In this document: positions 1 to 48,081 of the stretch, in pieces
Layout of the letters: every line of letters begins with the position of its first letter
Numbering within the stretch: position 1 is the first letter of the stretch
Assembly (NCBI GenBank): GCA_043782365.1
Contig: JAYWAO010000593.1
Coordinates: forward strand, 1-48,081
Source of the DNA: Deltaproteobacteria bacterium
GTDB lineage: Bacteria > Myxococcota > Myxococcia > Myxococcales > 40CM-4-68-19
DNA length: 48,081 nt
Direction: 5' to 3'
Translations under genes and position numbers: made by a program
The notes under the pieces: generated by a model
Seen by the model: the letters and a program-made list of their open reading frames with translations, nothing else
Databases searched by the model: none
Told to the model about the DNA's origin: nothing

Positions 1-1121
1 TCGCGCAGCGGCGCGTAGTCCGCCTGCAGGGCCGCGAGCGAATCGGCCCAGTCGGAGAGGTGCGCCGAGGTGGCGGCTGCGGTCTGGAAGTTCTCCGACC
101 CGCCTCCGCGCGGCGGAGCGGCGGGCACCAGCGTGTGCGAGTTCACGCCCGGAGGCGGCGCCGAGCGGATCCAGGCGCGCATCTTCTGGCTGTCGGGGAG
201 CTTGCCGTCGAACCCGCAGACTTCCTTGGAGCAGTAGACCGAGGCGAACTTCCCGTAGTCCTGCTCGGCGAAGATCGACTCGGAGAGCTGGAACTGCTGC
301 AGGCGCGCGAGCGCGAGCACGTCCTTCGAGGACCAGTCCGGGATCTCGGCGGCGGTGACCGGGTAGGGCAGCTGCGCGTACTCACCGGGGAGCGCGAGCC
401 TGCTGCCCGAGGCGCGCAGCTCGGCGAGGTAGGCGTTGATGCCCTTCACGTAGGCGTCCACCTTGGTGGAGACGGCCTCGTTGCCGGCCTTGTGGAGGGC
501 GGCGTCGAGGGCGACCTCGAGGCGCTGGCCGTCGCGGGTGGTGAAGAGGGTGCGCAGCTGGAGGTCCTGCGAGAGGCCCAGCGGCCCGATCAGCTCGGCG
601 AGCTGGCCCTTGGCGACGCGGCGCAGGAAGTCCATCGGGAAGAGGCGGTCGTGCGCCTGCACGTAGCCCTGGACCGCGAAGCAGTCGATGGCCGCGGAGC
701 AGGCGATGTGCGGGATGTCGTAGCCGTCATAGGTGACGGTGACCGCGCCAGTGAGGCCCGGGATCTTGCCGGCCCCGAGCGTGACCGCCGAGGAGGGCGG
801 CGCGATGGTGACCGGGACGCTCACCGAGACCCCTTCGACCGAGGCGGTGATGGTAGCGGAGGTGGCGGTGCCGACCGGGCTGGGGGGCCGGTAGGTGACC
901 TGGAACCCGGAGCTGCCCGAGAGCGCTCCAGGGCCGGTCAAGGACCAGGCCGGGATGCCCTTTGTGTAGCTGACGGTGGCCTTCAGCACGACCGGACCGT
1001 TGGTGGTCACTGTCGTGGGGCTCACCGCGATCGACGGCGGGTTGTTGCTGACCGGTTTGGTGCCACAGCCTGCGAGCATCGCGCAGACAACGATTCCTAC
1101 AGCCGCTAGACTCGCGCGCAT
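1..1121 (-). CDS. Penicillin acylase/amidase (Ntn-hydrolase) family lipoprotein, N-terminal part; the 3' end lies beyond the window start
   Basis: Not in the ORF track because it is open at the window edge. My minus-strand translation from ATG 1121-1119 gives MRASLAAVGIVVCAMLAGCGTKP (lipobox LAGC), then ...VTYDGYDIPHIACSAAIDCFAVQGYVQAHDRLFPMDFLRRVAKGQLAELIG... This is the typical N-terminal signature region of the penicillin/cephalosporin acylase family. The frame stays open to base 1. Confidence 0.75.
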   Translation of the reverse strand, partial: MRASLAAVGIVVCAMLAGCGTKPVSNNPPSIAVSPTTVTTNGPVVLKATVSYTKGIPAWSLTGPGALSGSSGFQVTYRPPSPVGTATSATITASVEGVSVSVPVTIAPPSSAVTLGAGKIPGLTGAVTVTYDGYDIPHIACSAAIDCFAVQGYVQAHDRLFPMDFLRRVAKGQLAELIGPLGLSQDLQLRTLFTTRDGQRLEVALDAALHKAGNEAVSTKVDAYVKGINAYLAELRASGSRLALPGEYAQLPYPVTAAEIPDWSSKDVLALARLQQFQLSESIFAEQDYGKFASVYCSKEVCGFDGKLPDSQKMRAWIRSAPPPGVNSHTLVPAAPPRGGGSENFQTAAATSAHLSDWADSLAALQADYAPLR

Positions 1122-1256
1122 GGACCCTCCTGGTTGAAGACATGACAAACGATGGCCCGCCAGTTCGCGCGAGCGCCGGGCTGGTGTCAAATAAAAGCGG
1201 ATTGCGCAACGCGTTGACATCGAGAATTCGGTCGCGGGGTTGGATCGGGACCCAGG

Positions 1257-1273
1257 GGACAGCGGGGCTGTCC
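1257..1273 (-). terminator. Candidate hairpin about 47 nt downstream of napB (GGACAGC-GGG-GCTGTCC)
   Basis: Perfect 7-bp inverted repeat with a 3-nt loop in the napB/acylase intergenic region. No clear U-tract follows, so support is weak. Confidence 0.3.
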
Positions 1274-1319
1274 GTGCGGACTGCCCGGCGCGGCGTCGAT
1301 AAATGAAACTACCGAAGAG

Positions 1320-1820
1320 CTAGAAGCGGTTCTCCACCGGCGGCGGCACCTGCGCCTGCGGCACGTGGCAGCTGGTGCAGACCCAGCGCGCGCCGGCGAT
1401 CTCCTTGCCGACCACGCCGGGCGCGTTGCGCCAGTCGACGTGGTGGCTCGGCGGGATCGGCGTCGGGTCCTCGGGCTCCTTCATCTTCTCGACGTCGTGG
1501 CACTTGAGGCACTGGTTGCGCTGGAGGGTAATGGGCAGATATCCGGCGATGTCGTGTGGTATCCGCGGCGGCGAAGCGCCCCACGCGCGCGGGAGCCGGT
1601 CGTTGCCGCCGGGGCTCTCGTTGACGAACTTGAACGGCCGCGGCTCGGTCACCTCGAAGAGGCTGCCCTTGCTGAGGCCGAGGTCCCTGTCGCTGAGGCC
1701 GGGCACCGGCGGGGCGGCTGGCGCTGCTGGCTTCTCGGGTGGCTGCGCGAGCGGCGCGGGGCCTTGCGCGGTGGCGCACGCCGCGAGCAGGAGGAGCGCT
1801 GCCGGGAGTTGGGTTCGCAT
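1320..1820 (-). CDS. napB: Periplasmic nitrate reductase dihaem cytochrome c subunit NapB
   Basis: ORF 1320..2024 trimmed to ATG at 1820 (signal peptide MRTQLPAALLLLAACATAQG). Two CxxCH motifs (CLKCH, CTSCH). About 166 aa. Starts 8 nt after the napA stop. Confidence 0.85.
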   Translation of the reverse strand: MRTQLPAALLLLAACATAQGPAPLAQPPEKPAAPAAPPVPGLSDRDLGLSKGSLFEVTEPRPFKFVNESPGGNDRLPRAWGASPPRIPHDIAGYLPITLQRNQCLKCHDVEKMKEPEDPTPIPPSHHVDWRNAPGVVGKEIAGARWVCTSCHVPQAQVPPPVENRF

Positions 1821-1828
1821 GTCGTCCC

Positions 1829-4600
1829 TCAGGCCTTGGTGATCTTGACGGCGCACTTCTTGAAGTCGGTCTGCTTCGAGATCGGGCAGGTGGCGTCGAG
1901 CGTCACCTTGTTGATGAAGATCCCCTCGTCGAACCACGGCACGTAGACCATCCCGGCCGGCAGCTGGTAGCGGCCCTTGGTCTCCACCACCGCCTTGATC
2001 TTCCCGCGGCGCGACTCGATCCACGCGCTCTGCCCGCGCGCCAGCCCGCGCTGCTCGGCGTCGCGCGGGTGCATATAAAGGAGCGCCGCGGGCATCGCCT
2101 GGAACAGCTCGGGCACGCGCCGGGTCATGGTGCCGGAGTGCCAGTGCTCCAGCACGCGGCCCGTCGAGAGCCAGAGGTCGTACTGCGCGTCGGGCGACTC
2201 GGGCGGCGCCGCGTAGGGCCGGAAGAAGATCTTCGCCTTGCCCGCGAGCGAGACCAGCTTTTGGTCGGTGACGCCGCGCGCGTCGCCCGAGGGGAGCTCC
2301 TTCATCGCCGCGCCGTAGAAGTCGATCTTCGCCCCCTTCTTCACATAGGGGTCATAGTCACCATTGAACCGCCACGGCGTCTCCTTGCCGTCGACCACGG
2401 GCCAGCGCAGACCGCGCACGTCGTCGTCGAAGTAGCGGTCGAACGGCGCCAGATCGTGCCCGTGCCCGCGGCCGAAGCCCGCGTACTCCTCGAAGAGCGC
2501 CTTCTCGGGGAACCAGTCGCCGCCCAGCAGCGCCGCGGTCTGGTTCGGGTGGCCCTTGGCGACCGGATCGGGCCACTTGAACTTGCGGGAGGCCTCGTTG
2601 TCGAAGAGCACCTGATACAGCGTTGTATCGGGCCCATATCCCAGCTCCGCGGCCTCGGAGAGCACGCTGGGGAGCTTGCCGGCCTCGACCCCGGCCTCGG
2701 GATTGGCGGCGAGCCCGGGCAGCTTCTGCTCGCCCCACACCTCGGAGACCTTGAGGCGCTTGGAGAGCTCGAGGATCTGCCAGACGTCGCTGCGCGCTTC
2801 GCCCGGCGGCGCCACTTGCTGCCGCCACAGCTGCGTGCGCCGCTCCGAGTTCCCGTAGGCGCCCCACTTCTCGAAGATCATCGCCGAGGGCAGGATCAGA
2901 TCGGCCACCTTGGCGCTGGTCCCGGGATAGCAGTCGGAGACCACCAGGAACGCCCCCTTCTGCCGCGCCGCCGCGATCCAATGGTTGGCATTGGCCGTCG
3001 ATTGGAACGGATTGGTCACCTGCACCCAGACCCACTTGACGCGGCCGTCCTCCAGGTCGCGCATCATCTGCGTCAGGTGGCTGCCCGGCTTGGGGTTGAG
3101 CGTGCGCGGGGGCAGCTTCCAGAGGTGCTCGGCCTTCTCGCGGTGCTTGGGATTGGTCACCACCATATCGGCTGGCAGCCGGTGCGAGAAGGTGCCCACC
3201 TCGCGCGCGGTGCCGCACGCCGAGGGCTGGCCCGTCAGCGAGAAGGCGCCGCTGCCCGGGACCGCCTGCTTGCCGGTCAATAGGTGGGCCATATACGCCT
3301 GCTCGTTCACCCAGGTGCCGCGCGTGTGCTGGTTGAAGCCCATCGTCCAATAGGAGACCACCTTGCGCTTCGGATCGGCGTACTGGTCGGCGAGCAGCAC
3401 CAGCTTGGCCTTGAAGCGCTCGAGCGGCTCGTCGGGGTCGCCCTTGGCGAGCTGCGCGACATAATCGAGCGTATAAGGCTCCACCGCCTTCTTGAACTCC
3501 TCGAATGTAATCAGCCAATGCTTGTCCGGCGTGGCGGCGTTCTTCTGCTCCACCTCCCGCGGCGCGGCGGCAGCGAGCCCCTGCCCGGCGGCCTCATCGG
3601 CGCTGAGCGTGACCTTCCGCTCGCGCAGCCGGGTGTCGAGCTCGGCCGGGAGCGCGGCCTTGTCGTCGCCGCGCATGCCATAGCCGATGTCGGTGGGCCC
3701 GGCGGCGAAGACGCAGTGCTCCTCGACGAACTTCGTGTTGACCGCCTTGCGGGCGATGATCTCCCGGGCGAGGTAGTTCCAGAGCGCAAGATCGGTGTTG
3801 GGCTTGAAGATGAGCTCGACGTCGGCGAGCGCCGAGGTGGGCGTCCCAAACGTCGTCAGGTTGATGATGCGGGCGTTCGGGTCCTTCTGCCGCTTGTCGG
3901 CGATGCGGGCCCAGAGCATCGGGTGCATCTCGGCCATGTTCGCGCCCCAGGGCACGATGGTGTCGGTGCGCTCGATGTCGTCGTAGCAGCCCGACGGCTC
4001 GTCGATCCCGAAGGTCTGCATGAACGCCGTCACCGCCGAGGCCATGCAGTGGCGCGCGTTCGGGTCGATGTTGTTGCTGCGCAGGCCCGCCTTGACGAGC
4101 TTCACCGCCGCATAGCCCTCCTGCACCGTGTATTGCCCCGAGCCCATCACCGCGAGGCCGCTCGGCCCCAACTCCGCGTGGACCCGCTTGAGCTGCGCGG
4201 CCATCTCGTCGAGCGCCCGCTCCCAGCTCACCGGGAAGAAGTCGCCGTCTTTATCGAACTGCCCGTTCTTCATCCGCAAGAGCGGCTGCGTCAATCGATC
4301 GGCGCCATAGAGGATGCGCGCGTTGGCATATCCCTTCACGCAGAGCAGGCCGCGGTTCACCGGCGCGTCGGGGTCGCCCTTGACGGCCACCACCTTGTCG
4401 CCCTTGGTGCCGACGAGCAGGCCGCAGCCCACCCCGCAGAAGCGGCACGGGGTGCGGTCCCAGGAGATCGACTTGTCGAGGTCGGTTGGGGTGGCGAGCG
4501 AGGGCGCGCCGTCCGCGGCCTCCGAGCGGCGCGAGATGCCCACCGCAGCGGCGGTGGCGGCGGCGATGGCGTTCCTGATCAGCTCACGGCGGGTGGTCAT
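1829..4600 (-). CDS. napA: Periplasmic nitrate reductase catalytic subunit NapA (Mo-bisMGD, 4Fe-4S)
   Basis: ORF 1829..4690 trimmed to ATG 4600. Twin-arginine signal [21 protein letters not shown]-terminal cluster motif CRFCGVGCG, and NapA-type sequence throughout. At 923 aa it is the long NapA form. Confidence 0.95.
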
Positions 4601-4878
4601 CGGGAGGCCCTCCCCAGCTGGACGGGCGCCGGCAGCTCGCCGTCGCCCGCTTCGAAGTAGTGGTGGACGAGCGCTGCGTGCAGCACCCACGGGAGCGCCT
4701 GGATGCGGCGCAGGCCCTCTTCCTGCTCCTCGGTGGTGTCGGTCTCTTGGGTGACCACCAGCCGGTGCTGCTCCGGGTCGAGGTGGTGCACCTGCACGCC
4801 CGGCAAGGCCGAGAGCGCCGCCAGACCCTCAGGAAAGTCCCGCTGCGAGAGCCCCACCAAGATGCCGGAGATGTTCAT
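4597..4878 (-). CDS. napD: NapD chaperone for NapA maturation/Tat export
   Basis: Last 93 codons of ORF 4597..6162 ([19 protein letters not shown]...). Small NapD-like protein. ATGA overlaps with both the nnrS stop (4875-4878) and the napA start (4597-4600). Confidence 0.8.
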
Positions 4879-6137
4879 GGCGCGGTACCTTGGCGCTTCT
4901 GCGGCAGGAGCGCCAGCGTCGCCCAGGCGAGCGTCGCCGCGAGGAACCCGGCGGCCGCCAGCGCGAACCAGAGCTGCGACGGCGCCACGTCGAGGACCGC
5001 CCGCGCGCCGAGCGCCAGGAAGAGCAGCGCGGCGACCGCGACATGTTGCCACGGGCTGGTGGAGAGCAGCGAAGGCCGCCCGCCGTGCGAGAGCGAGATG
5101 TGCGCGCCCACCGAGAGCACGAGCAGCGCGAAGCAGCCGATGAACGTGACGTGCAGGCCGAGCAGGCGCAGGCCCGGCGCGGCGGCGACGATGAGGCTCC
5201 CGGCGGGCAGGAGCCACGCCGCCACCCAGACGAGCCAGCGGTGCAGCCCGGGCATCGAGGGCCGCCGCCAGAGCTGCATGGTGCCCGCCACCACCCAGAG
5301 CGCCAAGAGGCCGCGCAGCGCGAAGCCCAGCCGGAGATCGAAGAGCGGTTCGATGAAGGCGGCGGCGGTCCAGAGCGCGCAGCCGACGGCGTGGCGCAGG
5401 AGCGCGCTGCGGTAGGGGGCTCCGGCGGCGACGCGCGACGGATCGGTCCCGCGGGTGATGGCGGGCACCAGGAACGCGCCCGTGCCGAGCACCATCCCGG
5501 TGAAGACTCCCTGCAGGACCAGCGTGCGGCCCACCTCGAAGAGCAAGCCCAGCCGCGCGGGCAGCCACGGCCCGGCGGCGATGAAGAGCGAGCCCAGGAC
5601 GCCCCAGGCGAGGCCCATCGCCACCCAGAGGAAGGCGGGCGGGAGCTGGTTCTTGGCCCGGGCGGTGCGCGCGCGCTGCAAGGCGAAGCGGGCGAGCGTG
5701 CCGAGGGTGACGAGCCAGCAGACCTGCGCGAGGAGCCAGGCGCCCGCCAGCGCGCAGACCGCCAGCAGCGCCGGGCCAGCGAGGCAGACGACCAGCTCCC
5801 AGGTCGCGGGCGGCGCGGTGCCCGTGCGGCGGGGCAAGAAGGTGAAGAGGAACCCGAGCGCGAAGCAGATGAGAAACCCCTGCACCTGCACCAGGGAGTG
5901 GTAGGCGGGCAGGTACGCCGCTCCCACGCCGATCCCCACCAGCAGCCAGGGCAGCACGCCGGCCCACGCGAGGACGAGGCCGAGAGGGAAGAAGAGCTTC
6001 CAGGGGTCCTTCTTCCAGGCGGCGGCGACGGCGAGCTCGGGAGAGGCGGCGAGCAGCTTCAGCGGCGGCTCGGGCTTGCGCAGCGGCGCCGGGGCGGGCA
6101 CGGGCGGGTGAGGGACGACGGGCAAGGTCGGGTCCAT
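4875..6137 (-). CDS. nnrS: NnrS-family haem/copper membrane protein (NO-stress associated)
   Basis: ORF 4875..6326 trimmed to MDPTLPVV (ATG 6137). About 420 aa and polytopic (about 12 hydrophobic helices), with NnrS-like layout and conserved His positions. First gene of the nap operon. Confidence 0.75.
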   Translation of the reverse strand: MDPTLPVVPHPPVPAPAPLRKPEPPLKLLAASPELAVAAAWKKDPWKLFFPLGLVLAWAGVLPWLLVGIGVGAAYLPAYHSLVQVQGFLICFALGFLFTFLPRRTGTAPPATWELVVCLAGPALLAVCALAGAWLLAQVCWLVTLGTLARFALQRARTARAKNQLPPAFLWVAMGLAWGVLGSLFIAAGPWLPARLGLLFEVGRTLVLQGVFTGMVLGTGAFLVPAITRGTDPSRVAAGAPYRSALLRHAVGCALWTAAAFIEPLFDLRLGFALRGLLALWVVAGTMQLWRRPSMPGLHRWLVWVAAWLLPAGSLIVAAAPGLRLLGLHVTFIGCFALLVLSVGAHISLSHGGRPSLLSTSPWQHVAVAALLFLALGARAVLDVAPSQLWFALAAAGFLAATLAWATLALLPQKRQGTAP

Positions 6138-6173
6138 GCTGCATGGGCTCTGCAAGGGGCACGCCCGCTGCGG

Positions 6174-6187
6174 CTGATACTCATGAC
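6174..6187. promoter_or_regulatory. Candidate Crp/Fnr-type site (cTGAT-ACTC-ATGAc) that also contains a perfect NarL-type heptamer TACTCAT
   Basis: Lies in the 227-bp divergent nnrS/hybE intergenic region. Matches 7 of the 8 core positions of TGAT-N4-ATCA. TACTCAT fits TACYYMT. The centre is only about 43 nt from the nnrS ATG. Confidence 0.25.
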
Positions 6188-6364
6188 TGCCCGCGCACGC
6201 GCGCTCCGCCCCGGTGAGCGGTCGGCGCGTCTCGGCTGTTCCTTTTTGGAGCAGAGGCCGATGCCGGCCAACTGCCGCCCGAACCGGCACCCGAACCACG
6301 AGCACGTGGGCATGAACCGTGCACAAGCGAAGCGCCCGTCGTCTGCACGCCTGGAGCGCAGCCC

Positions 6365-6859
6365 ATGTCCACCAGCGAGTCGAGCGAGCAGGGTGAAGCG
6401 TCGGGTCCGCCGTCCGTCGAGGCGCTGCTCGCTGCTTATCGCCGGGTCGACGAGACCATGCGCGCGCTGCCCGTCTACAACGCCGCCCTGCAGGTCGCGG
6501 CGGCCGGCTTCCGGCCGTTCGAGGGTGGGCTCATCGGCGTGATCGTCACGCCCTGGTTCATGAACCTCGTCCGCGTGCCCGCGCGCGGCGCCGAGGTGGA
6601 AGCGGGCGTGACGCGCGAGTCGGCGCTGCCCGCGCACCGCGTCGATCTGGTCGGCGCGCGCCTCGACGGCGCGCCCCCGTTCGAGTTCCGCCCGATCGTC
6701 TCACCGATGGACGACTTTCCTTCCCAGGCACAAGTATTACTCACCGCCGGCGAGGTGATGGACGCGCTCTTCACGCCCCGCGAGGTCACTGCCGGGGTCC
6801 AGGAACCGCTCGCGCGGGTGACGGGCCGGCGCGGTCTCTTCAACGCCTTGCGCAAGTGA
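6365..6859 (+). CDS. hybE: [NiFe]-hydrogenase assembly chaperone, HybE/HupJ-like
   Basis: 164 aa. Core ...GGLIGVIVTPWFMNLVRVP... is typical of the HybE family. Sits immediately upstream of hupK and the hyp genes. Confidence 0.7.
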   Translation: MSTSESSEQGEASGPPSVEALLAAYRRVDETMRALPVYNAALQVAAAGFRPFEGGLIGVIVTPWFMNLVRVPARGAEVEAGVTRESALPAHRVDLVGARLDGAPPFEFRPIVSPMDDFPSQAQVLLTAGEVMDALFTPREVTAGVQEPLARVTGRRGLFNALRK

Positions 6860-6872
6860 GGGAGCGGAGCAG

Positions 6873-8027
6873 ATGAGCGCGCCCGGCGCCGACCTCCTGG
6901 TCGAGCTGCACTTGCTGGCAGGACGGGTCGCCAGCGTCAAGCTGCTCTCCCGCCGCCCGACCGAGGCATCGCGCGTCCTCGAAGGAAAGCCCGTGGAGCG
7001 CGCGCTGGCTGCGGCCCCGCTGCTCTGGAGCATCTGCTCGACCGCCCACTCGGTGGCGGCGCTCGCGGCGGTGGAGGCGGCGCTGGGCATCGCCGTGCCC
7101 GCCCAACAGCGGCGCGCGCGCGAGGTGCTGGCGCTGGCCGAGGCGATCGACAACCACGCGTGGCAGCTGTGTCTGGAGTGGCCGCGGCTCGCGGCGCTGC
7201 CGACCGAGCCCGCGGCGCTCAAGGCGGTGCGGGCGGTGACCTCGGGGCTCCAGGCGGCGCTCTTCGGGGAGACTCCCTGGCGGGTGCCGGGCGGTGTGGA
7301 GCTGAAGCCCGAGGCCGGCGCCGTGCTGGAGGCAGCGGACGCGCTGGAGGTGAAGTTGGGCGCGCTCGCGGGCGCGCCGCTCCCCGACTCCCTGGAGCTG
7401 CTGCGCGGCGCGGCGCTGGCGCCGGACACTCCGGTGATGGCGCTGCTCGCCCGCGCTCTCGAGAAGAGTCATACACCTGAGGCCGCCGCCCCCTCGCAGC
7501 TGCTCCCCGCGCTCGCGCCGGCCTGGTTCCTCGCCCGCCGGGACGAGCCGCTGCTCTCCCGTTCGCCGCTCTTCCTGGGAGCCCCAGCCGAGACGGGCGC
7601 GCTCTCCCGGCAGCAGCACCACCCGCTGGTAGCCGAGGCGCTGCGGACCCGGGGTCCGGGAACGCTCGCCCGCCTGCTCGCGAGGCTCGTCGAGGTCGCC
7701 GGGCTGCCCGCGCAGCTCCGGTCGCTGGCGAGGGACCTCGTGCCTGCGGAGCCCGCCACTCGCGGCCCTGCGCACGCGGCGAGCGGCGCCGGCGCCGGAG
7801 TGGTCGAGACGAGCCGCGGCCTGCTCGCGCACGTGGTGACGCTCGAGCACGGAGTGGTGACGCGGTGGCGCACGGTCGCGCCCACCGAGTGGAACTTCCA
7901 CCCGGAGGGACCCCTCGCCAGCGCCCTGCGCGGCCTGCCTGCGGAGGGCCTCGCCGAGCGGGCGGCGCTGGCGGTGACGGCGCTCGACCCATGCGTCGGC
8001 CATGAAGTCCGCCTCGTCGGCCGATGA
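6873..8027 (+). CDS. hupK: HupK/HoxV-type hydrogenase large-subunit-like scaffold protein
   Basis: 384 aa. Resembles the large subunit but has a degenerate N-terminal metal motif (LWSICSTAHS). Retains VETSRGLLAHV, APTEWNFHPEGP and C-terminal DPCVGHE. RBS GGGAGCGGAG lies upstream. Confidence 0.75.
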   Translation: MSAPGADLLVELHLLAGRVASVKLLSRRPTEASRVLEGKPVERALAAAPLLWSICSTAHSVAALAAVEAALGIAVPAQQRRAREVLALAEAIDNHAWQLCLEWPRLAALPTEPAALKAVRAVTSGLQAALFGETPWRVPGGVELKPEAGAVLEAADALEVKLGALAGAPLPDSLELLRGAALAPDTPVMALLARALEKSHTPEAAAPSQLLPALAPAWFLARRDEPLLSRSPLFLGAPAETGALSRQQHHPLVAEALRTRGPGTLARLLARLVEVAGLPAQLRSLARDLVPAEPATRGPAHAASGAGAGVVETSRGLLAHVVTLEHGVVTRWRTVAPTEWNFHPEGPLASALRGLPAEGLAERAALAVTALDPCVGHEVRLVGR

Positions 8028-8144
8028 CAATCGCGCCCCTAGCCCTGCGCAAGATTGGCGCACTCCGAATGCCGCCCCGCAGTTCTTGCGCGCCTCGATT
8101 CACCCAGAGCGCCGTAGAGCCACGCCCCTAGAGCCGCGCTGCCT

Positions 8145-8160
8145 TGGCGAGCTTCCTGCA
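8145..8160 (+). promoter_or_regulatory. Candidate sigma54 (-24/-12) promoter TGGCGA-GCTTC-CTGCA upstream of hypC
   Basis: The GG to GC spacing is the canonical 12 nt. Located about 48 nt upstream of the hypC ATG in the 180-bp hupK-hypC gap. Confidence 0.35.
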
Positions 8161-8207
8161 CGACCCTTGGCTCGCTGCGAGAAGCGCTGCGTCCGAAGGA
8201 GGGGCCC

Positions 8208-8501
8208 ATGTGCTTGGGAGTCCCCGGCAAGGTGCTGGAGGTCGACGGCCTGTCCGCCACGGTCGACTTCTTCGGCGTGCGCAAGGTCGTGCGCCTCGAC
8301 GTCTGCGATGAGCCCGTCAAGCCCGGCGACTACGTGCTCAACCACGTGGGCTTCGCGATCCACCGCATCCCCGACACCGAGATCGCGGCGACGCTCCAGC
8401 TCTTCGACCAGATCCTCGCTGACGCCGGGCCGCAGGATCTGATGGCCGCCGACGTGCGCGGCGAGATCCAGGCGGGCGAGGCGGCCAATGTCCGCTCCTG
8501 A
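8208..8501 (+). CDS. hypC: Hydrogenase maturation chaperone HypC
   Basis: Starts MCLGVPGKVLEV, the invariant N-terminal Cys motif. RBS AAGGAGGGG. 97 aa. Confidence 0.9.
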   Translation: MCLGVPGKVLEVDGLSATVDFFGVRKVVRLDVCDEPVKPGDYVLNHVGFAIHRIPDTEIAATLQLFDQILADAGPQDLMAADVRGEIQAGEAANVRS

Positions 8502-9666
8502 CCTCGCCGCCATGGGCCCCAACCTCGGAAGCGCCACCGACAAGGCGCTGCGCGAGCTGAAGTTCCGCGACCCGGCCCGCGCGAAGGCGCTCGTCGAGGG
8601 CCTGAACAAGACCGTCAACGAGATCGGCCGCGAGAAGGTGGCGGTGATGCACGTCTGCGGCAGCCACGAGCAGGCGATCGCGCGCTTCGGCCTGCGCTCC
8701 TCGTTCCCCAAGGGACTCGACGTGATCATGGGGCCCGGCTGCCCCGTCTGCATCACCGACGTGCCCGAGGTGGACGAGGGCGTGCAACTGGCGCGGCAGG
8801 GCGTGCGGATCGCCACCTACGGCGACATGCTCAAGGTGCCCGGCACGGTGAAGTCGCTCGCGCAGGCGCAGGCCGAGGGCGCGAAGGTCGACGTGGTCTA
8901 TTCGGTCGCGCAGGCGGTCCAGCTCGCGCGCGCGACCAAGGAAGAGCTCTGCTTCTTCGCGACCGGCTTCGAGACCACCGCGGTGGCCACCGCCGCCGAG
9001 ATCCTCGCGGGCGTGCCGGCGAACTTCTCGGTGCTCTCCGCGCACAAGTACATCCCGCCGGTGATGGAGATCGTCACCGAGATGCCGCACAGCCGCGTCG
9101 AGGGGTTCCTCGCTGCCGGCCACGCCGCCAGCATCACGGGCTGGGGAGTCTTCGAGGAGTTCGCCGAGCGGCACAAGAAGCCCGTGGTGGTCGCGGGCTT
9201 CGAGCCGCTCGACATCCTCGCTGCCTTGCTGCAATTGGTCGAATTGATCCGCGACGGCAAGCACACCGTGCTCAACGCCTTCCCGCGCGCGGTCTCCAAA
9301 GAGGGGAACCTCAAGGCGCAGGGGACGCTCTGGAAGGTCTTCCGCCCGCTCGGCGGCCGCTGGCGGGGGATCGCGCACGTGCCCAACGGCAACCTGCGCC
9401 TGCGCGACGAGTACGCGCACCTCGACGCGCGCCGCCGCTTCAAGATCGACCTGCAGCAGCTCTGGGACTACGCGCCCGCACAGCTCTCGCAGCAGTGCGT
9501 CTGCGGCGACATCATGGCCGGGATGACCAAGCCTACCGACTGCGCGCTCTACGGAAAGCAGTGCACGCCGGAGGCGCCGGTGGGCGCCTGCATGGTGTCG
9601 AGCGAGGGGGCGTGCCGCATCTGGCAACAGTACGGCGGCCACCCGGATCTGTCGGAGGTGCGCTGA
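8488..9666 (+). CDS. hypD: Hydrogenase maturation protein HypD
   Basis: Motifs FRDP, HVCGSHE and GPGCPVC, with C-terminal Cys clusters. Overlaps the hypC end. The start could alternatively be the ATG at 8512. Confidence 0.95.
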   Translation: MSAPDLAAMGPNLGSATDKALRELKFRDPARAKALVEGLNKTVNEIGREKVAVMHVCGSHEQAIARFGLRSSFPKGLDVIMGPGCPVCITDVPEVDEGVQLARQGVRIATYGDMLKVPGTVKSLAQAQAEGAKVDVVYSVAQAVQLARATKEELCFFATGFETTAVATAAEILAGVPANFSVLSAHKYIPPVMEIVTEMPHSRVEGFLAAGHAASITGWGVFEEFAERHKKPVVVAGFEPLDILAALLQLVELIRDGKHTVLNAFPRAVSKEGNLKAQGTLWKVFRPLGGRWRGIAHVPNGNLRLRDEYAHLDARRRFKIDLQQLWDYAPAQLSQQCVCGDIMAGMTKPTDCALYGKQCTPEAPVGACMVSSEGACRIWQQYGGHPDLSEVR

Positions 9667-10700
9667 TGGCGCTCAATCCGCTGCTGGGCGATAGAGTATT
9701 ACTCAAGCACGGCGCCGGCGGCCGCGCGATGCGGATGCTCATCCAGAGCGTCTTCGTCGAGGGCCTCGCGGGCAAGGTCGACGGCGTCGGCCTCGCCGCG
9801 ATGGACGACGGCGCGGCGCTGCGGGTCGGCGACCAGTGGTTGATCCTGACCACCGACTCGCACGTGGTGCAGCCGCGCTTCTTTCCGGGCGGCGACATCG
9901 GCCGACTGTCGATCAGCGGCACGGTCAACGACCTGGCGATGATGGGCGCCACCGAGCCGCTCGGGCTCACCTGCGCAGTGGTGCTCGAGGAGGGCTTCCC
10001 CTTCGAGGAACTGGCGCGCATCCGCGACTCGATGAAGCAGGCCTGCCTGGAGGCGGGCGCGGTCGTCGTCACCGGCGACACCAAGGTGATGGGCAAGGGC
10101 GAGGTGGACGGCTGCGTCTTCAACACCACCGGCGTGGGGCTCACCGACCGGGTGATCCGCGACTGCGACCTGCGCCCCGGCGACAAGCTGATCTTCACGG
10201 GCACCATCGCCGACCACGGCATCACCATCATGGCCACCCGCCACCAGCTGGAGCTGGAGGGCGACCTGCGCTCGGACGTGGCGCCGATCAACGGCCTCAT
10301 CCGCCTGGCGCTGAAGGCCGGTGGCGCGGGCCTGGTCGCGCTCAAGGACCCCACCCGCGGCGGCGTCTCCTCCACCCTGCACGAGCTCGCGGGCAAGAGC
10401 GGAGTAGGTGTATTACTCGACGAGCTGGCGATCCCGGTGCGGCCGGAGATCCGCGCCGCCGCAGATCTAATGGGCATCGACCCGCTGGTGGTCGCCAACG
10501 AGGGCAAGGCGGTGATCGGCGTTCGCCCCGAGGTGGCCGACCGGGTCCTGGCCGCGCTGCGCGAGCACCCGCTCGGGCGCAACGCCGCCATCGTCGGCAC
10601 CTGCCTCGCCGATTGGAAGGGCAAGGTCATCCTCGACACCGGCGTGGGCAAGCGGCTGCTCGCCGAGCTCGAGGGCGAGCCGATGCCGCGGATCTGCTGA
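9666..10700 (+). CDS. hypE: Hydrogenase maturation protein HypE (carbamoyl dehydratase)
   Basis: ORF 9495..10700 trimmed to MALNPLLGD (ATG 9666, overlapping the hypD TGA). AIR-synthase-like fold sequence. Ends in the diagnostic PRIC. Confidence 0.95.
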   Translation: MALNPLLGDRVLLKHGAGGRAMRMLIQSVFVEGLAGKVDGVGLAAMDDGAALRVGDQWLILTTDSHVVQPRFFPGGDIGRLSISGTVNDLAMMGATEPLGLTCAVVLEEGFPFEELARIRDSMKQACLEAGAVVVTGDTKVMGKGEVDGCVFNTTGVGLTDRVIRDCDLRPGDKLIFTGTIADHGITIMATRHQLELEGDLRSDVAPINGLIRLALKAGGAGLVALKDPTRGGVSSTLHELAGKSGVGVLLDELAIPVRPEIRAAADLMGIDPLVVANEGKAVIGVRPEVADRVLAALREHPLGRNAAIVGTCLADWKGKVILDTGVGKRLLAELEGEPMPRIC

Positions 10701-10738
10701 TTCAAGAGGATATCGATGGATCTCCGTGGGAGCGCGCC

Positions 10739-11572
10739 GTGAGCTACATCAAGACGGAGAAGCTCGGCGCCGTCGGCGTGCTCACCATGGAGCGCCGCGA
10801 GCGGTTCAACGCGATGGACGTCGAGATGGCCCGCGACTTCCGCGCCGCCGGGCTCCTGCTCGGGCGCGACCCTGAGGTGCGCGCGGTGCTCCTGCGCGGC
10901 TATCCGGGCGTCTTCTCCAGCGGCGCAGACCTGAAATACATCCGCGGCGGCGGCGACCAGGCTTCCCTCGGCTACCTCAGCCCCAAGGCGCGCGAGGTGC
11001 CGAAGGGATACGGCGAGGTGTTCAAGCAGATCCTCGAGTACCTCCACTCGACCCTCTCGGAGATCCGCCGCTCCGCCAAGCCTTGGATCGCCGCGGTCGA
11101 CGGGATCGCCGCGGCGGGCGGGTTCGGCATCGCCATGTCCTGCGATCTGGTGGTGGCCTCCGAGCGGGCCGCGTTCGAGTGGGCCTACGGCAAGACCGCG
11201 CTCACCGGAGCGGAGAGCAGCACCTTCATGATCACGAGGCTGGTCGGCTTCCGGCGCGCGATGGAGCTGGCGCTGCTCAACCCGCGGCTCGACGCGCAGG
11301 CTGCGCTGGGCCTGGGCCTCATCAATCGGGTGTTGCCTGGCGAGGGCTTCGACGCCGCGGCCCTCGCGCTCGCGGCCTCGGTGGCCGCCGGCCCGACGCG
11401 GTCGTTCGCGGTCACCAAGCAGCTGCTCAACCAGTCGGCCGGGCTCGACCGGCTCGACTTCCACCTCGACCGCGAGCTCGACGAGCTCTCCCGCATCGCC
11501 GACACGCCCGACTTCGCCGAGGGCCTCGCGGCCTTCTTCGCCAAGCGGCCAGCAGACTTCCGGGGACGGTGA
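10739..11572 (+). CDS. Enoyl-CoA hydratase/isomerase (crotonase) superfamily protein embedded in the hyp operon
   Basis: C-terminal part of ORF 9836..11572. Proposed GTG start at 10739 (VSYIKTEKLGAVGVLTMERRERFNAMD), preceded by GGGAG. Crotonase motifs FSSGADL and AAVDGIAAAGGFGIAMSCD. Its TGA overlaps the hypA ATG. Confidence 0.8.
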   Translation: MSYIKTEKLGAVGVLTMERRERFNAMDVEMARDFRAAGLLLGRDPEVRAVLLRGYPGVFSSGADLKYIRGGGDQASLGYLSPKAREVPKGYGEVFKQILEYLHSTLSEIRRSAKPWIAAVDGIAAAGGFGIAMSCDLVVASERAAFEWAYGKTALTGAESSTFMITRLVGFRRAMELALLNPRLDAQAALGLGLINRVLPGEGFDAAALALAASVAAGPTRSFAVTKQLLNQSAGLDRLDFHLDRELDELSRIADTPDFAEGLAAFFAKRPADFRGR

Positions 11573-11913
11573 TGCACGAATACTCGGTGGTGCAGGCGCT
11601 GCTCGAACAGGTGGAAGGGCACGTGCGCGGCCGCGGCGCGGTCAAGGTCCACCGCGTAAGGCTCAAGCTCGGCGAGTCCGCTGGCGTCGACCCGGAGCTC
11701 TTCCTCACCGCGCTCGAGACCTTCCGGAGAGGATCGGTGCTCGAGGGCGCAGAGCTCGAGATCTTGCGCGTGCCCACCGCCTGGGAGTGCGGGCTCTGCA
11801 AGACGCCGATCGCCCGGGGCGAGAAGCTCCAGTGCGCCCTCTGCGGCGGACCGGGCAAGCAGGTGTCCGGCGGCGAGCTCGTCCTCGACCAACTCGAACT
11901 GGAGGTGCCGTGA
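11572..11913 (+). CDS. hypA: Hydrogenase nickel insertion protein HypA
   Basis: MHEYSVVQALLEQV N-terminus (MHE Ni site). Zn motif CGLC...CALCG. 113 aa. Confidence 0.9.
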   Translation: MHEYSVVQALLEQVEGHVRGRGAVKVHRVRLKLGESAGVDPELFLTALETFRRGSVLEGAELEILRVPTAWECGLCKTPIARGEKLQCALCGGPGKQVSGGELVLDQLELEVP

Positions 11914-12680
11914 TGTGCCAAGACTGTGGCTGTGGTGATCCGGACCTCGTCCCGCTCGAGATCCAGCAGCGGATCCTCTGGCAGAACGACGTCACCGCGC
12001 AGCACAACCGCGAGCACTTCGAAGCGGCGGGCATCCTCGCGCTGAATCTGATGGGCTCGCCGGGCTCGGGGAAGACGGCCCTCCTGGAGGCGACCGCGCG
12101 GCGCTTGGGCGACCGCCTGCGCCTGGGCGCGGTGAGCGGCGACCTCGCCACCGACAACGACGAGCAGCGGCTGCGAAAGGCGGGCATTCCGTCGGCCACC
12201 ATCACCACCGGTCAATCGTGCCACCTCGACGCGCGCCTCGTGCACGAGTGCCTGCACGACTTCAACGATCACCAGGGAACGGCGGGGCTCGACGTCTTCG
12301 TCATCGAGAACGTCGGCAACCTCGTCTGCCCTGCGATCTACGACCTCGGCGAGGCGGTGCGCGTGGTCGCGCTCTCGGTCACCGAGGGCGAGGACAAGCC
12401 GATCAAGTACCCGGTGATGTTCCAGCACGCCGACCTGGTGCTGATCACCAAGTGCGATCTGCTCCCGCACCTCGACGTCGACCTCGCCGCCCTCCACGAC
12501 GCGCTCGCGCGCGTGATGCCCGAGCCCAGGACGCTGCTGGTCTCGGCGCGCACGGGTGAGGGCATCGACAAGTTCATCCAGTTCCTCGAGGAGAAGCGTG
12601 CGGGATTGTCGGAGAAGGCGGCCGCTGCGGCGAGGTCGGGCGGCGTAACGGGCCATTCGCGCGGACACGCTCACGCTTAG
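11913..12680 (+). CDS. hypB: Hydrogenase nickel-incorporation GTPase HypB
   Basis: MCQDCGCG N-terminal Ni site. P-loop GSPGSGKT, ENVGNLVCP, TKCDL. ATG overlaps the hypA TGA. Confidence 0.95.
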   Translation: MCQDCGCGDPDLVPLEIQQRILWQNDVTAQHNREHFEAAGILALNLMGSPGSGKTALLEATARRLGDRLRLGAVSGDLATDNDEQRLRKAGIPSATITTGQSCHLDARLVHECLHDFNDHQGTAGLDVFVIENVGNLVCPAIYDLGEAVRVVALSVTEGEDKPIKYPVMFQHADLVLITKCDLLPHLDVDLAALHDALARVMPEPRTLLVSARTGEGIDKFIQFLEEKRAGLSEKAAAAARSGGVTGHSRGHAHA

Positions 12681-12747
12681 TCTAGAAGCCGACGCGCACG
12701 ACAAAGGTTGCCGGTCGTGCGTGCGTGATCGCGCCAGGGAGTTCGAG

Positions 12748-15024
12748 ATGGTCGCAGGACGCCACATCGCCATCCGGGGCACGGTGCAAGGGGTGGGCTT
12801 CCGCCCCTGGGTCTACCGGGTGGCGCGCGGGCTGGGCGTGCGCGGCTGCGTGCTCAATGACGCCTCCGGGGTGGTGATTGAAGCGTTTGCATCCGCGGAG
12901 ACGCTGGCGCGGTTCGAGGCGGTGCTGCGGCGCGACCCGCCTCCTGCGGCGCGGATTGTGTCGTTTGAAAGCCGCGCGATCGACGGCGACGGCCCGCAGG
13001 AGTTCGTCATCGCCCCCAGCCGGCGCTCCGAGGAGCGGCGGGTGTCGATCCCGCCCGATCTCGCGACCTGCCCGGAGTGTGAGCGGGAGCTGTTCGATGC
13101 AAAGGACCGCCGCTTCCACTATCCGTTCATCAACTGCACCAACTGCGGTCCGCGCTTCACCATCGCGCAAGGCGCGCCGTATGACCGGCCGCTCACCACC
13201 ATGGCGCCGTTCGTGCTCTGCGCGGAGTGCGCGCGCGAGTACCGCGACCCGGCCGACCGGCGGTTCCACGCGCAGCCCAACGCCTGCCCCGTGTGCGGGC
13301 CCAGGCTGCGCGCGACCCGGGGCGATGGTTTGACACTCTCGGGAGACCCGATCGCGCTGGCGGCGGAGGCGCTCGCGGGCGGCGGGATCGTCGCGGTGAA
13401 GGGGCTCGGCGGGTTCCACCTCTCTTGCGACGCCACCGACGCGGCCGCGGTGCGCCTGCTGCGGACCCGCAAGCACCGCGAGGAGCGGGCGTTCGCGGTG
13501 ATGGTGCGCACCTTGGAGGAGGCGCGCGCGCTGGCCGACCTGGCGCCCGAGGAGGCGCGGCTGCTCGGGTCGGTGGAGCGGCCGATCACGCTGGTGCAGC
13601 GCCGGAGCGGCGCGCGGCTGGCGCCCGAGGTGGCCCCCGGCAATCCGCGGGTGGGGCTGATGCTCGCGTACTCGCCGCTGCACCACCTGCTGCTCCACGG
13701 CGTGGGGCGGCCGCTGGTGATGACCTCGGGGAACCTCTCCGACGAGCCGATCGCCCTGCGCAATGAAGAGGCGCTCGCCCGCCTGCAGGGCCTCGCCGAC
13801 CTGTTCCTGCTGCACGACCGCGAGGTCGAGACCCGCTGCGACGACTCGGTGGCCCAGCTCGTCGCGGGCGCGCCGATGGTGCTGCGCCGCTCGCGCGGGT
13901 ACGTGCCGCGCGGCATTCCGCTCGACCACCAGGTGAAGGCGTCGGTGCTGGCGGTGGGAGCGGATCTCAAGAACGCCATCTGCGTCGCCGCGGGCGACAC
14001 CGCCTGGCTGGGACCGCACGTCGGCGACCTCGGCAGCCCCGAGACGTGGCGCTCGCTCGAAGAGGGGACCGGCAAGCTCTTGCGCTTCTTGCAGGTGACC
14101 CCCGCGCGCATCGCCTGCGACCAGCACCCGGACTCGATCGCGGCCTCGTTCGCGCGCCAGCTCGCCACCCGCCTCGGCCTGCCGGCGCCGGTGCGGGTGC
14201 AGCACCACCACGCGCACGTCGCCAGCGCCATCGCGGAGCACGGGCTGGACGGAAAGGTGATCGGCGTCGCCTTCGACGGCACGGGCTGGGGCCCCGACGG
14301 CACGCTCTGGGGCGGGGAGGTATTGCTCGCCGATTACACGGGATATCAGCGGCTCGCGACCCTGCGGCCGATCCCGCTGCCGGGCGGCGAGACGGCGATC
14401 CGGCAGACCTGGCGGGTGGCGCTCGCCGCGCTCGACGACGCCTTCGAGGGCCGCACCCCCGTGGAGCGGCTGCCGCTGTTCGCGCAGGTGCCGCGGCAAG
14501 AGATCGCGGTCGCCCGCAGGCTGGTGGAGCAGGGCTTCAACGCGCCGCTCGCGCGCGGAGTGGGCCGGGTCTTCGACGCCGCGGGCGCCATCGCGCTGGG
14601 TCGTCCGCGCGCGAGCTACGAGGGGCAGGTCGCCCTCGACTGGAACCTCGCGTCGGGACCGGCCGGCGTCAGGAGATATCCGTTCGTCATCGACGGCGCT
14701 CGGGCACCGCGGGAGCTGGACCTGCGCCCGCTCTGGCGCGCGCTCTGCGAAGACGTGCTCGCCGGCGTACCGGCGGCCCGGATCTCCGCCGCCTTCCACG
14801 ACACGCTGATCGAGGCCACCGCGGCGCTGGTGCGCGGCGCCGCCGAGCAGTGCGGAGCGCTGCCGGTGGTGCTGACCGGCGGCTGCTTCGCCAACGCGCG
14901 CCTCGCGGAAGGGCTGGCGCTGGCGCTCACCGGATTCGAGGTCCACCTGCACCGCCAGGTGCCGCCCGGCGACGGCGGCCTCGCGCTCGGACAGGCGCTG
15001 GTGGCAAACGCAAGCCCCGCTTGA
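12748..15024 (+). CDS. hypF: Carbamoyltransferase HypF
   Basis: Acylphosphatase-like N-terminus (IRGTVQGVGFRPWVY). Zn fingers CPECERE...CTNCGPRF and CAEC...CPVCGP. YrdC-like and Kae1-like parts. ATG 12748 is preceded by GGGAG; GTG 12721 is an alternative start. Confidence 0.95.
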   Translation: MVAGRHIAIRGTVQGVGFRPWVYRVARGLGVRGCVLNDASGVVIEAFASAETLARFEAVLRRDPPPAARIVSFESRAIDGDGPQEFVIAPSRRSEERRVSIPPDLATCPECERELFDAKDRRFHYPFINCTNCGPRFTIAQGAPYDRPLTTMAPFVLCAECAREYRDPADRRFHAQPNACPVCGPRLRATRGDGLTLSGDPIALAAEALAGGGIVAVKGLGGFHLSCDATDAAAVRLLRTRKHREERAFAVMVRTLEEARALADLAPEEARLLGSVERPITLVQRRSGARLAPEVAPGNPRVGLMLAYSPLHHLLLHGVGRPLVMTSGNLSDEPIALRNEEALARLQGLADLFLLHDREVETRCDDSVAQLVAGAPMVLRRSRGYVPRGIPLDHQVKASVLAVGADLKNAICVAAGDTAWLGPHVGDLGSPETWRSLEEGTGKLLRFLQVTPARIACDQHPDSIAASFARQLATRLGLPAPVRVQHHHAHVASAIAEHGLDGKVIGVAFDGTGWGPDGTLWGGEVLLADYTGYQRLATLRPIPLPGGETAIRQTWRVALAALDDAFEGRTPVERLPLFAQVPRQEIAVARRLVEQGFNAPLARGVGRVFDAAGAIALGRPRASYEGQVALDWNLASGPAGVRRYPFVIDGARAPRELDLRPLWRALCEDVLAGVPAARISAAFHDTLIEATAALVRGAAEQCGALPVVLTGGCFANARLAEGLALALTGFEVHLHRQVPPGDGGLALGQALVANASPA

Positions 15025-15057
15025 GCCCAGGCCGACGCCGCTGTAGAGGAGCACGCC

Positions 15058-15696
15058 ATGAACGGTTCGACCCCAGCGTTCCTCGCTCTCGCCGCCGGCG
15101 CCGCCTCGATCGGCGCCCTCCATTCGCTCGCGCCCGACCACTGGGTGCCGTTCGCCGCGCTGGCCCGCGCGCGCGGCTGGTCCACCTGGAAGACCGCGCG
15201 GATCACCGCCGTTTGCGGCCTCGGCCACGTGACCGTCTCGGCCTTGCTGGGCCTGCTCGCGCTCTGGTTTGGCCTGAAGACGCTCAGGCTCTTCGGCGAG
15301 CGGCTCGAGGCGGTGGCCGGCATCCTGCTCATCGCCTTCGGCCTCGCCTACGGCATCTGGGGCCTGCGCAATGCGATGAGCGAGAAGCTGCACCACCACT
15401 CGCACGTCGACCCCGAGAAGACCTCGGTGCTGACGCTCTTCCTGCTCTTCTCGGCCGACCCCTGCGTGGCGGTGATGCCGCTGCTCTTCGCCGCCGCGCC
15501 CCTCGGCGTCTTCAAGGCCGGCGCGGTCGTCCTCACCTACGAGCTCGCCACGCTCTCGGCGATGATCGCGCTGGTGATGCTCGCCAACGCGGGCGCCCAG
15601 CGGCTGCGCGCGCACTGGCTCGACCACTACGGCGACGCCTCCGCGGGCGGCGTGATCGCGGTGACCGGCGTGGCGGTGCTGCTGCTCGGCTGGTAG
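15058..15696 (+). CDS. Putative Ni/Co permease-like membrane protein (family unresolved: HupE/UreJ- or NicO/UreH-like)
   Basis: 212 aa with about 6 TM helices. N-terminal HSLAPDH motif and a His-rich loop KLHHHSHVDPEK. Located right after hypF. Confidence 0.45.
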   Translation: MNGSTPAFLALAAGAASIGALHSLAPDHWVPFAALARARGWSTWKTARITAVCGLGHVTVSALLGLLALWFGLKTLRLFGERLEAVAGILLIAFGLAYGIWGLRNAMSEKLHHHSHVDPEKTSVLTLFLLFSADPCVAVMPLLFAAAPLGVFKAGAVVLTYELATLSAMIALVMLANAGAQRLRAHWLDHYGDASAGGVIAVTGVAVLLLGW

Positions 15697-15737
15697 CCGC
15701 CACCCCGGCGGGCCTGCCTGGGGCACGGCGTCAGCGG

Positions 15738-16526
15738 TCAAGCCCGGGGCGACACCAGCTGCGCGCGAGAGGTGAAGAGCAGACGCCGCGCGAAGACCGC
15801 CGCGAAGAAGCCCGAGACCGCGGCCACCGCCACCAGCTGATAGAGGATGACGATCTGATAGCGGACCGCTTGATCGGGCGCGGTGCCGCTGACGATCTGG
15901 CCCGTCATCATGCCCGGCAGCGCGACGAGGCCCACGGTGAGCAGGCCGTTGATGGTGGGCGTGAGCGCGGCGCGCAGGGCGGCGCGCTCCTGGCGGTGGA
16001 GCGCCTGCCGCGGGGTGGCGCCGAGGGCGAGCAGGGCCTCGATGGCGCCCTCTTCGGTCTTGGCGGCGGAGAAGAGCCGCTCGAAGACCAGGGCCACCAC
16101 GTTCATCGCGTTCGACAGCATCATCCCGCTGATCGGCACCAGGTAGCGGGCCTCGTACCACGGGCGGACGGGGACGATCGCTGCGAAGACAGGCACCAAC
16201 GCGACGAGACCGCCCGCCGCGATCGCCAGCGTGGCGCGCGGGAAGAGCACCTTCCACGACGGGCCGTGCTCGACGCGGCGGCTGGCCGTCGCGCCGGCCG
16301 TCGTCAGCATCACGCCGAGCAAGAGTAACACCCAGAGCGGGTGCTCGCGGTCGAAGAGGAAGACCAGCACGTAGCCGATGGCGATCAGCTGCCCCGCCCC
16401 GCGCAGCGCCCCCCAGAGGAGGTCCTGCTCGAGGCCCAGCTTGCCGCGGCGGGAGAGCGCCACCGCCACCAGGATGAGGCCCAGCGCGAGGAGCAGGCGC
16501 TCCGGCGAGATCTGCACGTAGCTCAC
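15738..16526 (-). CDS. fetB: FetB/YbbM-type (UPF0014) ABC exporter permease
   Basis: 262 aa, polytopic, with YbbM-like sequence (…ARYLVPISGMMLSNAMN…GATPRQA…). Overlaps the stop of the upstream ATPase gene. Confidence 0.75.
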   Translation of the reverse strand: MSYVQISPERLLLALGLILVAVALSRRGKLGLEQDLLWGALRGAGQLIAIGYVLVFLFDREHPLWVLLLLGVMLTTAGATASRRVEHGPSWKVLFPRATLAIAAGGLVALVPVFAAIVPVRPWYEARYLVPISGMMLSNAMNVVALVFERLFSAAKTEEGAIEALLALGATPRQALHRQERAALRAALTPTINGLLTVGLVALPGMMTGQIVSGTAPDQAVRYQIVILYQLVAVAAVSGFFAAVFARRLLFTSRAQLVSPRA

Positions 16527-17194
16527 GAGACCGCCCAGACCCTGCCGCCCTCGCAGCGGTAGCGCGCGCCGCCGAGCATTTCGGCGTGGACCTCGACGTG
16601 CGTCACCATCACCACGGCCACGCCGCGGGCGCAGAGCGTGCGCAAGAGCGCGACCACCTTCTCGCCAGCTTCGGGATCGAGCGCGGCGGTGGGCTCGTCG
16701 AGCAGCAGCACCTCGGGACCGTTGGCCAGCGCGCGGGCCAGGGCCACCCGCTGCTTCTCGCCGCCGGAGAGCGACTGCGCCTCGCGCCCCAGCGTCGGTG
16801 CCTCCAGGCCGACCGCCGCGAGCAGCTCACCCGCCCGGGCGTCGCTGAGCGTCTCTCCCAGCAGCGCCGGGCCCGCGCCGAGGTTCTGCCGCACGGTGCC
16901 CGCGAACATCGCTGGCTGCTGCGCGAGGAACGCGACGCGCCTGCGGAACACCGTCGGCGCCAGCGTGCGCGCATCGAGACCGCCGAGCAGCACCGCGCCG
17001 TCGTCGGGAGCGGACAACGTCGCGAGCACGCGCGCCAGCGTCGACTTGCCGCTGCCCGACGGACCTTGCACCGCGATCGCCTGGCCTGCGCACACCAGCA
17101 CCGACGCGCCATCGAGGATCCTGCGGCCGCCACGCGAGACGACCACGCCCCTCGCTTCGAGGATGGTAGCCGCGCCACCTTGCAATGCAGTCAT
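16523..17194 (-). CDS. fetA: FetA/YbbL-type ABC transporter ATP-binding protein
   Basis: Walker A GPSGSGKST, signature LSGGEKQR, Walker B LLLDEPT. ATG at 17194; a GTG at 17200 is also possible. Confidence 0.8.
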   Translation of the reverse strand: MTALQGGAATILEARGVVVSRGGRRILDGASVLVCAGQAIAVQGPSGSGKSTLARVLATLSAPDDGAVLLGGLDARTLAPTVFRRRVAFLAQQPAMFAGTVRQNLGAGPALLGETLSDARAGELLAAVGLEAPTLGREAQSLSGGEKQRVALARALANGPEVLLLDEPTAALDPEAGEKVVALLRTLCARGVAVVMVTHVEVHAEMLGGARYRCEGGRVWAVS

Positions 17195-17277
17195 CCTCAC
17201 CCGCCCACGCTAGGCCGTGTGATCCACCCGTGTCGATCCAATCCACTGCGCGACCGTCCTGTTCGGCGAGGCTTGCG

Positions 17278-17403
17278 CCTTGGGTCGCATGGGGTCAGGT
17301 CGCCGCGCCGCTCTTCTCACTCTTGGTTGGCCTGGTGTTCGGCTTCTACCCGGCGCGCGTCGCCTCGAAGCTCGACCCGATCGAGGCGCTGCGGCACGAG
17401 TAG
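17278..17403 (+). pseudogene. 3'-terminal remnant of a MacB/LolCE (FtsX-domain) ABC permease gene
   Basis: The ORF 17185..17403 tail ...PWVAWGQVAAPLFSLLVGLVFGFYPARVASKLDPIEALRHE* is the canonical last TM helix and C-terminal motif of FtsX-type permeases. No upstream body of the gene exists. Confidence 0.6.
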
Positions 17404-17588
17404 GGCGCTGCGCCAAGGCTGCCTCCGGCCGGGCGCTCGGGCTGCGTGACAAATGCGTTACGGAGCGCAGGACTTTAGTCGTAGCTGCAGAGGAGAACCA
17501 AGCTCAACGTCCCTTCGGCGAAGGTCTCGTGTGGGACGGCCGCTTGGTGGATGCTCCCTGGTCAGCGCGCGGGGCAGCTTGCGTGTCC

Positions 17589-18371
17589 ATGAACAACCGA
17601 AACCGCAACCTCCTCTCCGCGTTCCTCCTGGCGCTGTCCTGCGCGGCGCTCGCCGGCTGCGGCTCGGGGGCCGACACCTCTTCGACCTCCGACGACCTCG
17701 AGGCCGCCAAGAAGCACGCGTGCAAGACCGACGCGAACTGCAGCAGCGGCTACGTCTGCGTCAAGGGCTACTGCCAGAAGGGGACGCCGCCCGGCGGCTG
17801 CACCACCAACGCGGGCTGTGCCGCGGGCCAGGTCTGCGTCTCCGGGAAGTGCCAGGGGTGCACCTCCACCAGCCAGTGCTCGACGGGCGAGGTCTGCACG
17901 GGCGGCGTCTGCACCACGCCGCCGCCTCCGCCGCCCGGCGGCTGCAACACCTCGCACGACTGCGCCAGCGGCGGCCTCTGCACCAGCGGCCAGTGCGTGG
18001 CGAGCGCGTGCAACCACCGCGCCTCCACCAAGACGGGCATCCGCGCGACGGTGGTGATCACGCGCTACCAAGGCCTCATCCACGGCAGCAACGGCGACCA
18101 CGAGGTCGCCTACGGTACGCTCGGCAACCTGGAGTGGATCCACGACCCGGCGCTGAAGGACTCGAACAGCGTGCAGCTGGCGATGAACGTCCACTCCAGC
18201 ACCGATCCGACCGGCCTGCCCGGCGAGGTGAAGCTCACGCCAGGCCAGACCATCGAGGTGGAGGGCGAATACATCACCGCGGCCTCCGCCAACGCGAGCG
18301 GCAACGCGGTGGTCCACTTCACCCACTCGACCTGCGGCTTCGTCACCATCAACGGGACGACGTACCAGTAG
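17589..18371 (+). CDS. Cys-rich-repeat lipoprotein with a possibly DUF3465-like C-terminal domain
   Basis: ORF 17280..18371 trimmed to MNNRNRNLLSAFLLALSCAALAGCG (lipobox). Four repeats of C-x5-C-x2-G-x2-C-x2-G-x-C, then a poly-Pro linker. C-terminus is ...GQTIEVEGEY...VVHFTHSTCGF. Confidence 0.7.
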   Translation: MNNRNRNLLSAFLLALSCAALAGCGSGADTSSTSDDLEAAKKHACKTDANCSSGYVCVKGYCQKGTPPGGCTTNAGCAAGQVCVSGKCQGCTSTSQCSTGEVCTGGVCTTPPPPPPGGCNTSHDCASGGLCTSGQCVASACNHRASTKTGIRATVVITRYQGLIHGSNGDHEVAYGTLGNLEWIHDPALKDSNSVQLAMNVHSSTDPTGLPGEVKLTPGQTIEVEGEYITAASANASGNAVVHFTHSTCGFVTINGTTYQ

Positions 18372-18398
18372 GCTGGCCGGCGGCATCGAGTCGGTAAC

Positions 18399-18431
18399 CG
18401 AAGGCCGCGTGCAAGTCGCTCGCGGCCTTCG
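18399..18431. terminator. Bidirectional terminator-like hairpin between convergent genes
   Basis: CGAAGGCCGCG (11 nt) / 11-nt loop / CGCGGCCTTCG, a perfect inverted repeat 28 nt after the lipoprotein stop. Confidence 0.5.
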
Positions 18432-18546
18432 TCGCGTTCAGCGCTCGCGGCGCTTGCGCATGCCCGCGAGGAGCAGCAGGAGCCCGGCCCACGGCGAGGA
18501 GCAGGCGCATCGGTGGCCTCGAAAGGCGAGCAAGTGTTACATCAAA

Positions 18547-19023
18547 CTAGTTGTTCGCGGCCCCGGCGGTGATCCACTGCTTCAGCGCCGACACCCACTC
18601 GGCGCCCGGCGCGAAGCCCTGCTTGACGGTCTCGTCGGTGACGCCGTCCTGGTTGCAGGCGCCGCTGCCGAAGGCGGTGCGGGTCGAGGAGTCGAGGGCG
18701 GCCACCAGCAGGCTCTGCTCCGGGTGCCCCGAGACCACGAAGGCCACGCCGTTGCAGGCCGCCTGGTTTCCAGTGAGGCCCGCCGCGCTGCCCTTGACGC
18801 TCGCGTAGGCCTTGGCGGCCGTGGAGAAGTCGAGGGTGGTCTCGATGTCGCTGGTGCGGCCCGGCGCGCCGACCGCGTGGCAGTTGGCGCACTTGTTCAG
18901 GTAGTTCGCGTAGAGGCTGGAGAACTTGGGCTCGAGCGGCGTGGTCGCGTCGGCCCCGGCGCCGCAGGCTGCGAGCAGGCCGAGCGCAGCGAGGGCGAGG
19001 TAGCGGCTGGATGAAGTCTGCAT
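18547..19023 (-). CDS. Monohaem c-type cytochrome lipoprotein (PSCyt-like domain)
   Basis: MQTSSSRYLALAALGLLAACG lipobox. Single CANCH. The layout ...VSGHPEQSLLVAAL... and ...LKQWITAGA resembles the planctomycete-type cytochrome c domain. Confidence 0.7.
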   Translation of the reverse strand: MQTSSSRYLALAALGLLAACGAGADATTPLEPKFSSLYANYLNKCANCHAVGAPGRTSDIETTLDFSTAAKAYASVKGSAAGLTGNQAACNGVAFVVSGHPEQSLLVAALDSSTRTAFGSGACNQDGVTDETVKQGFAPGAEWVSALKQWITAGAANN

Positions 19024-19084
19024 CGGTGTTCCCCTGTCGTGAAGCTAGGTGAGGCTGTGTTGGAGAATCAAAGGCGAAGTCGCT

Positions 19085-22000
19085 TTAGTGCGACGGCTCC
19101 AGATCGAGGCGCGCGAGCTGCGAGGTGATCCGCTCGCGCGCGCCGAGCCAGTCGGGGTTGCGGTGCTCCGCCAGCTGCGCCTGCATCTCGCGCAGCCGCT
19201 TGCCGAGGTCGAGCGGAGAGCCCACGAACCGCTCGCCGCGCTCGAGCCGCAGGCTGGCGGCGGCGTCGAGCAGCTGCAGCATCACCGGGAAGATCGCCGT
19301 GCCCGTGGAGAGGCTCCACGCGTCGGCGTGCACGAAGGCGGCCTCGAGGTGCGCGCGCGCCCCGCCGGCGTCCGCCTTGCGCTGGCTCCAGTCCGAGAGC
19401 TGCGCCTCGGCGACGGCGAGGTCGAGCGTGTCCTCATCGACCCTGCGCGCCGCCGCACGCTGCAGCAGCAGATCGCGCCGCGCGGCGCCGGCGGCCAGGG
19501 CAGCGTCCCACTTGCCGAGCTGCGCCTGGGCCTGCGCGCGGAGACCGTCGATCAAGAGCTGCGCGCTGGCCGCGCCTCCCTGCCTGCCTTCGCTGGCCTG
19601 CGCTGCGAGCGGCTCGGCGGCGTCGAGGTGCCCCAGCGCCTGCTCGGGCTTGCTGGCGCCGAGCGCCGCCGCCGCCAGCCCGAGGTGCGTCGAGTAGAGG
19701 GTGCGCGTCTTCTCCACCGAGGACGGCGTGCCCTCGGTGAGCGCCAGCAGCGACTGGTAGCGAGTCAGCGCCTCGGCAAAGCGGCGGGCCTCCAGGTGGT
19801 AGAGCGCCGCGCGGTCGAGCAGGAGCGGCTTGAACCTCGCGAGCTCCGGGTGCGCGTCCACCAGCTGCTGCGCCCCTTCGATCCCGCGCAGCGCGTCCTG
19901 GCGTCGCTCGAGCTGGAAGTACGCGCGCGCCTTCTCCAGCCGGTGCCGCAGCTCGTCGCGGGCGTCGATCCACGGGAGCTTGTCGCGCTCCTCGAACGCC
20001 CCGAGCGCGATGGCGAAGTTCCCCAGCGCCGACTGCAGGAGCGCCAGATCCTCCAGCACCGCGGCCCGCCCGCGCGGGGTCTCGCGCGAGAGATCAAGGG
20101 CGAGCCGGTAGTGGCTGATCGCCTCCTCTGCCGCGCCCCGGTCTCCCGCCCTGAGGAACCGCTGGTGCGCCGCGAAGCCCCACAGCTGCTGCAGCTCGAA
20201 GCGGGCCCAGAGCGTGCGCCCGGCCGCGCGCAGCAAGGTCCGCACGCGCCCCACCTGCTTCTCCTGCGCGCCGGCGTCGGTCGTGGTGGGCAGCGCACGC
20301 GCCGCCAGCCAGGCCTGCGCGAAGAGGAAGGCCGGCTCCTCGGGCTTGCTCGCGTAGCGGGTCCGGTACTCCTCGAGGATCTGCGCCTCGGTGTGCCCTT
20401 CGGCGAAGCGCTGCTCGATGAAGCCGAGGTGCGCCTCGAGCGCGTCGGTCTGCAGCGTGACGCCGAAGAAGCGGCCCCGCGCATCGCCCGTCTTGCCTGC
20501 CTGCCGCTCCACGTAGGCCCGCTCCAGCACCACCTGCCGGTAGAGGTCCTCGGCGGGCCGGCGCTCTGCCTGTTCGGGCTTCACATAGGCCACCCAGGTG
20601 TCGGCGAACTGGTACAGCAGGTAATCATTGTCCTCGCGGGCAGCCCGGCGCACCGTGGTGTGGACGGCCGAGCGCCGCCGCTCGAACCCCTTGCTCGCCT
20701 TGTAGAGGTCGAACACCTTCGCGCGCACCGCTTCCTGCGTCTGTGGGGTGAGGCCCTCTAGCCGCTTCTCCAGATCGAGCCGGAAGCCCAGCTCGCCGTC
20801 CGCAGCGACGCCGGGTTGGTCGAGCAGCGGCCTGCGCTCCGCTGCCGTGTGCCCGCGGAGCAGCCAGCGGGCGAAGCGGTCGGCATAGGCGAGCCGCTCG
20901 CGCTCACCGAGCGACGGGTGACCCGAGAGCGCGCGGTAGACGCCGAGCAGCAGGGTGCGGGTGGGGAGATCGCGCCCGGCCGCCGCCGCCCGCTCGCCTG
21001 CGAGGTCGAGCACGAGCGGGTCGTCCACCTCGGCGAGGTCGATCGCGAGCAAGAGCGAGGTCGCCTCCTCGCGCTCGCCGAGCACGTCGTGCACCTCGCT
21101 CGCCAGCAGGCGCGCGAAGGCCGCCAGCGCGGGCCGCGGCTCCGCCTGCAGCGGGTCGAGGCGCTGCAGGCGCGCCCGCGCCTCGGCGATGAACGTCTCG
21201 CTCAGCTCGCCGCGCGAGAGCGCCGCCTCCGCGCGCCGGTGCCCGATCAGCTCCAGCAGCAGGGGCGCGAGCGCCGAGCGCGGCACGTTGGGCCCCAGCC
21301 GCGCGAGGGCCTGCGTGTAGTACTCCGACGACTCCAGCTCGCCGAGCGCGAGGTGCAGCGAGATCATCTGCAGCAGCGTCGGGGCGTGCTCGGCGGTGGG
21401 CTCGAGCGCGAGGCGCCGGGCGAGCAGGAGCAGCTGCTCCCAGCGGCTGCCCGAGGCGCTGAGCTGGTCGTCGAGCCGCTCGCGCGTCCAGGAGGGCGGC
21501 ACCGCTCCTTCCAGCGGCAGGGAGTAGACGTGCAGCGAGCCCTCGAACAGGCAGGTCGCGATCAGCCGGTCGGCGGCCGGCGCCGGGTATTGGCAGTTCC
21601 ACTCGGAGCTGGTGAGCTGCTCGGCCCGGCGCACCTCGACGGGAGCGGCGGCGGCGCCGTCGAACGGCACGCGGAAGAGCACGCCGTTGTCGTTGCCGTC
21701 GATGACGCCGTCGAGCGTGGTGTCGTTGAGGAACTGGGTGAAGAAGAGCTGCTTGCCGTCGGCCGAGAACGCGGGAAACCCGCTCAGGCCAGGGAGCTCG
21801 AACTGCAGCTTGACGGCGGCGGCCGCGGGCTGGTCGAGCCGGCGCAGGTGCAGCTCGCGCGCGGCGGCCGCGGCGAAGGTGGGCGAGACCCGCGGGTCGA
21901 TCCGGCGCAGGGGCACGAACGCGACCCACTTCCCGTCGGGAGAGACCGCGGGGCTGCCGGTGTTGGTGACGCCCTGGAGCAGCGTGGTGGGCTCTCCACC

Positions 22001-22501
22001 ACCGAGCGGATAGCGCAGCAGCTCGAAGTCGCCGATGAGCGTCCTGCGCACCAGCGCGGCGATCGCGTCGCCCGCGGGCAGCCAGTCGGCTTGATAGACC
22101 GCGGCGTCTTCGCTGCTCAGGCAGCGGCGCGCTCCGGGCTTGCCGCTCGCGTCGAAGTCCCGCACGCAGAGCTGGCCCGACGCGGCGGTCTGGTACGACA
22201 GATACAGCAGGTGCTTTCCGTCGCGGCTGGGGCGCGGCGCGGTGGAGTCGGCGGCGTCGTCGAGCAGCAAGACCGCGGCGCCCGTGCCAGGCTCCAAGGA
22301 CTTCAAGGACAGCGGGCCGGCTTCATTGTCGACGTAGAAGAGTCGCCCGCCCGGCCCGCCCACGCCGAGCATCTGGTCGGAGGGACCCGCGGTGAGCCGG
22401 GTGGGGCGCAGGACCCCGGAGGGCGCGGCGGCGGCAGGCATCGCCAACGCGGCTGCCAACGCGGCTGCCAACGCGGCCGCCCGCGCGACCTGACTCAGCA
22501 C
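19085..22501 (-). CDS. Secreted TolB-like beta-propeller plus long TPR/helical-repeat protein (about 1138 aa)
   Basis: ORF 19085..23389 trimmed to GTG 22501 (VLSQVARAAALAAALAAALAMPAAAAP signal), which overlaps the ydbL-like stop (GTGCTGA). Propeller blades SRDGKHLLY, SPDGKWVAF, SADGKQLFF. The C-terminal roughly 750 aa are helical repeats. Confidence 0.7.
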   Translation of the reverse strand: MLSQVARAAALAAALAAALAMPAAAAPSGVLRPTRLTAGPSDQMLGVGGPGGRLFYVDNEAGPLSLKSLEPGTGAAVLLLDDAADSTAPRPSRDGKHLLYLSYQTAASGQLCVRDFDASGKPGARRCLSSEDAAVYQADWLPAGDAIAALVRRTLIGDFELLRYPLGGGEPTTLLQGVTNTGSPAVSPDGKWVAFVPLRRIDPRVSPTFAAAAARELHLRRLDQPAAAAVKLQFELPGLSGFPAFSADGKQLFFTQFLNDTTLDGVIDGNDNGVLFRVPFDGAAAAPVEVRRAEQLTSSEWNCQYPAPAADRLIATCLFEGSLHVYSLPLEGAVPPSWTRERLDDQLSASGSRWEQLLLLARRLALEPTAEHAPTLLQMISLHLALGELESSEYYTQALARLGPNVPRSALAPLLLELIGHRRAEAALSRGELSETFIAEARARLQRLDPLQAEPRPALAAFARLLASEVHDVLGEREEATSLLLAIDLAEVDDPLVLDLAGERAAAAGRDLPTRTLLLGVYRALSGHPSLGERERLAYADRFARWLLRGHTAAERRPLLDQPGVAADGELGFRLDLEKRLEGLTPQTQEAVRAKVFDLYKASKGFERRRSAVHTTVRRAAREDNDYLLYQFADTWVAYVKPEQAERRPAEDLYRQVVLERAYVERQAGKTGDARGRFFGVTLQTDALEAHLGFIEQRFAEGHTEAQILEEYRTRYASKPEEPAFLFAQAWLAARALPTTTDAGAQEKQVGRVRTLLRAAGRTLWARFELQQLWGFAAHQRFLRAGDRGAAEEAISHYRLALDLSRETPRGRAAVLEDLALLQSALGNFAIALGAFEERDKLPWIDARDELRHRLEKARAYFQLERRQDALRGIEGAQQLVDAHPELARFKPLLLDRAALYHLEARRFAEALTRYQSLLALTEGTPSSVEKTRTLYSTHLGLAAAALGASKPEQALGHLDAAEPLAAQASEGRQGGAASAQLLIDGLRAQAQAQLGKWDAALAAGAARRDLLLQRAAARRVDEDTLDLAVAEAQLSDWSQRKADAGGARAHLEAAFVHADAWSLSTGTAIFPVMLQLLDAAASLRLERGERFVGSPLDLGKRLREMQAQLAEHRNPDWLGARERITSQLARLDLEPSH
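22443..22478 (-). repeat. 3 x 12-bp in-frame tandem repeat (GCCAACGCGGCT) encoding (AALA)3 in a signal peptide
   Basis: Direct reading of 22443-22478. Two perfect copies and a third with one change. Confidence 0.8.
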
Positions 22502-23121
22502 TTCTTCGTCTCCCAGGCGCCGCCCTCGAGCTGCACCTGGCCTCCGCAGATCACCTCGCCCAGGTGCGCCTTGCGCCACGCCTTCCGCACCTCGTCGAGC
22601 GTCGGCTGCTTCGCTGCGAGCCGCGCCGCGAGGGTGCGCCAGATCTGGAAGCGCCGCCGGTTCTCCCGCTCGAGCAGCCGCGCCTGGCGGCCCGCCGCGA
22701 TGGGCTCGGTGCAGGTGGCCGGGGTCTCGTCGAGCGTGCCGTCGAGCTTCTCGCCGATGCAGCGTCGCAGGAGCAGTTGGTCGAGCAGGTCGGCCTCGGT
22801 GGTCGCCTCCTCTTGCGCCAGCTGCTCGTCGCCCTTGCCCACGGGCACGCCCGCGGCCTCGAGCTGCCCGCGCGTGTAGGGCACCGGCCGCGCCGAGACG
22901 CCCGCCTGCTGCAGCTCTCCGGTCAGCGACGGGAACGAGCCCGAGGCCTGCTCCTCGAGCGCGGTCTTGCGGTCGGCGATGATCATCGGCGGCGCGGTGA
23001 TGCAAGCGCTCGCGAGCAAGAGGAGCGCGAGCGCGGGCAGCCCCTGCGCGCGCCTCGCGGTCGGGTCCTGCGGGAGCGCTTGCCTCGGCGCCTGCTTCGG
23101 GTCCTTCACCGGATCGTTCAT
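22495..23121 (-). CDS. ydbL: YdbL-like (DUF1318) lipoprotein with a roughly 110-aa N-terminal extension
   Basis: Lipobox LLLASAC. The C-terminus ...ERENRRRFQIWRTLAARLAAKQPTLDEVRKAWRKAHLGEVICGGQVQLEGGAWETKKC matches the DUF1318 pattern (E. coli YdbL). ATGA overlap with the upstream giant gene. Confidence 0.65.
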   Translation of the reverse strand: MNDPVKDPKQAPRQALPQDPTARRAQGLPALALLLLASACITAPPMIIADRKTALEEQASGSFPSLTGELQQAGVSARPVPYTRGQLEAAGVPVGKGDEQLAQEEATTEADLLDQLLLRRCIGEKLDGTLDETPATCTEPIAAGRQARLLERENRRRFQIWRTLAARLAAKQPTLDEVRKAWRKAHLGEVICGGQVQLEGGAWETKKC

Positions 23122-26100
23122 CGGGTCCCCTCTTCCTGGCTTGCCGCCGGTGCGGCGGATGGAGTCGTCTCGGGCTCGGGCGGCACGGGCCTGGCCAGGT
23201 ACCGCTCCAGCACGGGCCCGATCGCCGTCCCGCGGATCTCGTCGATGCGGACCGCGCTCGCCAGCCCGCCCAGCTCCAGGGCCAGCGTGGCGAAGCCATC
23301 GTGGAAGCCCATCCGCACGCTCTTCGGGTAGCCGAATTGCAAGCCCCGGCGCATCCGGTTGGCGGCGATGTCGGCGTGAAAAGGGTCATACAGGTCGAGC
23401 AGCCCGCGCAGGTGCGAGGTGCCCAGCCGCACCAGCTCGATGCGGCCCTCGAGCAAGCGGCGCTCGGGCCACAGCACCAGCGCCGCGTTGGCGTCGAGCC
23501 GCTCCTTCTCTCCTGCGGTGACCAGCCCGGTGACGGCGCCGCGGAAGGAGAGCTGGGTGTCCTCGGCCTGGCCGTCGATGAGGATCTGCCCGCTCACTTT
23601 TCCTTGCAGCAGCTCCAGCTCGAGCTGGTCGATCGCCACCAGGTTGCGGTCGATGCGCAGGTTGGCGGCGAGCGGCCCGAGCACGATGGTGCGCGGGGCC
23701 TCTGCCGTCGCCACCCCTTTCTTGGAGAGGTCGACCTCGATGCGCTGCGCGGTGACGAACGGAGTGTCCGCGGTGAACGGCTGCTGCTCGGCGAAGCGGA
23801 GCCGCGAGTAGGCGCTGGTGGTGGCGCCGAACACGCGCGTGAAGCCGCCGTTGTCGCCCAAGAGGAGGTCCTGCGCGACCGGGATGAACCCGTTGAGTCC
23901 CTTCACCGCCAGGCCTTGCGCCGGCATCGCCAGATCGACCTCCTCGAACTTGAGCCCCGCCGTCGCCCGCAGGTAGCTCAGGTCCCCAGACTCCACGCGG
24001 AACGGCACGGTCACGGTGCCCTTGCCGAGCGGGGCGCCGGCGCCGCTCGGGCTGCCGTTCACCGCGTCGAGCCGCTGCGAGAGCACGCCCTCGATGAGCA
24101 GGTTGCGCCGCCCCGGGATCAGGCTCCCCGCGAAGGCCCGCGCCAGCGACCTGGTGGCTGTCTTGAGATCGAGGTTCGGGTCGAGGGGCCCCAGGTCGAG
24201 GCCGCCGTGCAGGTCGAGCCGGGTGCCGCCGAGCGCGTTGGTGAAGGAGGCGCTCTCGATCCGCACCGACCCCTTGGCGTCGGCGCGGGCGGCGATGGCG
24301 AGCTCGACGTCGCCGAGCGGGTACTGCGGCGCCGCGTCTTGCACCAGCGAGGCCGCGGTGAACCCGGCCTTGGCCGTGGCGGTGCCCGTCTCCAGGTCTC
24401 CCTGGGAGTCCACCACCAGCGACGCGCCCAGCTTCTCGCCGCGGTACTTGTGACCCGAGGCCCGCGTGAGCAGCGCCGGCAGGTCGAGGCTCGCCTCGGC
24501 GTGCAGCTTCTTCGGGTCGGCCTGGGTCTGCAGGTGCAGCGTCAGGGCAGGCAGGACGGCGTGCAGGTCGCTCGCGCCGCCATAGTTGAGCCCGGTGACG
24601 GTGAAGTCGAGCGAGGTGGTCCCGCGGATGGCGGTCAGCGGCGCCGGCTCGAAGACGAACTTCGGCGGCAGGCCGGGCGTGTACTTCGCCACCACCGAGG
24701 TGAGCGCCCCCTCGGCGTGGGCCTTCACGGCGAGCGAGTCGAACCTGACGTGGTGCTTCGCGAGCGTGGCTGCCGGGAGCAGCACGCCCGCGAGGCCGAG
24801 GTGCTTGAAGCCGCCGTCCAGCTGGTAGGTGAGCCGCCTGGTCGGGGGATCGAACGCGACGCCCAGGCTGAGCTGGCCGTCGGGCCCGAGCACGCCGTCG
24901 CCCGCGAGCTTCACGTCGAGGCGCGGCTTGGAGAGATCGTAGCTGCCGCCGCACGAGAGCGTCTGCTTCCCCGCGCCGCCGCGGCCGTTGAGGCGCGGGT
25001 CCGCCAGCACCAGCGCGGCCTCGAAGGTGTGGCGCTGCAGCGTGCCGCGCGTCGAGAGCTTCAGCGCGGCCTCGCGGGTGGTGAAGTCGAGCCCGGGGCG
25101 TTGCACCGACAGCTTGGTGAGCGTGCCCAGGCTCTCCTGCTCGACGGTCATCGTCTGGCGCCGGTCGATGCCGCGGGCCCTCCCCTTGGTCTTCCACGAC
25201 AGCCCCGTCCCGGCCCAGGCGGCGCGCTCATTGGCTGGCAGCGCGCCGCGCAAGAGCTCCGAGAGCGGCCCCAGCTCGGCGGCGCTCGCGTCGAGCTCGA
25301 ACGCGACCTCACTGCCCTTGCGGTCGATCGCGGTCTCCACCTGCAGCGGGCCCAGCGCCAGGGTGGCGCGCAGCTTCAACTGCTGCGTCGGGTCGAGCGC
25401 GGTCAGCTCCAACGGCTCGACCTCGACCGTCAGCGACGCGGGCTGCGGCGCGAGGCGCGGACCGCCGCCGCCGTCTTCGATGCCCACCTTGCCCGTCGGC
25501 AGCTTGAAGACCGTGCGCGCGAGCGACTTGCCGTGCACCTGGGTGGCCAGCGCCACGCCCAGCCCGGTGGCCTGGGTCTTCTTCTTGCCCTGCGTCTGCG
25601 TCACCGCGGCGATCTTCCCTTCGAGCGCCACGGTCGCCTGCGTCTGCGCCGGGTGCCCCTGCGCGAAGCGGACGTCGCGCAGGCCCAGCGCGAGCTGCAG
25701 CCCCTCGACCGTGGCGACCGCGCCCTTCGCGCTCTGGCGGAGCTCGCCCAAGCCCATCGTCACCTCGCCGTCGAAGCGCTGCACCAGCGCCTGGCCGGTC
25801 GCCTCCTTCGCGCCCTGCGCCAGCACGCCGTCCACGCCCAGCGTGAGCTTGCGCAGCTCCACCAGGGCCAGCCCGCGCTGCACCAAGTGGGAGAGCGGCA
25901 TCGACGCGTGCACGTCGACCTTGCCGTCGGCGCGCGGCTTGAGCGTGGCCAGCAGCGCGAGGTCGTCCACTTCGAGCGCGGGCTTGTCGCCGGGACCTTG
26001 CGAGAGGCCCTGCAGCTTGCCCTCGAGCGTCGCGTCGCCACCGGCAGCGCGCATCGTCAGCGCCACCGCGCGCACCCGCGCTGGCACTGCTGGCGCGCCA

Positions 26101-27326
26101 GCCGGAGCGGAGTTCGCCTCGACAAAGGAAAGCGCCATCACCAACTGCAGCGCGCGGCCAGCGGCGATCGCGACCGCCTGGCCCGGGATGCGCGTCTCCG
26201 CCACCGGGCTGCCATCGGCGGCCTTGGCTGGCGCCACCGAGAGGTCGAACGTGCCCGTGCCCAGCTTGGCGCCGGGCGGCGCGAGGTCGGCGAAGCGCGA
26301 CAGCAGCAGGCCCAGGTCGGCGTGGCCTGACGCCGCGCGCAGCACGAGCCCCTGCTTCGCGTCGTCGTGCAGCTCCACCTCGGCCGAGAGCTTCGCCGCG
26401 CCGTCCACCAGCGAGAGCGCCTCGACGCGCGCGACCACCAGATCGTGCTCGGGCTCGAAGCCCAGATGCGTCCGCAGGCCGAGCAGGGGGCCCTCGGGCA
26501 GCGCGGGCGCGAGGTCGTGCTTCTTCACCGCGACCTCGAGGGTGACAAGGCAGTCGCGCGGCTTGCAGGCGAGGCCCAGCGCGGCCTCTAGCAAAAGCGA
26601 GCGCGCCGACCCGGCGACCTCCTGGCCTCCCGCGCCGAGCTCCGTGCGCACCACCTCGAGCGCGAGCGGCTTGCTCGTGGTGCCCGACTCGAAGACCGCG
26701 TCGAGGGCCCCGGCGCCCGCGAGCGCCTGGCCCGTCATCGCGAGCGTCCCGATGTCGAGGCGCTCGTACGCGGCGCCCGCCCGGGTCTTCAGCACGGTCA
26801 CGGTGGCGCCCTCGATGAGCAGCCGCTCGAGAGAGACCTGGGACTTCGGCAGGTACTTCTCGATCAGGTGCGCGAGCGGCGGCGTCGGCGGCGGCGGCCC
26901 GGTGATGGCGAGCCGCTGGGTGTTCCACCGCTCGAGCGAGCTCCCGCCGTGCTCGTCCTGGACGACCGCCAGCGCGAGCCCGCTCAGCTTCAGCTCGCCG
27001 AGTCTGGTGCCGAGCAGCGCTCCCACCGACCAGCCGACGTGCAGCTCCTTGATTGTGACCAGATTGGGGGCGACGGCCCGGTCGGCCGGCGCGGAGGGGA
27101 ACGTCACGTCGTAGAGCGACAGCCCGCCGGAGAGCGAGCCCTCGGCGCGGGCGTAGTCGAGGTCGATGCCGCCCCTGTCGTGCGCGGCGGCCCGGATGCG
27201 GCTGCGGAGCGGCGCGGAGTCGAGGTGGCTGAGGACCACGGAGGCCGTCACCACGGCGAGCAGGCCAACGAGCGCGAGCCCGCCGAGCGCAAAGGCAAGG
27301 ACACGCACCACGCGACGAGCGATCAC
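23118..27326 (-). CDS. Giant AsmA-like / YdbH-family membrane-anchored protein (about 1400 aa)
   Basis: ORF 23118..27386. I prefer GTG 27326 (VIARRVVRVLAFALGGLALVGLLAVV TM anchor, GGAGGGG 8 nt upstream) because the 20 codons after ATG 27386 use rare codons. Long beta-rich repetitive body. Operon context with a DUF1318 gene, as in E. coli ydbH-ynbE-ydbL. Confidence 0.6.
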   Translation of the reverse strand: MIARRVVRVLAFALGGLALVGLLAVVTASVVLSHLDSAPLRSRIRAAAHDRGGIDLDYARAEGSLSGGLSLYDVTFPSAPADRAVAPNLVTIKELHVGWSVGALLGTRLGELKLSGLALAVVQDEHGGSSLERWNTQRLAITGPPPPTPPLAHLIEKYLPKSQVSLERLLIEGATVTVLKTRAGAAYERLDIGTLAMTGQALAGAGALDAVFESGTTSKPLALEVVRTELGAGGQEVAGSARSLLLEAALGLACKPRDCLVTLEVAVKKHDLAPALPEGPLLGLRTHLGFEPEHDLVVARVEALSLVDGAAKLSAEVELHDDAKQGLVLRAASGHADLGLLLSRFADLAPPGAKLGTGTFDLSVAPAKAADGSPVAETRIPGQAVAIAAGRALQLVMALSFVEANSAPAGAPAVPARVRAVALTMRAAGGDATLEGKLQGLSQGPGDKPALEVDDLALLATLKPRADGKVDVHASMPLSHLVQRGLALVELRKLTLGVDGVLAQGAKEATGQALVQRFDGEVTMGLGELRQSAKGAVATVEGLQLALGLRDVRFAQGHPAQTQATVALEGKIAAVTQTQGKKKTQATGLGVALATQVHGKSLARTVFKLPTGKVGIEDGGGGPRLAPQPASLTVEVEPLELTALDPTQQLKLRATLALGPLQVETAIDRKGSEVAFELDASAAELGPLSELLRGALPANERAAWAGTGLSWKTKGRARGIDRRQTMTVEQESLGTLTKLSVQRPGLDFTTREAALKLSTRGTLQRHTFEAALVLADPRLNGRGGAGKQTLSCGGSYDLSKPRLDVKLAGDGVLGPDGQLSLGVAFDPPTRRLTYQLDGGFKHLGLAGVLLPAATLAKHHVRFDSLAVKAHAEGALTSVVAKYTPGLPPKFVFEPAPLTAIRGTTSLDFTVTGLNYGGASDLHAVLPALTLHLQTQADPKKLHAEASLDLPALLTRASGHKYRGEKLGASLVVDSQGDLETGTATAKAGFTAASLVQDAAPQYPLGDVELAIAARADAKGSVRIESASFTNALGGTRLDLHGGLDLGPLDPNLDLKTATRSLARAFAGSLIPGRRNLLIEGVLSQRLDAVNGSPSGAGAPLGKGTVTVPFRVESGDLSYLRATAGLKFEEVDLAMPAQGLAVKGLNGFIPVAQDLLLGDNGGFTRVFGATTSAYSRLRFAEQQPFTADTPFVTAQRIEVDLSKKGVATAEAPRTIVLGPLAANLRIDRNLVAIDQLELELLQGKVSGQILIDGQAEDTQLSFRGAVTGLVTAGEKERLDANAALVLWPERRLLEGRIELVRLGTSHLRGLLDLYDPFHADIAANRMRRGLQFGYPKSVRMGFHDGFATLALELGGLASAVRIDEIRGTAIGPVLERYLARPVPPEPETTPSAAPAASQEEGTR

Positions 27327-27536
27327 TGCGGCACCCCTCCGACCCAATTTCGGGCAGCAGCCCCGAGTATGCGAAGAACGTACCATGACGTAACGCGTCG
27401 CCGGCCGGAGGGCTCCATCGGGGGCGGGCCTCCTGCGTTGCGCCGGAATACGTTCGCTGAACGAGGCCGTGGCCAGCCAGCAGCGCGGCCAAGAGGAGGT
27501 CGAGCAGCCGCGCGCGGAGGGCGTCCCGTGCGCGGG

Positions 27537-28535
27537 TCAAGGAGCGAGGCCTCCAGCGGCCAGGCGGCGGGCGAGCTCGAAGTAGAGGGGCACGCCGAAG
27601 AGCACGTTGAACGGGAAGGTGATCGCCAGCGCCGCCGTCAGGTAGAGCGTCGGGTTGGCCTCGGGCAGCGTCAGGCGGACCGCGGGCGGGGCCGCGATGT
27701 AGGAGGCGCTCGCCGCCATCGCGCCCAGCACCGACGCGCCGCCGGGCGAGAGGCCCGCCAGGGTCCCCAGCCAGACGCCGAGCGCGCCGTGCAGCACCGG
27801 GACGACCACCGCGAAGGCCACCAGGAACGGGCCGACCTTGCGCAGGTCGCCCAGCCGCGCGCCCGCCAGCACCCCCAGCTCCAGCATGAAGAGGCAGAGG
27901 GCGCCGCGGAACACCGCGCCCTTGGTGTCGTAGAAGGGCTCGATCGCCTTCCAGCCCCGGTCGCCGATGAGGAAGCCGACGGCGAGGCCGCCCACCAGCA
28001 GGACCATGGTCCGGCCCGTCAGGACCTCGTGGAGCAGCGCGCTGACCGGCCGGCCGCCTGCCTTGGCGGTGCCGATCACGCCGATCGCCAGCGCCACATG
28101 GATGCCCGGGCTCTCCAGGAGCGCCAGCAGCGTGGGCATGAACCCCTCGGCCTCGAACCCCTGCGCCTTGGCGAAGCTGCTGGCGACGATGAAGGTGACC
28201 GCCGAGACCGAGCCGTAGTGGGCGGCGAGGCCCGCGGCGTCCGCCACCCCGAAGCGGCCGAGCCTGCGCAGCAGCAGATAGGCGCTCACCGGCGTGAAGA
28301 GACCCAAGAGGAGCGTCACCGCGGCGGGCCCGGCGATGGCGCGCAGCGAGGCGTGGTGCAGCTCGAGCCCGCCCTGCAGGCCCAGCGACCAGAGCAGGAA
28401 GATGGAGAGGCCCGCGTAGACGTCCTTCGGCAGCGAGAACTCGCTCTTCACCGCGCGGGCGCCGAGGCCGAGCGCAAAGGCGAGGGGGACGGGGGCCAGC
28501 AGGTTCGCCGAGAGGGTCTGCGCGAGGTCGCTCAT
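27537..28535 (-). CDS. SbtA-like sodium-dependent bicarbonate transporter family permease (DUF897)
   Basis: C-terminal 332 codons of ORF 27537..29597, starting MSDLAQTLSANLLAPVPLAFALG. Clear colinear similarity to the SbtA-family layout (…HYGSVSAVTF…, …FRGALCLFMLELG…, …ASASYIAAP…). Confidence 0.8.
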   Translation of the reverse strand: MSDLAQTLSANLLAPVPLAFALGLGARAVKSEFSLPKDVYAGLSIFLLWSLGLQGGLELHHASLRAIAGPAAVTLLLGLFTPVSAYLLLRRLGRFGVADAAGLAAHYGSVSAVTFIVASSFAKAQGFEAEGFMPTLLALLESPGIHVALAIGVIGTAKAGGRPVSALLHEVLTGRTMVLLVGGLAVGFLIGDRGWKAIEPFYDTKGAVFRGALCLFMLELGVLAGARLGDLRKVGPFLVAFAVVVPVLHGALGVWLGTLAGLSPGGASVLGAMAASASYIAAPPAVRLTLPEANPTLYLTAALAITFPFNVLFGVPLYFELARRLAAGGLAP

Positions 28536-28583
28536 GGCCGCCTCTTGCCCGGCGGGCGGTCCCAGGTGCAAGGATATGCTATG

Positions 28584-28605
28584 AAACGATGCAACCCATC
28601 GTTTT
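28584..28605. promoter_or_regulatory. Perfect 8-bp inverted repeat AAACGATG-N6-CATCGTTT, a candidate LysR-type operator
   Basis: Located in the 75-bp AT-richer divergent sbtA-like/lysR intergenic region, just upstream of the preferred LysR start (28611). Confidence 0.4.
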
Positions 28606-28610
28606 TGGTT

Positions 28611-29528
28611 ATGCGTCTGCCTCGGAGCCGGCTTCGCTTGAACTACCACCACCTCCACTACTTCTCCGCGGTGGCGCGGGCCGGGTCGGTGGTCCAGGCC
28701 GCCCGTGACCTCGGCGTCTCGCAGCCCACCATCAGCGCGCAGCTGCGCCTGCTCGAGGAGGCGCTCGGGGAGAAGCTGCTGCAGCGGCGCGGCCGCGGAC
28801 TGCGTCTGACCGAGATGGGCCTGCTCGTGCAGCGCTACGCCGAGGAGATCTTCCACCTCGGCGCCGAGCTGGAGGAGGCGGTGCGCGGCAGGCCCACCAG
28901 CGGGCCGCAGCGCTTCACGGTGGGCATCTCCGACTCCCTGCCCAAGCTCACCACGCTGCGCCTGCTGCAGCCCGCGCTGGAGGCGCAGCCTGCCTTCCGC
29001 CTGGTCCTGCGCATCGACAAGACGGCGCGCCTGCTGGCCGACCTCGCCACCCTCGGGCTCGACCTGGTGCTCGCCGACCAGCCGGCCCCGCCCGGCCTCG
29101 AGGTGAACGCCTTCAGCCACCTGCTCGGCGAGAGCGGCGTGGCGGTGTTCGGAGCGCCCGCGCTGGCCGACCGCTACCGGCGCGGCTTTCCCCGCTCCCT
29201 GCAGGGCGCGCCCTTCGTGCTGCCCTCGGCCGGCACCGCCCTGCGCCGGTCGCTCGACCAGTGGTTCACCGCCCGGCAGGTGCGCCCGCAGGTCGTCGCC
29301 GAGGCCGACGACCTGGGCCTCCTCCAGATCCTCGGCCAGCAGGGTCTGGGACTGTTTGCCGCGCCCGCGGTGGCAGCGGAGTTCATCAAGGCCCAGCATG
29401 GCGTCCGCACCCTCGGCGTGCTCTCGGGTGTGAAAGAGCGGTTCTACGCCCTCACCGTGGAGCGGCGGCTTCGCCACCCGGCGGCGGTCGCGATCCAGGC
29501 GGCGGCGCGGAGCGACCTCTTCGCGTGA
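28611..29528 (+). CDS. LysR-family transcriptional regulator (NhaR-like)
   Basis: MRLPRSRLRLNYHHLHYFSAVARAGSVVQAARDLGVSQPTISAQLRLLEEALG is the HTH region, followed by a LysR substrate-binding domain. ATG 28581 is an alternative start. Confidence 0.85.
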   Translation: MRLPRSRLRLNYHHLHYFSAVARAGSVVQAARDLGVSQPTISAQLRLLEEALGEKLLQRRGRGLRLTEMGLLVQRYAEEIFHLGAELEEAVRGRPTSGPQRFTVGISDSLPKLTTLRLLQPALEAQPAFRLVLRIDKTARLLADLATLGLDLVLADQPAPPGLEVNAFSHLLGESGVAVFGAPALADRYRRGFPRSLQGAPFVLPSAGTALRRSLDQWFTARQVRPQVVAEADDLGLLQILGQQGLGLFAAPAVAAEFIKAQHGVRTLGVLSGVKERFYALTVERRLRHPAAVAIQAAARSDLFA

Positions 29529-29615
29529 GGCGCGATGCCGCGGCGGCTCGGGCGCACTGGTTGCAACGCGCCCGCTGCAGCAGTCGCACGCAACCAATCC
29601 TCACGGAGGTGTCTC

Positions 29616-29963
29616 ATGCGCGGTTCCACGCTGTTCCTGCTCGCTGCCGGTACCCTGCTCCTCGCCATGCCCGCCCGGGCCGAAGTCGACAAGAAGATCG
29701 AGCGCACCTGGAAGGCCAAGTGCAGCTCCTGCCACGGCGCCGACGGCAAGGGCCAGACCGACACCGGCAAGAAGATGGGCGTCAAGGACTACACCACCGC
29801 CGAGTGGCAGAAGAGCCGCACCGACGCGCAGCTCAAGGAGGCGATCCTGAACGGCATCAACCGCGAGGAGGGCGGGAAGAAGCAGGAGATGGACGGCTAC
29901 CAGGGCAAGCTCGACGACCAGGTGGACGGGCTGATCGCGCTCGTGCGCGGCCTGAAGAAGTAA
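29616..29963 (+). CDS. Small periplasmic monohaem class-I cytochrome c
   Basis: ORF 29535..29963 trimmed to MRGSTLFLLAAGTLLLAMPARA (RBS GGAGG at 29605). Single CSSCH and a distal Met candidate (QEMDGY). Confidence 0.8.
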   Translation: MRGSTLFLLAAGTLLLAMPARAEVDKKIERTWKAKCSSCHGADGKGQTDTGKKMGVKDYTTAEWQKSRTDAQLKEAILNGINREEGGKKQEMDGYQGKLDDQVDGLIALVRGLKK

Positions 29964-30116
29964 CACTGTTGGTTCACGTCGTGCCGCGAGCCCGGACCGC
30001 CCAGCAGGCCCGGGTTCGCCGACCCGCAAGGCCTGCGTAAGTGTCTGACTGTTGCGCGCTCTCTGCGGACCTTCGTCAGAGTGGAAAAACACACGCCGCG
30101 CGGCGGGGTCCGATGG

Positions 30117-30449
30117 CTATCGCGACAGGTCGGCGCCCGGGATCCAGGCGGCCGCCCCGAAAGCCGCCGATGAAGCGCGCCTCGGCCACCTCCAGCACCC
30201 AGCGGGCCCGCCCGTTGCTGCTGCTGCTGCCAGAACGAAGAGGCTCGCGCGCGGATCGGCGAGGACATTCTTGGTGTGCTCGGCGAGCGCGCTGAAGGCG
30301 AAGAGCGGCGCTCCCCGCGGGGTCAGCGCAAACGGTGCGAGGGAGCCCATCGGCCACCCGGGCTGGTGGGATCGCCGCAAGGTCGAGAGCACGCCGTAGC
30401 GCGCGCCAGCGAGAAGGGACTGCGCGGCCTGTGCTGCGTCGGCGGGCAT
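30117..30449 (-). pseudogene. Decayed PNPOx-like/HugZ-family FMN-binding protein gene (internal deletion plus frameshifts)
   Basis: Frame 1 reads MPADAAQAAQSLLAGARYGVLSTL...PFALTPRGAPLFAFSALAEHTKNVLADPRASLFVL, then nonsense. The expected C-terminal motif appears split over two frames (WVLEVAEARFIGGF in one frame, GAAAWIPGADL in the other). About 55 aa of the family core is missing next to a (GCA)5 run at 30216-30230. Confidence 0.5.
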
Positions 30450-30604
30450 CGCTGCGCTCCGCTCTCCGAGTGGCTCCGAGGCCAATAGCGCGCGCCGCGA
30501 GGCCGCGTCCAACCAGCCGCAGCGGCAATGCACCGCAGCCACCGGCGGGGCGCCCCTCGATTGCGGCCTGCGATCTGCATAGGCGCGAGCGGAGGAGGTC
30601 TGCA

Positions 30605-31732
30605 ATGAGAACCACACCCTACGTGCTGCTCGCGCTCGCGCTCGGGGCCGCTCCCCTTGCGTCGCGCGCGGAGGAGCCCGCGCCCGCCGGGACGGTCTCC
30701 GCGACATCGACGCCCACCGCCGGACCGACGCCCGCCGCAGCGCTCCCCACCAACGCCACCGAGACCGAGAAGTGTCTGGTCTGCCACGGCAAGGACGCCG
30801 GTGAGCTGCTGCTGGAGTCCGGCGAGACCCTGAGCCTCGCGGTCGATCCCGCCGCGATGGCCGCCTCGGCCCACGGCCGCAAGGTGGTCTGCTCCGACTG
30901 CCACCAGGACCTGCTCGACGCCGAGACCCCGCACCGGAAGCTGCGCCTCGCCAGCAAGCGCGACTTCGCGATCCAATTCTCCGAGGGCTGCAAGAAGTGC
31001 CACGCGGCGAACTACACCGACACCCTCGACAGCGTGCACCGCGAGCAGATCACCAAGGGCAAGCGCACGGCTGCGGTCTGCTCCGACTGCCACGGCGCCC
31101 ACGACATCACGCCCGCCGCGGAGCCCCGCTCGAAGATCGCGCGGACCTGCGCCACCTGCCACGAGAAGATCTCCGCCGCCTATGTCGGCAGCGTGCACGG
31201 CAAGGCGCTCAGCACGGGCAATGAGGACGTGCCCACCTGCACCGACTGCCACCGCTCGCACGCCATCGCCGACGCGAGGGCGGGCGCGTTCCGGCTGAAG
31301 ACGCCCGAGACGTGCGGCAACTGCCACGCCAATGAGAAGCTGATGGGCAAGTACCAGCTCTCCACCAACGTGCTGCAGAGCTACCTCTCCGACTTCCACG
31401 GCACCACCGTGGCGATGCAGGCCGGCGAGGAGGGCGCGCAGCCGGTGGTGGCGCTCTGCACCGACTGCCACGGCGTGCACGACATCACCAGGGTGAGCGA
31501 CCCCAGCTCGCGGGTGATCAAGGCGAACCTGCTCGTCACCTGCAAGAAGTGCCACCCGGACGCGCGGGCCGACTTCCCGGCCTCGTGGCTCTCGCACTAC
31601 CAGCCTTCGCTGCAGAAGGCGCCGCTCGTCTTCCTCGTCAAGGCGGCCTACTGGTTCTTCATTCCCTTCATGATCGGCGGCCTGGCCCTGCAGATCGTGC
31701 TGCACCTCTGGCGCATGATCGTCAACCGGTGA
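30605..31732 (+). CDS. Nine-haem c-type cytochrome with signal peptide and C-terminal TM anchor (CbcL c-domain-like)
   Basis: ORF 30335..31732 trimmed to MRTTPYVLLALALGAAPLASRA (RBS GGAGGAGG). Nine CxxCH motifs: CLVCH, CSDCH, CKKCH, CSDCH, CATCH, CTDCH, CGNCH, CTDCH, CKKCH. C-terminal helix YWFFIPFMIGGLALQIVL. Confidence 0.85.
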   Translation: MRTTPYVLLALALGAAPLASRAEEPAPAGTVSATSTPTAGPTPAAALPTNATETEKCLVCHGKDAGELLLESGETLSLAVDPAAMAASAHGRKVVCSDCHQDLLDAETPHRKLRLASKRDFAIQFSEGCKKCHAANYTDTLDSVHREQITKGKRTAAVCSDCHGAHDITPAAEPRSKIARTCATCHEKISAAYVGSVHGKALSTGNEDVPTCTDCHRSHAIADARAGAFRLKTPETCGNCHANEKLMGKYQLSTNVLQSYLSDFHGTTVAMQAGEEGAQPVVALCTDCHGVHDITRVSDPSSRVIKANLLVTCKKCHPDARADFPASWLSHYQPSLQKAPLVFLVKAAYWFFIPFMIGGLALQIVLHLWRMIVNR

Positions 31733-31739
31733 GGACCCA

Positions 31740-32495
31740 ATGACCACTTCAACGATCGCTCCCACCAGCAGGCCGGGCGCGATTCCCAAGAGCCATCCAT
31801 TGGACGCCTATCTCGTCCGCTTCAACCTGTGGCAGCGCACCGAGCACTTCCTGGTGATGACCGTCTTCACCTTGCTCGTCGTCACCGGCATGCCGCAGAA
31901 GTACTCGACGGCGGGCTTCTCCGCCGCGGTGGTCCACTTGTTCGGCGGGATCACCGCGACCCGCAACGTCCATCGGGTGGCGGGGTTCGTCTTTGCATTC
32001 CTGATGGCACTCCACCTCGGCCTCGTCATCTGGAAGACCGCCACCAAGCGCTTCGAGCTGCTCACCATGGTGCCCGACCAGAAGGACTTCAGGGACGCCC
32101 TCCAGACGCTGCGCTACTACGTCGGCCTGGAGAAGGCGCACGCGCGGTTCGATCGCTTCGACTACCGGCAGAAGTTCGAATACTGGGGAATGCTCGCCGG
32201 CTCGCTGATCATGGTGCTGACCGGGCTGGTGCTCTACTTCCCCGCCCTGGTGGCGCGGCTCCTGCCCGGGCAGCTGATCCCGGTGGCGAAGGTGGCCCAC
32301 AGCAACGAGGGGCTGCTGGCGACGCTGGTGATCATCGTCTGGCACATCTACAACGCCCACCTGAACCCCGACGTCTTCCCCTTCGACCCCAGCATCTTCA
32401 CGGGCAAGATCAGCCGCGAGCGGATGGAGAAGGAGCACCCGCTGGAGCTGGAGCGGCGCGAAGAGGCCGGGCGCGCGCACCCGCCGGAGCGGTAG
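31740..32495 (+). CDS. FdnI/HydC-type (cytochrome b561-like, PF01292-type) membrane b cytochrome
   Basis: 251 aa with 4 TM helices and conserved His residues (RTEHF, NVHRV, HSNE, WHIYNAH). Starts 7 nt after the nine-haem gene. Confidence 0.85.
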   Translation: MTTSTIAPTSRPGAIPKSHPLDAYLVRFNLWQRTEHFLVMTVFTLLVVTGMPQKYSTAGFSAAVVHLFGGITATRNVHRVAGFVFAFLMALHLGLVIWKTATKRFELLTMVPDQKDFRDALQTLRYYVGLEKAHARFDRFDYRQKFEYWGMLAGSLIMVLTGLVLYFPALVARLLPGQLIPVAKVAHSNEGLLATLVIIVWHIYNAHLNPDVFPFDPSIFTGKISRERMEKEHPLELERREEAGRAHPPER

Positions 32496-32498
32496 GCC

Positions 32499-33515
32499 GT
32501 GGCCCGCTACTGCGGGCAGGCCATCATCGATGCGCTGGTGGCGGCGGTGGTGGTGGAGCTCCTGATCCGGGCCTGGCGCGAGGCCGCGCCTGGACAGCGG
32601 ATCCGGCTGCGGCAGTTGGTGCTCGCGCTCGCGCTGGTGGCGGTGCCGCTGCTCGACCGCCTCCTGCCGCAGCGGCGCGAGGAGTGGTTCGAGGAGCGGG
32701 TGGCGCTGCTCACCACCCGCCACTGGGCGGAGCTGACGGTGGGCGGCGTGGGTCTGCCTCTGCTCTTCCTCGGCGCGCTCAGCGCGGGCGGGCTCGCGCT
32801 GTTCCTCGCCGACCTGATCCCCTTCCTGCGGCAGCTGCGATCCGGCGAGGGCGCCGCTTCGAGGTCGATGGTCGCGTCGCTCACCGGGGCGGCGGCCGCG
32901 GACTCCGGACAGGCGGCGAGTCCCGACGGCGCCCGCGTCCAGCGCGAGCTGGCGCGCCTGTGCAGCCAGAGCGGTCGCGCGGCCCCGCGCCTGACGCTGA
33001 GCGACGAGCGCGCGCCGATCCTCCTCTGCCGCGGCGTCCGCGCACCGGAGATCCTCGTCTCGCGCGGCGCCCTCGCCCTGCTCGACGACGCGGAGCTTCG
33101 AGGGGCGCTGGCCCACGAGCTCGCCCACCTGGACCGCAGGGACCCCGCGTGGAGCTGGGTGCTGCTCGGCGTCCGCGCGCTGCAGGCCTTCAACCCGGTG
33201 GTGCAGGTCGTGGTGCGGGCGCTCGCGCAGGACGCGGAGCGGCAGGCCGACGACCTCGCCGCGCTCGCCACCGGCGACCGCCTCGCGCTCGCCTCCGCCA
33301 TCGTCAAGCTCTCCCGGGGCTCCGCGGCCGGCAGCGGCGAGCTCCTCTGGGGGCAGCTCCTGGCGCGAGCCCGCGCGCGCTCTCGCGTCGCGTCGATCGA
33401 GGGGCGGTGCCGCCGGTTGCTGGGTCCCGTCTGTCCGGAGCCCGCGCCCCACGCGGGCCTGCGGCTCGCGGCGGCAGGGCTCTCGCTGCTCGGTCTCTTG
33501 ATGTTCGTGGTCTAG
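32499..33515 (+). CDS. BlaR1/MecR1-type M56 family membrane metalloprotease-like protein
   Basis: GTG start 3 nt after the cytochrome b stop. TM helices. HELAHLDRRDP matches the M56 HExxH...D signature. Terminal TM helix. Confidence 0.7.
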   Translation: MARYCGQAIIDALVAAVVVELLIRAWREAAPGQRIRLRQLVLALALVAVPLLDRLLPQRREEWFEERVALLTTRHWAELTVGGVGLPLLFLGALSAGGLALFLADLIPFLRQLRSGEGAASRSMVASLTGAAAADSGQAASPDGARVQRELARLCSQSGRAAPRLTLSDERAPILLCRGVRAPEILVSRGALALLDDAELRGALAHELAHLDRRDPAWSWVLLGVRALQAFNPVVQVVVRALAQDAERQADDLAALATGDRLALASAIVKLSRGSAAGSGELLWGQLLARARARSRVASIEGRCRRLLGPVCPEPAPHAGLRLAAAGLSLLGLLMFVV

Positions 33516-33531
33516 GAAGGAGGAGGCGCCC

Positions 33532-34092
33532 ATGGCGGCAGCGACGCAGAGCATGGGACGCGACCTCACCTCGCTGGCCCTGGTGCTGGCGCTGGTGGCG
33601 GGTGGCCTGCGCCTGCTCGACACGCTGCCGCAGCGGCTCGCCGAGCTCACCGAATACAGGGGCGGCCGGCCGTTCGCGCAGATCTCCGAGGTGGAGCGCC
33701 GGCTGGGCGAGCGCCTGGCGCTGCCCGCGTACTTCCCGCAGACGCTGCGCTGGCCGCCGGCGCGGATCCGCGTCGCGGGCGCGCGCCCCGCGCAGGTGCT
33801 GCTCGCCTTCGACGCCGCGACCGGGAGCGGCGAGCGGCTGCTCTTCGCGCAGAGCGTGGGCGGCGTCGAGGAGCCGACTGCGCCGCTCTGGCCCGACGGC
33901 GTGCTGCTCGACTCCGCGGGCGTGGGCCTGCAGCAGACCACCGGCGTGCTCGAGCGGCTGCTCGCGCCCGATGGACGGATCTGGCACCAGGTGCGCTGGG
34001 AGCGGTGGGGAAGGCTGCTGGTGCTGCGGTCCGCGGGCGGCCCAGAGGAGCTGATGACGCTGGCGCGCAGCGTGCGGCGGGAGGGGCCATGA
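33532..34092 (+). CDS. Membrane-anchored hypothetical protein (weak DUF4367-like layout)
   Basis: 186 aa. RBS GGAAGGAGGAGG. N-terminal TM helix. High GC3. Its stop overlaps the kinase ATG (ATGA). Confidence 0.5.
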   Translation: MAAATQSMGRDLTSLALVLALVAGGLRLLDTLPQRLAELTEYRGGRPFAQISEVERRLGERLALPAYFPQTLRWPPARIRVAGARPAQVLLAFDAATGSGERLLFAQSVGGVEEPTAPLWPDGVLLDSAGVGLQQTTGVLERLLAPDGRIWHQVRWERWGRLLVLRSAGGPEELMTLARSVRREGP

Positions 34093-35990
34093 GCACCCTG
34101 CCGGGCGCGAGCAATGGCAATCGCAACGTCGACGGCGCGTCGCGGCCGCCCGGCCACCGCATCCTGGCGAGAGTATTACTCTTGGTGGCGGTCGGCATGC
34201 TGGGTCCGCTCACCGTGCTGGGCTGGGCCGGCTGGACCAGCCGCGACGAGCTCGCGCGGCACGAGGTGGCCGAGCGGGGCGCAGCCGCTGAGTTCATCGC
34301 GCTGCGCGTGCAGGACAAGCTGGCCGCGGGCCTCGATGCGCTGGAGGCCGCCGCGCGCGAGGGCCTGCCGGGCGCCGCCGACGCCGAGCAGCTGGCGACG
34401 CACCGCCACGCCGCGCTGCGCGAAGCGTTCGTCCGCAACCGGCCGCTCTTCGCCGAGGTGCTCCGGCTCGACGCCGAGGGCCGCGTGGTCGGGCGAGAGC
34501 CGGAGGGCGGCGGGCCGCTCGACGGGCAGCGGCTGCTCGCCGAGGCGCGGCGGGTCGATCACCCCGAGATCACCGATCTCCTCGCCGAGGAGGGCGGCGC
34601 GCGCCGCGCCTGGGCGGTGGTCCCCGTACACACCTGGGACGGCAAGCTCGTCGGCGTGGTGCTCGGCGCGATCGATCCGCGCGCGCCCCGTCTCGCCGGG
34701 ATCCTCAAAGGCGCGCTGCCGCTCCCGGGCGGCGCGCTGGAGCTCGTCGACGGCGCAGGCACGGTGGTGACCGGCACCGACCACGCGCACGTCCTCGCGG
34801 CGAGCGACCACCCGCTCCTGATCGCCGGGAGCATCCAGCAGCGGCGGTCCTCGGCGAACACCTGCAGCGCCTGCCACACCAGCCAGATGGGGGGCGTCGC
34901 GGGCGCCCGCTCCGGGCTCTTCGTGGTGGCCCCGCTCCCGGCCGCGCGGTGGGCCGTCACGCTGCGCGAGCCCGAGCCGGAGGCGCTGTCGTTCACCCGC
35001 GCGCTCTCGCACAACCTGCTCGGGCTACTCCTCTTGATGCTCGCGATCGCGCTGCTCTTCGCCTGGGGCGCGGCCGCCAGCGTGACGCGCCCGCTGGCGG
35101 CGCTGACCGCCGCCGCCGAGCGGCTGACCGCCGGCGCGCTCGCGGAGCCGATCCCCGCGCTCGACGGAGACGAGGTGGGCCGCCTGGGGCAGGCGCTGGA
35201 GCGGATGCGCCAGTCCCTCAAGCAGTCGCTCGAGCGGGTGGAGGCCGCCAACGCCGGCCTCGAGCTGCGGGTGGCCGAGCGGACGGGTGCGCTCGAGCAG
35301 AAAGGCCGCGAGCAGAAGGCCGATCAAGCGCGGGTGCGCCTCCTGCTCGGCAAGGTGATCGGCGCGCAGGAGGACGAGCGCCGCCGGGTCGCGCGCGAGC
35401 TGCACGACGAGACCAGCTCCAGCCTCGCCGCGGTGGTGATGAAGGTCCAGGCGGCGGTGAAGGTCTCCCCGCCCGGCGAGCTGCGCGCGCGGCTCGAGGA
35501 GGCGCAGGCGCTCGCGGTGCACACGCTCGACGAGGTGCACCGCCAGATCTGCGGGCTGCGCCCGTCGGTGCTCGACGACCTGGGCCTGCAGTCGGCGCTC
35601 CGCTGGTGCGCGGAGACCTCGCTGGAGGCGCGCGGCATCGCCGTGCGCACCGAGTTCTCCGGGCTCGGCGCGCGGCTCCCGGCCCACCTCGAGACGGTGG
35701 TCTTCCGCGTCGCCCAGGAGGCGATGACGAACATCGCCAAGCACGCGCAGGCCGAGAGCGTGCTGATCCAGGCGGCGGTGAGGGACGGCGAGCTGACCCT
35801 CGAGATCGAAGACGACGGCAGGGGCTTCGTCCCGGCGCAGCTCGCGGTGCCAGGCAGTGAGGGGCGCGGCTTTGGCCTCCTGGGCATGCGCGAGCGCGTC
35901 GAGATGCTCGGCGGTACGCTGCGGCTCGACTCCGCGCCAGGGCAGGGGACGCACCTGTCGCTCACGTTGCCCGTGCCCGAGCCGCGCTAG
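34089..35990 (+). CDS. Sensor histidine kinase (HisKA_3/NarX-class) with a Cache-like periplasmic domain carrying a CxxCH motif
   Basis: ORF 34005..35990 trimmed to MSTLPGA. Two TM helices flank a roughly 280-aa periplasmic domain containing CSACH. HAMP domain, H-box ELHDETSSSL, N-box EAMTNIAKHA, DDGRGF, GFGLLGMRERV. Confidence 0.9.
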   Translation: MSTLPGASNGNRNVDGASRPPGHRILARVLLLVAVGMLGPLTVLGWAGWTSRDELARHEVAERGAAAEFIALRVQDKLAAGLDALEAAAREGLPGAADAEQLATHRHAALREAFVRNRPLFAEVLRLDAEGRVVGREPEGGGPLDGQRLLAEARRVDHPEITDLLAEEGGARRAWAVVPVHTWDGKLVGVVLGAIDPRAPRLAGILKGALPLPGGALELVDGAGTVVTGTDHAHVLAASDHPLLIAGSIQQRRSSANTCSACHTSQMGGVAGARSGLFVVAPLPAARWAVTLREPEPEALSFTRALSHNLLGLLLLMLAIALLFAWGAAASVTRPLAALTAAAERLTAGALAEPIPALDGDEVGRLGQALERMRQSLKQSLERVEAANAGLELRVAERTGALEQKGREQKADQARVRLLLGKVIGAQEDERRRVARELHDETSSSLAAVVMKVQAAVKVSPPGELRARLEEAQALAVHTLDEVHRQICGLRPSVLDDLGLQSALRWCAETSLEARGIAVRTEFSGLGARLPAHLETVVFRVAQEAMTNIAKHAQAESVLIQAAVRDGELTLEIEDDGRGFVPAQLAVPGSEGRGFGLLGMRERVEMLGGTLRLDSAPGQGTHLSLTLPVPEPR

Positions 35991-36012
35991 CCGGGCGCTG
36001 AAGGAGGAGACG

Positions 36013-36669
36013 ATGGACAAGATCCGCGTGCTGGTCGCTGACGACCACGGCCTCTTGCGCGAGGGCATCCGCGCGCTGCTCGCGACCTCGGCGGACATCC
36101 TGGTGGTGGCCGAGGCCGCCGACGGCCGCGCCGCGGTGGACCTCTGCAAGCTGCACGATCCCGACGTGGTGCTGATGGACATCGCCATGCCCGGACTGGG
36201 CGGCCTGGAGGCGACGCTCGAGCTCAAGCGCGAGCACCCGCGCACCAGGGTGCTGGTGCTCACCCAGTACGAGGACCGCGAATATGTCAGACGCTTCCTC
36301 AAGGCGGGCGTCTCGGGCTTCGTGCTGAAGAAGACCGCGGGCTCCGCGCTCGCCGACGCCATCCGCTCGGTGGCGCGGGGCGGGCTGGTGCTCGACCCCA
36401 GCGTCGCGCGCGAGGCGATGGAGGACTCGGCGCGCCCGCGCCCGAGCGGCGAGCGCGACCTCTATGAGACGCTCACCGACCGCGAGAAGCAGGTGCTCAA
36501 GCTGGTGGCCGAGGGCCGCAGCAACAAGGAGGTGGCGGGGACGCTCGGCATCAGCGTGAAGACGGCGATGTCCCACCGCGAGCACGCGATGGAGAAGCTC
36601 GACCTGCACAACCGGACCGACCTGGTGCGCTTCGCGCTGCAGAAGGGGGTCCTCCCGCCCGAACGGTGA
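36013..36669 (+). CDS. NarL/FixJ (LuxR-type HTH) response regulator
   Basis: MDKIRVLVADDH...VVLMDIAMPG receiver domain. LTDREKQVLKLVAEGRSNKEVAGTLGISVKTAMSHREH HTH. RBS AAGGAGGA. Confidence 0.95.
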   Translation: MDKIRVLVADDHGLLREGIRALLATSADILVVAEAADGRAAVDLCKLHDPDVVLMDIAMPGLGGLEATLELKREHPRTRVLVLTQYEDREYVRRFLKAGVSGFVLKKTAGSALADAIRSVARGGLVLDPSVAREAMEDSARPRPSGERDLYETLTDREKQVLKLVAEGRSNKEVAGTLGISVKTAMSHREHAMEKLDLHNRTDLVRFALQKGVLPPER

Positions 36670-36852
36670 CCCGCGGCAGGCAACCGCAGGAATGCGTGGC
36701 TGCTCGTCGATCCAGGGACTCTTGCCCGGCCTTCCTCCGGTGCGCAGCCTCTCCAACCCGGGATTCAATCCGATAGCCCTGCGATTGACTCCTGATTCCA
36801 TCAAACTGCGCGCGCCTTACTCTTGCTTCAACCACGAAACAGGAGGCACGCC

Positions 36853-37305
36853 ATGGAGCGCTTCAACGGTGGAACGAAGGTTGGCGGCGGTTACTACTTC
36901 AACACCAGCACCTGGGAGTTCACGACCATCACCGGGGACTTCGGCACCCTGCCCGGCGACGCGCGGGTCAACTACTTCCACACCCCCTTGCTGGCGCTCT
37001 TCGTCGCGGCGCCCGTGATGGGCCTCGCGTTCGCGATCTTCCTCCCCTTCATCGGCTTCGCGCTGCCGCTCTACGCCCTCGGGCGCGCGGTGCTCAGCAC
37101 CGGCAAGGAGCTGGCGCACGAGGTAGCGGCCACCGTCACGCCGCAGTGGCACCCCGGCGAAGCCTACCTGGCCGGCAAGCCCGAGGCGGAGAAGGGAACG
37201 GCGCGCGGCGCGGAGAAGGCAGCGGGGCAGGACCCGGGCGCGCTCGACGGGCTGCAGGGCGAGATCGCCGCCCGCCGGGAGCAGGAGAAGGGCGAGAAGA
37301 AGTAA
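36853..37305 (+). CDS. Hypothetical membrane protein
   Basis: ORF 36823..37305 trimmed to MERFNGGTKVGGGYYFN (RBS AGGAGG at 36841). High GC3. One or two TM helices and a charged C-terminal tail. Confidence 0.6.
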   Translation: MERFNGGTKVGGGYYFNTSTWEFTTITGDFGTLPGDARVNYFHTPLLALFVAAPVMGLAFAIFLPFIGFALPLYALGRAVLSTGKELAHEVAATVTPQWHPGEAYLAGKPEAEKGTARGAEKAAGQDPGALDGLQGEIAARREQEKGEKK

Positions 37306-37356
37306 GACTCGCGCTCCGCGCGGCAGCCGCCGCGTTCGCAGGAGACCGCGCCGCCC

Positions 37357-37374
37357 AGGGGCCGCGCGGCCTCT
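37357..37374. terminator. GC-rich palindromic hairpin between convergent genes
   Basis: AGGGGCC-GCGC-GGCCTCT. The core GGCCGCGCGGCC is a 12-bp palindrome. Weak evidence. Confidence 0.25.
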
Positions 37375-37381
37375 GACGTTT

Positions 37382-37897
37382 CTACTCCGTGCGCACGATG
37401 CAGAGCACGCCCACCCGTTGCGGGTCGAGCGCGGCCAGCCACGCCTGCAGCTGCCGCCACGCCGAGAAGATCGCCAGCACCGCGGACTCATCGGTCCCGC
37501 CGATCTGCTCGCGGACCTTCGCGCCGATGTCCTCCTGGTCCATCTTGTGCTCCCGCAGCCGCGTCAAGAGCTCCTTGGCGCCCTGCGGGTCGAAGACGGC
37601 CGCGGTGGTGGTCGTGGTGGAGGCGCCCGCGAAGCCCTGGTCGGAGAAGAGCGAGGAGAACCCGCGGGTCTGCAGCAGCCGGTCGAGCATCGAGAACGCC
37701 AGCCCCGAGCCCTCGTACTGCGAGTGCAGCGTGGCCTTGGCAGTGAGGAACGGCAGCAGGTCGTCCTCTACGACCGTGCGCTTCTTGGAGAAGAAGAGCC
37801 GCTTCTCGCTGATCTCGCGCTTGCGGGGCACCGTGGCCTCGTGCAGCTCGAAGAGGAGCGCGCCGGGCAGCAAGTAGAACTCAGCGATGGCGGCCAT
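37382..37897 (-). CDS. Hypothetical cytoplasmic protein (possibly DUF1877/YfbM-like)
   Basis: 171 aa with strong GC3 bias. The resemblance of the N-terminus (MAAIAEFYLL) and C-terminus to YfbM-type proteins is by eye only. Confidence 0.55.
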   Translation of the reverse strand: MAAIAEFYLLPGALLFELHEATVPRKREISEKRLFFSKKRTVVEDDLLPFLTAKATLHSQYEGSGLAFSMLDRLLQTRGFSSLFSDQGFAGASTTTTTAAVFDPQGAKELLTRLREHKMDQEDIGAKVREQIGGTDESAVLAIFSAWRQLQAWLAALDPQRVGVLCIVRTE

Positions 37898-37962
37898 GGT
37901 GCTCTCCCTCCCTCCGGCAGGAGTCTGAACGGGATAGGCGGCGCCGTGTCAACCGCGGACCG

Positions 37963-38373
37963 TCAGATCGGACCGTTCCCAAGGCTCCGGACGGGCGCCT
38001 GCAGGGGCCGCGCGCGGGGAAGGGGCTGCGCCTCGTCGCTCTCTTCGGAAGCGGCGCCAACGCCGTCGATGGAGTCGAGGTAGGGGCAGCCCGAGGACTC
38101 ATCGGAGGAAATCCCGAAGCCGCCGATCGGCGGGTGACCCGGCGGGAGCGCGCGAGCACTCCCTCCAGCGGCCAGCGACCTCGGCTGGGCAGCCTCGGCA
38201 AAGCCGCGCTGGACCCTGCGTCCGACCGGCCCGTGCCCGAACAGCACCGCGCCGAGAAACAAGCCCGACATCAGGCCCGTCAGCAGCACGAAACCCGTGC
38301 GAACCAGTGGCCCCGGCGGAGTTGCGATTGGCTCGGGAGCGGGGGCGGAAACGGTGGGGTCTGAGAGGTCCAT
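37963..38373 (-). CDS. Hypothetical single-TM protein
   Basis: ORF 37963..38478 trimmed to MDLSDPTV. One TM helix ([19 protein letters not shown]). Low-complexity sequence with moderate GC3. Confidence 0.3.
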
Positions 38374-38509
38374 GGCGAATCGATGCCGCGGGCGGAAAGA
38401 GGTTCCGCGGGCTGGGACGAAGGTGCCGTTCGGGGCGGCTCCCACCGGCGCTCTCTCGGACGGCGCGCCCATTTCCAATTGCGCAGGGTAGCTGCTCTAT
38501 GCTGCGGGC

Positions 38510-39694
38510 ATGTCCACCAAGCCCGAGGCCGCCTTCCGCTGGGAAGACCCGCTCCTTCTCGACGACCAGCTCACGCCCGAAGAGCGGCAGCTCCAGGCGA
38601 GCGCGCGCGACTACTGCCAGGCGAAGCTCATGCCGCGGATCCTCGAGGCCAACCGGCACGAGCGGTTCGACCGCGAGATCCTCCGCGAGCTCGGCGAGCT
38701 TGGACTCTTGGGCTCGACGCTGACGGGCTACGGCTGCGCGGGCGCCTCGTATGTGTGTTACGGGCTCGCCGCGCGCGAGGTGGAGCGGGTCGACTCCGCC
38801 TACCGCTCCAGCATGTCGGTGCAGTCGAGCCTCGTCATGTACCCGATCCACGCCTACGGCACCGAGGCGCAGCGCGAGAAGTACCTGCCCGCGCTCGCCA
38901 GGGGCGACCTGGTGGGCTGCTTCGGTCTCACCGAGCCAGACGCCGGCTCCGACCCCGGCAGCATGCGCAGCCGCGCGCGCAAGGTGCCGGGCGGCTTCGT
39001 GCTGACAGGCAACAAGACCTGGATCACCAACGCGCCGATCGCCGACGTCTTCGTGGTCTGGGTGAAGGACGACGCGGGCGTGGTCCGCGGGTTCGTCCTG
39101 GAGAAGGGGATGAAGGGCCTCTCCGCGCCGAAGATCGAGGGCAAGTTCAGCCTGCGTGCCTCGGCGACAGGCGAGATCGTGATGGACGAGGTAGAGGTCT
39201 CAGATAGCCAACTATTACCAAATGTCAGTGGCTTGAAGGGACCGTTCGGCTGCCTCACCCGCGCCCGCTACGGCATCGCCTGGGGCGCGATGGGGGCCGC
39301 CGAGTTCTGCTGGCACGCTGCGCGAAACTACACCCTGGCCCGCAAGCAGTTCGGCCGGCCGCTCGCCGCCACGCAGCTGATCCAGCTGAAGCTCGCCGAC
39401 ATGCAGACCGAGATCACGCTCGGGCTGCAGGCCGCGCTCCGGGTGGGCCGCCTGCTGGACGAGGGCCGGGCCTTGCCCGAGATGGTCTCGCTGATCAAGC
39501 GCAACAACGCGGGGAAGGCGCTCGAGATCGCCCGGGCCGCCCGCGACATGCACGGCGGCAACGGCATCTCCGACGCCTTCCACGTGGTGCGCCACATGAT
39601 GAACCTGGAGGCCGTCAACACCTACGAGGGCACGCACGACGTGCACGCGCTCATCCTCGGGCGGGCGATCACGGGCATCCAGGCCTTCAGCTAA
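38510..39694 (+). CDS. gcdH: Glutaryl-CoA dehydrogenase (acyl-CoA dehydrogenase family)
   Basis: 394 aa, colinear with GcdH: ...[18 protein letters not shown]..., [45 protein letters not shown]. Confidence 0.9.
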
Positions 39695-39718
39695 CGAAAC
39701 CTACCGAGGCCGCGCGGG

Positions 39719-40540
39719 CTACGGCTTGACCACCGTGTTGCCCGCCAGCGTCACCGCGGTCTGCGCGAGCAGGCGGCCGTTCGCGGTCGCGCCGGTCTTC
39801 AGCGTGATCGAGGTCTGCGAGAGGATGACGCCCTCCAGGTGCGCGGTGGTCCCGATGTCCACGACGCCGAACACCTGCCAGACGATGTTCTGCGGGAGCG
39901 CGCCGCCGGAGAGCACCACCCGCGCCGCCGACGCCTGGGTGATGCCGCCCGCGATCTGGAAGATCCAGGTGTCGGTCGCGCTCCCTGTCAGCGTCACGTT
40001 GGTGGAGATGTTCACCGTGTTCGACCACTTGTAGAGGCCCGCGGGAAGCGTCAGCCCGCCCAGGTTGCCCGCGGCGAGCTCGGTGTGGTCGGGGGTCACC
40101 CGGCCGGCGGCGTCGGTGTAGGCCGTCTGCATGTCGCCGATGGCGGTGGTCAGGTTCGAGGGCGTCGGCGCCGCATAGTCGGACGCATAGACGTTGCCCG
40201 TTACCTGCGGCGAGGTGGAGGCCGCGCCGGCGGTGGGCAGCGTCAGCGTGAAGCCCGTGATGAAGCTGGCGGCCGCAGGGCTCAGGCCGATGTTGCCGGT
40301 GATGGCGGAGGTCGGCACGTTTGAGACCGACGACTTCGCCAGGATGACGTAGTTGGCGGAGGTCCCGAGCGAGACCGGCGAGGGGCCGTGGCCGCCCGCG
40401 CCGCCCGTCCCGGAGCCCGCGCCTGGCGTGGTCGGCGAGACATCCGGGCCGGCAGAGTCGGTGCCGCAGGCGGCGAGGGAGCCGGCGGCGAGCAGCGCGG
40501 CGGCGAGGCGGATCAGCGAGCGGCAGTCAGGTCGAATCAT
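39719..40540 (-). CDS. DUF3494 'ice-binding-like' beta-solenoid lipoprotein
   Basis: ORF 39719..40657 trimmed to MIRPDCRSLIRLAAALLAAGSLAACG (RBS AGGAGG). LGTSANYVILAKSSVSNVPTSAITGNIGLSPAAASFITGF is the family signature. Confidence 0.75.
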   Translation of the reverse strand: MIRPDCRSLIRLAAALLAAGSLAACGTDSAGPDVSPTTPGAGSGTGGAGGHGPSPVSLGTSANYVILAKSSVSNVPTSAITGNIGLSPAAASFITGFTLTLPTAGAASTSPQVTGNVYASDYAAPTPSNLTTAIGDMQTAYTDAAGRVTPDHTELAAGNLGGLTLPAGLYKWSNTVNISTNVTLTGSATDTWIFQIAGGITQASAARVVLSGGALPQNIVWQVFGVVDIGTTAHLEGVILSQTSITLKTGATANGRLLAQTAVTLAGNTVVKP

Positions 40541-40751
40541 GGTGGCTCCTCCTGGTGCCACCGGAATCCGATGGCTGCGGCGCCGGGCGAACCGCCCGGG
40601 CTGCGGAGGAGGGCTCGTGCACCGGGCGTGCCGTCGCCGCGACCCGGCAGCCGTCACTCTGCGCGCTGCGCCTCGACGGCGCCCACGGGAGCGTCCCTCG
40701 AACGTTCGGGGCGGGCCAAGGGGTGTCGACCGAGCCTGCCGCGAGACCCTG

Positions 40752-41648
40752 CTAGCCAGGCGGGTGCAGCGCGGTGAAAGCCTGCAGCTGCCCGGCGATC
40801 GCGCGCACGAGCGCGTCCGGCACGCCCTCCTGGCAGGTCGAACGCGGGCGCAGGTCGAGCGGGTCGTTGGCGTAGTCCACCACCGAGAACCCGCCGTCAG
40901 GGAGCAGCGCGATCTCGGTGGAGAAGAGCCGCAGGCCCGAGACCCGCGCGATGATCCGGGCGAGGTCGCGCAGGCCGACGAGACCGAGCGCGAGCTCCTC
41001 GGCGGCGGTGACGGGCGCGTAGACGTGGGTCGCGATGTCCCACCAGCACGGGTAGATCTCGCCGTCGCAGTAGATCACGCGGAACCACGCCGCGCGGCCG
41101 CCGGGCGTCGCCGGCACCAGGTACGTCTGCAGGAGGAACTCGTCCTCCGGGAAGCGGGCGCGCGCCGCGAGCACCTCGGCGAGCGTGCTGGCCTGGGTCA
41201 CCACGCCCTCGCCGCCGCCGCCGTGCGCGGGCTTGATGGTGAAGCAGGGCCCGAGCGGCGAGAGGTCGAGGCTGGCGAGCGCGGGCTCGGCTGCGTGCGG
41301 CGGGAGCACGATGGTGTATGGCGTGCGGAGCTGCGAAAAGAGGGCCCGGTGCATCGCCGACTTGTCGGCGGCGCGGACCGCGTGCTCGTGGGGGTTGAGC
41401 CGCGGCACGCCCTGCTCCTTGGCCCAGGCGTCGAGCGGGAGGAAGCGCGGCTCGGCCTCGCTGGCGCGGTCGAGGAGGGCGCCAAAATGGAGGCTGCCCG
41501 AGGCGAGCTCCGCGAGCGTGGCGCCCAGGTTCGCCGGCGTGACCTGGAGGAGCGTCTGGCCGTGCGCCCGCAGGGCTGCCTCGAGGAGCGCGACGAAGGC
41601 GGCGTCGTACTCCCAGTTCCACGCGAGGCAGAGGTCGTAGGAGGTCAC
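40752..41648 (-). CDS. ATP-grasp fold protein
   Basis: C-terminal 298 codons of ORF 40752..42569 from GTG 41648 (VTSYDLCLAWNWEYD). ATP-grasp-like blocks CFTIKPAHGGGGEGVV, LLQTYLVP, FRVIYCDGEIY, FSTEIALLPDGGFSVVDYAND. Confidence 0.65.
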   Translation of the reverse strand: MTSYDLCLAWNWEYDAAFVALLEAALRAHGQTLLQVTPANLGATLAELASGSLHFGALLDRASEAEPRFLPLDAWAKEQGVPRLNPHEHAVRAADKSAMHRALFSQLRTPYTIVLPPHAAEPALASLDLSPLGPCFTIKPAHGGGGEGVVTQASTLAEVLAARARFPEDEFLLQTYLVPATPGGRAAWFRVIYCDGEIYPCWWDIATHVYAPVTAAEELALGLVGLRDLARIIARVSGLRLFSTEIALLPDGGFSVVDYANDPLDLRPRSTCQEGVPDALVRAIAGQLQAFTALHPPG

Positions 41649-42073
41649 GGCCGCCGCGCGGTCTTGGCCGGCGAAGGCCTGGCGGGCCAATAGGTGGTCG
41701 CCCGGCGCGTCCCCTTCGACTTCACCTGCCCGGCCTCGAGCAGCCGCTTCACCGGCAGCGACAGATCCTTGGTGGGCGCGCCGAGCACCTTGGCCAGCTG
41801 CTCGATGCGCAGGCCCGGCTGGGCGGCGATCGCAGCGCGGAGGCTCCCGGCGGCGCGCTGCAGCTCTGCGGGCTGGCGGCGCGCGCTCCTGCCGCCGTTG
41901 GAGCCGTCCGCTCCGCCCTCTGCCGAAGCCGGGAGCGCGCCCGCCACCGCCCGCGTCACGCTCTCGAGGATGGCGGTCTTCACCACCGCGACCAGCGCGG
42001 CGGCGAAGGCTGCGGTGAGCCGGTCGATCTCGTGCTGGAACTTCTGCTGGAAGGCGGGTGCTGCCTGGCTCAT
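41645..42073 (-). CDS. Small protein with a C-terminal winged-helix-like DNA-binding motif
   Basis: ORF 41645..42463 trimmed to MSQAAPAFQQKF (RBS AGGAG). C-terminus is GLRIEQLAKVLGAPTKDLSLPVKRLLEAGQVKSKGTRRATTYW. Its TGA overlaps the GTG of the ATP-grasp gene. Confidence 0.55.
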   Translation of the reverse strand: MSQAAPAFQQKFQHEIDRLTAAFAAALVAVVKTAILESVTRAVAGALPASAEGGADGSNGGRSARRQPAELQRAAGSLRAAIAAQPGLRIEQLAKVLGAPTKDLSLPVKRLLEAGQVKSKGTRRATTYWPARPSPAKTARRP

Positions 42074-42338
42074 GTGGGGCGGCTCCTGGGAAGCTGGCAG
42101 ATAGCACCCGCTCCCGATGACCGCACCTGAAACCGCCCGCCGCGCCTGGGTGCCAGTGTGGACGTGGCAGTTGCGGTCCGGGACCAAGGTGGTCTCCAAC
42201 TCCGTCCAGCCGGGTGCGACGCCTGGGCCCCTCGCCAATCCCGGCTCCCAGAGCGGGACCGGGCGCGAAGAGGCTTGTCTGGCAGAGTGAAGAGACACGG
42301 TCAAACAGCCAATCAGGTAGAGCGGTGGGCATCCTTGT

Positions 42339-42416
42339 GGTGGCGTATTCCGAAGCGGTCGAGGAGCGGGACCGTGACTCCCGTGCAAGTCGGTGCGAGT
42401 CCGGCACGCCACCCTC
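42339..42416 (+). tRNA. tRNA-His-like element (anticodon GTG, encoded G-1:C73), a probable pseudo-tRNA or tRNA-like RNA
   Basis: Hand-folded cloverleaf. G-1 plus acceptor GTGGCGT/ACGCCAC. D arm TCCG/AGGA with a GG loop. Anticodon stem CGGGA/TCCCG, loop CCGTGAC. 5-nt variable loop. T arm GTCGG/CCGGC, loop TGCGAGT. Deviations from invariants: A8, C33, G55, and a 3' CTC instead of CCA. Confidence 0.55.
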
Positions 42417-42465
42417 TCGTCTCGAGAACGGGCCGGTGGCGCAGGGACGACCCGGGTGGTCAAGC

Positions 42466-42588
42466 GGACCGCGTCGCGCTGTCGCCGTCGCGCGCAACCT
42501 GGTCGAGCAGCCGGGCGGGACCCTCACCGTCGAGAGCCGGCCGGGCTCGGGGACTGCCTTTCGCGTCACGCTGCCGCCCTGTGCGTGA
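42466..42588 (+). pseudogene. 3' remnant of a histidine kinase (HATPase_c G2-box/C-terminus)
   Basis: The tail of ORF 42214..42588, ...AVAVARNLVEQPGGTLTVESRPGSGTAFRVTLPPCA*, matches the end of HATPase_c domains (…IV..HGG.I.VES..G.GT.F...LP). There is no upstream kinase body. Confidence 0.5.
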
Positions 42589-42620
42589 GCGAGGCCGGCG
42601 GCGCCCAGGCAGTCGACCCG

Positions 42621-43808
42621 CTACGGAAACGCGCCGCTGTCGAAGAAGTCTTCGAGGTCGTTCGCCGGCGCGACCCGCGCGCTCACCGGCAGGCCGAGGA
42701 CCTCCTGCAGCGACTTCAAGAGCGAGCTGTGCGTGTACCTGAACGGGCTCACGTAGCCAGGCTTCACGTGCGGGCCCGCCACCAGGAAAGGCGTGCTGGT
42801 GTTGAGCGCGGGCTCGTCCCAGACGACGAAGAGCGCGCCGCCGTGGGCCTGCACGAAGGCGAGGATGCCGGGCACGTTGTCGCGCAGGAAGGCGTCGCCG
42901 CCCGCGATGCACGCGCCCGTGGTCAGGCCGCTGGTGCAGCCGTTGGGGCAGCCCGAGGCGCCGTGCATGTCGTTGCAGAGGTTCGGCGTGATGAAAGTGT
43001 AGGCGGCGACGTCGCCGGCGTTGAGGTCGGCCTGGAAGCCGGCGCTGGTGAAGGCGCGGTGGTGCGCCGCGCACTCCGCGTTGGTGGCCGAGGGCGGGTT
43101 GCCCGCGACGTCCTGGAAGAAGACGAACGGGTCGTGCTTGGCGGCGTAGTAGCCGCTGCTGGTGACGGGGCAGGCGCCGGTCGCGCTGCCGAGCCCTTCT
43201 TGATACGAGCGCCAGGTCTTGCCGTTCGCGGCCGCCTTCAAGTGGGTGACGAGGTGGTCGGTGTCGCTGGTGCTGTTGCCCTGGGATGGGTCGCCGTCGC
43301 CCGTGAAGGTCTTGTCGGCGAAGGCGTTGGTGCCCGCCTCCATCCAGAGGTAGTGGGGCTCGCTGGGCACCAGCGGGCCGAGGTTGTCGCCGTAGTTCGA
43401 GGCGCTGCCGTACTGCGCCTTCAGCGTCCCGTTGATGTAGGGCGCGCTGGGGCTGCCGTAGACACCCGCGCCGAGCACATTGGTGCCGTCCTGGTTCTCC
43501 ATCGCGATGACGAAGACGTAGGGGACGTGGCCTGCATCCGTCCCCGCGTCGCTGCCGGCGTCCGCTCCTGCGTCGGCCCCTCCGTCCGTCCCGGCGTCGT
43601 GGCCTGCGTCGCTGCCCGCGTCAGCGCCCGCGTCGGGGGCGGCCGCGCAGTGACCCGAGGTGCACGCCTGGCCGGGCGCGCAGTCGGCGGCAGAGAGGCA
43701 GGCAGGCTGCGTCGCCACCGGGCCGCTGCAGGCGGCGGCGACGAGGGCCGCGAGCGCAGCAGGGCACCAAGGAGGTCCAAGGCGCGGCGGGCGGGTGGAG
43801 AGAGCCAT
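42621..43808 (-). CDS. Phosphoesterase-family (acid phosphatase/phospholipase C-like, PF04185-type) lipoprotein
   Basis: ORF 42621..43982 trimmed to MALSTRPPRLGPPWCPAALAALVAAAC (lipobox). One Cys-rich module, a (DAGx)n linker, then ...VFVIAMENQ..., PNLCNDMH, FVVWDE. Confidence 0.75.
   Translation of the reverse strand: MALSTRPPRLGPPWCPAALAALVAAACSGPVATQPACLSAADCAPGQACTSGHCAAAPDAGADAGSDAGHDAGTDGGADAGADAGSDAGTDAGHVPYVFVIAMENQDGTNVLGAGVYGSPSAPYINGTLKAQYGSASNYGDNLGPLVPSEPHYLWMEAGTNAFADKTFTGDGDPSQGNSTSDTDHLVTHLKAAANGKTWRSYQEGLGSATGACPVTSSGYYAAKHDPFVFFQDVAGNPPSATNAECAAHHRAFTSAGFQADLNAGDVAAYTFITPNLCNDMHGASGCPNGCTSGLTTGACIAGGDAFLRDNVPGILAFVQAHGGALFVVWDEPALNTSTPFLVAGPHVKPGYVSPFRYTHSSLLKSLQEVLGLPVSARVAPANDLEDFFDSGAFP
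43530..43634 (-). repeat. Imperfect 12-bp in-frame repeats encoding a (D-A-G-x)n linker
   Basis: Translation is PDAGADAGSDAGHDAGTDGGADAGADAGSDAGTDAG. Confidence 0.7.
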
Positions 43809-44022
43809 GCCGGAACCCAAGCACGGAGCGCGCAGCGGACGCAGCAGGCAATTGCCCGACCCGCCCCGGCCGTCCCCGCCCGAACGTTCGCCGTTCACCT
43901 GATCGACTGCGGCCGGACATCGGGCGGAGACCACGGGTGTGCGGCCTCCGCGAGCGTCCGCGCACCTGCGCGCAACTGGCACCGCGTCCGGCGCTGGCGC
44001 ATGGCTTGCAAAATGCCCGAGT

Positions 44023-45951
44023 GTGAAGCCGCTCTACGCCACGCTGGTCGCCCTCGGGCTGGCGGCCTGTGCGACAGGCGGCGGGCCGCACCCGGTGGAG
44101 CAGGTCACGCTGCGCGGCAACCTGGCGTTCGACGACGACGAGATCGTCGACCGGCTGGCGACGCGGCCGCCGCACGGCTGGCCGGTCAAGCTGCGCGAGG
44201 AGTTCGACCCCGTCGCGCTCGACGTGGACGCCGACCGCATCGAGACCTGGTACCGGGAGCACGGCTACTTCGACGCGAAGGTCACCGGCGTCAGGTCGAG
44301 CGAGCGCCCGAGCGGCGGCGAGCAGGTCGAGATCGACGTCGTCGAGGGCGGGGTGACCCTGCTGACCGCGGTCGCCTTCGAGGGCGCCGACGAGCTGCTG
44401 GCGAGGCAGGCGCTCGAGCGCAGCGACCTCATGCCGGTCCTCGGCCAGCCCTTCCTCGAGGCCGGGTACGAGAGCGCCAAGGCGGCGCTGGCGCGCGCGT
44501 TCCAGAGCCGCGGCTATGCCTACGCAAAGGTCACGGGCGTCGTCGAGGTGGACCGCGACCAGCGCCGGGCGACCGTCCGCTTCAAGCTGGCGCTCGGGCC
44601 GCTGACCACCTTCGGCAAGACGGAGATCCTCGGGCTCGACCGGATCGGCGAGAGCACCGTCCGCAGCCGCCTCGCGTGGAAGGAGGGCGACCCGTTCGAC
44701 CCCGATCTCGTCGAGAAGACCGAGGGGCTGCTCTTCGCCCTCGGCGTCTTCTCCTCGGTGCGCGTCTCGTTCGAGCACCGCCAGCAGCGCCCGGTCGCGG
44801 CGATGACCGTCCACCTCGGCGAGGGCACCCGCCACGAGGTGCGGCTGGGCTTCGGGGCGGCCCTCGACAGCACGCACTACGAGCTCCACGGCCGCGCCGG
44901 CTACACCGTCCACGGGATCTTCGACCAGCCGCTGCTCACCTTTCGCACCGACGCGACGCCCGGCTGGTCCTGGCAGCGCGGCGCGCCGTTCGAGTCGGGC
45001 CCGTCGGTCGAGCTGGTGGCGTCGCTCGAGCGCGATGACCTCTTCGTGCCCAGGCTGCACGGGCAGCTCCTCGGCGCCTTCGACCGCCGGCCGCGCATGG
45101 GCTACACGCTGACCGGGCCGCGGACCAGCCTGGGCGTGACCTGGCCGTTCGCGGGCGACGAGCTCAAGCTCTACGCCGGCTGGCAGCTCCAATACCTGAT
45201 CTTCGCCGCCTATGACCCGCTGGTCTTCGGCGGTGAATCCACCTCCGATTGGCTCGGGTACTACTCGCAGCAGCTGGTCTATGACACCCGCGACCTGCCG
45301 CTCGACGCGCACCGCGGGGTCTATGCCGCGATCGAAGTGCTCGAGGGCGGCCCGCTGGCCGGCGGCCGGGTCGGCTTCTTGCGGGTCACGCCCGAGGTGC
45401 GCGGCTATCTCCCCCTCGGCCACCGGCTGGTGCTGTCCGCGCGCGTCCGCTACGGCAGGCTGCTCACCGGGGGATTCGACGACGCGCCGCTGCCGGTGCG
45501 CTACCTCGGCGGCGGCGCCAACGACCACCGCGGCTTCGGCTTCCAGCGGCTCTCGCCCAGCCGGCTCGACAGCACCGGCGCCCGCATCCCGGTGGGCGGC
45601 ACCACCGACGTGCTCGGCAGCGTCGAGGCGCGCTGCGACCTGTTCACCATCGCCGGGCAGTGGCTTTCGGTGGCGGCCTTCGGCGACGCCGGCGACGTCA
45701 CCGGAGCAGGCGGAGCAGGCGGAGCAGGCGGGGCAGGCGGGGCAGGCGGGGCAGGCGCACCCGGCCTCGACCTCTCCCACCTGCACTACGCCGCCGGCCT
45801 GGGCCTGCGCTACTCCACGGTGGTCGGGCCGATCCGCGCCGACGTCGGCTACCGCCTCAACCGCTACGACGCCGCGGGCGCGGACGGGCTGGCCAACCCC
45901 GACCCGGGGAGCCGGCTGGCCTTCCACCTCAGCCTGGGGGAGGCCTTTTGA
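44023..45951 (+). CDS. tamA: Omp85-family TamA/BamA-like outer-membrane protein with a lipobox signal peptide
   Basis: ORF 43939..45951. Proposed GVG start is GTG 44023 (VKPLYATLVALGLAACATGG). POTRA-like repeats, C-terminal beta-barrel, terminal ...RLAFHLSLGEAF. The TamB-like gene overlaps its stop. Confidence 0.7.
   Translation: MKPLYATLVALGLAACATGGGPHPVEQVTLRGNLAFDDDEIVDRLATRPPHGWPVKLREEFDPVALDVDADRIETWYREHGYFDAKVTGVRSSERPSGGEQVEIDVVEGGVTLLTAVAFEGADELLARQALERSDLMPVLGQPFLEAGYESAKAALARAFQSRGYAYAKVTGVVEVDRDQRRATVRFKLALGPLTTFGKTEILGLDRIGESTVRSRLAWKEGDPFDPDLVEKTEGLLFALGVFSSVRVSFEHRQQRPVAAMTVHLGEGTRHEVRLGFGAALDSTHYELHGRAGYTVHGIFDQPLLTFRTDATPGWSWQRGAPFESGPSVELVASLERDDLFVPRLHGQLLGAFDRRPRMGYTLTGPRTSLGVTWPFAGDELKLYAGWQLQYLIFAAYDPLVFGGESTSDWLGYYSQQLVYDTRDLPLDAHRGVYAAIEVLEGGPLAGGRVGFLRVTPEVRGYLPLGHRLVLSARVRYGRLLTGGFDDAPLPVRYLGGGANDHRGFGFQRLSPSRLDSTGARIPVGGTTDVLGSVEARCDLFTIAGQWLSVAAFGDAGDVTGAGGAGGAGGAGGAGGAGAPGLDLSHLHYAAGLGLRYSTVVGPIRADVGYRLNRYDAAGADGLANPDPGSRLAFHLSLGEAF
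45703..45756 (+). repeat. 6 x 9-bp perfect-phase tandem repeat (GGAGCAGGC x3, GGGGCAGGC x3) encoding (GAG)6
   Basis: Read directly. Lies inside the barrel region of the Omp85 gene (…GDAGDVTGAGGAGGAGGAGGAGGAGAPGLD…). Confidence 0.9.
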
Positions 45952-48081
45952 CGGGCCAGCGCAAAGGCCCGCCCGCGGCGCTGCAGCGGAGCCTCTGGGC
46001 GAAGGCCGCCCGCCGGTCGGGCCTCGGCCTGCTCGCGCTGCTCGCGCTCGTAGCCGGCGCGGTCGCGCTCTCGTTCACGCTCGTCGGCACCGACTGGGCC
46101 CGCGAGCGCTTGCGCCGCTTCGCCGAGGCGCAGCTGGGCGCCCTCTTCGCGGGGACGGTCTCGGTGGGCGAGGTCACGGGCTCGCCGCTCTCCAGGCTGC
46201 GGGTCGCGGGGCTGCAGCTGCGCGGCCCGGACGGCGAGCCGCAGATCGCCGTCGGCCCGGTGGAGGTGGCCTGGAGCCCATCCTCGCTGCTCCACCAGCA
46301 GGTGCGGGTGCTCGAGGTGACCCTCGACCATCCGGTGGTGCGGGGCAGGCTGCTCGCCGACGGCACGCTCGACCTCGCCTCGCTCCTGCGGCCGGTCCCC
46401 GCGACGGCCGCTGCCAGCGCGCCCGCCGTCGCGAGCGCGTGGACGGTGGTGGTGGAGCGCGTGGTGGTGCGGGACGGCGCCCTGGCGCTGCCCGCCTTCG
46501 AGAGCACGGTGGCGCTCGGGGGGCTGCAGGTCGACGGCGCGCTGCGCGTCGACCATGGCCGGTTCGACCTGGACGCCAGCCGCATCGCCGCGAGCTACGG
46601 TGAGCCTGGCCGGGCGCTGGCGGTGACGGGCTCCGGCCGGCTCTCGATCGGGCCGGGGCGAACGCTTACTCCTCTGCGGGAAGGCGGCCCGGGCGCGGCG
46701 GAGAAGGCCGGCTCGACGATCAACCTCAGCGGCCTCGACCTGCGCGTCGGCGCCTCGCGGGTCAGGGTCTCGCAGGCGACCCTGGAGAGCAGCGGCGCGC
46801 TCTCCGCCGCGCTCGAGGTGGAGGCGGCCGCGGAGGACGCGGCCCGCTTCGCACCCGGCGCCGAGGTGGCTGGCGCGGTGGAGCTGGGCGGAACGGTGAC
46901 CCGCGAGCGCGACGGGCAGCCGCTGGTGGCCGTCCTGCACGGGCGGGCGCTCGGCGGCCAGTTCACCGGCGCGCTCTCCTTCGACCCGTCGGCTCCGGCG
47001 GTGCGCGGCGAGCTGCACGGCGTGGAGCTGGTCCCCCCCGTGGGGCCCAAGGCGCAGGCCAGCTTCGACCTGAAGCTCGACCTCGCGGGCTTCACCGCCG
47101 CCGCTGCCAAGGGCACGCTGGAGCTCGGCGCGCGCGGCGTGGTCGCCGGGCAGAGGGTGGACGCGCTCCGGGTGCGCGCCTCCATCGCCTCGGGAGTCGT
47201 CGTCCTCGACGGCGAGGTCCGCGTCCCGGGAGCACACGCCGGGCTCCGCGGGAGGGCCCGTGTCGGTAATGAACTGGTTATCGAGACGGCGCGCCTGCGG
47301 GCCGAGGTCCGGGACCTCAAGCTCTTCCGCGCCTTGCGCCCGGGGCTGTCCGGCTCAGCGGCCCTCGATCTGACCGCGCGCGGCGCCCTCACCTCGCTCT
47401 CGGCGCGCGGCTGGCTGCGCGCGAAAGACCCGGCGCTGGCGCCGCTGCGCGCGGCGTCGCTGCGGTTGGGGTTCGACGTGAGCGGCCTGCCCGGCGCGCC
47501 CGCTGGCAACGCCCAGCTGGAAGTGCTCGGCGCCGCGGTGGGCCAGGAGCCCCTGGGAACAGTGAGCGCCGAGGTCAATACGCGCGGGCGCCGATCGTAC
47601 GAGGTGAAGCTCAAGAGCAGCGGGCCCGGTGCCACCTACGGCGGTAGCCTCTCCGCGCGCGTCACGCGGGAGCGGGCGGCGGTCCGCGTCGCGCTCGGCG
47701 ACCTCGCCGTCACCGCGCGGGGCCTCGCCTTTACCGGCCGCGGGGGGGAGGTGCTCCTCGGCCGGGACGGCGAGCTCAGCGTGCGCGACCTCGCGCTCAC
47801 CTCCGCGGCCGGCGGCGTGCAAGCGAGCGGAGCAGTGACGCTGCCTCGCGCTGGAGCCCGGTCGCGCGGCGGGCGCCGGCCTGGCAGCCTTCCTGGTGGC
47901 CTTCCTGGAGGCCTTCCCGAGAGCCTGCCTGAGGGTCGCCTCGAGGTGCGCGTGACCGGGGCCGACCTGGCCAGGCTCCGCGCCGCCCTCGCGCCTGGGC
48001 TAGAGCCGCTGGCCGGCAGGATCGACCTCGTGGCCGCGGTGCTCAGCCAGGGAGGCGCGCTCTCGCTCAAAGGCACGGCCA
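45948..48081 (+). CDS. tamB: TamB-like (AsmA-like superfamily) giant protein, N-terminal about 710 aa; continues beyond the window end
   Basis: Not in the ORF track (open-ended). My translation from TTG 45948 (GGGGGAGG upstream, TTGA overlap with the tamA-like stop) gives LTGQRKGPPAALQRSLWAKAARRSGLGLLALLALVAGAVALSF (signal anchor), then a repetitive beta-rich body with no stop up to 48081. Confidence 0.6.
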   Translation, partial: MTGQRKGPPAALQRSLWAKAARRSGLGLLALLALVAGAVALSFTLVGTDWARERLRRFAEAQLGALFAGTVSVGEVTGSPLSRLRVAGLQLRGPDGEPQIAVGPVEVAWSPSSLLHQQVRVLEVTLDHPVVRGRLLADGTLDLASLLRPVPATAAASAPAVASAWTVVVERVVVRDGALALPAFESTVALGGLQVDGALRVDHGRFDLDASRIAASYGEPGRALAVTGSGRLSIGPGRTLTPLREGGPGAAEKAGSTINLSGLDLRVGASRVRVSQATLESSGALSAALEVEAAAEDAARFAPGAEVAGAVELGGTVTRERDGQPLVAVLHGRALGGQFTGALSFDPSAPAVRGELHGVELVPPVGPKAQASFDLKLDLAGFTAAAAKGTLELGARGVVAGQRVDALRVRASIASGVVVLDGEVRVPGAHAGLRGRARVGNELVIETARLRAEVRDLKLFRALRPGLSGSAALDLTARGALTSLSARGWLRAKDPALAPLRAASLRLGFDVSGLPGAPAGNAQLEVLGAAVGQEPLGTVSAEVNTRGRRSYEVKLKSSGPGATYGGSLSARVTRERAAVRVALGDLAVTARGLAFTGRGGEVLLGRDGELSVRDLALTSAAGGVQASGAVTLPRAGARSRGGRRPGSLPGGLPGGLPESLPEGRLEVRVTGADLARLRAALAPGLEPLAGRIDLVAAVLSQGGALSLKGTA
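47883..47930 (+). repeat. 4 x 12-bp in-frame repeat encoding GSLP-GGLP-GGLP-ESLP
   Basis: Read directly in the TamB-like frame. Confidence 0.8.

Follow-up and report, generated by a model that had tools for sequence, protein, structure and literature searches.

The window analyzed here, a stretch of 48,081 nucleotides that constitutes a whole contig (C593), carries a stand-alone gene for a crotonase-fold protein between hypE and hypA. This gene represents a family that is undescribed in the literature we found, with no account of a stand-alone, hyp-linked crotonase among 8.4 million full texts. The family is tied to hyp genes across phyla, and its active site and phylogenetic placement suggest a probable common origin with HypX's C-terminal domain. 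HypX/HoxX (of C. necator pHG1, R. leguminosarum and A. aeolicus) is an N10-formyl-tetrahydrofolate-dependent CO synthase of aerobic [NiFe]-hydrogenase maturation. We consider it probable that the protein encoded in the window is a free-standing counterpart of the HypX C-domain, one that would decarbonylate formyl-CoA and thereby supply the CO ligand.

A crotonase gene embedded in a hyp operon

The window belongs to a 5.8-Mb assembly of 618 contigs that is 89.5% complete, and the nearest relatives of this genome are metagenome-assembled genomes (MAGs) of Myxococcales. The crotonase gene occupies positions 10739 to 11572 of the forward strand, where a stop-free frame runs from a GTG at 10739 to a TGA at 11570-11572 and encodes 277 aa. 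Besides the open reading frame and its translation, the gene call is supported by 80 syntenic homologues and by a match to Pfam ECH_1 (E 1.6e-41; 142.7 bits, where the cut-off is 27) that places the protein in the crotonase superfamily. The motifs FSSGADL and GGFGIAMSCD are found at residues 59-65 and 127-136, respectively.

Upstream, hypE ends canonically (...PRIC, then TGA at 10698-10700) and is followed by a 38-nt spacer that holds no alternative in-frame start. A GGGAG site resembling a Shine-Dalgarno sequence, read directly from the sequence, is located in this spacer (10728-10732, forward strand), 6 nt 5' of the GTG. Because the homologues are almost all 277 aa long and align from residue 1, the assigned start is correct. 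Downstream, the crotonase TGA and the hypA ATG overlap by base 11572 (TGATG), and the product of hypA starts with MHE. The junction of hypD and hypE at 9664-9668 shows the same TGATG coupling. The original prediction had described a 277-aa gene that starts 38 nt after hypE, carries the two motifs and has a stop codon overlapping the hypA start, and every one of these details is confirmed. Its further claim that the gene is an integral part of the hyp operon is borne out by the TGATG coupling and by the recurrence of the same gene order, hypE-crotonase-hypA, in relatives.

The remaining genes of the cluster are likewise on the forward strand. The cluster opens with a gene for a HybE-type assembly chaperone (6365-6859; NCBIfam TIGR03993, 3.8e-32; Pfam NiFe-hyd_HybE), which is followed by a hupK/hoxV-like scaffold gene (6873-8027). 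The product of the latter is a relative of the hydrogenase large subunit, with a partial match to Pfam NiFeSe_Hases; in a BLASTP comparison, it matches C. necator HoxV with an E-value of 8e-12 (384 versus 383 aa), in agreement with the earlier assignment of HupK/HoxV to this locus. Next are hypC (8208-8501; Pfam HupF_HypC, 3e-23), hypD (8488-9666; Pfam HypD, 5.2e-125) and hypE (9666-10700), whose ATG overlaps the stop codon of hypD; counted from this ATG to the C-terminal PRIC, its product has approximately 344 aa, and it matches Pfam AIRS and AIRS_C. Beyond the crotonase gene lies hypA (11572-11913; 113 aa; Pfam HypA, 2.4e-23), which is translationally coupled to it. The listed reading frame of hypB (11787-12680; Pfam cobW/HypB/UreG, 4.5e-17) begins within hypA, and the real start is probably near 11910. 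A full-length hypF follows (12721-15024; 767 aa; five HypF domains in Pfam).

The last gene of the cluster (15058-15696, forward strand) encodes a conserved membrane protein of 212 aa that has weak matches to LysE and DsbD_2 only and no NCBIfam match. Homologues of this multi-pass protein are encoded after hypB or straight after the crotonase gene in approximately 35 related loci. It may be a hyp-linked transporter for a metal, perhaps nickel.

Other features of the window concern respiration and electron transfer. A Nap cluster (NapB, NapA, NapD and an NnrS-like protein) occupies 1320-6326 on the reverse strand, divergent from hybE and directly upstream of it, so genes for nitrate respiration and for H2 oxidation are neighbors. 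The region 30335-31732 (forward strand) encodes a multihaem cytochrome c that has MtrC/MtrF-like domains and CXXCH motifs in pairs. Near it are a gene for an Sbt-type bicarbonate transporter (27537-29597, reverse strand) and large open reading frames without Pfam matches.

Hydrogenase and oxygen context

The only [NiFe] hydrogenase in this genome is specified by a Hyb-type operon, HybO-A-B-C-D, on another contig (C2:5044-10725; locus L087). The enzyme is group 1c-like and does not belong to the classical O2-tolerant group 1d. Four haem-copper oxidase genes are present in the genome. Given four oxidases, and a periplasmic nitrate reductase encoded beside the hyp cluster, maturation of the Hyb hydrogenase with oxygen present is plausible. 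The Hyb operon, which encodes the small subunit, HybA, a membrane subunit, the large subunit and a protease, is located directly downstream of fadI/fadJ-like beta-oxidation genes.

A family separate from generic crotonases

By general resemblance alone, the gene could be taken for an ordinary PaaG-like or fatty-acid crotonase that lies in a hyp operon by chance. Public annotation of its homologues reads 2-(1,2-epoxy-1,2-dihydrophenyl)acetyl-CoA isomerase, and by both sequence and fold the closest known proteins are PaaG, the 1,2-epoxyphenylacetyl-CoA/oxepin-CoA isomerase, and related generic crotonases, at 35-43% identity. The best PDB relatives are PaaG structures from T. thermophilus (6slb, E 1e-34; also 3hrx), with first rank in Foldseek. 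An AF2 model of the window protein (pTM 0.81) has the crotonase fold; among 846 PDB matches at E <= 0.001, the best 50 are all crotonase-superfamily structures, headed by PaaG and other crotonases, and HypX is not among these best 50 of 846. PaaG, generic crotonases and the window protein also share the oxyanion-hole motifs, as well as Tyr at position 150.

This resemblance does not extend to family membership, however. The best NCBIfam models are PaaG-like and score 142-157 bits against cut-offs of 300-345, so that no model reaches its cut-off (at best 157 bits versus 300); the PaaG model itself, TIGR02280, gives 142 bits where 345 are required. The catalytic Asp136 of PaaG is replaced in the window protein by Ala158, with Glu159 adjoining. 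Moreover, the neighbors of the window gene are hyp genes, with no paa or beta-oxidation genes adjoining. An exhaustive search of 1.84 billion representatives revealed a step in score, from 354 bits for family members to 207 bits for a single distant member (42% identity) and then to 166 bits or less for generic crotonases. Among the long matches of the same search, ten candidates for fusions were inspected, and none joins a formyltransferase to a family crotonase; these ten carry ECH domains only, or an unrelated SnoaL domain.

Association with hyp genes in several phyla

Genome context also argues against an ordinary crotonase. A scan of 185,579 species genomes yielded 129 relatives, of which the best 80 (55-81% identity) were used. 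All of these 80 are from MAGs, and at least six phyla are represented: the loci belong to Myxococcota, Acidobacteriota (Vicinamibacteria and Thermoanaerobaculia), Gemmatimonadota, Planctomycetota, Betaproteobacteria and Chloroflexota. Neighbors were counted by tblastn with the Hyp proteins of the window against the 80 loci. At least one hyp gene is present in 79 of the 80. HypE is encoded upstream, on the same strand and no more than 1 kb away, in 71 of the 73 loci that have enough flanking sequence, and 43 loci have a tight hypE-crotonase junction like that of the window. Immediately downstream of the crotonase gene is hypA in 58 of 79 loci and the gene for the 212-aa membrane protein in nine of 79. 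Six Myxococcales MAGs among the close relatives (L003-L008; 74-81% identity) carry the gene in their hyp clusters in the same hypE-crotonase-hypA layout, an outcome in line with the original prediction.

We also surveyed an even sample of 61 genomes from the order to which the window belongs. Seven of them contain the crotonase family, and 36 contain HypD. Six genomes have the two together, with approximately 2 kb between the crotonase gene and hypD. The remaining family-bearing genome (G048, an assembly that is 75% complete) carries the crotonase on a short contig and yielded no HypD match. Conversely, of the 25 order genomes that lack a HypD match, 24 gave no family match either, G048 being the exception. 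The crotonase is therefore a facultative accessory that accompanies roughly one in six hyp operons of the order. It is not a stray fatty-acid enzyme, and with linkage of this kind across phyla, together with the active-site residues described below, the notion of a chance insertion of an ordinary crotonase is effectively excluded.

Active-site residues held in common with HypX

The window protein and HypX resemble each other in their crotonase fold, in an aligned Tyr and Glu, and in operon position, the gene being next to hypE just as hypX follows hypE in C. necator and R. leguminosarum. A BLASTP alignment with C. necator HypX covers 191 residues at 27% identity (E 1e-7). It pairs Tyr150 (codon 11186-11188, forward strand) with Tyr439 of C. 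necator HypX, equivalent to Tyr416 in A. aeolicus, and Glu159 (codon 11213-11215, forward strand) with Glu449, equivalent to Glu426. The same pairing was obtained by profile-profile alignment of the family with HypX by hhalign (98.1% probability, 203 columns) and in a joint MAFFT alignment. Mutation of Tyr439 and Glu449 results in a HypX-minus phenotype, and in the A. aeolicus HypX structure the Tyr and Glu flank the CoA thiol (PMC6802093).

Tyr150, Gly157, Ala158 and Glu159 are invariant in all 81 family members. Where the family has Gly-Ala-Glu, HypX has Gly-Ser-Glu, and the Tyr-x8-Glu spacing of the family recurs exactly in the HypX proteins of Acaryochloris, Nocardia and Streptantibioticus. 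By contrast, the 106 nearest representatives outside the family typically have Pro-Asp-Gly at positions 157-159, in which the Asp corresponds to the catalytic Asp136 of PaaG. Only three of these 106 carry Glu159, and those three have the full family motif, as distant members. Because Tyr150 is also common in generic crotonases (84 of 106), only Glu159 discriminates. The original prediction had suggested checking for HypX-specific active-site residues, and the window protein carries both Tyr150 and Glu159.

Differences from HypX are equally clear. HypX is a protein of approximately 560-600 aa with a fused formyltransferase domain of the Fmt/FDH type, whereas the window protein is 277 aa long with a single ECH domain and has no counterpart of the fused N-domain with its His/Asp/Asp triad. 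The shuttling of bound CoA between two domains, as in HypX, is impossible for a single-domain protein. The family also has invariant residues of its own (Asp121, Glu147, Trp148 and Thr153) that are not common to HypX, and a specific, conserved insertion at residues 66-87 (10934-10999, forward strand; KYIRGGGD...LGYLSP.AREVP.GYGE). This insertion adds approximately 15 residues, making the segment that contains it 56 residues long versus 41 in generic crotonases and 45 in HypX, both of which lack it. Its sequence is near-invariant, yet AlphaFold models it at a pLDDT of less than 50. The insertion may form a loop that docks onto HypC/HypD, or a lid.

Probable phylogenetic kinship with HypX

Phylogenetic trees were based on 41 family members, the 52 nearest generic representatives, seven paralogues from the genome itself and the C-domains of ten HypX proteins, which represent Beta- and Alphaproteobacteria, Cyanobacteria and Actinomycetota. 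Two paralogues of the genome were excluded for their great length, as was a fragmentary row (P0310). The diverse HypX sequences were drawn from plasmid records (Rhizobium, Acaryochloris, Streptantibioticus and Nocardia), as a profile scan of genome contigs matched 568 HypX and the HypX fetched were all from Betaproteobacteria.

In a tree calculated with IQ-TREE under LG+G4, the family, the HypX C-domains and the distant member P0253 form one group with UFBoot 99 and SH-aLRT 95. After removal of 21 columns of the active-site loop, SH-aLRT for this group is 84 (99 one node out), and under a C20 mixture model with 64 rows it is 94. The order of branching inside the group has support values of 65/43. 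In all three trees, then, the crotonase groups with HypX C-domains and not with ordinary crotonases, which is the outcome that the original prediction of a HypX C-domain analogue had called for. HypX has a very long branch, which leaves room for convergence on the active site; the stem of the family is short, however, so that the long HypX branch is not being pulled to another long branch. On the basis of these trees, a common origin of the family and the HypX C-domains is probable, and convergence on the same active-site solution would not be our preferred reading.

Profile comparisons provide little further guidance. With an HMM of HypX C-domains, the window gene ranks first among the ten crotonase paralogues of the genome by a small margin (36.0 versus 31.4 bits). 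Against the HypX C-domain profile, a generic crotonase profile scores slightly higher than the family profile (174.7 versus 158.8), and profile-profile scores do not discriminate kinship with HypX.

Full-length HypX was not found in this genome, where an HMM of HypX N-domains matched only the housekeeping Fmt on contig C587. Nor was full-length HypX detected in the 61 genomes of the order, in a scan that had no positive control, the same profile having matched 568 HypX elsewhere. Apparently split hypX genes on plasmids of Mesorhizobium huakuii (L168:6055-7632) and Sulfurovum mangrovi (L169:6001-7351) were considered as family members and rejected, as they look like broken canonical hypX. In both, hypX after hypE is annotated in pieces, labeled 'formyltransferase family', 'enoyl-CoA hydratase-related' or hypothetical. 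These pieces are probably frameshifted or decaying hypX and not true two-gene systems.

A formyltransferase partner in relatives

The distance from hypE to the crotonase gene is 320-940 nt in 28 loci, versus less than 150 nt otherwise. A gene for a Formyl_trans_N protein of 189-276 aa resides in this gap in 25 of the 28, and in one additional locus with short flanking sequence (26 in total). The matches to Pfam Formyl_trans_N have E-values of 1e-17 to 8e-19, and the catalytic signature Asn-x-His...Asp is invariant. A formyltransferase gene is thus the most frequent extra neighbor of the crotonase gene, and the order hypE-formyltransferase-crotonase reproduces both the domain order of HypX and the operon slot of hypX in C. 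necator pHG1 and R. leguminosarum.

These two-gene modules, from uncultured Acidobacteriota, Gemmatimonadota and others, contain a crotonase of the same family (61-69% identity to that of the window) with identical invariant residues, in the same slot between hypE and hypA. No paper describing such modules was found. According to NCBIfam, the partner is PurN-type, with scores of 62-72 bits that are under the 150 required for PurN. It is missed by a profile built from the N-domains of ten diverse HypX, which does detect the housekeeping Fmt; the pair is therefore not HypX simply split in two.

The modules have a formyltransferase where the window and its Myxococcales relatives have none, the spacer of the window being only 38 nt. 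The original prediction had noted that the window encodes no formyltransferase-like partner, which is correct, and had proposed searching the genome for a separate formyltransferase-like gene. The only two Formyl_trans_N matches of the assembly are PurN on C36 (238 bits to TIGR00639) and Fmt on C587, both housekeeping, and tblastn searches with two partner proteins retrieved only this PurN and Fmt. No dedicated formyltransferase was therefore found in the 89.5%-complete assembly, and the proposal of a split HypX fails for this genome. A formyl-CoA transferase of the Frc type was not found in this genome either.

Lack of a partner is common in the family, as two thirds of the loci have no formyltransferase gene at all. 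Five near-complete partner-less genomes have matches at the level of PurN only, with no dedicated formyltransferase elsewhere. Because such near-complete genomes also have none, the lone crotonase is a stable and widespread state. On the family tree, presence of the partner requires at least five or six changes, implying that the partner formyltransferase has often been gained or lost. In a Gemmatimonadaceae MAG (L070:7679-8001), a C-terminal remnant of a PurN-type formyltransferase, 55 residues long (E 3e-9), survives in the 320 nt that separate hypE from the crotonase gene, a snapshot of partner loss. A different arrangement is found in a complete Thermoanaerobaculia chromosome (L052:6001-8001), where hypE and the crotonase gene are 2 kb apart; no formyltransferase was matched in between, and the interval contains an open frame of 430 aa.

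The frequent changes in partner presence, the decay in L070 and the lack of a dedicated formyltransferase in the assembly invite the explanation that the window crotonase is a functionless leftover of a two-gene module. We judge this unlikely. The frame is intact and tightly coupled for translation on both sides, and every catalytic and family-invariant residue has been kept. The dN/dS of the gene is 0.25-0.35 relative to four partner-less relatives in Myxococcales; the partner-less crotonase is thus under purifying selection. The 43 loci with the same tight junction and the five near-complete partner-less genomes also argue against a decaying remnant.

Proposed function

The synteny of relatives, the HypX-type Tyr and Glu and the three trees all favor the suggestion in the original prediction that the gene is an analogue of the HypX C-domain. 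Our preferred reading is that the crotonase acts on a CoA thioester, converting formyl-CoA to CO. The released CO would be handed to the HypC-HypD scaffold, the site of Fe(CN)2CO assembly, by an enzyme that is co-translated with hypD-hypE and hypA. In this way, the crotonase could allow the Hyb-type hydrogenase of an oxidase-bearing myxobacterium to mature when the anaerobic route to CO is unavailable. Formyl-CoA would have to come here from another source, which might be a housekeeping formyltransferase, a CoA-transferase or other acyl-CoA metabolism. That formyl-CoA is the substrate, that CO is the product and that HypCD receives it are all inferences on our part. Weighing against the scheme are a sequence much nearer to PaaG-like crotonases than to HypX (E 1e-34 versus 1e-7), a hydrogenase of the Hyb type and not of a classical O2-tolerant class, a partner in relatives that does not resemble the HypX N-domain, and the failure of searches for a dedicated formyltransferase or Frc-type transferase in this genome.

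The main alternative, possible although rather doubtful, is that the protein is a genuine maturation accessory with a chemistry other than formyl-CoA decarbonylation. It might, for example, decarboxylate or hydrolyze a C2 thioester for the CO ligand, or serve HypCD as a CoA-dependent carrier or scaffold. Strict linkage to hyp genes demands a role in maturation but leaves the substrate free, and a dedicated formyl donor is missing from this genome and from the two thirds of loci without the partner gene. The invariants Glu147, Trp148, Asp121 and Thr153 and the conserved 15-residue insertion, none of which is found in HypX, would fit such a distinct activity, as would profile scores that do not tie the family to HypX. 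However, the sole discriminating catalytic residue that the two have in common is the Glu of HypX, an enzyme that could donate formyl groups is the most frequent extra neighbor, and the trees join the family to HypX C-domains.

We tentatively raise a further possibility. The lone crotonase could be a minimal, tetrahydrofolate-independent CO synthase that draws free formyl-CoA or another small acyl-CoA out of general metabolism and provides the carbonyl ligand unaided, and HypX and the two-gene modules could be later elaborations in which a dedicated formyl-loading step was added.

Implications

A 2025 review ranks the source of CO elsewhere as the most urgent question still open, considers formyl-CoA a possible precursor and lists fused HypX only (PMC12134894). 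The family described here would represent the CO-releasing half of HypX in a small form with a gene of its own, often without a formyl-loading enzyme, and it is common in uncultured Myxococcota, Acidobacteriota and Gemmatimonadota. As a simple protein, the crotonase would allow formyl-CoA decarbonylation to be studied in isolation, and crotonases without partners offer a natural experiment on the origin of formyl-CoA. Thousands of genes labeled 'PaaG' or 'enoyl-CoA hydratase-related' could be given a better annotation. For the organisms, the results suggest that Hyb-type hydrogenases of soil aerobes have an oxygen-compatible route of maturation. If the lone crotonase is a minimal CO synthase, soil bacteria would widely employ a CoA-thioester route for the CO ligand, and this would provide a concrete handle on the origin of the ligand outside HypX-bearing aerobes.

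Follow-up and report, generated by a model that had tools for sequence, protein, structure and literature searches.

Organization of the gene cluster

On the minus strand of the window, by which we mean the whole stretch of 48,081 nucleotides analyzed, four neighboring genes follow each other. The first (23118..27326) encodes a giant, putatively AsmA-like protein of 1402 aa and begins with GTG; an alternative ATG start lies at 27386. The GTG at 27326 is preceded by a Shine-Dalgarno sequence (GGAGGGG, 7 nt upstream), which the ATG lacks, and the length of 1402 aa counted from the GTG is that of the giant's database representative. The second gene (22495..23121) encodes a 208-aa lipoprotein made up of a signal peptide, the lipobox cysteine Cys40, an N-terminal module (N-module; 22786..23004, residues 40 to ~112, as delimited by alignment) and a domain of predicted YdbL/DUF1318 fold (22498..22785, residues 113–208) with four invariant cysteines. 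The third gene (19085..22501) gives rise to a secreted protein of 1138 aa, referred to as the PD40/TPR protein, in which a TolB-like PD40 β-propeller (21467–22414, about residues 30–345) is followed by a putative helical, TPR-like solenoid of ~790 residues (19088–21466). Its GTG start was confirmed by the family profile, which begins at that position. The last gene (18547..19023) encodes a 158-aa lipoprotein with a CxxCH motif at residues 45–49 (18877–18891).

The TGA stop codon of the giant gene overlaps the ATG of the lipoprotein gene in the sequence ATGA, the lipoprotein stop codon shares GTGCTGA with the GTG start of the PD40/TPR gene, and a gap of 61 nt separates the latter from the CxxCH lipoprotein gene. 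All coordinates, both overlaps and the gap had been part of the original prediction and were found again in the sequence. In related loci, with start codons picked heuristically, the giant and the small gene overlap in 40 out of 59 cases, 32 of which share exactly 4 nt; for the small gene and the PD40/TPR gene the figure is 34 out of 64. As the overlaps recur across related loci, the coupling is not a matter of chance. A scan of positions 18000–28000 for promoters and terminators yielded no signal above shuffled sequences. According to a family profile search the module is present in a single copy in the source genome.

Distribution of the module

The giant, the lipoprotein and the PD40/TPR protein were found together in more than 60 genomes, among them those of Myxococcus, of nitrifiers and of a methanotroph. 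Groups with conserved gene order are the Myxococcota, Bdellovibrionota, Nitrospirota and Proteobacteria, and the flanking genes are unrelated. The order giant, small gene, PD40/TPR gene is kept in essentially all of 66 genome loci as far as the contigs extend, in five metagenome loci with unrelated flanks, and also in Corallococcus macrosporus and a same-genus genome. An exception is Methylotuvimicrobium, where ~7 kb lie between the giant gene and the other two. Non-synteny of the trio had been named beforehand as a finding that would speak against the prediction; the trio proved to be syntenic well beyond the relatives of the window. YdbH and YnbE were absent from the two member genomes searched for them (the source genome and Methylotuvimicrobium buryatense), and we found no description of the module in the literature.

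The giant protein is probably AsmA-like and does not match the YdbH family

Public records annotate the giant as "hypothetical", and some database sources label its relatives "translocation and assembly module TamB". The protein has a single transmembrane-like segment at its N-terminus (residues 26–55). Its AF2 model (mean pLDDT 79) is predicted to consist of 57% strand and 7% helix, with 58 strands of a median length of 11, and its strands show an alternation of hydrophobic and polar faces (2.7 vs 1.45 in shuffled sequences, exceeding 200 of 200 shuffles). Conservation peaks in the last ~350 residues, with invariant columns clustering at 1050–1409.

Against Pfam the window giant itself gave no significant match: AsmA reached E = 0.12 on a C-terminal stretch, and the N-terminal part was not matched. 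Within its family, 12 of 28 members matched AsmA (PF05170) and 16 of 28 DUF748 (PF05359) at E ≤ 0.01. When five relatives, which align to the window giant over 97% of its length, were scanned singly, AsmA scored above the gathering threshold in four of them (31–41 bits vs 29.8, residues ~13–211). The Pfam matches of the relatives, the single membrane anchor and the predicted amphipathic all-β fold support the membership of the giant in the AsmA-like group, as had been proposed. A Foldseek search of the PDB with a 1190-residue model returned only generic β-sheets, those of the ApoB100 belt and LptD, at TM < 0.2. TamB and YhdP were absent from these matches, so the groove fold is unconfirmed by a solved structure; we take this outcome as uninformative rather than negative. 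A profile search of the PDB with the giant was empty.

The designation as YdbH-like, in the sense of family membership, did not hold. PF11739 matched neither the protein nor any of 28 family members nor anything in the whole genome (E up to 1), and hhalign comparison with six YdbH sequences gave a probability of ≤4.6%, whether the full-length protein or its C-terminal region was compared. The TamB C-terminal domain (PF04357/DUF490) is likewise absent from the giant: a genome-wide search placed its matches on contigs C21, C47 and C432, and two other proteins carry the domain.

The lipoprotein combines a constant N-module with an optional YdbL domain

The lipobox cysteine Cys40 is invariant in 62 sequences. 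The original assignment of the lipoprotein to DUF1318/YdbL was borne out by profile and structure comparison, with a Pfam score that is itself below threshold (PF07027, 19.5 bits vs a gathering cut-off of 27, E = 0.0015). Five out of six relatives match PF07027 at E up to 10, the best at 1.4e-6, and hhalign of the lipoprotein family against the YdbL family yielded a probability of 96.8% (E = 3e-10) over residues 113–207. In the AF2 model this domain has pLDDT > 92, and its sole significant Foldseek match is 28oj, the crystal structure of E. coli YdbL (E = 3.7e-4, TM 0.79, rmsd 2.4 Å). A PDB sequence search with the small-protein profile missed YdbL, which was recovered by the fold search alone. 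E124, N154, W203 and K206, each either invariant or conserved to at least 90%, align with E35, N58, W104 and K107 of E. coli YdbL, mutations of which reportedly impair or abolish function (PMC13464000); of the five YdbL residues reported to be conserved and function-critical outside the YnbE interface, four are kept here. On the grounds of profile similarity and predicted fold, the C-terminal half of the lipoprotein is a genuine YdbL/DUF1318 homologue. Weak PF07027 matches on contigs C596 and C12 had suggested a second DUF1318 copy in the genome, which was not reproduced by the family or YdbL profiles.

An extra N-terminus of roughly 110 aa had been described for this lipoprotein. The extension is present, and its size has to be corrected to ~70 mature residues, from Cys40 to ~112. 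In the alignment it shows the motif C-[IV]-x-x-P-x-V-x-x-D-x-x-T-A-L-E-x-Q-A-x-G. A search with the N-module yielded 220 representative clusters, and 66 of the best 150 are 76–115 aa long. Stand-alone lipoproteins of 83–90 aa consisting of the N-module occur in Bdellovibrionota and many metagenomes; we found such forms at loci L071, L076 and L093 and at the locus encoding P0166, and forms of 86 aa without the YdbL domain at Silvanigrella and Oligoflexia loci. Two stand-alone N-module genes were checked, and both retain the giant's C-terminus and the PD40/TPR gene as neighbors. The N-module was found in all 64 loci with a detected small gene, and the YdbL-fold domain is missing in some lineages. 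The N-module is the constant partner and the YdbL domain the optional part.

In agreement with the statement that no YnbE-like ORF is visible, PF13617 (Lipoprotein_19) had no relevant match in the genome, and none of the intergenic gaps is long enough for such an ORF. The lipoprotein as a fusion of YnbE and YdbL by homology was considered and rejected: hhalign of the N-module against an alignment of nine YnbE sequences gave 8.5% in local mode, with a match confined to the signal peptide and lipobox, and 0.1% in global mode, and the single-sequence comparison was null as well. AF2 modeled the N-module mostly as short helices at low confidence, unlike the β-hairpin of YnbE. What the two share is position, size class and lipid anchor, and we claim no homology.

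The PD40/TPR protein and the CxxCH lipoprotein

No partner is better conserved than the PD40/TPR protein, which is always present. It matches PD40 (PF07676) with 41.7 bits (E = 1e-10, cut-off 20.9), which identifies the propeller as PD40-type. The TolB model TIGR02800 matches residues 77–196 with 26.6 bits (E = 2.7e-6), far under its cut-off of 343 bits, so the protein is not a TolB orthologue. When the family profile was compared with the PDB, TolB propellers were the closest solved relatives (5e-15), and IFIT1, α-SNAP and designed TPR proteins followed at 1e-3 to 0.1. The predicted TolB-like character of the propeller is therefore upheld by PD40, TIGR02800 and the PDB matches, whereas the TPR assignment is weak (TPR_11, E = 0.053, under cut-off). 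Within the propeller, the family alignments (57 members) show a nearly invariant acidic loop, LNDTxxDGxIDGxDNGV (21680..21730, minus strand), in which D260, G265 and D271 are invariant and T261, N262, D264, I267, D268 and G269 reach at least 90%. Judged by its residues, the loop appears to resemble the calcium-binding loops of EF-hands or dockerins.

The 158-aa lipoprotein has one CxxCH haem-attachment motif and two other invariant cysteines. Among 40 sequences the CxxCH motif is at least 90% conserved, and no alignment column of Met or of a second His is conserved to that degree. Weak matches to Cytochrome_CBB3 around the motif were obtained for 25 of the 40 at E < 1 (best 9e-4). The family was present in 39 of 66 loci, and we regard it as an optional fourth member of the module. 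Of the predicted cytochrome c lipoprotein downstream, the gene itself was thus confirmed, the qualifications being its occurrence in only part of the loci and the weakness of the cytochrome matches; the label PSCyt-like is weak, with PF07635 (PSCyt1) reached by a single one of 40 members at E = 0.1 (0.099). We know of no precedent for a haem-motif protein among lipid-bridge systems.

Relation to known envelope systems

The closest counterpart is the YdbH-YnbE-YdbL system of E. coli (PMC11126948, PMC13464000). Both have an inner-membrane β-sheet protein encoded first, AsmA-like in E. coli and probably so here, followed by a small lipoprotein and a YdbL fold in overlapping frames, and E35, N58, W104 and K107 of YdbL are conserved in the window lipoprotein. 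The hierarchy of the parts also agrees: YdbH of E. coli cannot function without YnbE, YdbL having an accessory part (PMC11126948), and here too the small lipoprotein is constant and YdbL dispensable. The differences are equally clear. YdbH has 879 aa, while the giants have 1200–1400 aa and lack a Pfam YdbH-like match; the N-module has no sequence similarity to YnbE and is here fused to the YdbL domain; E. coli YdbL is without the four invariant cysteines; and the E. coli system has no counterpart of the ~1150-aa PD40/TPR protein, which is always found here, or of the CxxCH lipoprotein, which is often found.

With TamA-TamB, YhdP, AsmA and DUF748 proteins the giant shares its size, the N-terminal anchor with a probable first repeat of AsmA/DUF748 type and the long β-sheet body, but the module differs from TamA-TamB in having neither PF04357 nor an Omp85 partner, its partners being lipoprotein-based. 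TolB of the Tol-Pal system has the same PD40-type β-propeller and accounts for the best PDB sequence matches of the third protein (5e-15); however, the propeller is matched in part only, the TolB N-terminal domain is unmatched, the solenoid of ~790 residues is additional, and no Tol or Pal genes lie nearby.

Proposed function and alternatives

Our preferred reading, to which we assign a probability of about 0.6, is that the genes encode a single envelope machine with an AsmA-like intermembrane bridge at its core, and that it belongs to a separate subfamily with partners unlike those of YdbH-YnbE-YdbL and a related logic. The module would then be an undescribed variant of the AsmA-like bridge systems, and we infer its role in lipid transport from homology. 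The giant would span the periplasm, with its 1200–1400 aa being of TamB/YhdP rather than YdbH size. The lipid-anchored N-module may cap or dock the C-terminal end of the giant at the outer membrane, as YnbE does for YdbH, and the fused YdbL domain could chaperone this contact in cis. At a guess, the PD40/TPR protein would act as a periplasmic scaffold or regulator that secures the outer-membrane end. Phospholipid moving between both membranes would be the most likely cargo, and the CxxCH lipoprotein would be an accessory.

That the same genes should be held together by mere neighborhood, with no functional link, is effectively refuted by synteny, as the same order and overlapping stop and start codons are seen in more than 60 loci with unrelated flanks. 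A different function of the giant deserves more attention. AsmA-like proteins, namely TamB and GspN (PMC12802150), have been linked to protein and lipoprotein export, and the giant might serve the assembly or export of outer-membrane proteins or surface lipoproteins instead of bulk lipid transport, as proposed for TAM (TamA-TamB) and GspN. The TamB label that some sources give its relatives fits this idea. BamB, a propeller, and BamD, a TPR protein, are accessory lipoproteins of the BAM complex, and the pairing of propeller and TPR recalls them; the PD40/TPR protein would then be a substrate scaffold. We consider this unlikely: the module has no Omp85 (the one in the window is paired with another AsmA-like gene 20 kb away), the giant lacks the TamB C-terminal domain (PF04357) that two other proteins of the genome possess, and the sole partner with a known homologue points to YdbL of the YdbH lipid-bridge system.

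A further step from lipid transport would be a structural or regulatory envelope tether like Tol-Pal, with propeller and repeats binding peptidoglycan or outer-membrane partners and the giant serving as a spacer and not as a conduit. TolB proteins are the closest solved relatives of the propeller (E = 5e-15), the PD40/TPR protein is the best-conserved and invariable partner, and Myxococcus reportedly shows an unusual partitioning of the outer membrane (PMC12132463). We nevertheless find it improbable, since the TolB match is limited to part of the propeller (residues 77–196, 26.6 bits vs 343), no Pal-, TolA-, TolQ- or TolR-like gene lies within the module, and a helix-free amphipathic β-sheet of more than 1000 residues is hard to reconcile with a mere spacer. 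We give similarly little credence to the PD40/TPR protein being a shortened, protease-less form of PD40-TPR-CHAT giants, the logic of the module being controlled proteolysis or quality control of the bridge, with the recognition scaffold alone kept here. A 2705-aa Myxococcota protein matches the PD40/TPR family over its entire length with the first ~1160 residues (E = 1e-51) and carries a CHAT domain (7.6e-64) at its end; at locus L092 a long form of 2829 aa is immediately preceded by a homologue of the small lipoprotein; and in E. coli free YdbL is reportedly degraded, and thereby controlled, by DegP (PMC13464000). Yet neither the window protein nor any of the 66 relatives has a CHAT domain, the protein ending after the helical repeats, and at locus L091 the long form adjoins neither giant nor small gene. 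This proposal concerns regulation, and it is compatible with an AsmA-like bridge machine rather than exclusive of it.

A wider version of the bridge reading is tentative and, in our judgment, somewhat doubtful. The modules might represent a separate, widespread class of bridges, in which the N-module (~60 residues) is a functional analogue of YnbE, either of independent origin or diverged beyond recognition, and the TolB-like/TPR protein an obligate periplasmic organizer. Such bridges could be a principal lipid route to the outer membrane in Myxococcota, Bdellovibrionota, Nitrospira, Nitrosomonas and methanotrophs. Individual lineages would have added regulatory parts of their own, namely the optional fusion with YdbL, the extension by a CHAT protease and the haem lipoprotein.

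Knowledge of how phospholipids are delivered to the outer membrane rests on three proteins of E. coli, YhdP, TamB and YdbH, and few partners. If the genes do form one machine around an AsmA-like bridge, such a bridge can carry different, strictly conserved partners, namely a small lipoprotein other than YnbE and a large propeller/helical-repeat protein, and the YdbL domain may either be joined to the lipoprotein or be absent. This different set of partners would provide a natural experiment on YdbL and YnbE-type caps. The module is present in the genetically tractable Myxococcus xanthus DK1622 and Methylotuvimicrobium buryatense 5G, and is therefore directly testable.

Apart from the module, the window contains an Omp85/POTRA gene (43939–45951) and, behind it, a DUF748/AsmA-like gene that is cut off by the window end. 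Both genes of the second AsmA-like, TamA/TamB-like system expected near 44023–48081 were thereby found.

A conserved gene trio with an AsmA-like protein

Four genes follow one another on the minus strand of the window, which has a G+C content of about 72%. They encode a giant AsmA-like protein (23118-27326, 1402 aa), a small lipoprotein (22495-23121, 208 aa), a PD40/TPR protein (19085-22501, 1138 aa) and a CxxCH lipoprotein (18547-19023, 158 aa). The ATGA overlap between the giant and lipoprotein genes, the GTGCTGA overlap between the lipoprotein and PD40/TPR genes and the 61-nt gap in front of the CxxCH lipoprotein gene are exactly as the original prediction had described them. The GTG start codon of the giant at 27326 carries a GGAGGGG ribosome-binding site, none was found at the alternative ATG 60 nt upstream, and the database representative of the giant has the same length of 1402 aa. 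An unrelated Sbt_1-type transporter gene lies upstream of the module on the same strand, and the genes downstream are on the opposite strand or unrelated. The module occurs once in the genome of the window, which is 5.8 Mb in size and 89.5% complete.

Scanning genomes with the alignment of PD40/TPR proteins gave 66 loci, mostly from Myxococcota MAGs. The others include Nitrosomonas halophila Nm1, Nitrosomonas sp. ANs5 and Methylotuvimicrobium buryatense 5G, together with Nitrospira MAGs, Bradymonadales, Silvanigrella and one Oligoflexia MAG. Profile scans of the 66 loci detected the giant in 59, the small gene in 64 and the CxxCH gene in 39, and the order giant, small gene, PD40/TPR gene was constant in every locus where they were found. 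The synteny of the trio in relatives, whose absence was to have refuted the original prediction, was likewise observed in five metagenome loci, all with differing, unrelated flanking genes. An interruption of the module was seen in M. buryatense 5G alone (locus L031, G001:C1:3606994-3610539), where some 7 kb with three ORFs on the opposite strand separate the giant from the small and PD40/TPR genes downstream (QCW84482.1 and QCW84483.1). Among 301 sampled Myxococcota genomes 89 gave a match; in one Myxococcota family it was 67 of 122 genomes, with the large-genome genera nearly saturated (28/29, 18/18 and 7/7). Corallococcus macrosporus DSM 14697 belongs to these large-genome carriers, and at 90% identity its small protein falls into one cluster with ABF92463.1 of M. 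xanthus DK1622. In public databases the giant is named "hypothetical protein", the small protein "DUF1318 domain-containing protein" or "lipoprotein", and the third protein "PD40 domain-containing protein", "TolB family protein" or "tetratricopeptide repeat protein".

The small lipoprotein carries a YdbL domain

The lipidated Cys40 of the small lipoprotein is invariant in 62 sequences. Residues 113-208 gave a weak match to Pfam DUF1318 (19.5 bits, cut-off 27), and five of six relatives matched this model, the best at 1.4e-6. For comparison, small alignments of YdbH, YnbE and YdbL were built from the E. coli ydbH-ynbE-ydbL locus (NC_000913.3) and from eight other loci that a PF11739 search had identified. 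Against the YdbL alignment the 62-sequence lipoprotein profile reached a probability of 96.8% (E=3e-10). The C-terminal half was modelled by AlphaFold2 with pLDDT >92, and its sole significant fold match in the PDB was 28oj, the crystal structure of E. coli YdbL (E=3.7e-4, TM 0.79, rmsd 2.4 A). Residues E35, N58, W104 and K107 of E. coli YdbL are reported to be conserved and required for function (PMC13464000); they align with E124, N154, W203 and K206 of the lipoprotein, each of them either invariant in the family or conserved to 90% or more. The YdbL-like assignment that had been made from the sequence is thus upheld by profile, fold and functional residues alike. In contrast to E. coli YdbL, the family has four invariant cysteines (C121, C137, C192 and C208) as a specific addition.

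The N-terminal module is the constant partner

In the N-module, residues 40 to about 112, the lipidated cysteine is immediately followed by a motif of strong conservation; AlphaFold2 modelled this part at low confidence (pLDDT 60-80). Sequence and alignment comparison revealed no homology of this part to YnbE. The Silvanigrella and Oligoflexia loci encode a product of only 86 aa, made up of signal peptide, lipobox and N-module and lacking the YdbL domain; its gene has the giant on one side and the PD40/TPR gene on the other. A search of 1.84 billion representative proteins with the N-module profile yielded 220 clusters; among the best 150 of these, 66 were 76-115 aa and 44 were 166-215 aa long. 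Some of the short members may be fragments. Of twelve short proteins read, ten were complete lipoproteins of 83-90 aa that share another conserved motif towards the C-terminus; P0133 and P0139, the remaining two, resemble fused forms that have been truncated or frame-shifted. Genomic context was examined for two stand-alone genes. One lies between the C-terminus of a giant (8.5e-22) and the N-terminus of a PD40/TPR protein (1.3e-18), and the second shares bases with a gene fragment upstream of it, a gene for a 1134-aa Tricorn_N/TPR protein coming next. Hence the partner that stays constant is the small lipoprotein module, with the YdbL domain as an optional fusion. This mirrors the E. coli YdbH system, in which YnbE is required and YdbL accessory (PMC11126948).

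Stand-alone N-module genes lie at 3629-3886 in locus L071, 7633-7890 in L076 and 378-650 in L093, in each case with the giant and PD40/TPR genes on either side; the lipoproteins are 86-90 aa long, with the second motif "...vLNGe" near the C-terminus. N-module-like stretches further occur in the large proteins P0109 (841 aa), P0136 (1550 aa, nine stretches) and P0228 (1960 aa, six stretches), which may have arisen by fusing the lipoprotein module with a larger protein or may contain it in repeated form.

The giant is AsmA-like and unmatched by YdbH models

Scanned alone against Pfam, the giant of the window gave a sub-threshold AsmA match (E=0.12) in a C-terminal stretch. A homologue search returned 29 proteins, and in the 28-sequence family alignment DUF748 was matched by 16 members, AsmA by 12, and YhdP, DUF945 and T2SSN once each. 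The AsmA and DUF748 matches of the relatives sit in the N-terminal ~150-200 residues, and in four of five relatives scanned singly the AsmA match exceeded the gathering score. The giant has a single TM-like segment (residues 26-55). The AlphaFold2 model of residues 233-1422, based on a 50-sequence alignment, has a mean pLDDT of 79 and comprises 58 strands of median length 11; 57% of it is strand and 7% helix. Strand amphipathicity is strong and has a period of two. As almost no helices cover the sheet, a large hydrophobic face should lie exposed. The last ~350 residues are where conservation concentrates. The only Foldseek matches of the model in the PDB were unspecific beta-sheets of the lipid-associated or barrel kind, at low TM, so that the evidence for the fold comes from prediction and from the Pfam matches of the relatives. 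The giant had originally been called YdbH-like, a label that we drop: the Pfam YdbH-like model had no match in the giant, its 28-member family or the whole genome, and profile-profile comparison with six YdbH sequences gave no match either.

The PD40/TPR protein and the CxxCH lipoprotein

The third protein has PD40 repeats (1e-10) and a partial TolB match (TIGR02800, 2.7e-6) far under the cut-off. Compared with the PDB, its 57-sequence profile matched TolB propellers at 5e-15 (profile positions 47-169), and the C-terminal two-thirds gave weak matches to TPR-type proteins. A cleavable signal peptide is present and a lipobox absent; a 12-bp repeat in three copies, at 22443-22478 on the minus strand, encodes the core of the signal peptide (AALAAALAAALA). 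The propeller contains three conserved cysteines (C112, C303 and C317) and a nearly invariant acidic loop, LNDTxxDGxIDGxDNGV (residues 258-274, 21680-21730 on the minus strand), whose sequence resembles dockerin or EF-hand calcium-binding loops.

The fourth protein had been predicted as a PSCyt-like monohaem lipoprotein. Lipobox cysteine and CxxCH motif stand, the latter in at least 90% of the family, alongside two more invariant cysteines; the likeness to PSCyt is weak, with PSCyt1 matched by one of 40 family members. Cytochrome_CBB3 matches around the motif were weak, the alignment has no Met or second His column of at least 90% conservation, and the PDB search with the family gave no significant match. 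The protein is a plausible candidate haem protein. In L090, a locus from the same genus as the window, the trio is kept and no CxxCH gene lies within 4 kb downstream; the fourth gene hence varies even among close relatives.

A possible role at the cell envelope

With its anatomy, homologies and conservation established, the module is best read as a machine that bridges the two membranes by means of an AsmA-like protein and has a set of partners of its own. The giant would span the periplasm, its conserved C-terminus being docked at the outer membrane by the lipid-anchored N-module. This contact might be helped by the fused YdbL domain and organised or regulated by the PD40/TPR protein, and the cargo would be phospholipid. 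Rival explanations, each less probable, are that the module serves protein or lipoprotein export, that it acts as a Tol-like tether, or that it is a control module centred on proteolysis. Our literature search found work on YdbH in E. coli and Pseudomonas; neither the module nor, apart from that YdbH work, DUF1318 came up. M. xanthus and M. buryatense would allow direct experiments on the module.

Long PD40/TPR forms and other AsmA-like genes

Weaker matches in the sample of 301 Myxococcota genomes were frames of 2300-2850 aa, two of which, both from Myxococcota, were examined. The protein of locus L091 (2094-10208, minus strand, 2705 aa) aligns over its first ~1160 residues with nearly the whole PD40/TPR family and ends in a CHAT domain (7.6e-64); its gene is preceded by a chemoreceptor gene. 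That of L092 (1718-10204, minus strand, 2829 aa) matches the family confidently over the propeller only, and its gene directly follows a homologue of the small lipoprotein gene, with no intact giant ORF upstream. Besides the giant, the genome of the window encodes three or more AsmA-like proteins. Two carry a TamB C-terminal domain (contigs C21 and C47), and another is encoded at the end of the window. A second, TamA/TamB-like system had been proposed at the end of the window, and there we indeed found an Omp85/POTRA (TamA-like) gene (43939-45951, plus strand) followed by an AsmA-like gene that runs off the end at 48081, its DUF748 N-terminus scoring 53 bits, over the cut-off.

Follow-up and report, generated by a model that had tools for sequence, protein, structure and literature searches.

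A nine-haem cytochrome c (c9) and a four-helix cytochrome b (cytb), encoded in a 48,081-nt contig of Deltaproteobacteria bacterium (the window), form the core of a self-contained, conserved and horizontally shuffled gene cassette centred on an inner-membrane bc-type cytochrome; its seven genes stay clustered in at least eight phyla of bacteria. Our preferred reading of the sequences, to which we give a probability of roughly 55%, is that the cassette encodes a bc-cytochrome conduit with its own two-component control and an accessory layer consisting of an M56-type protease (M56), an anchored protein (unk186) and a small membrane protein (d150). In Geobacter, bc-cytochromes of the CbcL and CbcBA kind set the redox potentials at which the cells can respire, and how they are switched is partly known. 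The related nine-haem c/dihaem b pair described here is widespread far beyond metal reducers, in hundreds of species-level genomes, and is almost always accompanied by its own kinase and regulator and often by a BlaI-less BlaR1-type protease and two unannotated protein families.

The initial annotation of the window had described six genes on one strand, forming one operon. A recheck of the coordinates bore out all of their positions and gaps (Table 1), and independent gene calls on metagenome contigs identical to the window gave the same six genes. The tight gaps (−4 to 22 nt), together with a Shine-Dalgarno-like sequence ahead of every gene, suggest that the six-gene run is one transcription unit, with which the operon claim is consistent. 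While the six named genes stood, the set was not complete, since d150 is a seventh member. Sequence searches at the cassette identified no promoter, terminator or operator. The region upstream of c9 was partly kept in an 86%-identical relative, and neither a sigma-70 consensus nor a shared palindrome was found in it. The region upstream of d150 was unusually conserved, with a mean identity of 73% in three relatives whose c9 was only 63 to 86% identical; it gave no Rfam match. An 8-mer, CCTGCGAT, was common to the two upstream regions and occurred four times in the window; no operator common to both regions was found across loci.

Table 1. Cassette genes, flanking regions and napA in the window
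Feature	Position (nt)	Strand	Description
NapA	1829-4690	minus	NCBIfam NapA, 1317 bits; genuine
PNPOx-like gene	30117-30449	minus	Divergent neighbour of c9
c9 upstream intergenic	30450-30604	+	Candidate promoter/operator and GGAGGAGG ribosome-binding site
c9	30605-31732	+	375 aa; ATG start preceded by GGAGGAGG
cytb	31740-32495	+	251 aa; 7 nt 3' of c9
M56	32499-33515	+	338 aa; GTG start; 3-nt gap to cytb
unk186	33532-34092	+	186 aa; 16 nt beyond M56
HK (kinase)	34089-35990	+	633 aa; ATGA overlap with unk186 (−4)
RR (regulator)	36013-36669	+	218 aa; 22 nt after HK
Intergenic 5' of d150	36670-36852	+	Candidate regulated promoter or leader; contains TCAATC-N12-GATTGA
d150	36853-37305	+	150 aa; 3' of RR; seventh conserved cassette gene

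Wherever the contig allowed, c9 and cytb were adjacent in all 80 species-level genome loci. In the 37 fully covered loci outside the Anaerolineae, RR was present in 36, HK in 35, and M56 and d150 in 25 each; about two thirds of these loci carried M56 together with unk186, while about a third were without them. All eight Anaerolineae loci had c9-cytb only, and the pair can therefore work without the other cassette genes. The gene order was c9-cytb-M56-unk186-HK-RR in Myxococcota and Acidobacteriota, M56-unk186-(d150)-c9-cytb-HK-RR in Nitrospirota, and HK-RR-d150-c9-cytb in Chloroflexota. Besides these four phyla, the cassette families also co-occurred in Tectomicrobia, Dadabacteria, Bdellovibrionota and Binatia. 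Retention of the cassette despite the shuffled order indicates functional linkage. The initial annotation had made its reading depend on conservation of the neighbourhood in relatives, and the same families do recur across phyla. It had also held that no system of this composition is described; in agreement with this, a full-text literature search found no description of the gene combination. Split c-then-b cytochromes are known already (CbcBA), and the families of d150 and unk186 are undescribed.

c9 has nine CxxCH motifs, a signal-like N terminus and a C-terminal hydrophobic helix at approximately residues 339 to 365, so that motif count and hydropathy agree with the secreted, C-terminally anchored protein reported at the outset. 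More than 5000 homologues were found. In 27 aligned homologues the nine CxxCH motifs were invariant, as were nine further periplasmic His residues, and there was no invariant Met. Because of these nine extra invariant His residues, the c9 haems are probably all bis-His coordinated, and c9 would therefore conduct electrons like a wire and not act as a site of catalysis. In the membrane anchor region, the position of His367 was occupied by His in 57 of 81 homologues and by Asp in 21. cytb matched PF01292 (47.8 bits, cut-off 30.1; E = 1.8e-12) and E. coli FdnI (PDB 1kqf chain C; E = 6e-8). Its residues H36, H78, H187 and H202, conserved to 90% or more among 76 homologues, aligned to the FdnI haem ligands H18, H57, H155 and H169. 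Scores fell below the NCBIfam equivalog cut-offs for both FdnI (55 against 116 bits) and HydC. We therefore assign cytb from its sequence as a four-helix FdnI/HydC-type dihaem cytochrome b, as initially proposed, and not as an FdnI or HydC equivalog. A fused c+b paralogue was colinear with the window pair, and paralogous split pairs in other loci had 7, 9, 11 or 13 haem sites.

The pair had been introduced as a split CbcL. We compared CbcL and CbcBA with it by their published descriptions; a pattern scan with an approximate CbcL sequence pattern, taken from garbled supplement text, gave no match. CbcL (Cbc1, GSU0274) of Geobacter sulfurreducens is one polypeptide with six helices and nine c haems, all bis-His, and has five membrane His residues: one in the helix linking the c and b parts, one apiece in the two helices after it, and a pair in a later helix. 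The window pair is similar in its nine probable bis-His c haems and HydC/FdnI-type dihaem b part, with c before b, and in the five-His membrane pattern, here made up of c9 His367 and cytb His36, His78 and His187 plus His202. It differs in being encoded by two genes, with one helix in c9 and four in cytb, and in that a quarter of the c9 family has Asp in place of the anchor His. Moreover, no dedicated kinase/regulator, M56, unk186 or d150 is placed beside cbcL in the papers compared here.

In CbcBA (Cbc5, GSU0593-0594), which is split in the order c then b, CbcA has seven haems and a C-terminal anchor with a His, while for the four-helix CbcB three haem His residues are described, the fourth coming from the c subunit. 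As in the cassette, a response regulator accompanies the cytochromes in the cbcBA operon, along with two hypothetical proteins; expression of the operon is tightly regulated, under the control of the divergently encoded sigma-54 activator BccR. The window pair shares with CbcBA the separate c and b genes in this order, the C-terminal helix and His of the c subunit, and the four-helix b subunit. However, c9 has nine CxxCH motifs compared to the seven haems of CbcA, cytb keeps His at each of the four FdnI ligand positions compared to three in CbcB, and the regulator is of the NarL type and not a sigma-54 activator like BccR, with no Sigma54_activat domain found near the cassette in the window. 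M56 and unk186 are likewise not described for the cbcBA operon. The likeness of cytb to FdnI extends to four helices, four haem His residues and an aligned C-terminal G-K-x-S...E-H-P motif, but the partner of cytb is a multihaem cytochrome c and not a molybdo/FeS enzyme. The CbcL-like haem count had been recognized at the outset; CbcBA, whose split architecture the pair has, was overlooked. As judged from sequence, the pair combines the architecture of CbcBA with the nine bis-His haems and five-His pattern of CbcL.

The M56 protein matched PF05569 at 47.6 bits (cut-off 31) and carries a HELAH motif, in keeping with the BlaR1/M56-type metalloprotease with a GTG start that had been proposed. Residues H206, E207, H210 and E247 were conserved to 90% or more across 44 homologues, and HELAH and Glu247 aligned to H201, E202, H205 and E242 of BlaR1; the catalytic residues, whose loss the initial annotation had named as speaking against its reading, are intact. 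Hydropathy placed helices at residues 5 to 23, 35 to 53 and 79 to 97, then a loop of 222 residues and a last helix at 320 to 338, right after which the protein ends. The HExxH motif with its downstream Glu and the helix/loop layout are those of BlaR1/MecR1 (PDB 8exp), but the C-terminal penicillin-binding sensor domain is absent, and no gene for a BlaI/MecI/CopY-type repressor was found in the window cassette or in annotated relatives. Instead, M56 is paired with the anchored unk186 and co-varies with the tail of d150 described below. unk186 directly followed M56 wherever it was found (38 unk186 and 45 M56 matches), with no fusion of the two in the 80 loci. Its family has 356 representatives, nearly all of them stand-alone proteins of 170 to 200 aa. 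Neither Pfam, even at E ≤ 10, nor NCBIfam gave a match, and the suggested relation to DUF4367 or to RseB/LolA-like proteins was not borne out by any profile match at that Pfam threshold. The AlphaFold model (pLDDT 88) has an N-terminal anchor and an antiparallel beta-sheet domain, with weak fold matches to PsbP/DcrB and RseB/MucB (E ≥ 0.012, TM ≤ 0.36). unk186 is thus an obligate neighbour of M56, from a family so far undescribed.

d150 adjoined the cassette in 35 of 80 loci and is a small membrane protein, also of an undescribed family. In its AlphaFold model (pLDDT 79), a small beta domain at the N terminus is followed by a hydrophobic helix with proline/glycine kinks, then by a disordered stretch and finally by a C-terminal helix; no fold match was obtained, and none of 51 members matched Pfam. 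The disordered stretch contains the motif W99-x-P-G-E-A-Y-L106 (nt 37147 to 37170). A tail of this type was present in d150 at all 22 M56-containing genome loci and absent at 11 of 12 loci lacking M56 (Fisher p = 4e-8, uncorrected for phylogeny). Forms with and without the tail occurred both within Acidobacteriota and within Chloroflexota, and the tail was also present in 10 of 10 M56-containing metagenome cassettes. This co-variation points to d150 as a putative partner or substrate of the BlaI-less M56. The tie between the two is not exclusive, because motif-bearing d150 pairs also occurred with no cassette within 10 kb, and in Anaeromyxobacteraceae genome loci M56 was present and d150 was not found within reach.

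HK has two membrane helices enclosing a 266-residue periplasmic loop, followed by HAMP, HisKA_3 and HATPase_c domains. A dCache_1 match in the window protein was weak (E = 0.0015), while the match in one orthologue (L091) was not marked as weak. His439 and the catalytic boxes were conserved in the homologue alignment. In RR, REC and GerE helix-turn-helix domains were found (PF00072, E = 3.5e-28; PF00196, E = 4.2e-19), with D10, D11, D56 and K106 conserved in 50 homologues and scores under every NCBIfam equivalog cut-off. These domains agree with the kinase/NarL-type pair annotated at the start, and by sequence HK and RR are a NarL/FixJ-type two-component system; according to NCBIfam, they are not equivalogs of NarX/NarQ/NarL or another named system. 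The kinase had also been described as a haem-c sensor. Its periplasmic loop does contain a CSACH motif (residues 259 to 263; nt 34863 to 34877), but the feature is not general to the family: CxxCH was kept in 27 of 46 orthologues, and the segment was deleted in the rest. Haem-based redox sensing is therefore not the general mechanism of these kinases. Periplasmic haem-c sensor domains are present in the Geobacter chemoreceptors GSU0582 and GSU0935 and in Desulfovibrio DcrA. These transmembrane signalling proteins resemble HK in that their periplasmic sensor domain bears one CxxCH; the HK domain is dCache-like rather than a single PAS-like domain, and 41% of orthologues do without its haem motif.

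For the mechanism, we infer complex formation, quinone coupling, the regulatory wiring and any proteolysis as follows. The C-terminal helix of c9 would pack against the four helices of cytb, holding c9 at the membrane, and the complex would act as an electron link between quinone pool and periplasm, like CbcL and CbcBA of Geobacter. The dCache HisKA_3 kinase, here with its haem-c motif, would sense a periplasmic redox or ligand signal, after which RR would most likely control whether the cytochrome genes and d150 are transcribed. M56 corresponds to the N-terminal protease domain of BlaR1, devoid of sensor domain and BlaI, and would work with unk186, the anchored periplasmic beta-sheet protein that could serve as its sensing part. 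The C-terminal tail of d150 is a likely partner or substrate of M56/unk186 and would meet either the M56 active site or unk186, the topology of d150 being ambiguous. A coupling of the cassette to regulated proteolysis, as suggested in the initial annotation, may be envisaged, and the evidence bearing on it is the co-variation of M56 with the d150 tail. A more elaborate and tentative version, possible but doubtful in our estimate, is that M56 and unk186 make up a two-piece, BlaI-less, BlaR1-like receptor-protease for which the d150 tail is substrate or dock, so that a periplasmic signal gates the quinone-linked conduit by way of regulated proteolysis. Cleavage or binding of the tail might then tune the HisKA_3/NarL system, as LiaF tunes LiaS, or alternatively the bc-cytochrome itself. 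If true, this would be a new wiring for the M56 family and a new gating of respiration, in many soil and sediment phyla.

We also weighed readings in which the genes have no common function or a different one. That six or seven unrelated neighbours in a compact genome form an operon by coincidence would suit the failure to identify a promoter, terminator or operator, but this is effectively refuted by the occurrence of the same families together, in rearranged order, in eight phyla or groups. It had further been proposed that c9-cytb is the missing quinol dehydrogenase for NapAB, replacing NapC or NapGH. The window does encode a genuine NapA followed by a dihaem NapB-like ORF, and its other CxxCH ORFs have one or two motifs, with no tetrahaem NapC-type protein. 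However, napAB and the cassette are on different strands and 26 kb apart, with hypothetical and unrelated genes between them, and no NapA homologue was present within 8 kb at the 80 cassette loci. The cassette also has its own regulator, not a nitrate-type NarX/NarQ equivalog, and with 48 kb of the genome in the window, NapC or NapGH may lie elsewhere. We consider this link highly improbable, and the cassette leaves the organism's nitrate reduction unexplained.

A signalling role for c9-cytb would be easier to accommodate. The pair could let the kinase sense, via the kinase's haem or direct contact, how reduced the quinone pool or the periplasm is, with the regulator acting on genes elsewhere and the cassette serving mainly for signalling. 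TorC, a multihaem cytochrome encoded, like c9, beside its kinase, feeds back on the periplasmic domain of that kinase, TorS. The periplasmic CxxCH in the window HK and 27 of the 46 orthologues fits such a role, as do the lack of a conserved electron acceptor or donor gene beside c9-cytb across loci and the presence of two sensory modules (HK and M56-unk186) adjoining one redox module. Yet 19 of the 46 kinases have no haem motif, the Anaerolineae pairs without a nearby kinase suggest an autonomous respiratory role, the characterized relatives CbcL and CbcBA are respiratory enzymes, and nine haems plus a dihaem b subunit would be costly for a sensor; overall we judge this reading unlikely. An envelope- or redox-stress response, in which HK/RR induce c9-cytb as a quinol-fed periplasmic sink that reduces harmful oxidants or metals and the protease performs HtpX-type quality control of membrane cytochrome that is damaged or unassembled, appears rather improbable. 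The best NCBIfam matches of the protease were indeed HtpX models (E = 3.6e-13) and it also matched Peptidase_M48, but the HtpX scores were far below equivalog cut-offs (49 against 412 bits) and Pfam M56 scored above M48. Similarly, unk186 weakly resembles the RseB/MucB stress sensors, but these fold matches were non-significant. Bis-His multihaem cytochromes are promiscuous reductases, and the cassette occurs in lineages such as Nitrospira and Vicinamibacteria, which are known as aerobes; both points count for a stress role, whereas the specific co-variation with the d150 tail is better explained by a dedicated partner than by general quality control.

For the annotation of metagenome-assembled genomes, the cassette is a sharper genomic marker than "multihaem cytochrome", and the conduit reading with its accessory layer offers a testable hypothesis for the role of sensor-less M56 proteases. 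The cassette is tractable, being carried by the cultured Anaeromyxobacter paludicola and A. terrae. In A. paludicola it adjoins an NrfC/NrfD/cytochrome cluster, with a sigma-54 regulator about 5 kb upstream, surroundings that recall Geobacter cbcEDCBA and bccR.

The six genes of the cassette lie where the initial annotation had placed them: all six forward-strand ORFs have a high third-position G+C content in a window of 72% G+C, a GGAGG-like sequence is found upstream of each start, and the same genes are called by gene callers on identical metagenome contigs. When searched against Pfam and NCBIfam, the nine-haem cytochrome c (c9) matched multihaem cytochrome c models, the sensor kinase (HK) showed a HAMP-HisKA_3-HATPase_c architecture, and the NarL-type regulator (RR) contained REC and GerE domains. 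In Pfam, the four-helix cytochrome b (cytb) matched PF01292, and the BlaR1-like membrane protease (M56) matched PF05569 (Peptidase_M56) above the gathering score, with a weaker M48 match. Within 29400-37500, a promoter scan found no sigma-70-like site and terminator matches were no better than background, while an Rfam search of 29900-37400 returned nothing but one chance microRNA match. Just upstream of c9 are genes for a monohaem cytochrome c and a PNPOx-like protein. Both are kept in the closest relative (L090); among 80 distant loci, the cytochrome c was found at 3 and the PNPOx-like protein at 0, and the two genes are probably outside the cassette.

Coordinates of the cassette and of other features in the window
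Feature	Position	Strand	Remark
napA, then dihaem NapB-like ORF	1323-4690	minus	
napA	1829-4690	minus	NCBIfam NapA, 1317 bits, genuine
NnrS-like membrane protein	4875-6326	minus	precedes napA
Hydrogenase maturation cluster	6873-15024		
NiFe-hydrogenase-like fragment	6873-8027		
HypD	8488-9666		
Enoyl-CoA hydratase-like ORF	9836-11572		interleaved in hydrogenase maturation cluster
HypB/CobW-like GTPase	11787-12680		
HypF	12721-15024		
Two very large ORFs	19085-27386	minus	~1400 aa each
Monohaem cytochrome c (115 aa)	29616-29963	+	
PNPOx-like protein	30117-30449	minus	
c9	30605-31732	+	ATG start
cytb	31740-32495	+	gap 7 nt after c9
M56	32499-33515	+	GTG start, gap 3 nt
unk186	33532-34092	+	gap 16 nt
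HK	34089-35990	+	ATGA overlap with unk186
RR	36013-36669	+	gap 22 nt
d150	36853-37305		150-aa ORF 183 nt downstream of RR
Ice-binding-like protein	39719-40657	minus	secreted

Among the candidates scored, c9 had more than 5000 homologues at E <= 1e-5, and a scan of one genome per species gave at least 582 c9 loci. The best 80 of these were taken for neighbourhood comparison and their ORFs were searched with the six window proteins; they come from Myxococcota, Acidobacteriota, Chloroflexota, Nitrospirota, Tectomicrobia, Dadabacteria, Binatia, and Bdellovibrionota. c9 and cytb were adjacent at every one of these loci where the contig permits. For 45 loci, 8 from Anaerolineae and 37 from elsewhere, the contig extended 2.5 kb or more upstream and 5.5 kb or more downstream. 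The c9-cytb pair stood alone in 8/8 Anaerolineae loci; among the other 37, RR was found at 36, HK at 35, M56 at 25, and the anchored 186-aa protein (unk186) at 23-24. The order was c9-cytb-M56-unk-HK-RR in Myxococcota and Acidobacteriota, M56-unk-(d150)-c9-cytb-HK-RR in Nitrospirota, and HK-RR-d150-c9-cytb in many Chloroflexota, d150 being a seventh cassette gene. Since the genes are kept together despite this shuffling, we consider them functionally linked. A neighbourhood not conserved in relatives was the main ground on which the initial annotation expected its proposal might fall, and what we found was co-occurrence across phyla.

Cultured carriers include Anaeromyxobacter terrae SG22 (L057) and A. 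paludicola (AP025592.1, 565220-585783; L093). In the latter, the cassette directly follows genes for a sigma-54 regulator, an NrfC-like FeS protein, NrfD, two membrane GCV_H-domain proteins, and a cytochrome c7, a layout resembling Geobacter cbcEDCBA with bccR. The NrfC/NrfD/GCV_H/c7 block also precedes c9 at other Anaeromyxobacteraceae loci, and it was one of two exceptions in an all-against-all clustering of locus ORFs that otherwise gave mainly overlapping-frame artefacts and lineage synteny. The other was a ~560-aa multihaem cytochrome with a NapC/NirT-like N-terminus, found near c9-cytb at 8 loci (including L062, L066, and L075). It lies downstream of cytb in two Anaerolineae (L062 and L066), where it may be a local redox partner of the pair, and upstream of c9 at others. 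At another locus (L092, 113-4084, minus strand), two multihaem cytochromes and a 419-aa protein are divergent from c9 in a relative 68% identical; these genes possibly encode a porin-cytochrome conduit, the single hint of a link between the cassette and outer-membrane electron transfer.

All nine CxxCH motifs of c9 were invariant in an alignment of 27 homologues (51-87% identical), as were nine additional periplasmic His residues; no Met was invariant. Judged from this alignment, the invariant His set fits nine bis-His haems, and c9 would then conduct electrons as a wire and have no open catalytic haem, as has likewise been reported for the periplasmic domain of CbcL (PMC9129911). A hydrophobic helix with strong conservation (IPFMIGGLxLQIxLHLWRVVVNR) closes the protein; at its residue 367, 57 of 81 homologues have His and 21 have Asp. 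No solved structure close to c9 was found, the best match being MtrF (E 5e-4). cytb aligned to Escherichia coli FdnI (PDB 1kqf chain C; E 6e-8), placing His36, His78, His187, and His202 at the FdnI haem ligands His18, His57, His155, and His169, and each of the four was at least 90% conserved in 76 homologues. Its scores were far under the NCBIfam equivalog cut-offs for FdnI and HydC, making it a relative of these proteins rather than an orthologue.

The initial annotation had described the pair as a split CbcL. In Geobacter CbcL, nine haem-c sites are followed by six helices of HydC/FdnI-type dihaem b (PMC6295460). A second Geobacter bc-cytochrome, CbcBA, has a seven-haem c subunit with a His-containing C-terminal anchor and, encoded by a separate gene just downstream, a four-helix b subunit with three His (2021 preprint and further literature); its operon also encodes two hypothetical proteins and a response regulator and is controlled by a sigma-54 activator. 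Compared by these published descriptions rather than by the GSU0274 or GSU0593/0594 sequences, the window pair resembles CbcL in haem number and His pattern (counting the c9 anchor as the first helix) and CbcBA in its split genes, c-then-b order, and anchor His. CbcBA, omitted from the initial annotation, is already split, so that the split alone is not new. A degenerate pattern from an unreliable text of the CbcL sequence had no match in metagenomes. Paralogous split pairs with 7, 9, 11, or 13 CxxCH, every one with an anchor His, occur at other loci, and tandem pairs of this kind (7 to 13 CxxCH) lie upstream of the c9 orthologue in L023, L026, L028, L043, and L070; the cassette of L023 begins with a seven-haem pair and finishes with the nine-haem pair. 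One fused ORF is colinear with c9 plus cytb and has 11 CxxCH ahead of its b part. These loci show the pair and its paralogues to be a superfamily with variable haem number.

The protease assignment of M56 was upheld by its catalytic residues: H206, E207, H210, and E247 align with H201, E202, H205, and E242 of BlaR1 (PDB 8exp), and each shows conservation of 90% or more across 44 homologues. Hydropathy indicates three N-terminal helices, a 222-residue loop with the active site, and a last helix at the protein end; M56 thus corresponds to the N-terminal domain of BlaR1, with nothing in place of the penicillin-binding sensor domain. No BlaI-type repressor gene was found near the cassette in the window or annotated relatives. 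Where unk186 is found, it is directly downstream of M56; an M56-unk186 fusion, sought as a Rosetta-stone link, occurred in 0 of the 80 loci. The unk186 family is small: it has 356 representatives, nearly all stand-alone proteins of 170-200 aa. It had no Pfam or NCBIfam match, and DUF4367, which the initial annotation had suggested checking, was ruled out by a profile search without a match even at E <= 10. Its model (pLDDT 88) has a membrane helix and an antiparallel beta-sheet domain, for which a fold search against the PDB gave weak, non-significant matches only (PsbP/DcrB, RseB/MucB).

d150 adjoins the cassette at 35/80 loci, immediately before c9 in Chloroflexota, Nitrospirota, and Dadabacteria, and divergent, after RR, in Acidobacteriota and A. 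paludicola. Its database homologues are all "hypothetical," and none of 51 members had a Pfam match. The AlphaFold model (pLDDT 79) has a four-strand N-terminal beta domain, one long helix with a hydrophobic stretch and conserved Pro/Gly (P54, G57, P65, and G68), a disordered stretch, and a C-terminal helix; a PDB fold search gave no significant match. When cassettes with and without M56 were compared for differing positions, the only sharp difference was in d150, in a C-terminal W-x-P-G-E-A-Y-L motif (window residues 99-106) and the tail beyond. The motif was present at all 22 genome loci with M56, and at 1 of the 12 loci without M56 that had adequate context (Fisher p = 4e-8, not corrected for phylogeny). 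Acidobacteriota include loci of both states, and so do Chloroflexota. In a separate metagenome set, 10/10 complete M56-bearing cassettes had the motif, two of them ending in M instead of L. It falls in the disordered stretch of the model, a placement that would be expected of a docking or cleavage site. The motif is likewise found in stand-alone d150 pairs, the Anaeromyxobacteraceae loci of the genome set have M56 with no d150 within 8 kb, and the membrane topology of d150 is ambiguous. Some distant d150 homologues are stand-alone tandem pairs; others adjoin NrfC/NrfD modules with sigma-54 two-component systems. Short relatives (118 aa) on two Terriglobia-like contigs (L087 and L088; 8001-8357 plus flanks) adjoin NrfC/NrfD, a GCV_H-domain protein, and a HAMP kinase/sigma-54 regulator pair. 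The family may therefore accompany several types of regulated quinone-linked module.

Taken together, we favor, at a probability of about 0.55, a module in which c9-cytb, like CbcL and CbcBA, would link quinone pool and periplasm, the adjacent HK/RR pair would control c9-cytb and d150 expression on a periplasmic signal, and M56-unk186 would add, as an optional layer, BlaR1-like sensing and proteolysis by way of the d150 tail. Electron flow could run as quinol oxidation, as in Geobacter, or as quinone reduction from periplasmic donors, as in FdnI. Aerobic lineages such as Nitrospira and Vicinamibacteria also have the cassette. The periplasmic domain of HK spans 266 residues; its dCache_1 match is weak in the window (E 0.0015), and that of one orthologue carries no such mark. 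The haem-c sensor kinase of the initial annotation has its CSACH in the window, but CxxCH is kept in only 27/46 cassette kinases, the others having a deletion of this segment; haem-based sensing is therefore plausible here and not a general principle. That the cytochromes themselves serve as sensory input to the kinase is possible, and we regard it as unlikely. In RR, the residues for phospho-acceptance are retained and the helix-turn-helix is highly conserved; no operator common across loci was found for it.

A stress-induced electron sink accompanied by an HtpX-like quality-control protease also seems doubtful to us as an account of the cassette. The initial annotation had further proposed c9-cytb as the quinol dehydrogenase for NapAB, and no NapC or NapGH is visible within the window. 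However, napA and the NapB-like ORF are 26 kb from the cassette, with hyp genes and others between, and a NapA homologue was found within 8 kb at none of the 80 cassette loci; we rejected this coupling on context as very improbable. Chance neighbourhood has next to nothing in its favor given the retention of the genes across rearranged loci. All domain families except those of unk186 and d150 are already known, and Geobacter has characterised examples of this type of bc-cytochrome. Not described, as a conserved combination, are the nine-haem split bc-cytochrome, the dedicated HisKA_3/NarL system, the sensor-less and BlaI-less M56 with its obligate partner, and d150: a full-text literature search found no paper on this combination, and one on CbcL in Nitrospira, Acidobacteria, and Chloroflexi gave no relevant paper. 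The cassette that we read as a regulated quinone-periplasm module is widespread, occurs in cultured organisms, and offers a testable role for the orphan M56 protease class.

A search of 117 regions for a palindromic operator shared upstream of c9 and d150 gave only lineage-specific GC-rich repeats. The 183-nt stretch before d150 (36670-36852) is 73% identical in relatives whose c9 proteins are 63-86% identical. It includes TCAATC-N12-GATTGA, had no Rfam match, and may act as operator, promoter, or RNA leader; its consensus fold derives from three sequences only. An 8-mer, CCTGCGAT, common to this stretch and the c9 upstream region is too weak to call. Elsewhere in the window, the two ~1400-aa ORFs are listed with no Pfam family in the gene calls for identical contigs, and these assign PF11999 to the secreted ice-binding-like protein, which is unrelated to the cassette.

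Follow-up and report, generated by a model that had tools for sequence, protein, structure and literature searches.

A tRNA-His-derived gene with an altered core, probably the relic of a tRNA/HNH cassette in Myxococcota

The tRNA-His-Type Gene and Its Surroundings

The stretch of DNA considered here (the window, 48,081 nucleotides of a Myxococcota genome) carries at 42339-42416 on the plus strand a tRNA-His(GUG)-type gene, which begins with G-1, forms a cloverleaf ending with C73 at 42413, has a CTC tail and is characterized by A8, C32-C33 and G55. Direct reading of the sequence places G-1 at 42339 and gives an acceptor stem, GTGGCGT/ACGCCAC, in which 7/7 pairs are Watson-Crick and C73 faces G-1. 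Positions 8-9 are AT, the D arm is TCCG / AAGCGGTCG / AGGA, the anticodon arm is CGGGA / CCGTGAC / TCCCG with GUG at positions 34-36 of the 7-nt loop, the variable loop is TGCAA (5 nt) and the T arm is GTCGG / TGCGAGT / CCGGC, followed by the tail CTC. The 7-bp acceptor, D, anticodon and T arms lie at the canonical spacing of a tRNA. These letters are exactly those quoted in the preliminary description, which had claimed a tRNA-His-like cloverleaf, but the pairing of two arms has to be amended: the D stem is not 4/4 paired but consists of three pairs and a G13·A22 mismatch, and the T stem includes one U50·G64 wobble which was not listed.

An encoded G-1:C73 pair is the hallmark of bacterial tRNA-His, and both this pair and the GUG anticodon are encoded in the genome here, which bears out the tRNA-His origin proposed for the element. 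As for the nearly universal nucleotides of the tertiary structure, A14, G18-G19, G53, T54, C56, A58 and C61 (in our own numbering) are present, but U8, A21, U33 and U55 are replaced by A, G, C and G, respectively, and in this respect the element falls outside the ordinary tRNA. G21 and A48, the latter facing A15 in the same numbering, are departures in addition to those described before. Escherichia coli hisR, whose annotated tRNA-His sequence was confirmed, shares with the element G-1 with C73, the acceptor start GUGGC, the GUG anticodon, A37, a 5-nt variable loop, G53-C61, T54, C56 and A58. However, hisR has U8, a D arm GCUC-AGUUGGUA-GAGC, an anticodon loop UUGUGAU, a T loop UUCGAAU and an encoded CCA, whereas the window element has A8, a D arm UCCG-AAGCGGUCG-AGGA, the loop CCGUGAC, a T loop UGCGAGU and the tail CUC. 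The element is very probably not the housekeeping copy of the tRNA-His gene.

Upstream of this gene, at 42173-42245 (+), lies a second tRNA-like element, truncated at its 5' end, with a T arm CCGGG/TGCGACG/CCTGG, a 3' acceptor strand GCCCCTC, G and CCA, and the two are separated by a spacer at 42246-42338 (+) which evolves at a roughly neutral rate. Downstream, the 3' trailer and inter-tRNA spacer at 42414-42429 (+) contain a hairpin, TCTCG-TCT-CGAGA, at 42415-42427; in a related lineage (L113) this hairpin has two C-to-T changes, each of which turns a G-C pair into G·U. Then follow, at 42430-42444 (+), the first 15 nt of a downstream tRNA gene, the remainder of which is deleted; they read GGGCCGGTGGCGCAG against GGGCCGGTAGCTCAG in another lineage (L091), where the gene is a tRNA-Phe(GAA) scoring 67.8 bits with RF00005. 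A 21-nt internal fragment of an HNH endonuclease gene occupies 42445-42465 (+) and is a 100% match to L113 positions 4212-4232, which are enclosed by the HNH open reading frame of that lineage (4001-4612). Finally, a C-terminal remnant of a histidine kinase gene, the end of a HATPase_c domain and then a stop codon, is found at 42475-42588 (+). The kinase gene remnant which had been reported close to the tRNA-like element is real, since it matches positions 75-109 of 111 of Pfam PF02518 with E = 1.7e-5 and 25.7 bits (cut-off 26.4), and no kinase sequence is present upstream of it.

The notion of a rearrangement site is likewise upheld by at least three deletion junctions within about 300 nt. 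At the first, near 42177, a 62-amino-acid open reading frame, its terminator-like hairpin and the first 5 nt of the upstream tRNA-like element are gone; the acceptor stem of this element (GAGGGGC/GCCCCTC, 7 bp) is intact in L113 and L091 and is lost here, with the break of homology near 42177. At the second, 42444/42445, the 15 nt of the downstream tRNA are fused to the 21-nt exact HNH fragment, and at the third this fragment is fused to the last ~35 codons of the histidine kinase. In L113 the tRNA-Phe is reduced to GGGGCGGGCCCACCA, and since this reduction is independent of that in the window, the second tRNA was lost twice and the His gene was kept three times. The survival of the His gene through three destructive deletions nearby could be due to chance or to selection. 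A scan of the gap (42000-42650) for promoters and terminators found neither a promoter-like site nor a terminator, and no promoter was identified at the locus in any of the lineages. A protein-coding open reading frame at 42214-42588 was also considered and rejected: in L091 the frame runs through the canonical tRNA-Phe, and in our reading the substitutions are without codon periodicity.

Recognition by tRNA Search Programs

It had been proposed to check the element with ARAGORN and the Rfam models, and for the element itself this check was negative both at the default setting and at the gathering score. ARAGORN at default makes no call at 42339-42416 in the window and recovers the site only from -ps88 downward; at -ps85 it gives 47 calls in the window, and the background in shuffled sequences is ~6 calls at -ps90 and ~120 at -ps80. 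Rfam at the gathering score gives no match for the element in the window, the best match of the tRNA clan being the tRNA-Sec model RF01852 with 26.4 bits against a gathering score of 47 (42339-42413, lax filters, 106 nt), and this match rests on the D arm and on the 8-bp acceptor helix formed through G-1:C73. The window element is therefore not a tRNA by the curated thresholds and standard finders (CL00001 / RF00005). ARAGORN does call the orthologues of the element in L091 and L113, yet these also remain below the Rfam gathering score. The upstream tRNA-like element gives a weak tRNA-clan match of 17.7 bits in L091 and an ARAGORN call in no lineage. As to the tRNA-Sec model, the likeness lies in the 8-bp acceptor helix and a D region of the tRNA-Ser/tRNA-Sec type, but the anticodon is GUG instead of UCA and 18 model positions are replaced by 2 nt. 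Consequently, a tRNA-Sec or allo-tRNA was rejected because of the wrong anticodon and the 5-nt loop in place of a long variable arm.

A scan for the strict geometry gives 1 site in the window and 0.0275 sites per dinucleotide shuffle (11/400 shuffles), an uncommon outcome for one window, and from the shuffle rate a few chance sites are estimated per 10-Mb genome of like composition. In addition, the minimum-free-energy fold of the element is not a cloverleaf and has a z value of -1.3. Taken alone, the sequence does no more than suggest a tRNA gene; that the element is real is settled by its orthologues and by the covariation within the family. A covariance model of the six-sequence family described below finds no further copy within the window.

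Orthologues and Conservation in Related Lineages

In 10 independent assemblies of the organism the element does not differ by a single letter, and a sequencing error is thereby excluded as the source of G55; the gap in these assemblies is unchanged save one difference outside the element. Relatives were reached via the adjacent ATP-grasp gene (40752-41648, minus strand). The ATP-grasp protein of L091 has 81% amino-acid identity to that of the window, and a third lineage (L113-L116), which was located via the HNH protein, has an ATP-grasp protein 89% identical and the same synteny. The gene order ACAD, ice-binding gene, ATP-grasp, wHTH and then the tRNA locus is kept in both L091 and L113, and at the syntenic spot ARAGORN at default calls a tRNA-His(gtg) in each. 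Synteny is no longer kept around more distant ATP-grasp homologues (P0008, P0009, P0021 and P0002/L092), and no tRNA accompanies them; a contig scan anchored on the neighbouring phosphoesterase gave 80 loci with identity of at most 69% and no synteny.

Over the full 78 nt the element is identical to that of L091 at 74/78 positions, or at 71/75 (95%) from G-1 to C73, and to that of L113 at 73/75 (97%). For comparison, identity at fourfold-degenerate sites of the flanking genes is 74-75% with L091 and 89-90% with L113; for the spacer between the two tRNA-like elements it is 64-65% and 90%, for the upstream element 88-89% and 96%, and for the 16-nt trailer 100% (16/16) and 88%, respectively. When the neutral difference rate versus L091 is taken as 0.25, the probability of at most 4 differences in 75 nt is 8e-6. 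Recent transfer of the whole block is ruled out as the cause of this conservation, because the two conserved elements flank a spacer which evolves at the neutral rate. Five sites vary among the three lineages (positions 50, 55, 60, 64 and 69), and all three stem substitutions preserve pairing, the pair 50:64 being U·G in the window, U-A in L113 and C-G in L091. The suggested search for conservation and compensatory change in relatives was thus answered in the affirmative. To judge from sequence and gene order, the element is the orthologue of a syntenic tRNA-His(GUG) gene in at least two other Myxococcota lineages, and the substitution pattern indicates that purifying selection acted on the His gene through most of the history of the clade.

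A Wider tRNA-His Family with an Unusual D Arm

Metagenome contigs were scanned for the pattern of the D arm and the GTG anticodon at correct spacing, with the stems left free. The scan gave 15 loci, 11 of which are coincidences in coding sequences. The other 4/15 (L103, L106, L107 and its duplicate, L110) are tRNA-His genes; all of them have G-1:C73, A8 and a D arm identical to that of the window element, and each belongs to a densely packed array which counts 11-16 tRNA genes. These array genes have U33 and U55, and CCA is encoded in 2/3 distinct sequences; L103 (45.0 bits) and L106 (31.2 bits) both exceed the RF00005 gathering score of 29. In the alignment of the six-sequence family 99.2% of the stem cells pair and 9/21 pairs change on both sides, values of pairing and covariation which are reached by 0/500 shuffles, and 3' partners slid out of register pair at only 40-51%. 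The G-1:C73 pair is an invariant G-C in 6/6 members. The markers of the lineage are A8, a D arm UCCG-AAGCGGUCG-AGGA which resembles that of tRNA-Ser, G21 and A48. Judged by these shared features, the element probably belongs to a divergent tRNA-His lineage otherwise found in dense tRNA arrays of the phage or mobile-element type. Pattern scans of viral contigs found no tRNA-His of this type, and the His region has no match in annotated phage and plasmid records; in the L107 array, only the other tRNAs match phage and plasmid tRNA clusters.

Three Altered Positions of Different Origin

The statement that U8, U33 and U55 are replaced is correct to the letter, but the three do not form a single class of mutated universal positions, because they have three different origins. 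A8 is invariant across the array-associated tRNA-His lineage, and, as A8 and the odd D arm recur across a family with 99.2% pairing, they are lineage traits and not lesions. The window, L091 and L113, the three lineages of the clade, do not differ in A8, C32-C33 or the CTC tail; C33 and the CTC tail, being common to the three, are conserved features and not fresh decay. Since C33 was conserved under purifying selection it is compatible with the role of the RNA, and the loss of canonical nucleotides alone is no proof of lost function. G55 is private to the window genome among the three lineages, and the in-silico change G55T alone restores the default ARAGORN call.

Consequently, the idea of a decaying tRNA-His paralogue fails for most of the history of the clade in view of the clade-long purifying selection, and it holds at most for the recent past of this genome. 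The His gene has 1 window-specific change in 75 nt against ~3.8 expected at the neutral rate (P ~0.1, an estimate), so ongoing constraint in this genome stays compatible with the data. The upstream element has 3 changes in 68 nt in the window lineage, which is the neutral rate, versus 0 in L113.

It was also observed that a change from U55 to G arose twice in the window lineage, in the upstream tRNA-like element (42216) and in the His gene (42395). The estimated probability that the single change of the His gene matches one of the three changes of the upstream element in position and base is ~1%. Either GC-biased mutation, both sites having the context GGTTCGA, or a shared selective cause may explain this double U55G, which is seen in one genome.

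The tRNA/HNH Cassette and Its Relation to tRNA Arrays

In L091 a canonical tRNA-Phe(GAA) lies 16 nt 3' of the His gene and is followed by an HNH endonuclease gene and then by a hybrid histidine kinase gene. The order of the cassette in the relatives is tRNA-like element, tRNA-His, second tRNA and HNH endonuclease, the last lying 47-105 nt downstream of the final tRNA or tRNA remnant in L091, L113 and L117; an adjacent endonuclease of the homing type is therefore a feature of the relatives, and the window keeps only its 21-nt fragment. In L117, a locus of the same type, an HNH protein 79% identical is preceded by tRNA-Leu(gag) and tRNA-Leu(cag). Furthermore, HNH homologues 57-58% identical sit in the middle of arrays of 12-18 tRNAs on contigs of 160-195 kb, which consist of small open reading frames on the same strand and have a phage-like look. 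Long tRNA arrays move horizontally, often beside a co-regulated homing endonuclease (PMC8421152), and they undergo frequent deletions and rearrangements (PMC4758250). Because the HNH homologues lie inside such arrays on phage-like contigs, we infer that what remains in the chromosome at this locus derives from a tRNA-array/HNH module acquired by horizontal transfer. The earlier suggestion of an old integration site was not borne out, as neither an att-like repeat in the window nor an integrase among the called genes of the locus was found; the proposed search for a matching direct repeat gave none within the 48-kb window at up to 3 mismatches. Horizontal acquisition of a tRNA/HNH cassette is a better description of the origin than an integration of the integrase type.

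The resemblance to long tRNA arrays (L-arrays; PMC8421152, PMC4758250, PMC5966550) extends to several features. tRNA-His genes of this type, with A8 and the identical D arm, are members of arrays with 11-16 tRNAs; in the relatives of the window the tRNAs are directly followed by an HNH endonuclease gene, as in Anabaena and phage arrays; deletions remove genes, and the set of tRNAs at a single locus differs, being His-Phe in L091 and Leu-Leu in L117; and divergent, low-scoring tRNAs and pseudogenes are typical of arrays. However, an array unit is defined as at least 20 tRNA genes at a density of at least 2 per kb (PMC4758250) or as a long co-oriented array (PMC8421152), and the locus with its one to three chromosomal tRNA-like genes is far below this size: the window has 1 intact tRNA-like gene and fragments, and the relatives have at most 2 called tRNAs in addition to the upstream tRNA-like element. 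Also unlike the arrays, the clade adds C33 and is without an encoded CCA, and this genome adds G55. No array of this type in Myxococcota is reported in the tRNA-array literature cited. Phage tRNAs with altered anticodon loops (PMC10264068) are similar in belonging to a mobile-element lineage and in having a non-consensus loop conserved under selection, but the gene here is chromosomal with no phage genes around it, and an effect of C33 on nucleases is hypothetical in this case. The element would thus descend from the supernumerary tRNAs of mobile tRNA arrays and, as we infer, may work like them.

Interpretation and Rival Explanations

The reading we consider probable is that the element is a genuine tRNA-His-derived gene, a relic of a horizontally acquired tRNA/HNH cassette, which most probably is just starting to decay in this genome. 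In the relatives the RNA would be transcribed together with its neighbours, RNase P would leave G-1 in place because it pairs with C73, and the CTC trailer would be trimmed and CCA added. HisRS could then charge the RNA through G-1:C73 and the GUG anticodon, and the charged RNA would serve as a supernumerary His isodecoder whose C32-C33 loop may change its sensitivity to anticodon-loop nucleases, an idea taken from phage tRNAs (PMC10264068). In the window genome, deletions have removed the upstream small open reading frame, the 5' end of the upstream tRNA-like element, nearly all of the next tRNA and of the HNH gene and most of the kinase gene, and the His gene is the sole intact survivor of this deletion-eroded cassette, newly with U55G. 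A recent relaxation of constraint is preferred here because the cassette partners are gone, the upstream element is without its acceptor stem and changes at the neutral rate, and the new change in the His gene hits U55.

A different, doubtful though not negligible reading is that the gene is still a working non-canonical tRNA-His, a spare isodecoder from a mobile array which is a poor substrate for tRNA-targeting nucleases, owing to its unusual anticodon loop (C32-C33) and T loop, and which comes into use when housekeeping tRNA-His runs short or translation is under stress. G-1:C73 and GUG are the identity elements by which HisRS recognizes bacterial tRNA-His, and both are intact; moreover, C33 was retained across the clade under strong purifying selection, every stem of the window copy is intact and the gene outlived three flanking deletions. 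U55, however, is almost universally needed for the lock between the T loop and the D loop, and it is lost in this genome only; the partner genes of the cassette and probably also the native upstream region are deleted, the sister element upstream drifts at the neutral rate (3 changes/68 nt) and the scan of 42000-42650 detected no promoter-like site. We know of no nuclease whose specificity C33 would defeat for tRNA-His. There is nevertheless precedent in Anabaena, where 23/26 array tRNAs are aminoacylated and array tRNAs are induced under translational stress (PMC8421152), and phage and array tRNAs have been proposed to evade anticodon nucleases via changes in the anticodon loop (PMC10264068); tRNA arrays are also considered putative anti-defence systems (PMC12803027). 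Rather unlikely is a further reading in which the clade would have domesticated an array tRNA-His as a chromosomal non-canonical RNA (A8, C33 and no encoded CCA), kept by selection either as a nuclease-resistant spare decoder or in a non-decoding role, with the parallel U55G as an adaptive retuning of the T loop. That the RNA is a tRNA-like molecule kept for a role outside decoding, for instance as a regulator, as a primer or as a decoy which diverts a tRNA-binding toxin or enzyme, and that the parallel U55G marks its shift off the ribosome, is improbable. The coincidence of U55G in both elements (estimated at ~1%), the conserved departures A8, C33 and lack of CCA and the conserved spacer hairpin speak for it, but no partner protein is conserved here (the HNH and small open reading frame are gone), the lost acceptor stem of the upstream element favours decay over coordinated change, GC-biased mutation could plausibly produce T-to-G changes, the genome having 72% G+C, and G55 is found in one genome only.

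Two further readings would remove the element from the tRNA cassette. If the cloverleaf had arisen by chance, in non-coding DNA rich in G+C or in decayed coding sequence of the kinase, this would explain why ARAGORN at default and Rfam at the gathering score both miss the element, why relaxed ARAGORN gives many comparable calls in the window and in shuffles, why the minimum-free-energy z value is only -1.3 and why a few strict-geometry matches per 10-Mb genome are expected from the shuffle rate. Nevertheless, this reading is refuted by the orthologous tRNA-His genes which ARAGORN calls in L091 and L113 and by the family-wide covariation; further points against it are that L091 has a bona fide tRNA-Phe next to the gene on its 3' side, that the element is conserved far beyond the neutral expectation and that the kinase remnant begins only at ~42475. 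Its probability is close to nil. Since integration often targets tRNA genes and the region around the element is rearranged, an integrase-mediated insertion site, with the tRNA gene as the attB of a prophage or genomic island, may also be thought of, but it is very improbable: a second copy of the 3' end of either tRNA-like element is absent from the window even when 3 mismatches are allowed, the called locus genes of this organism and its relatives include no integrase, and the neighbouring tRNA retains its 5' end, which is the wrong end, as integrase scars leave tRNA 3' ends.

Significance

A single substitution, U55G, suffices to conceal from both ARAGORN and Rfam a tRNA gene which is structurally perfect and, in the preferred reading, was functional until recently. 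Furthermore, mutated universal positions can be traits of a lineage and not damage, as with A8 for the tRNA-His lineage and C33 for the clade. The locus also documents a tRNA-His lineage which travels in arrays and has a non-standard core (A8, G21, A48 and a tRNA-Ser-like D arm), and a small tRNA-plus-HNH cassette in Myxococcota with cargo differing between relatives (His-Phe and Leu-Leu). If the C33 form is charged and used, it would be a natural test of the extent to which a tRNA can do without the universal core and of whether array tRNAs are built to escape tRNA-targeting toxins.

Sequence remains around the tRNA-His gene

In the trailer of the tRNA-His(GUG)-type gene (window 42339-42416, + strand), a small hairpin, TCTCG-TCT-CGAGA (42415-42427), is present with the same sequence in the related Myxococcota lineage L091, and in a second relative with the same syntenic locus, L113, it carries two C-to-T changes, each of which converts a G-C pair into a G·U pair. 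This hairpin may be a processing signal. It is followed by a tRNA/HNH fusion (42430-42465), in which the 5' 15 nt of the downstream tRNA gene are joined directly to 21 nt that derive from the interior of the HNH endonuclease ORF and match L113 4212-4232 exactly.

The divergent wHTH/ATP-grasp operon is preceded by two short sites, CTGGCAGATAGCACC (window 42094-42108) and the palindromic TGCCAGTGTGGACGTGGCA (42151-42169); both are discernible in L091 and may be regarded as candidate operator sites for the wHTH protein. The two relatives possess a further segment (L091 3531-3503, - strand; L113 3558-3588, + strand) with a conserved 62-aa ORF, a promoter-like TTGACA-17-TATGGT ahead of it and a terminator-like hairpin of 13 bp between this ORF and a second tRNA-like element, like2, and all three features have been lost from the window by deletion.

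The second tRNA-like element and the U55 changes

like2 is a conserved element situated 5' of the tRNA-His gene (window 42173-42245, + strand; L113 3649-3721; L091 3098-3167, - strand). In the relatives its T arm is canonical, its acceptor stem is 7 bp long and its 3' terminus reads GCCA; the D and anticodon region is irregular, and the window copy is truncated at the 5' end. It is not called by ARAGORN in any lineage and scores 17.7 bits against the tRNA-Sec model of Rfam. In the window lineage U55 is changed to G in both tRNA-like elements (42216 and 42395), giving the T loops TGCGACG and TGCGAGT, the counterparts of which in the relatives are TTCGACT and TTCGAGT/C. The chance of this change coinciding in both is estimated at ~1%.

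HNH-associated tRNA genes in other contigs

HNH homologues (57-58% identity to the myxobacterial HNH) are found in contigs of 160-195 kb that are phage-like in appearance (L119/L120, region 1-5500; L121, region 240-5600), together with 12-18 tRNA genes, small ORFs in between and NT5C and PDDEXK_5 genes close by. In a relative, L117, the end of the small ORF, the hairpin and the HNH gene (4001-4615, 79% identity) represent the same locus type, and tRNA-Leu(gag) and tRNA-Leu(cag) (3769-3954) occupy the place of like2, tRNA-His and tRNA-Phe in the other lineages. Both tRNA-Leu genes are called by ARAGORN and are absent from the Rfam gathering-score results for this locus; the fast filters of the Rfam search appear to overlook some G+C-rich tRNAs. 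Since the tRNA content upstream of the HNH gene differs between L117 and the others, the tRNA cargo at this position is exchangeable.
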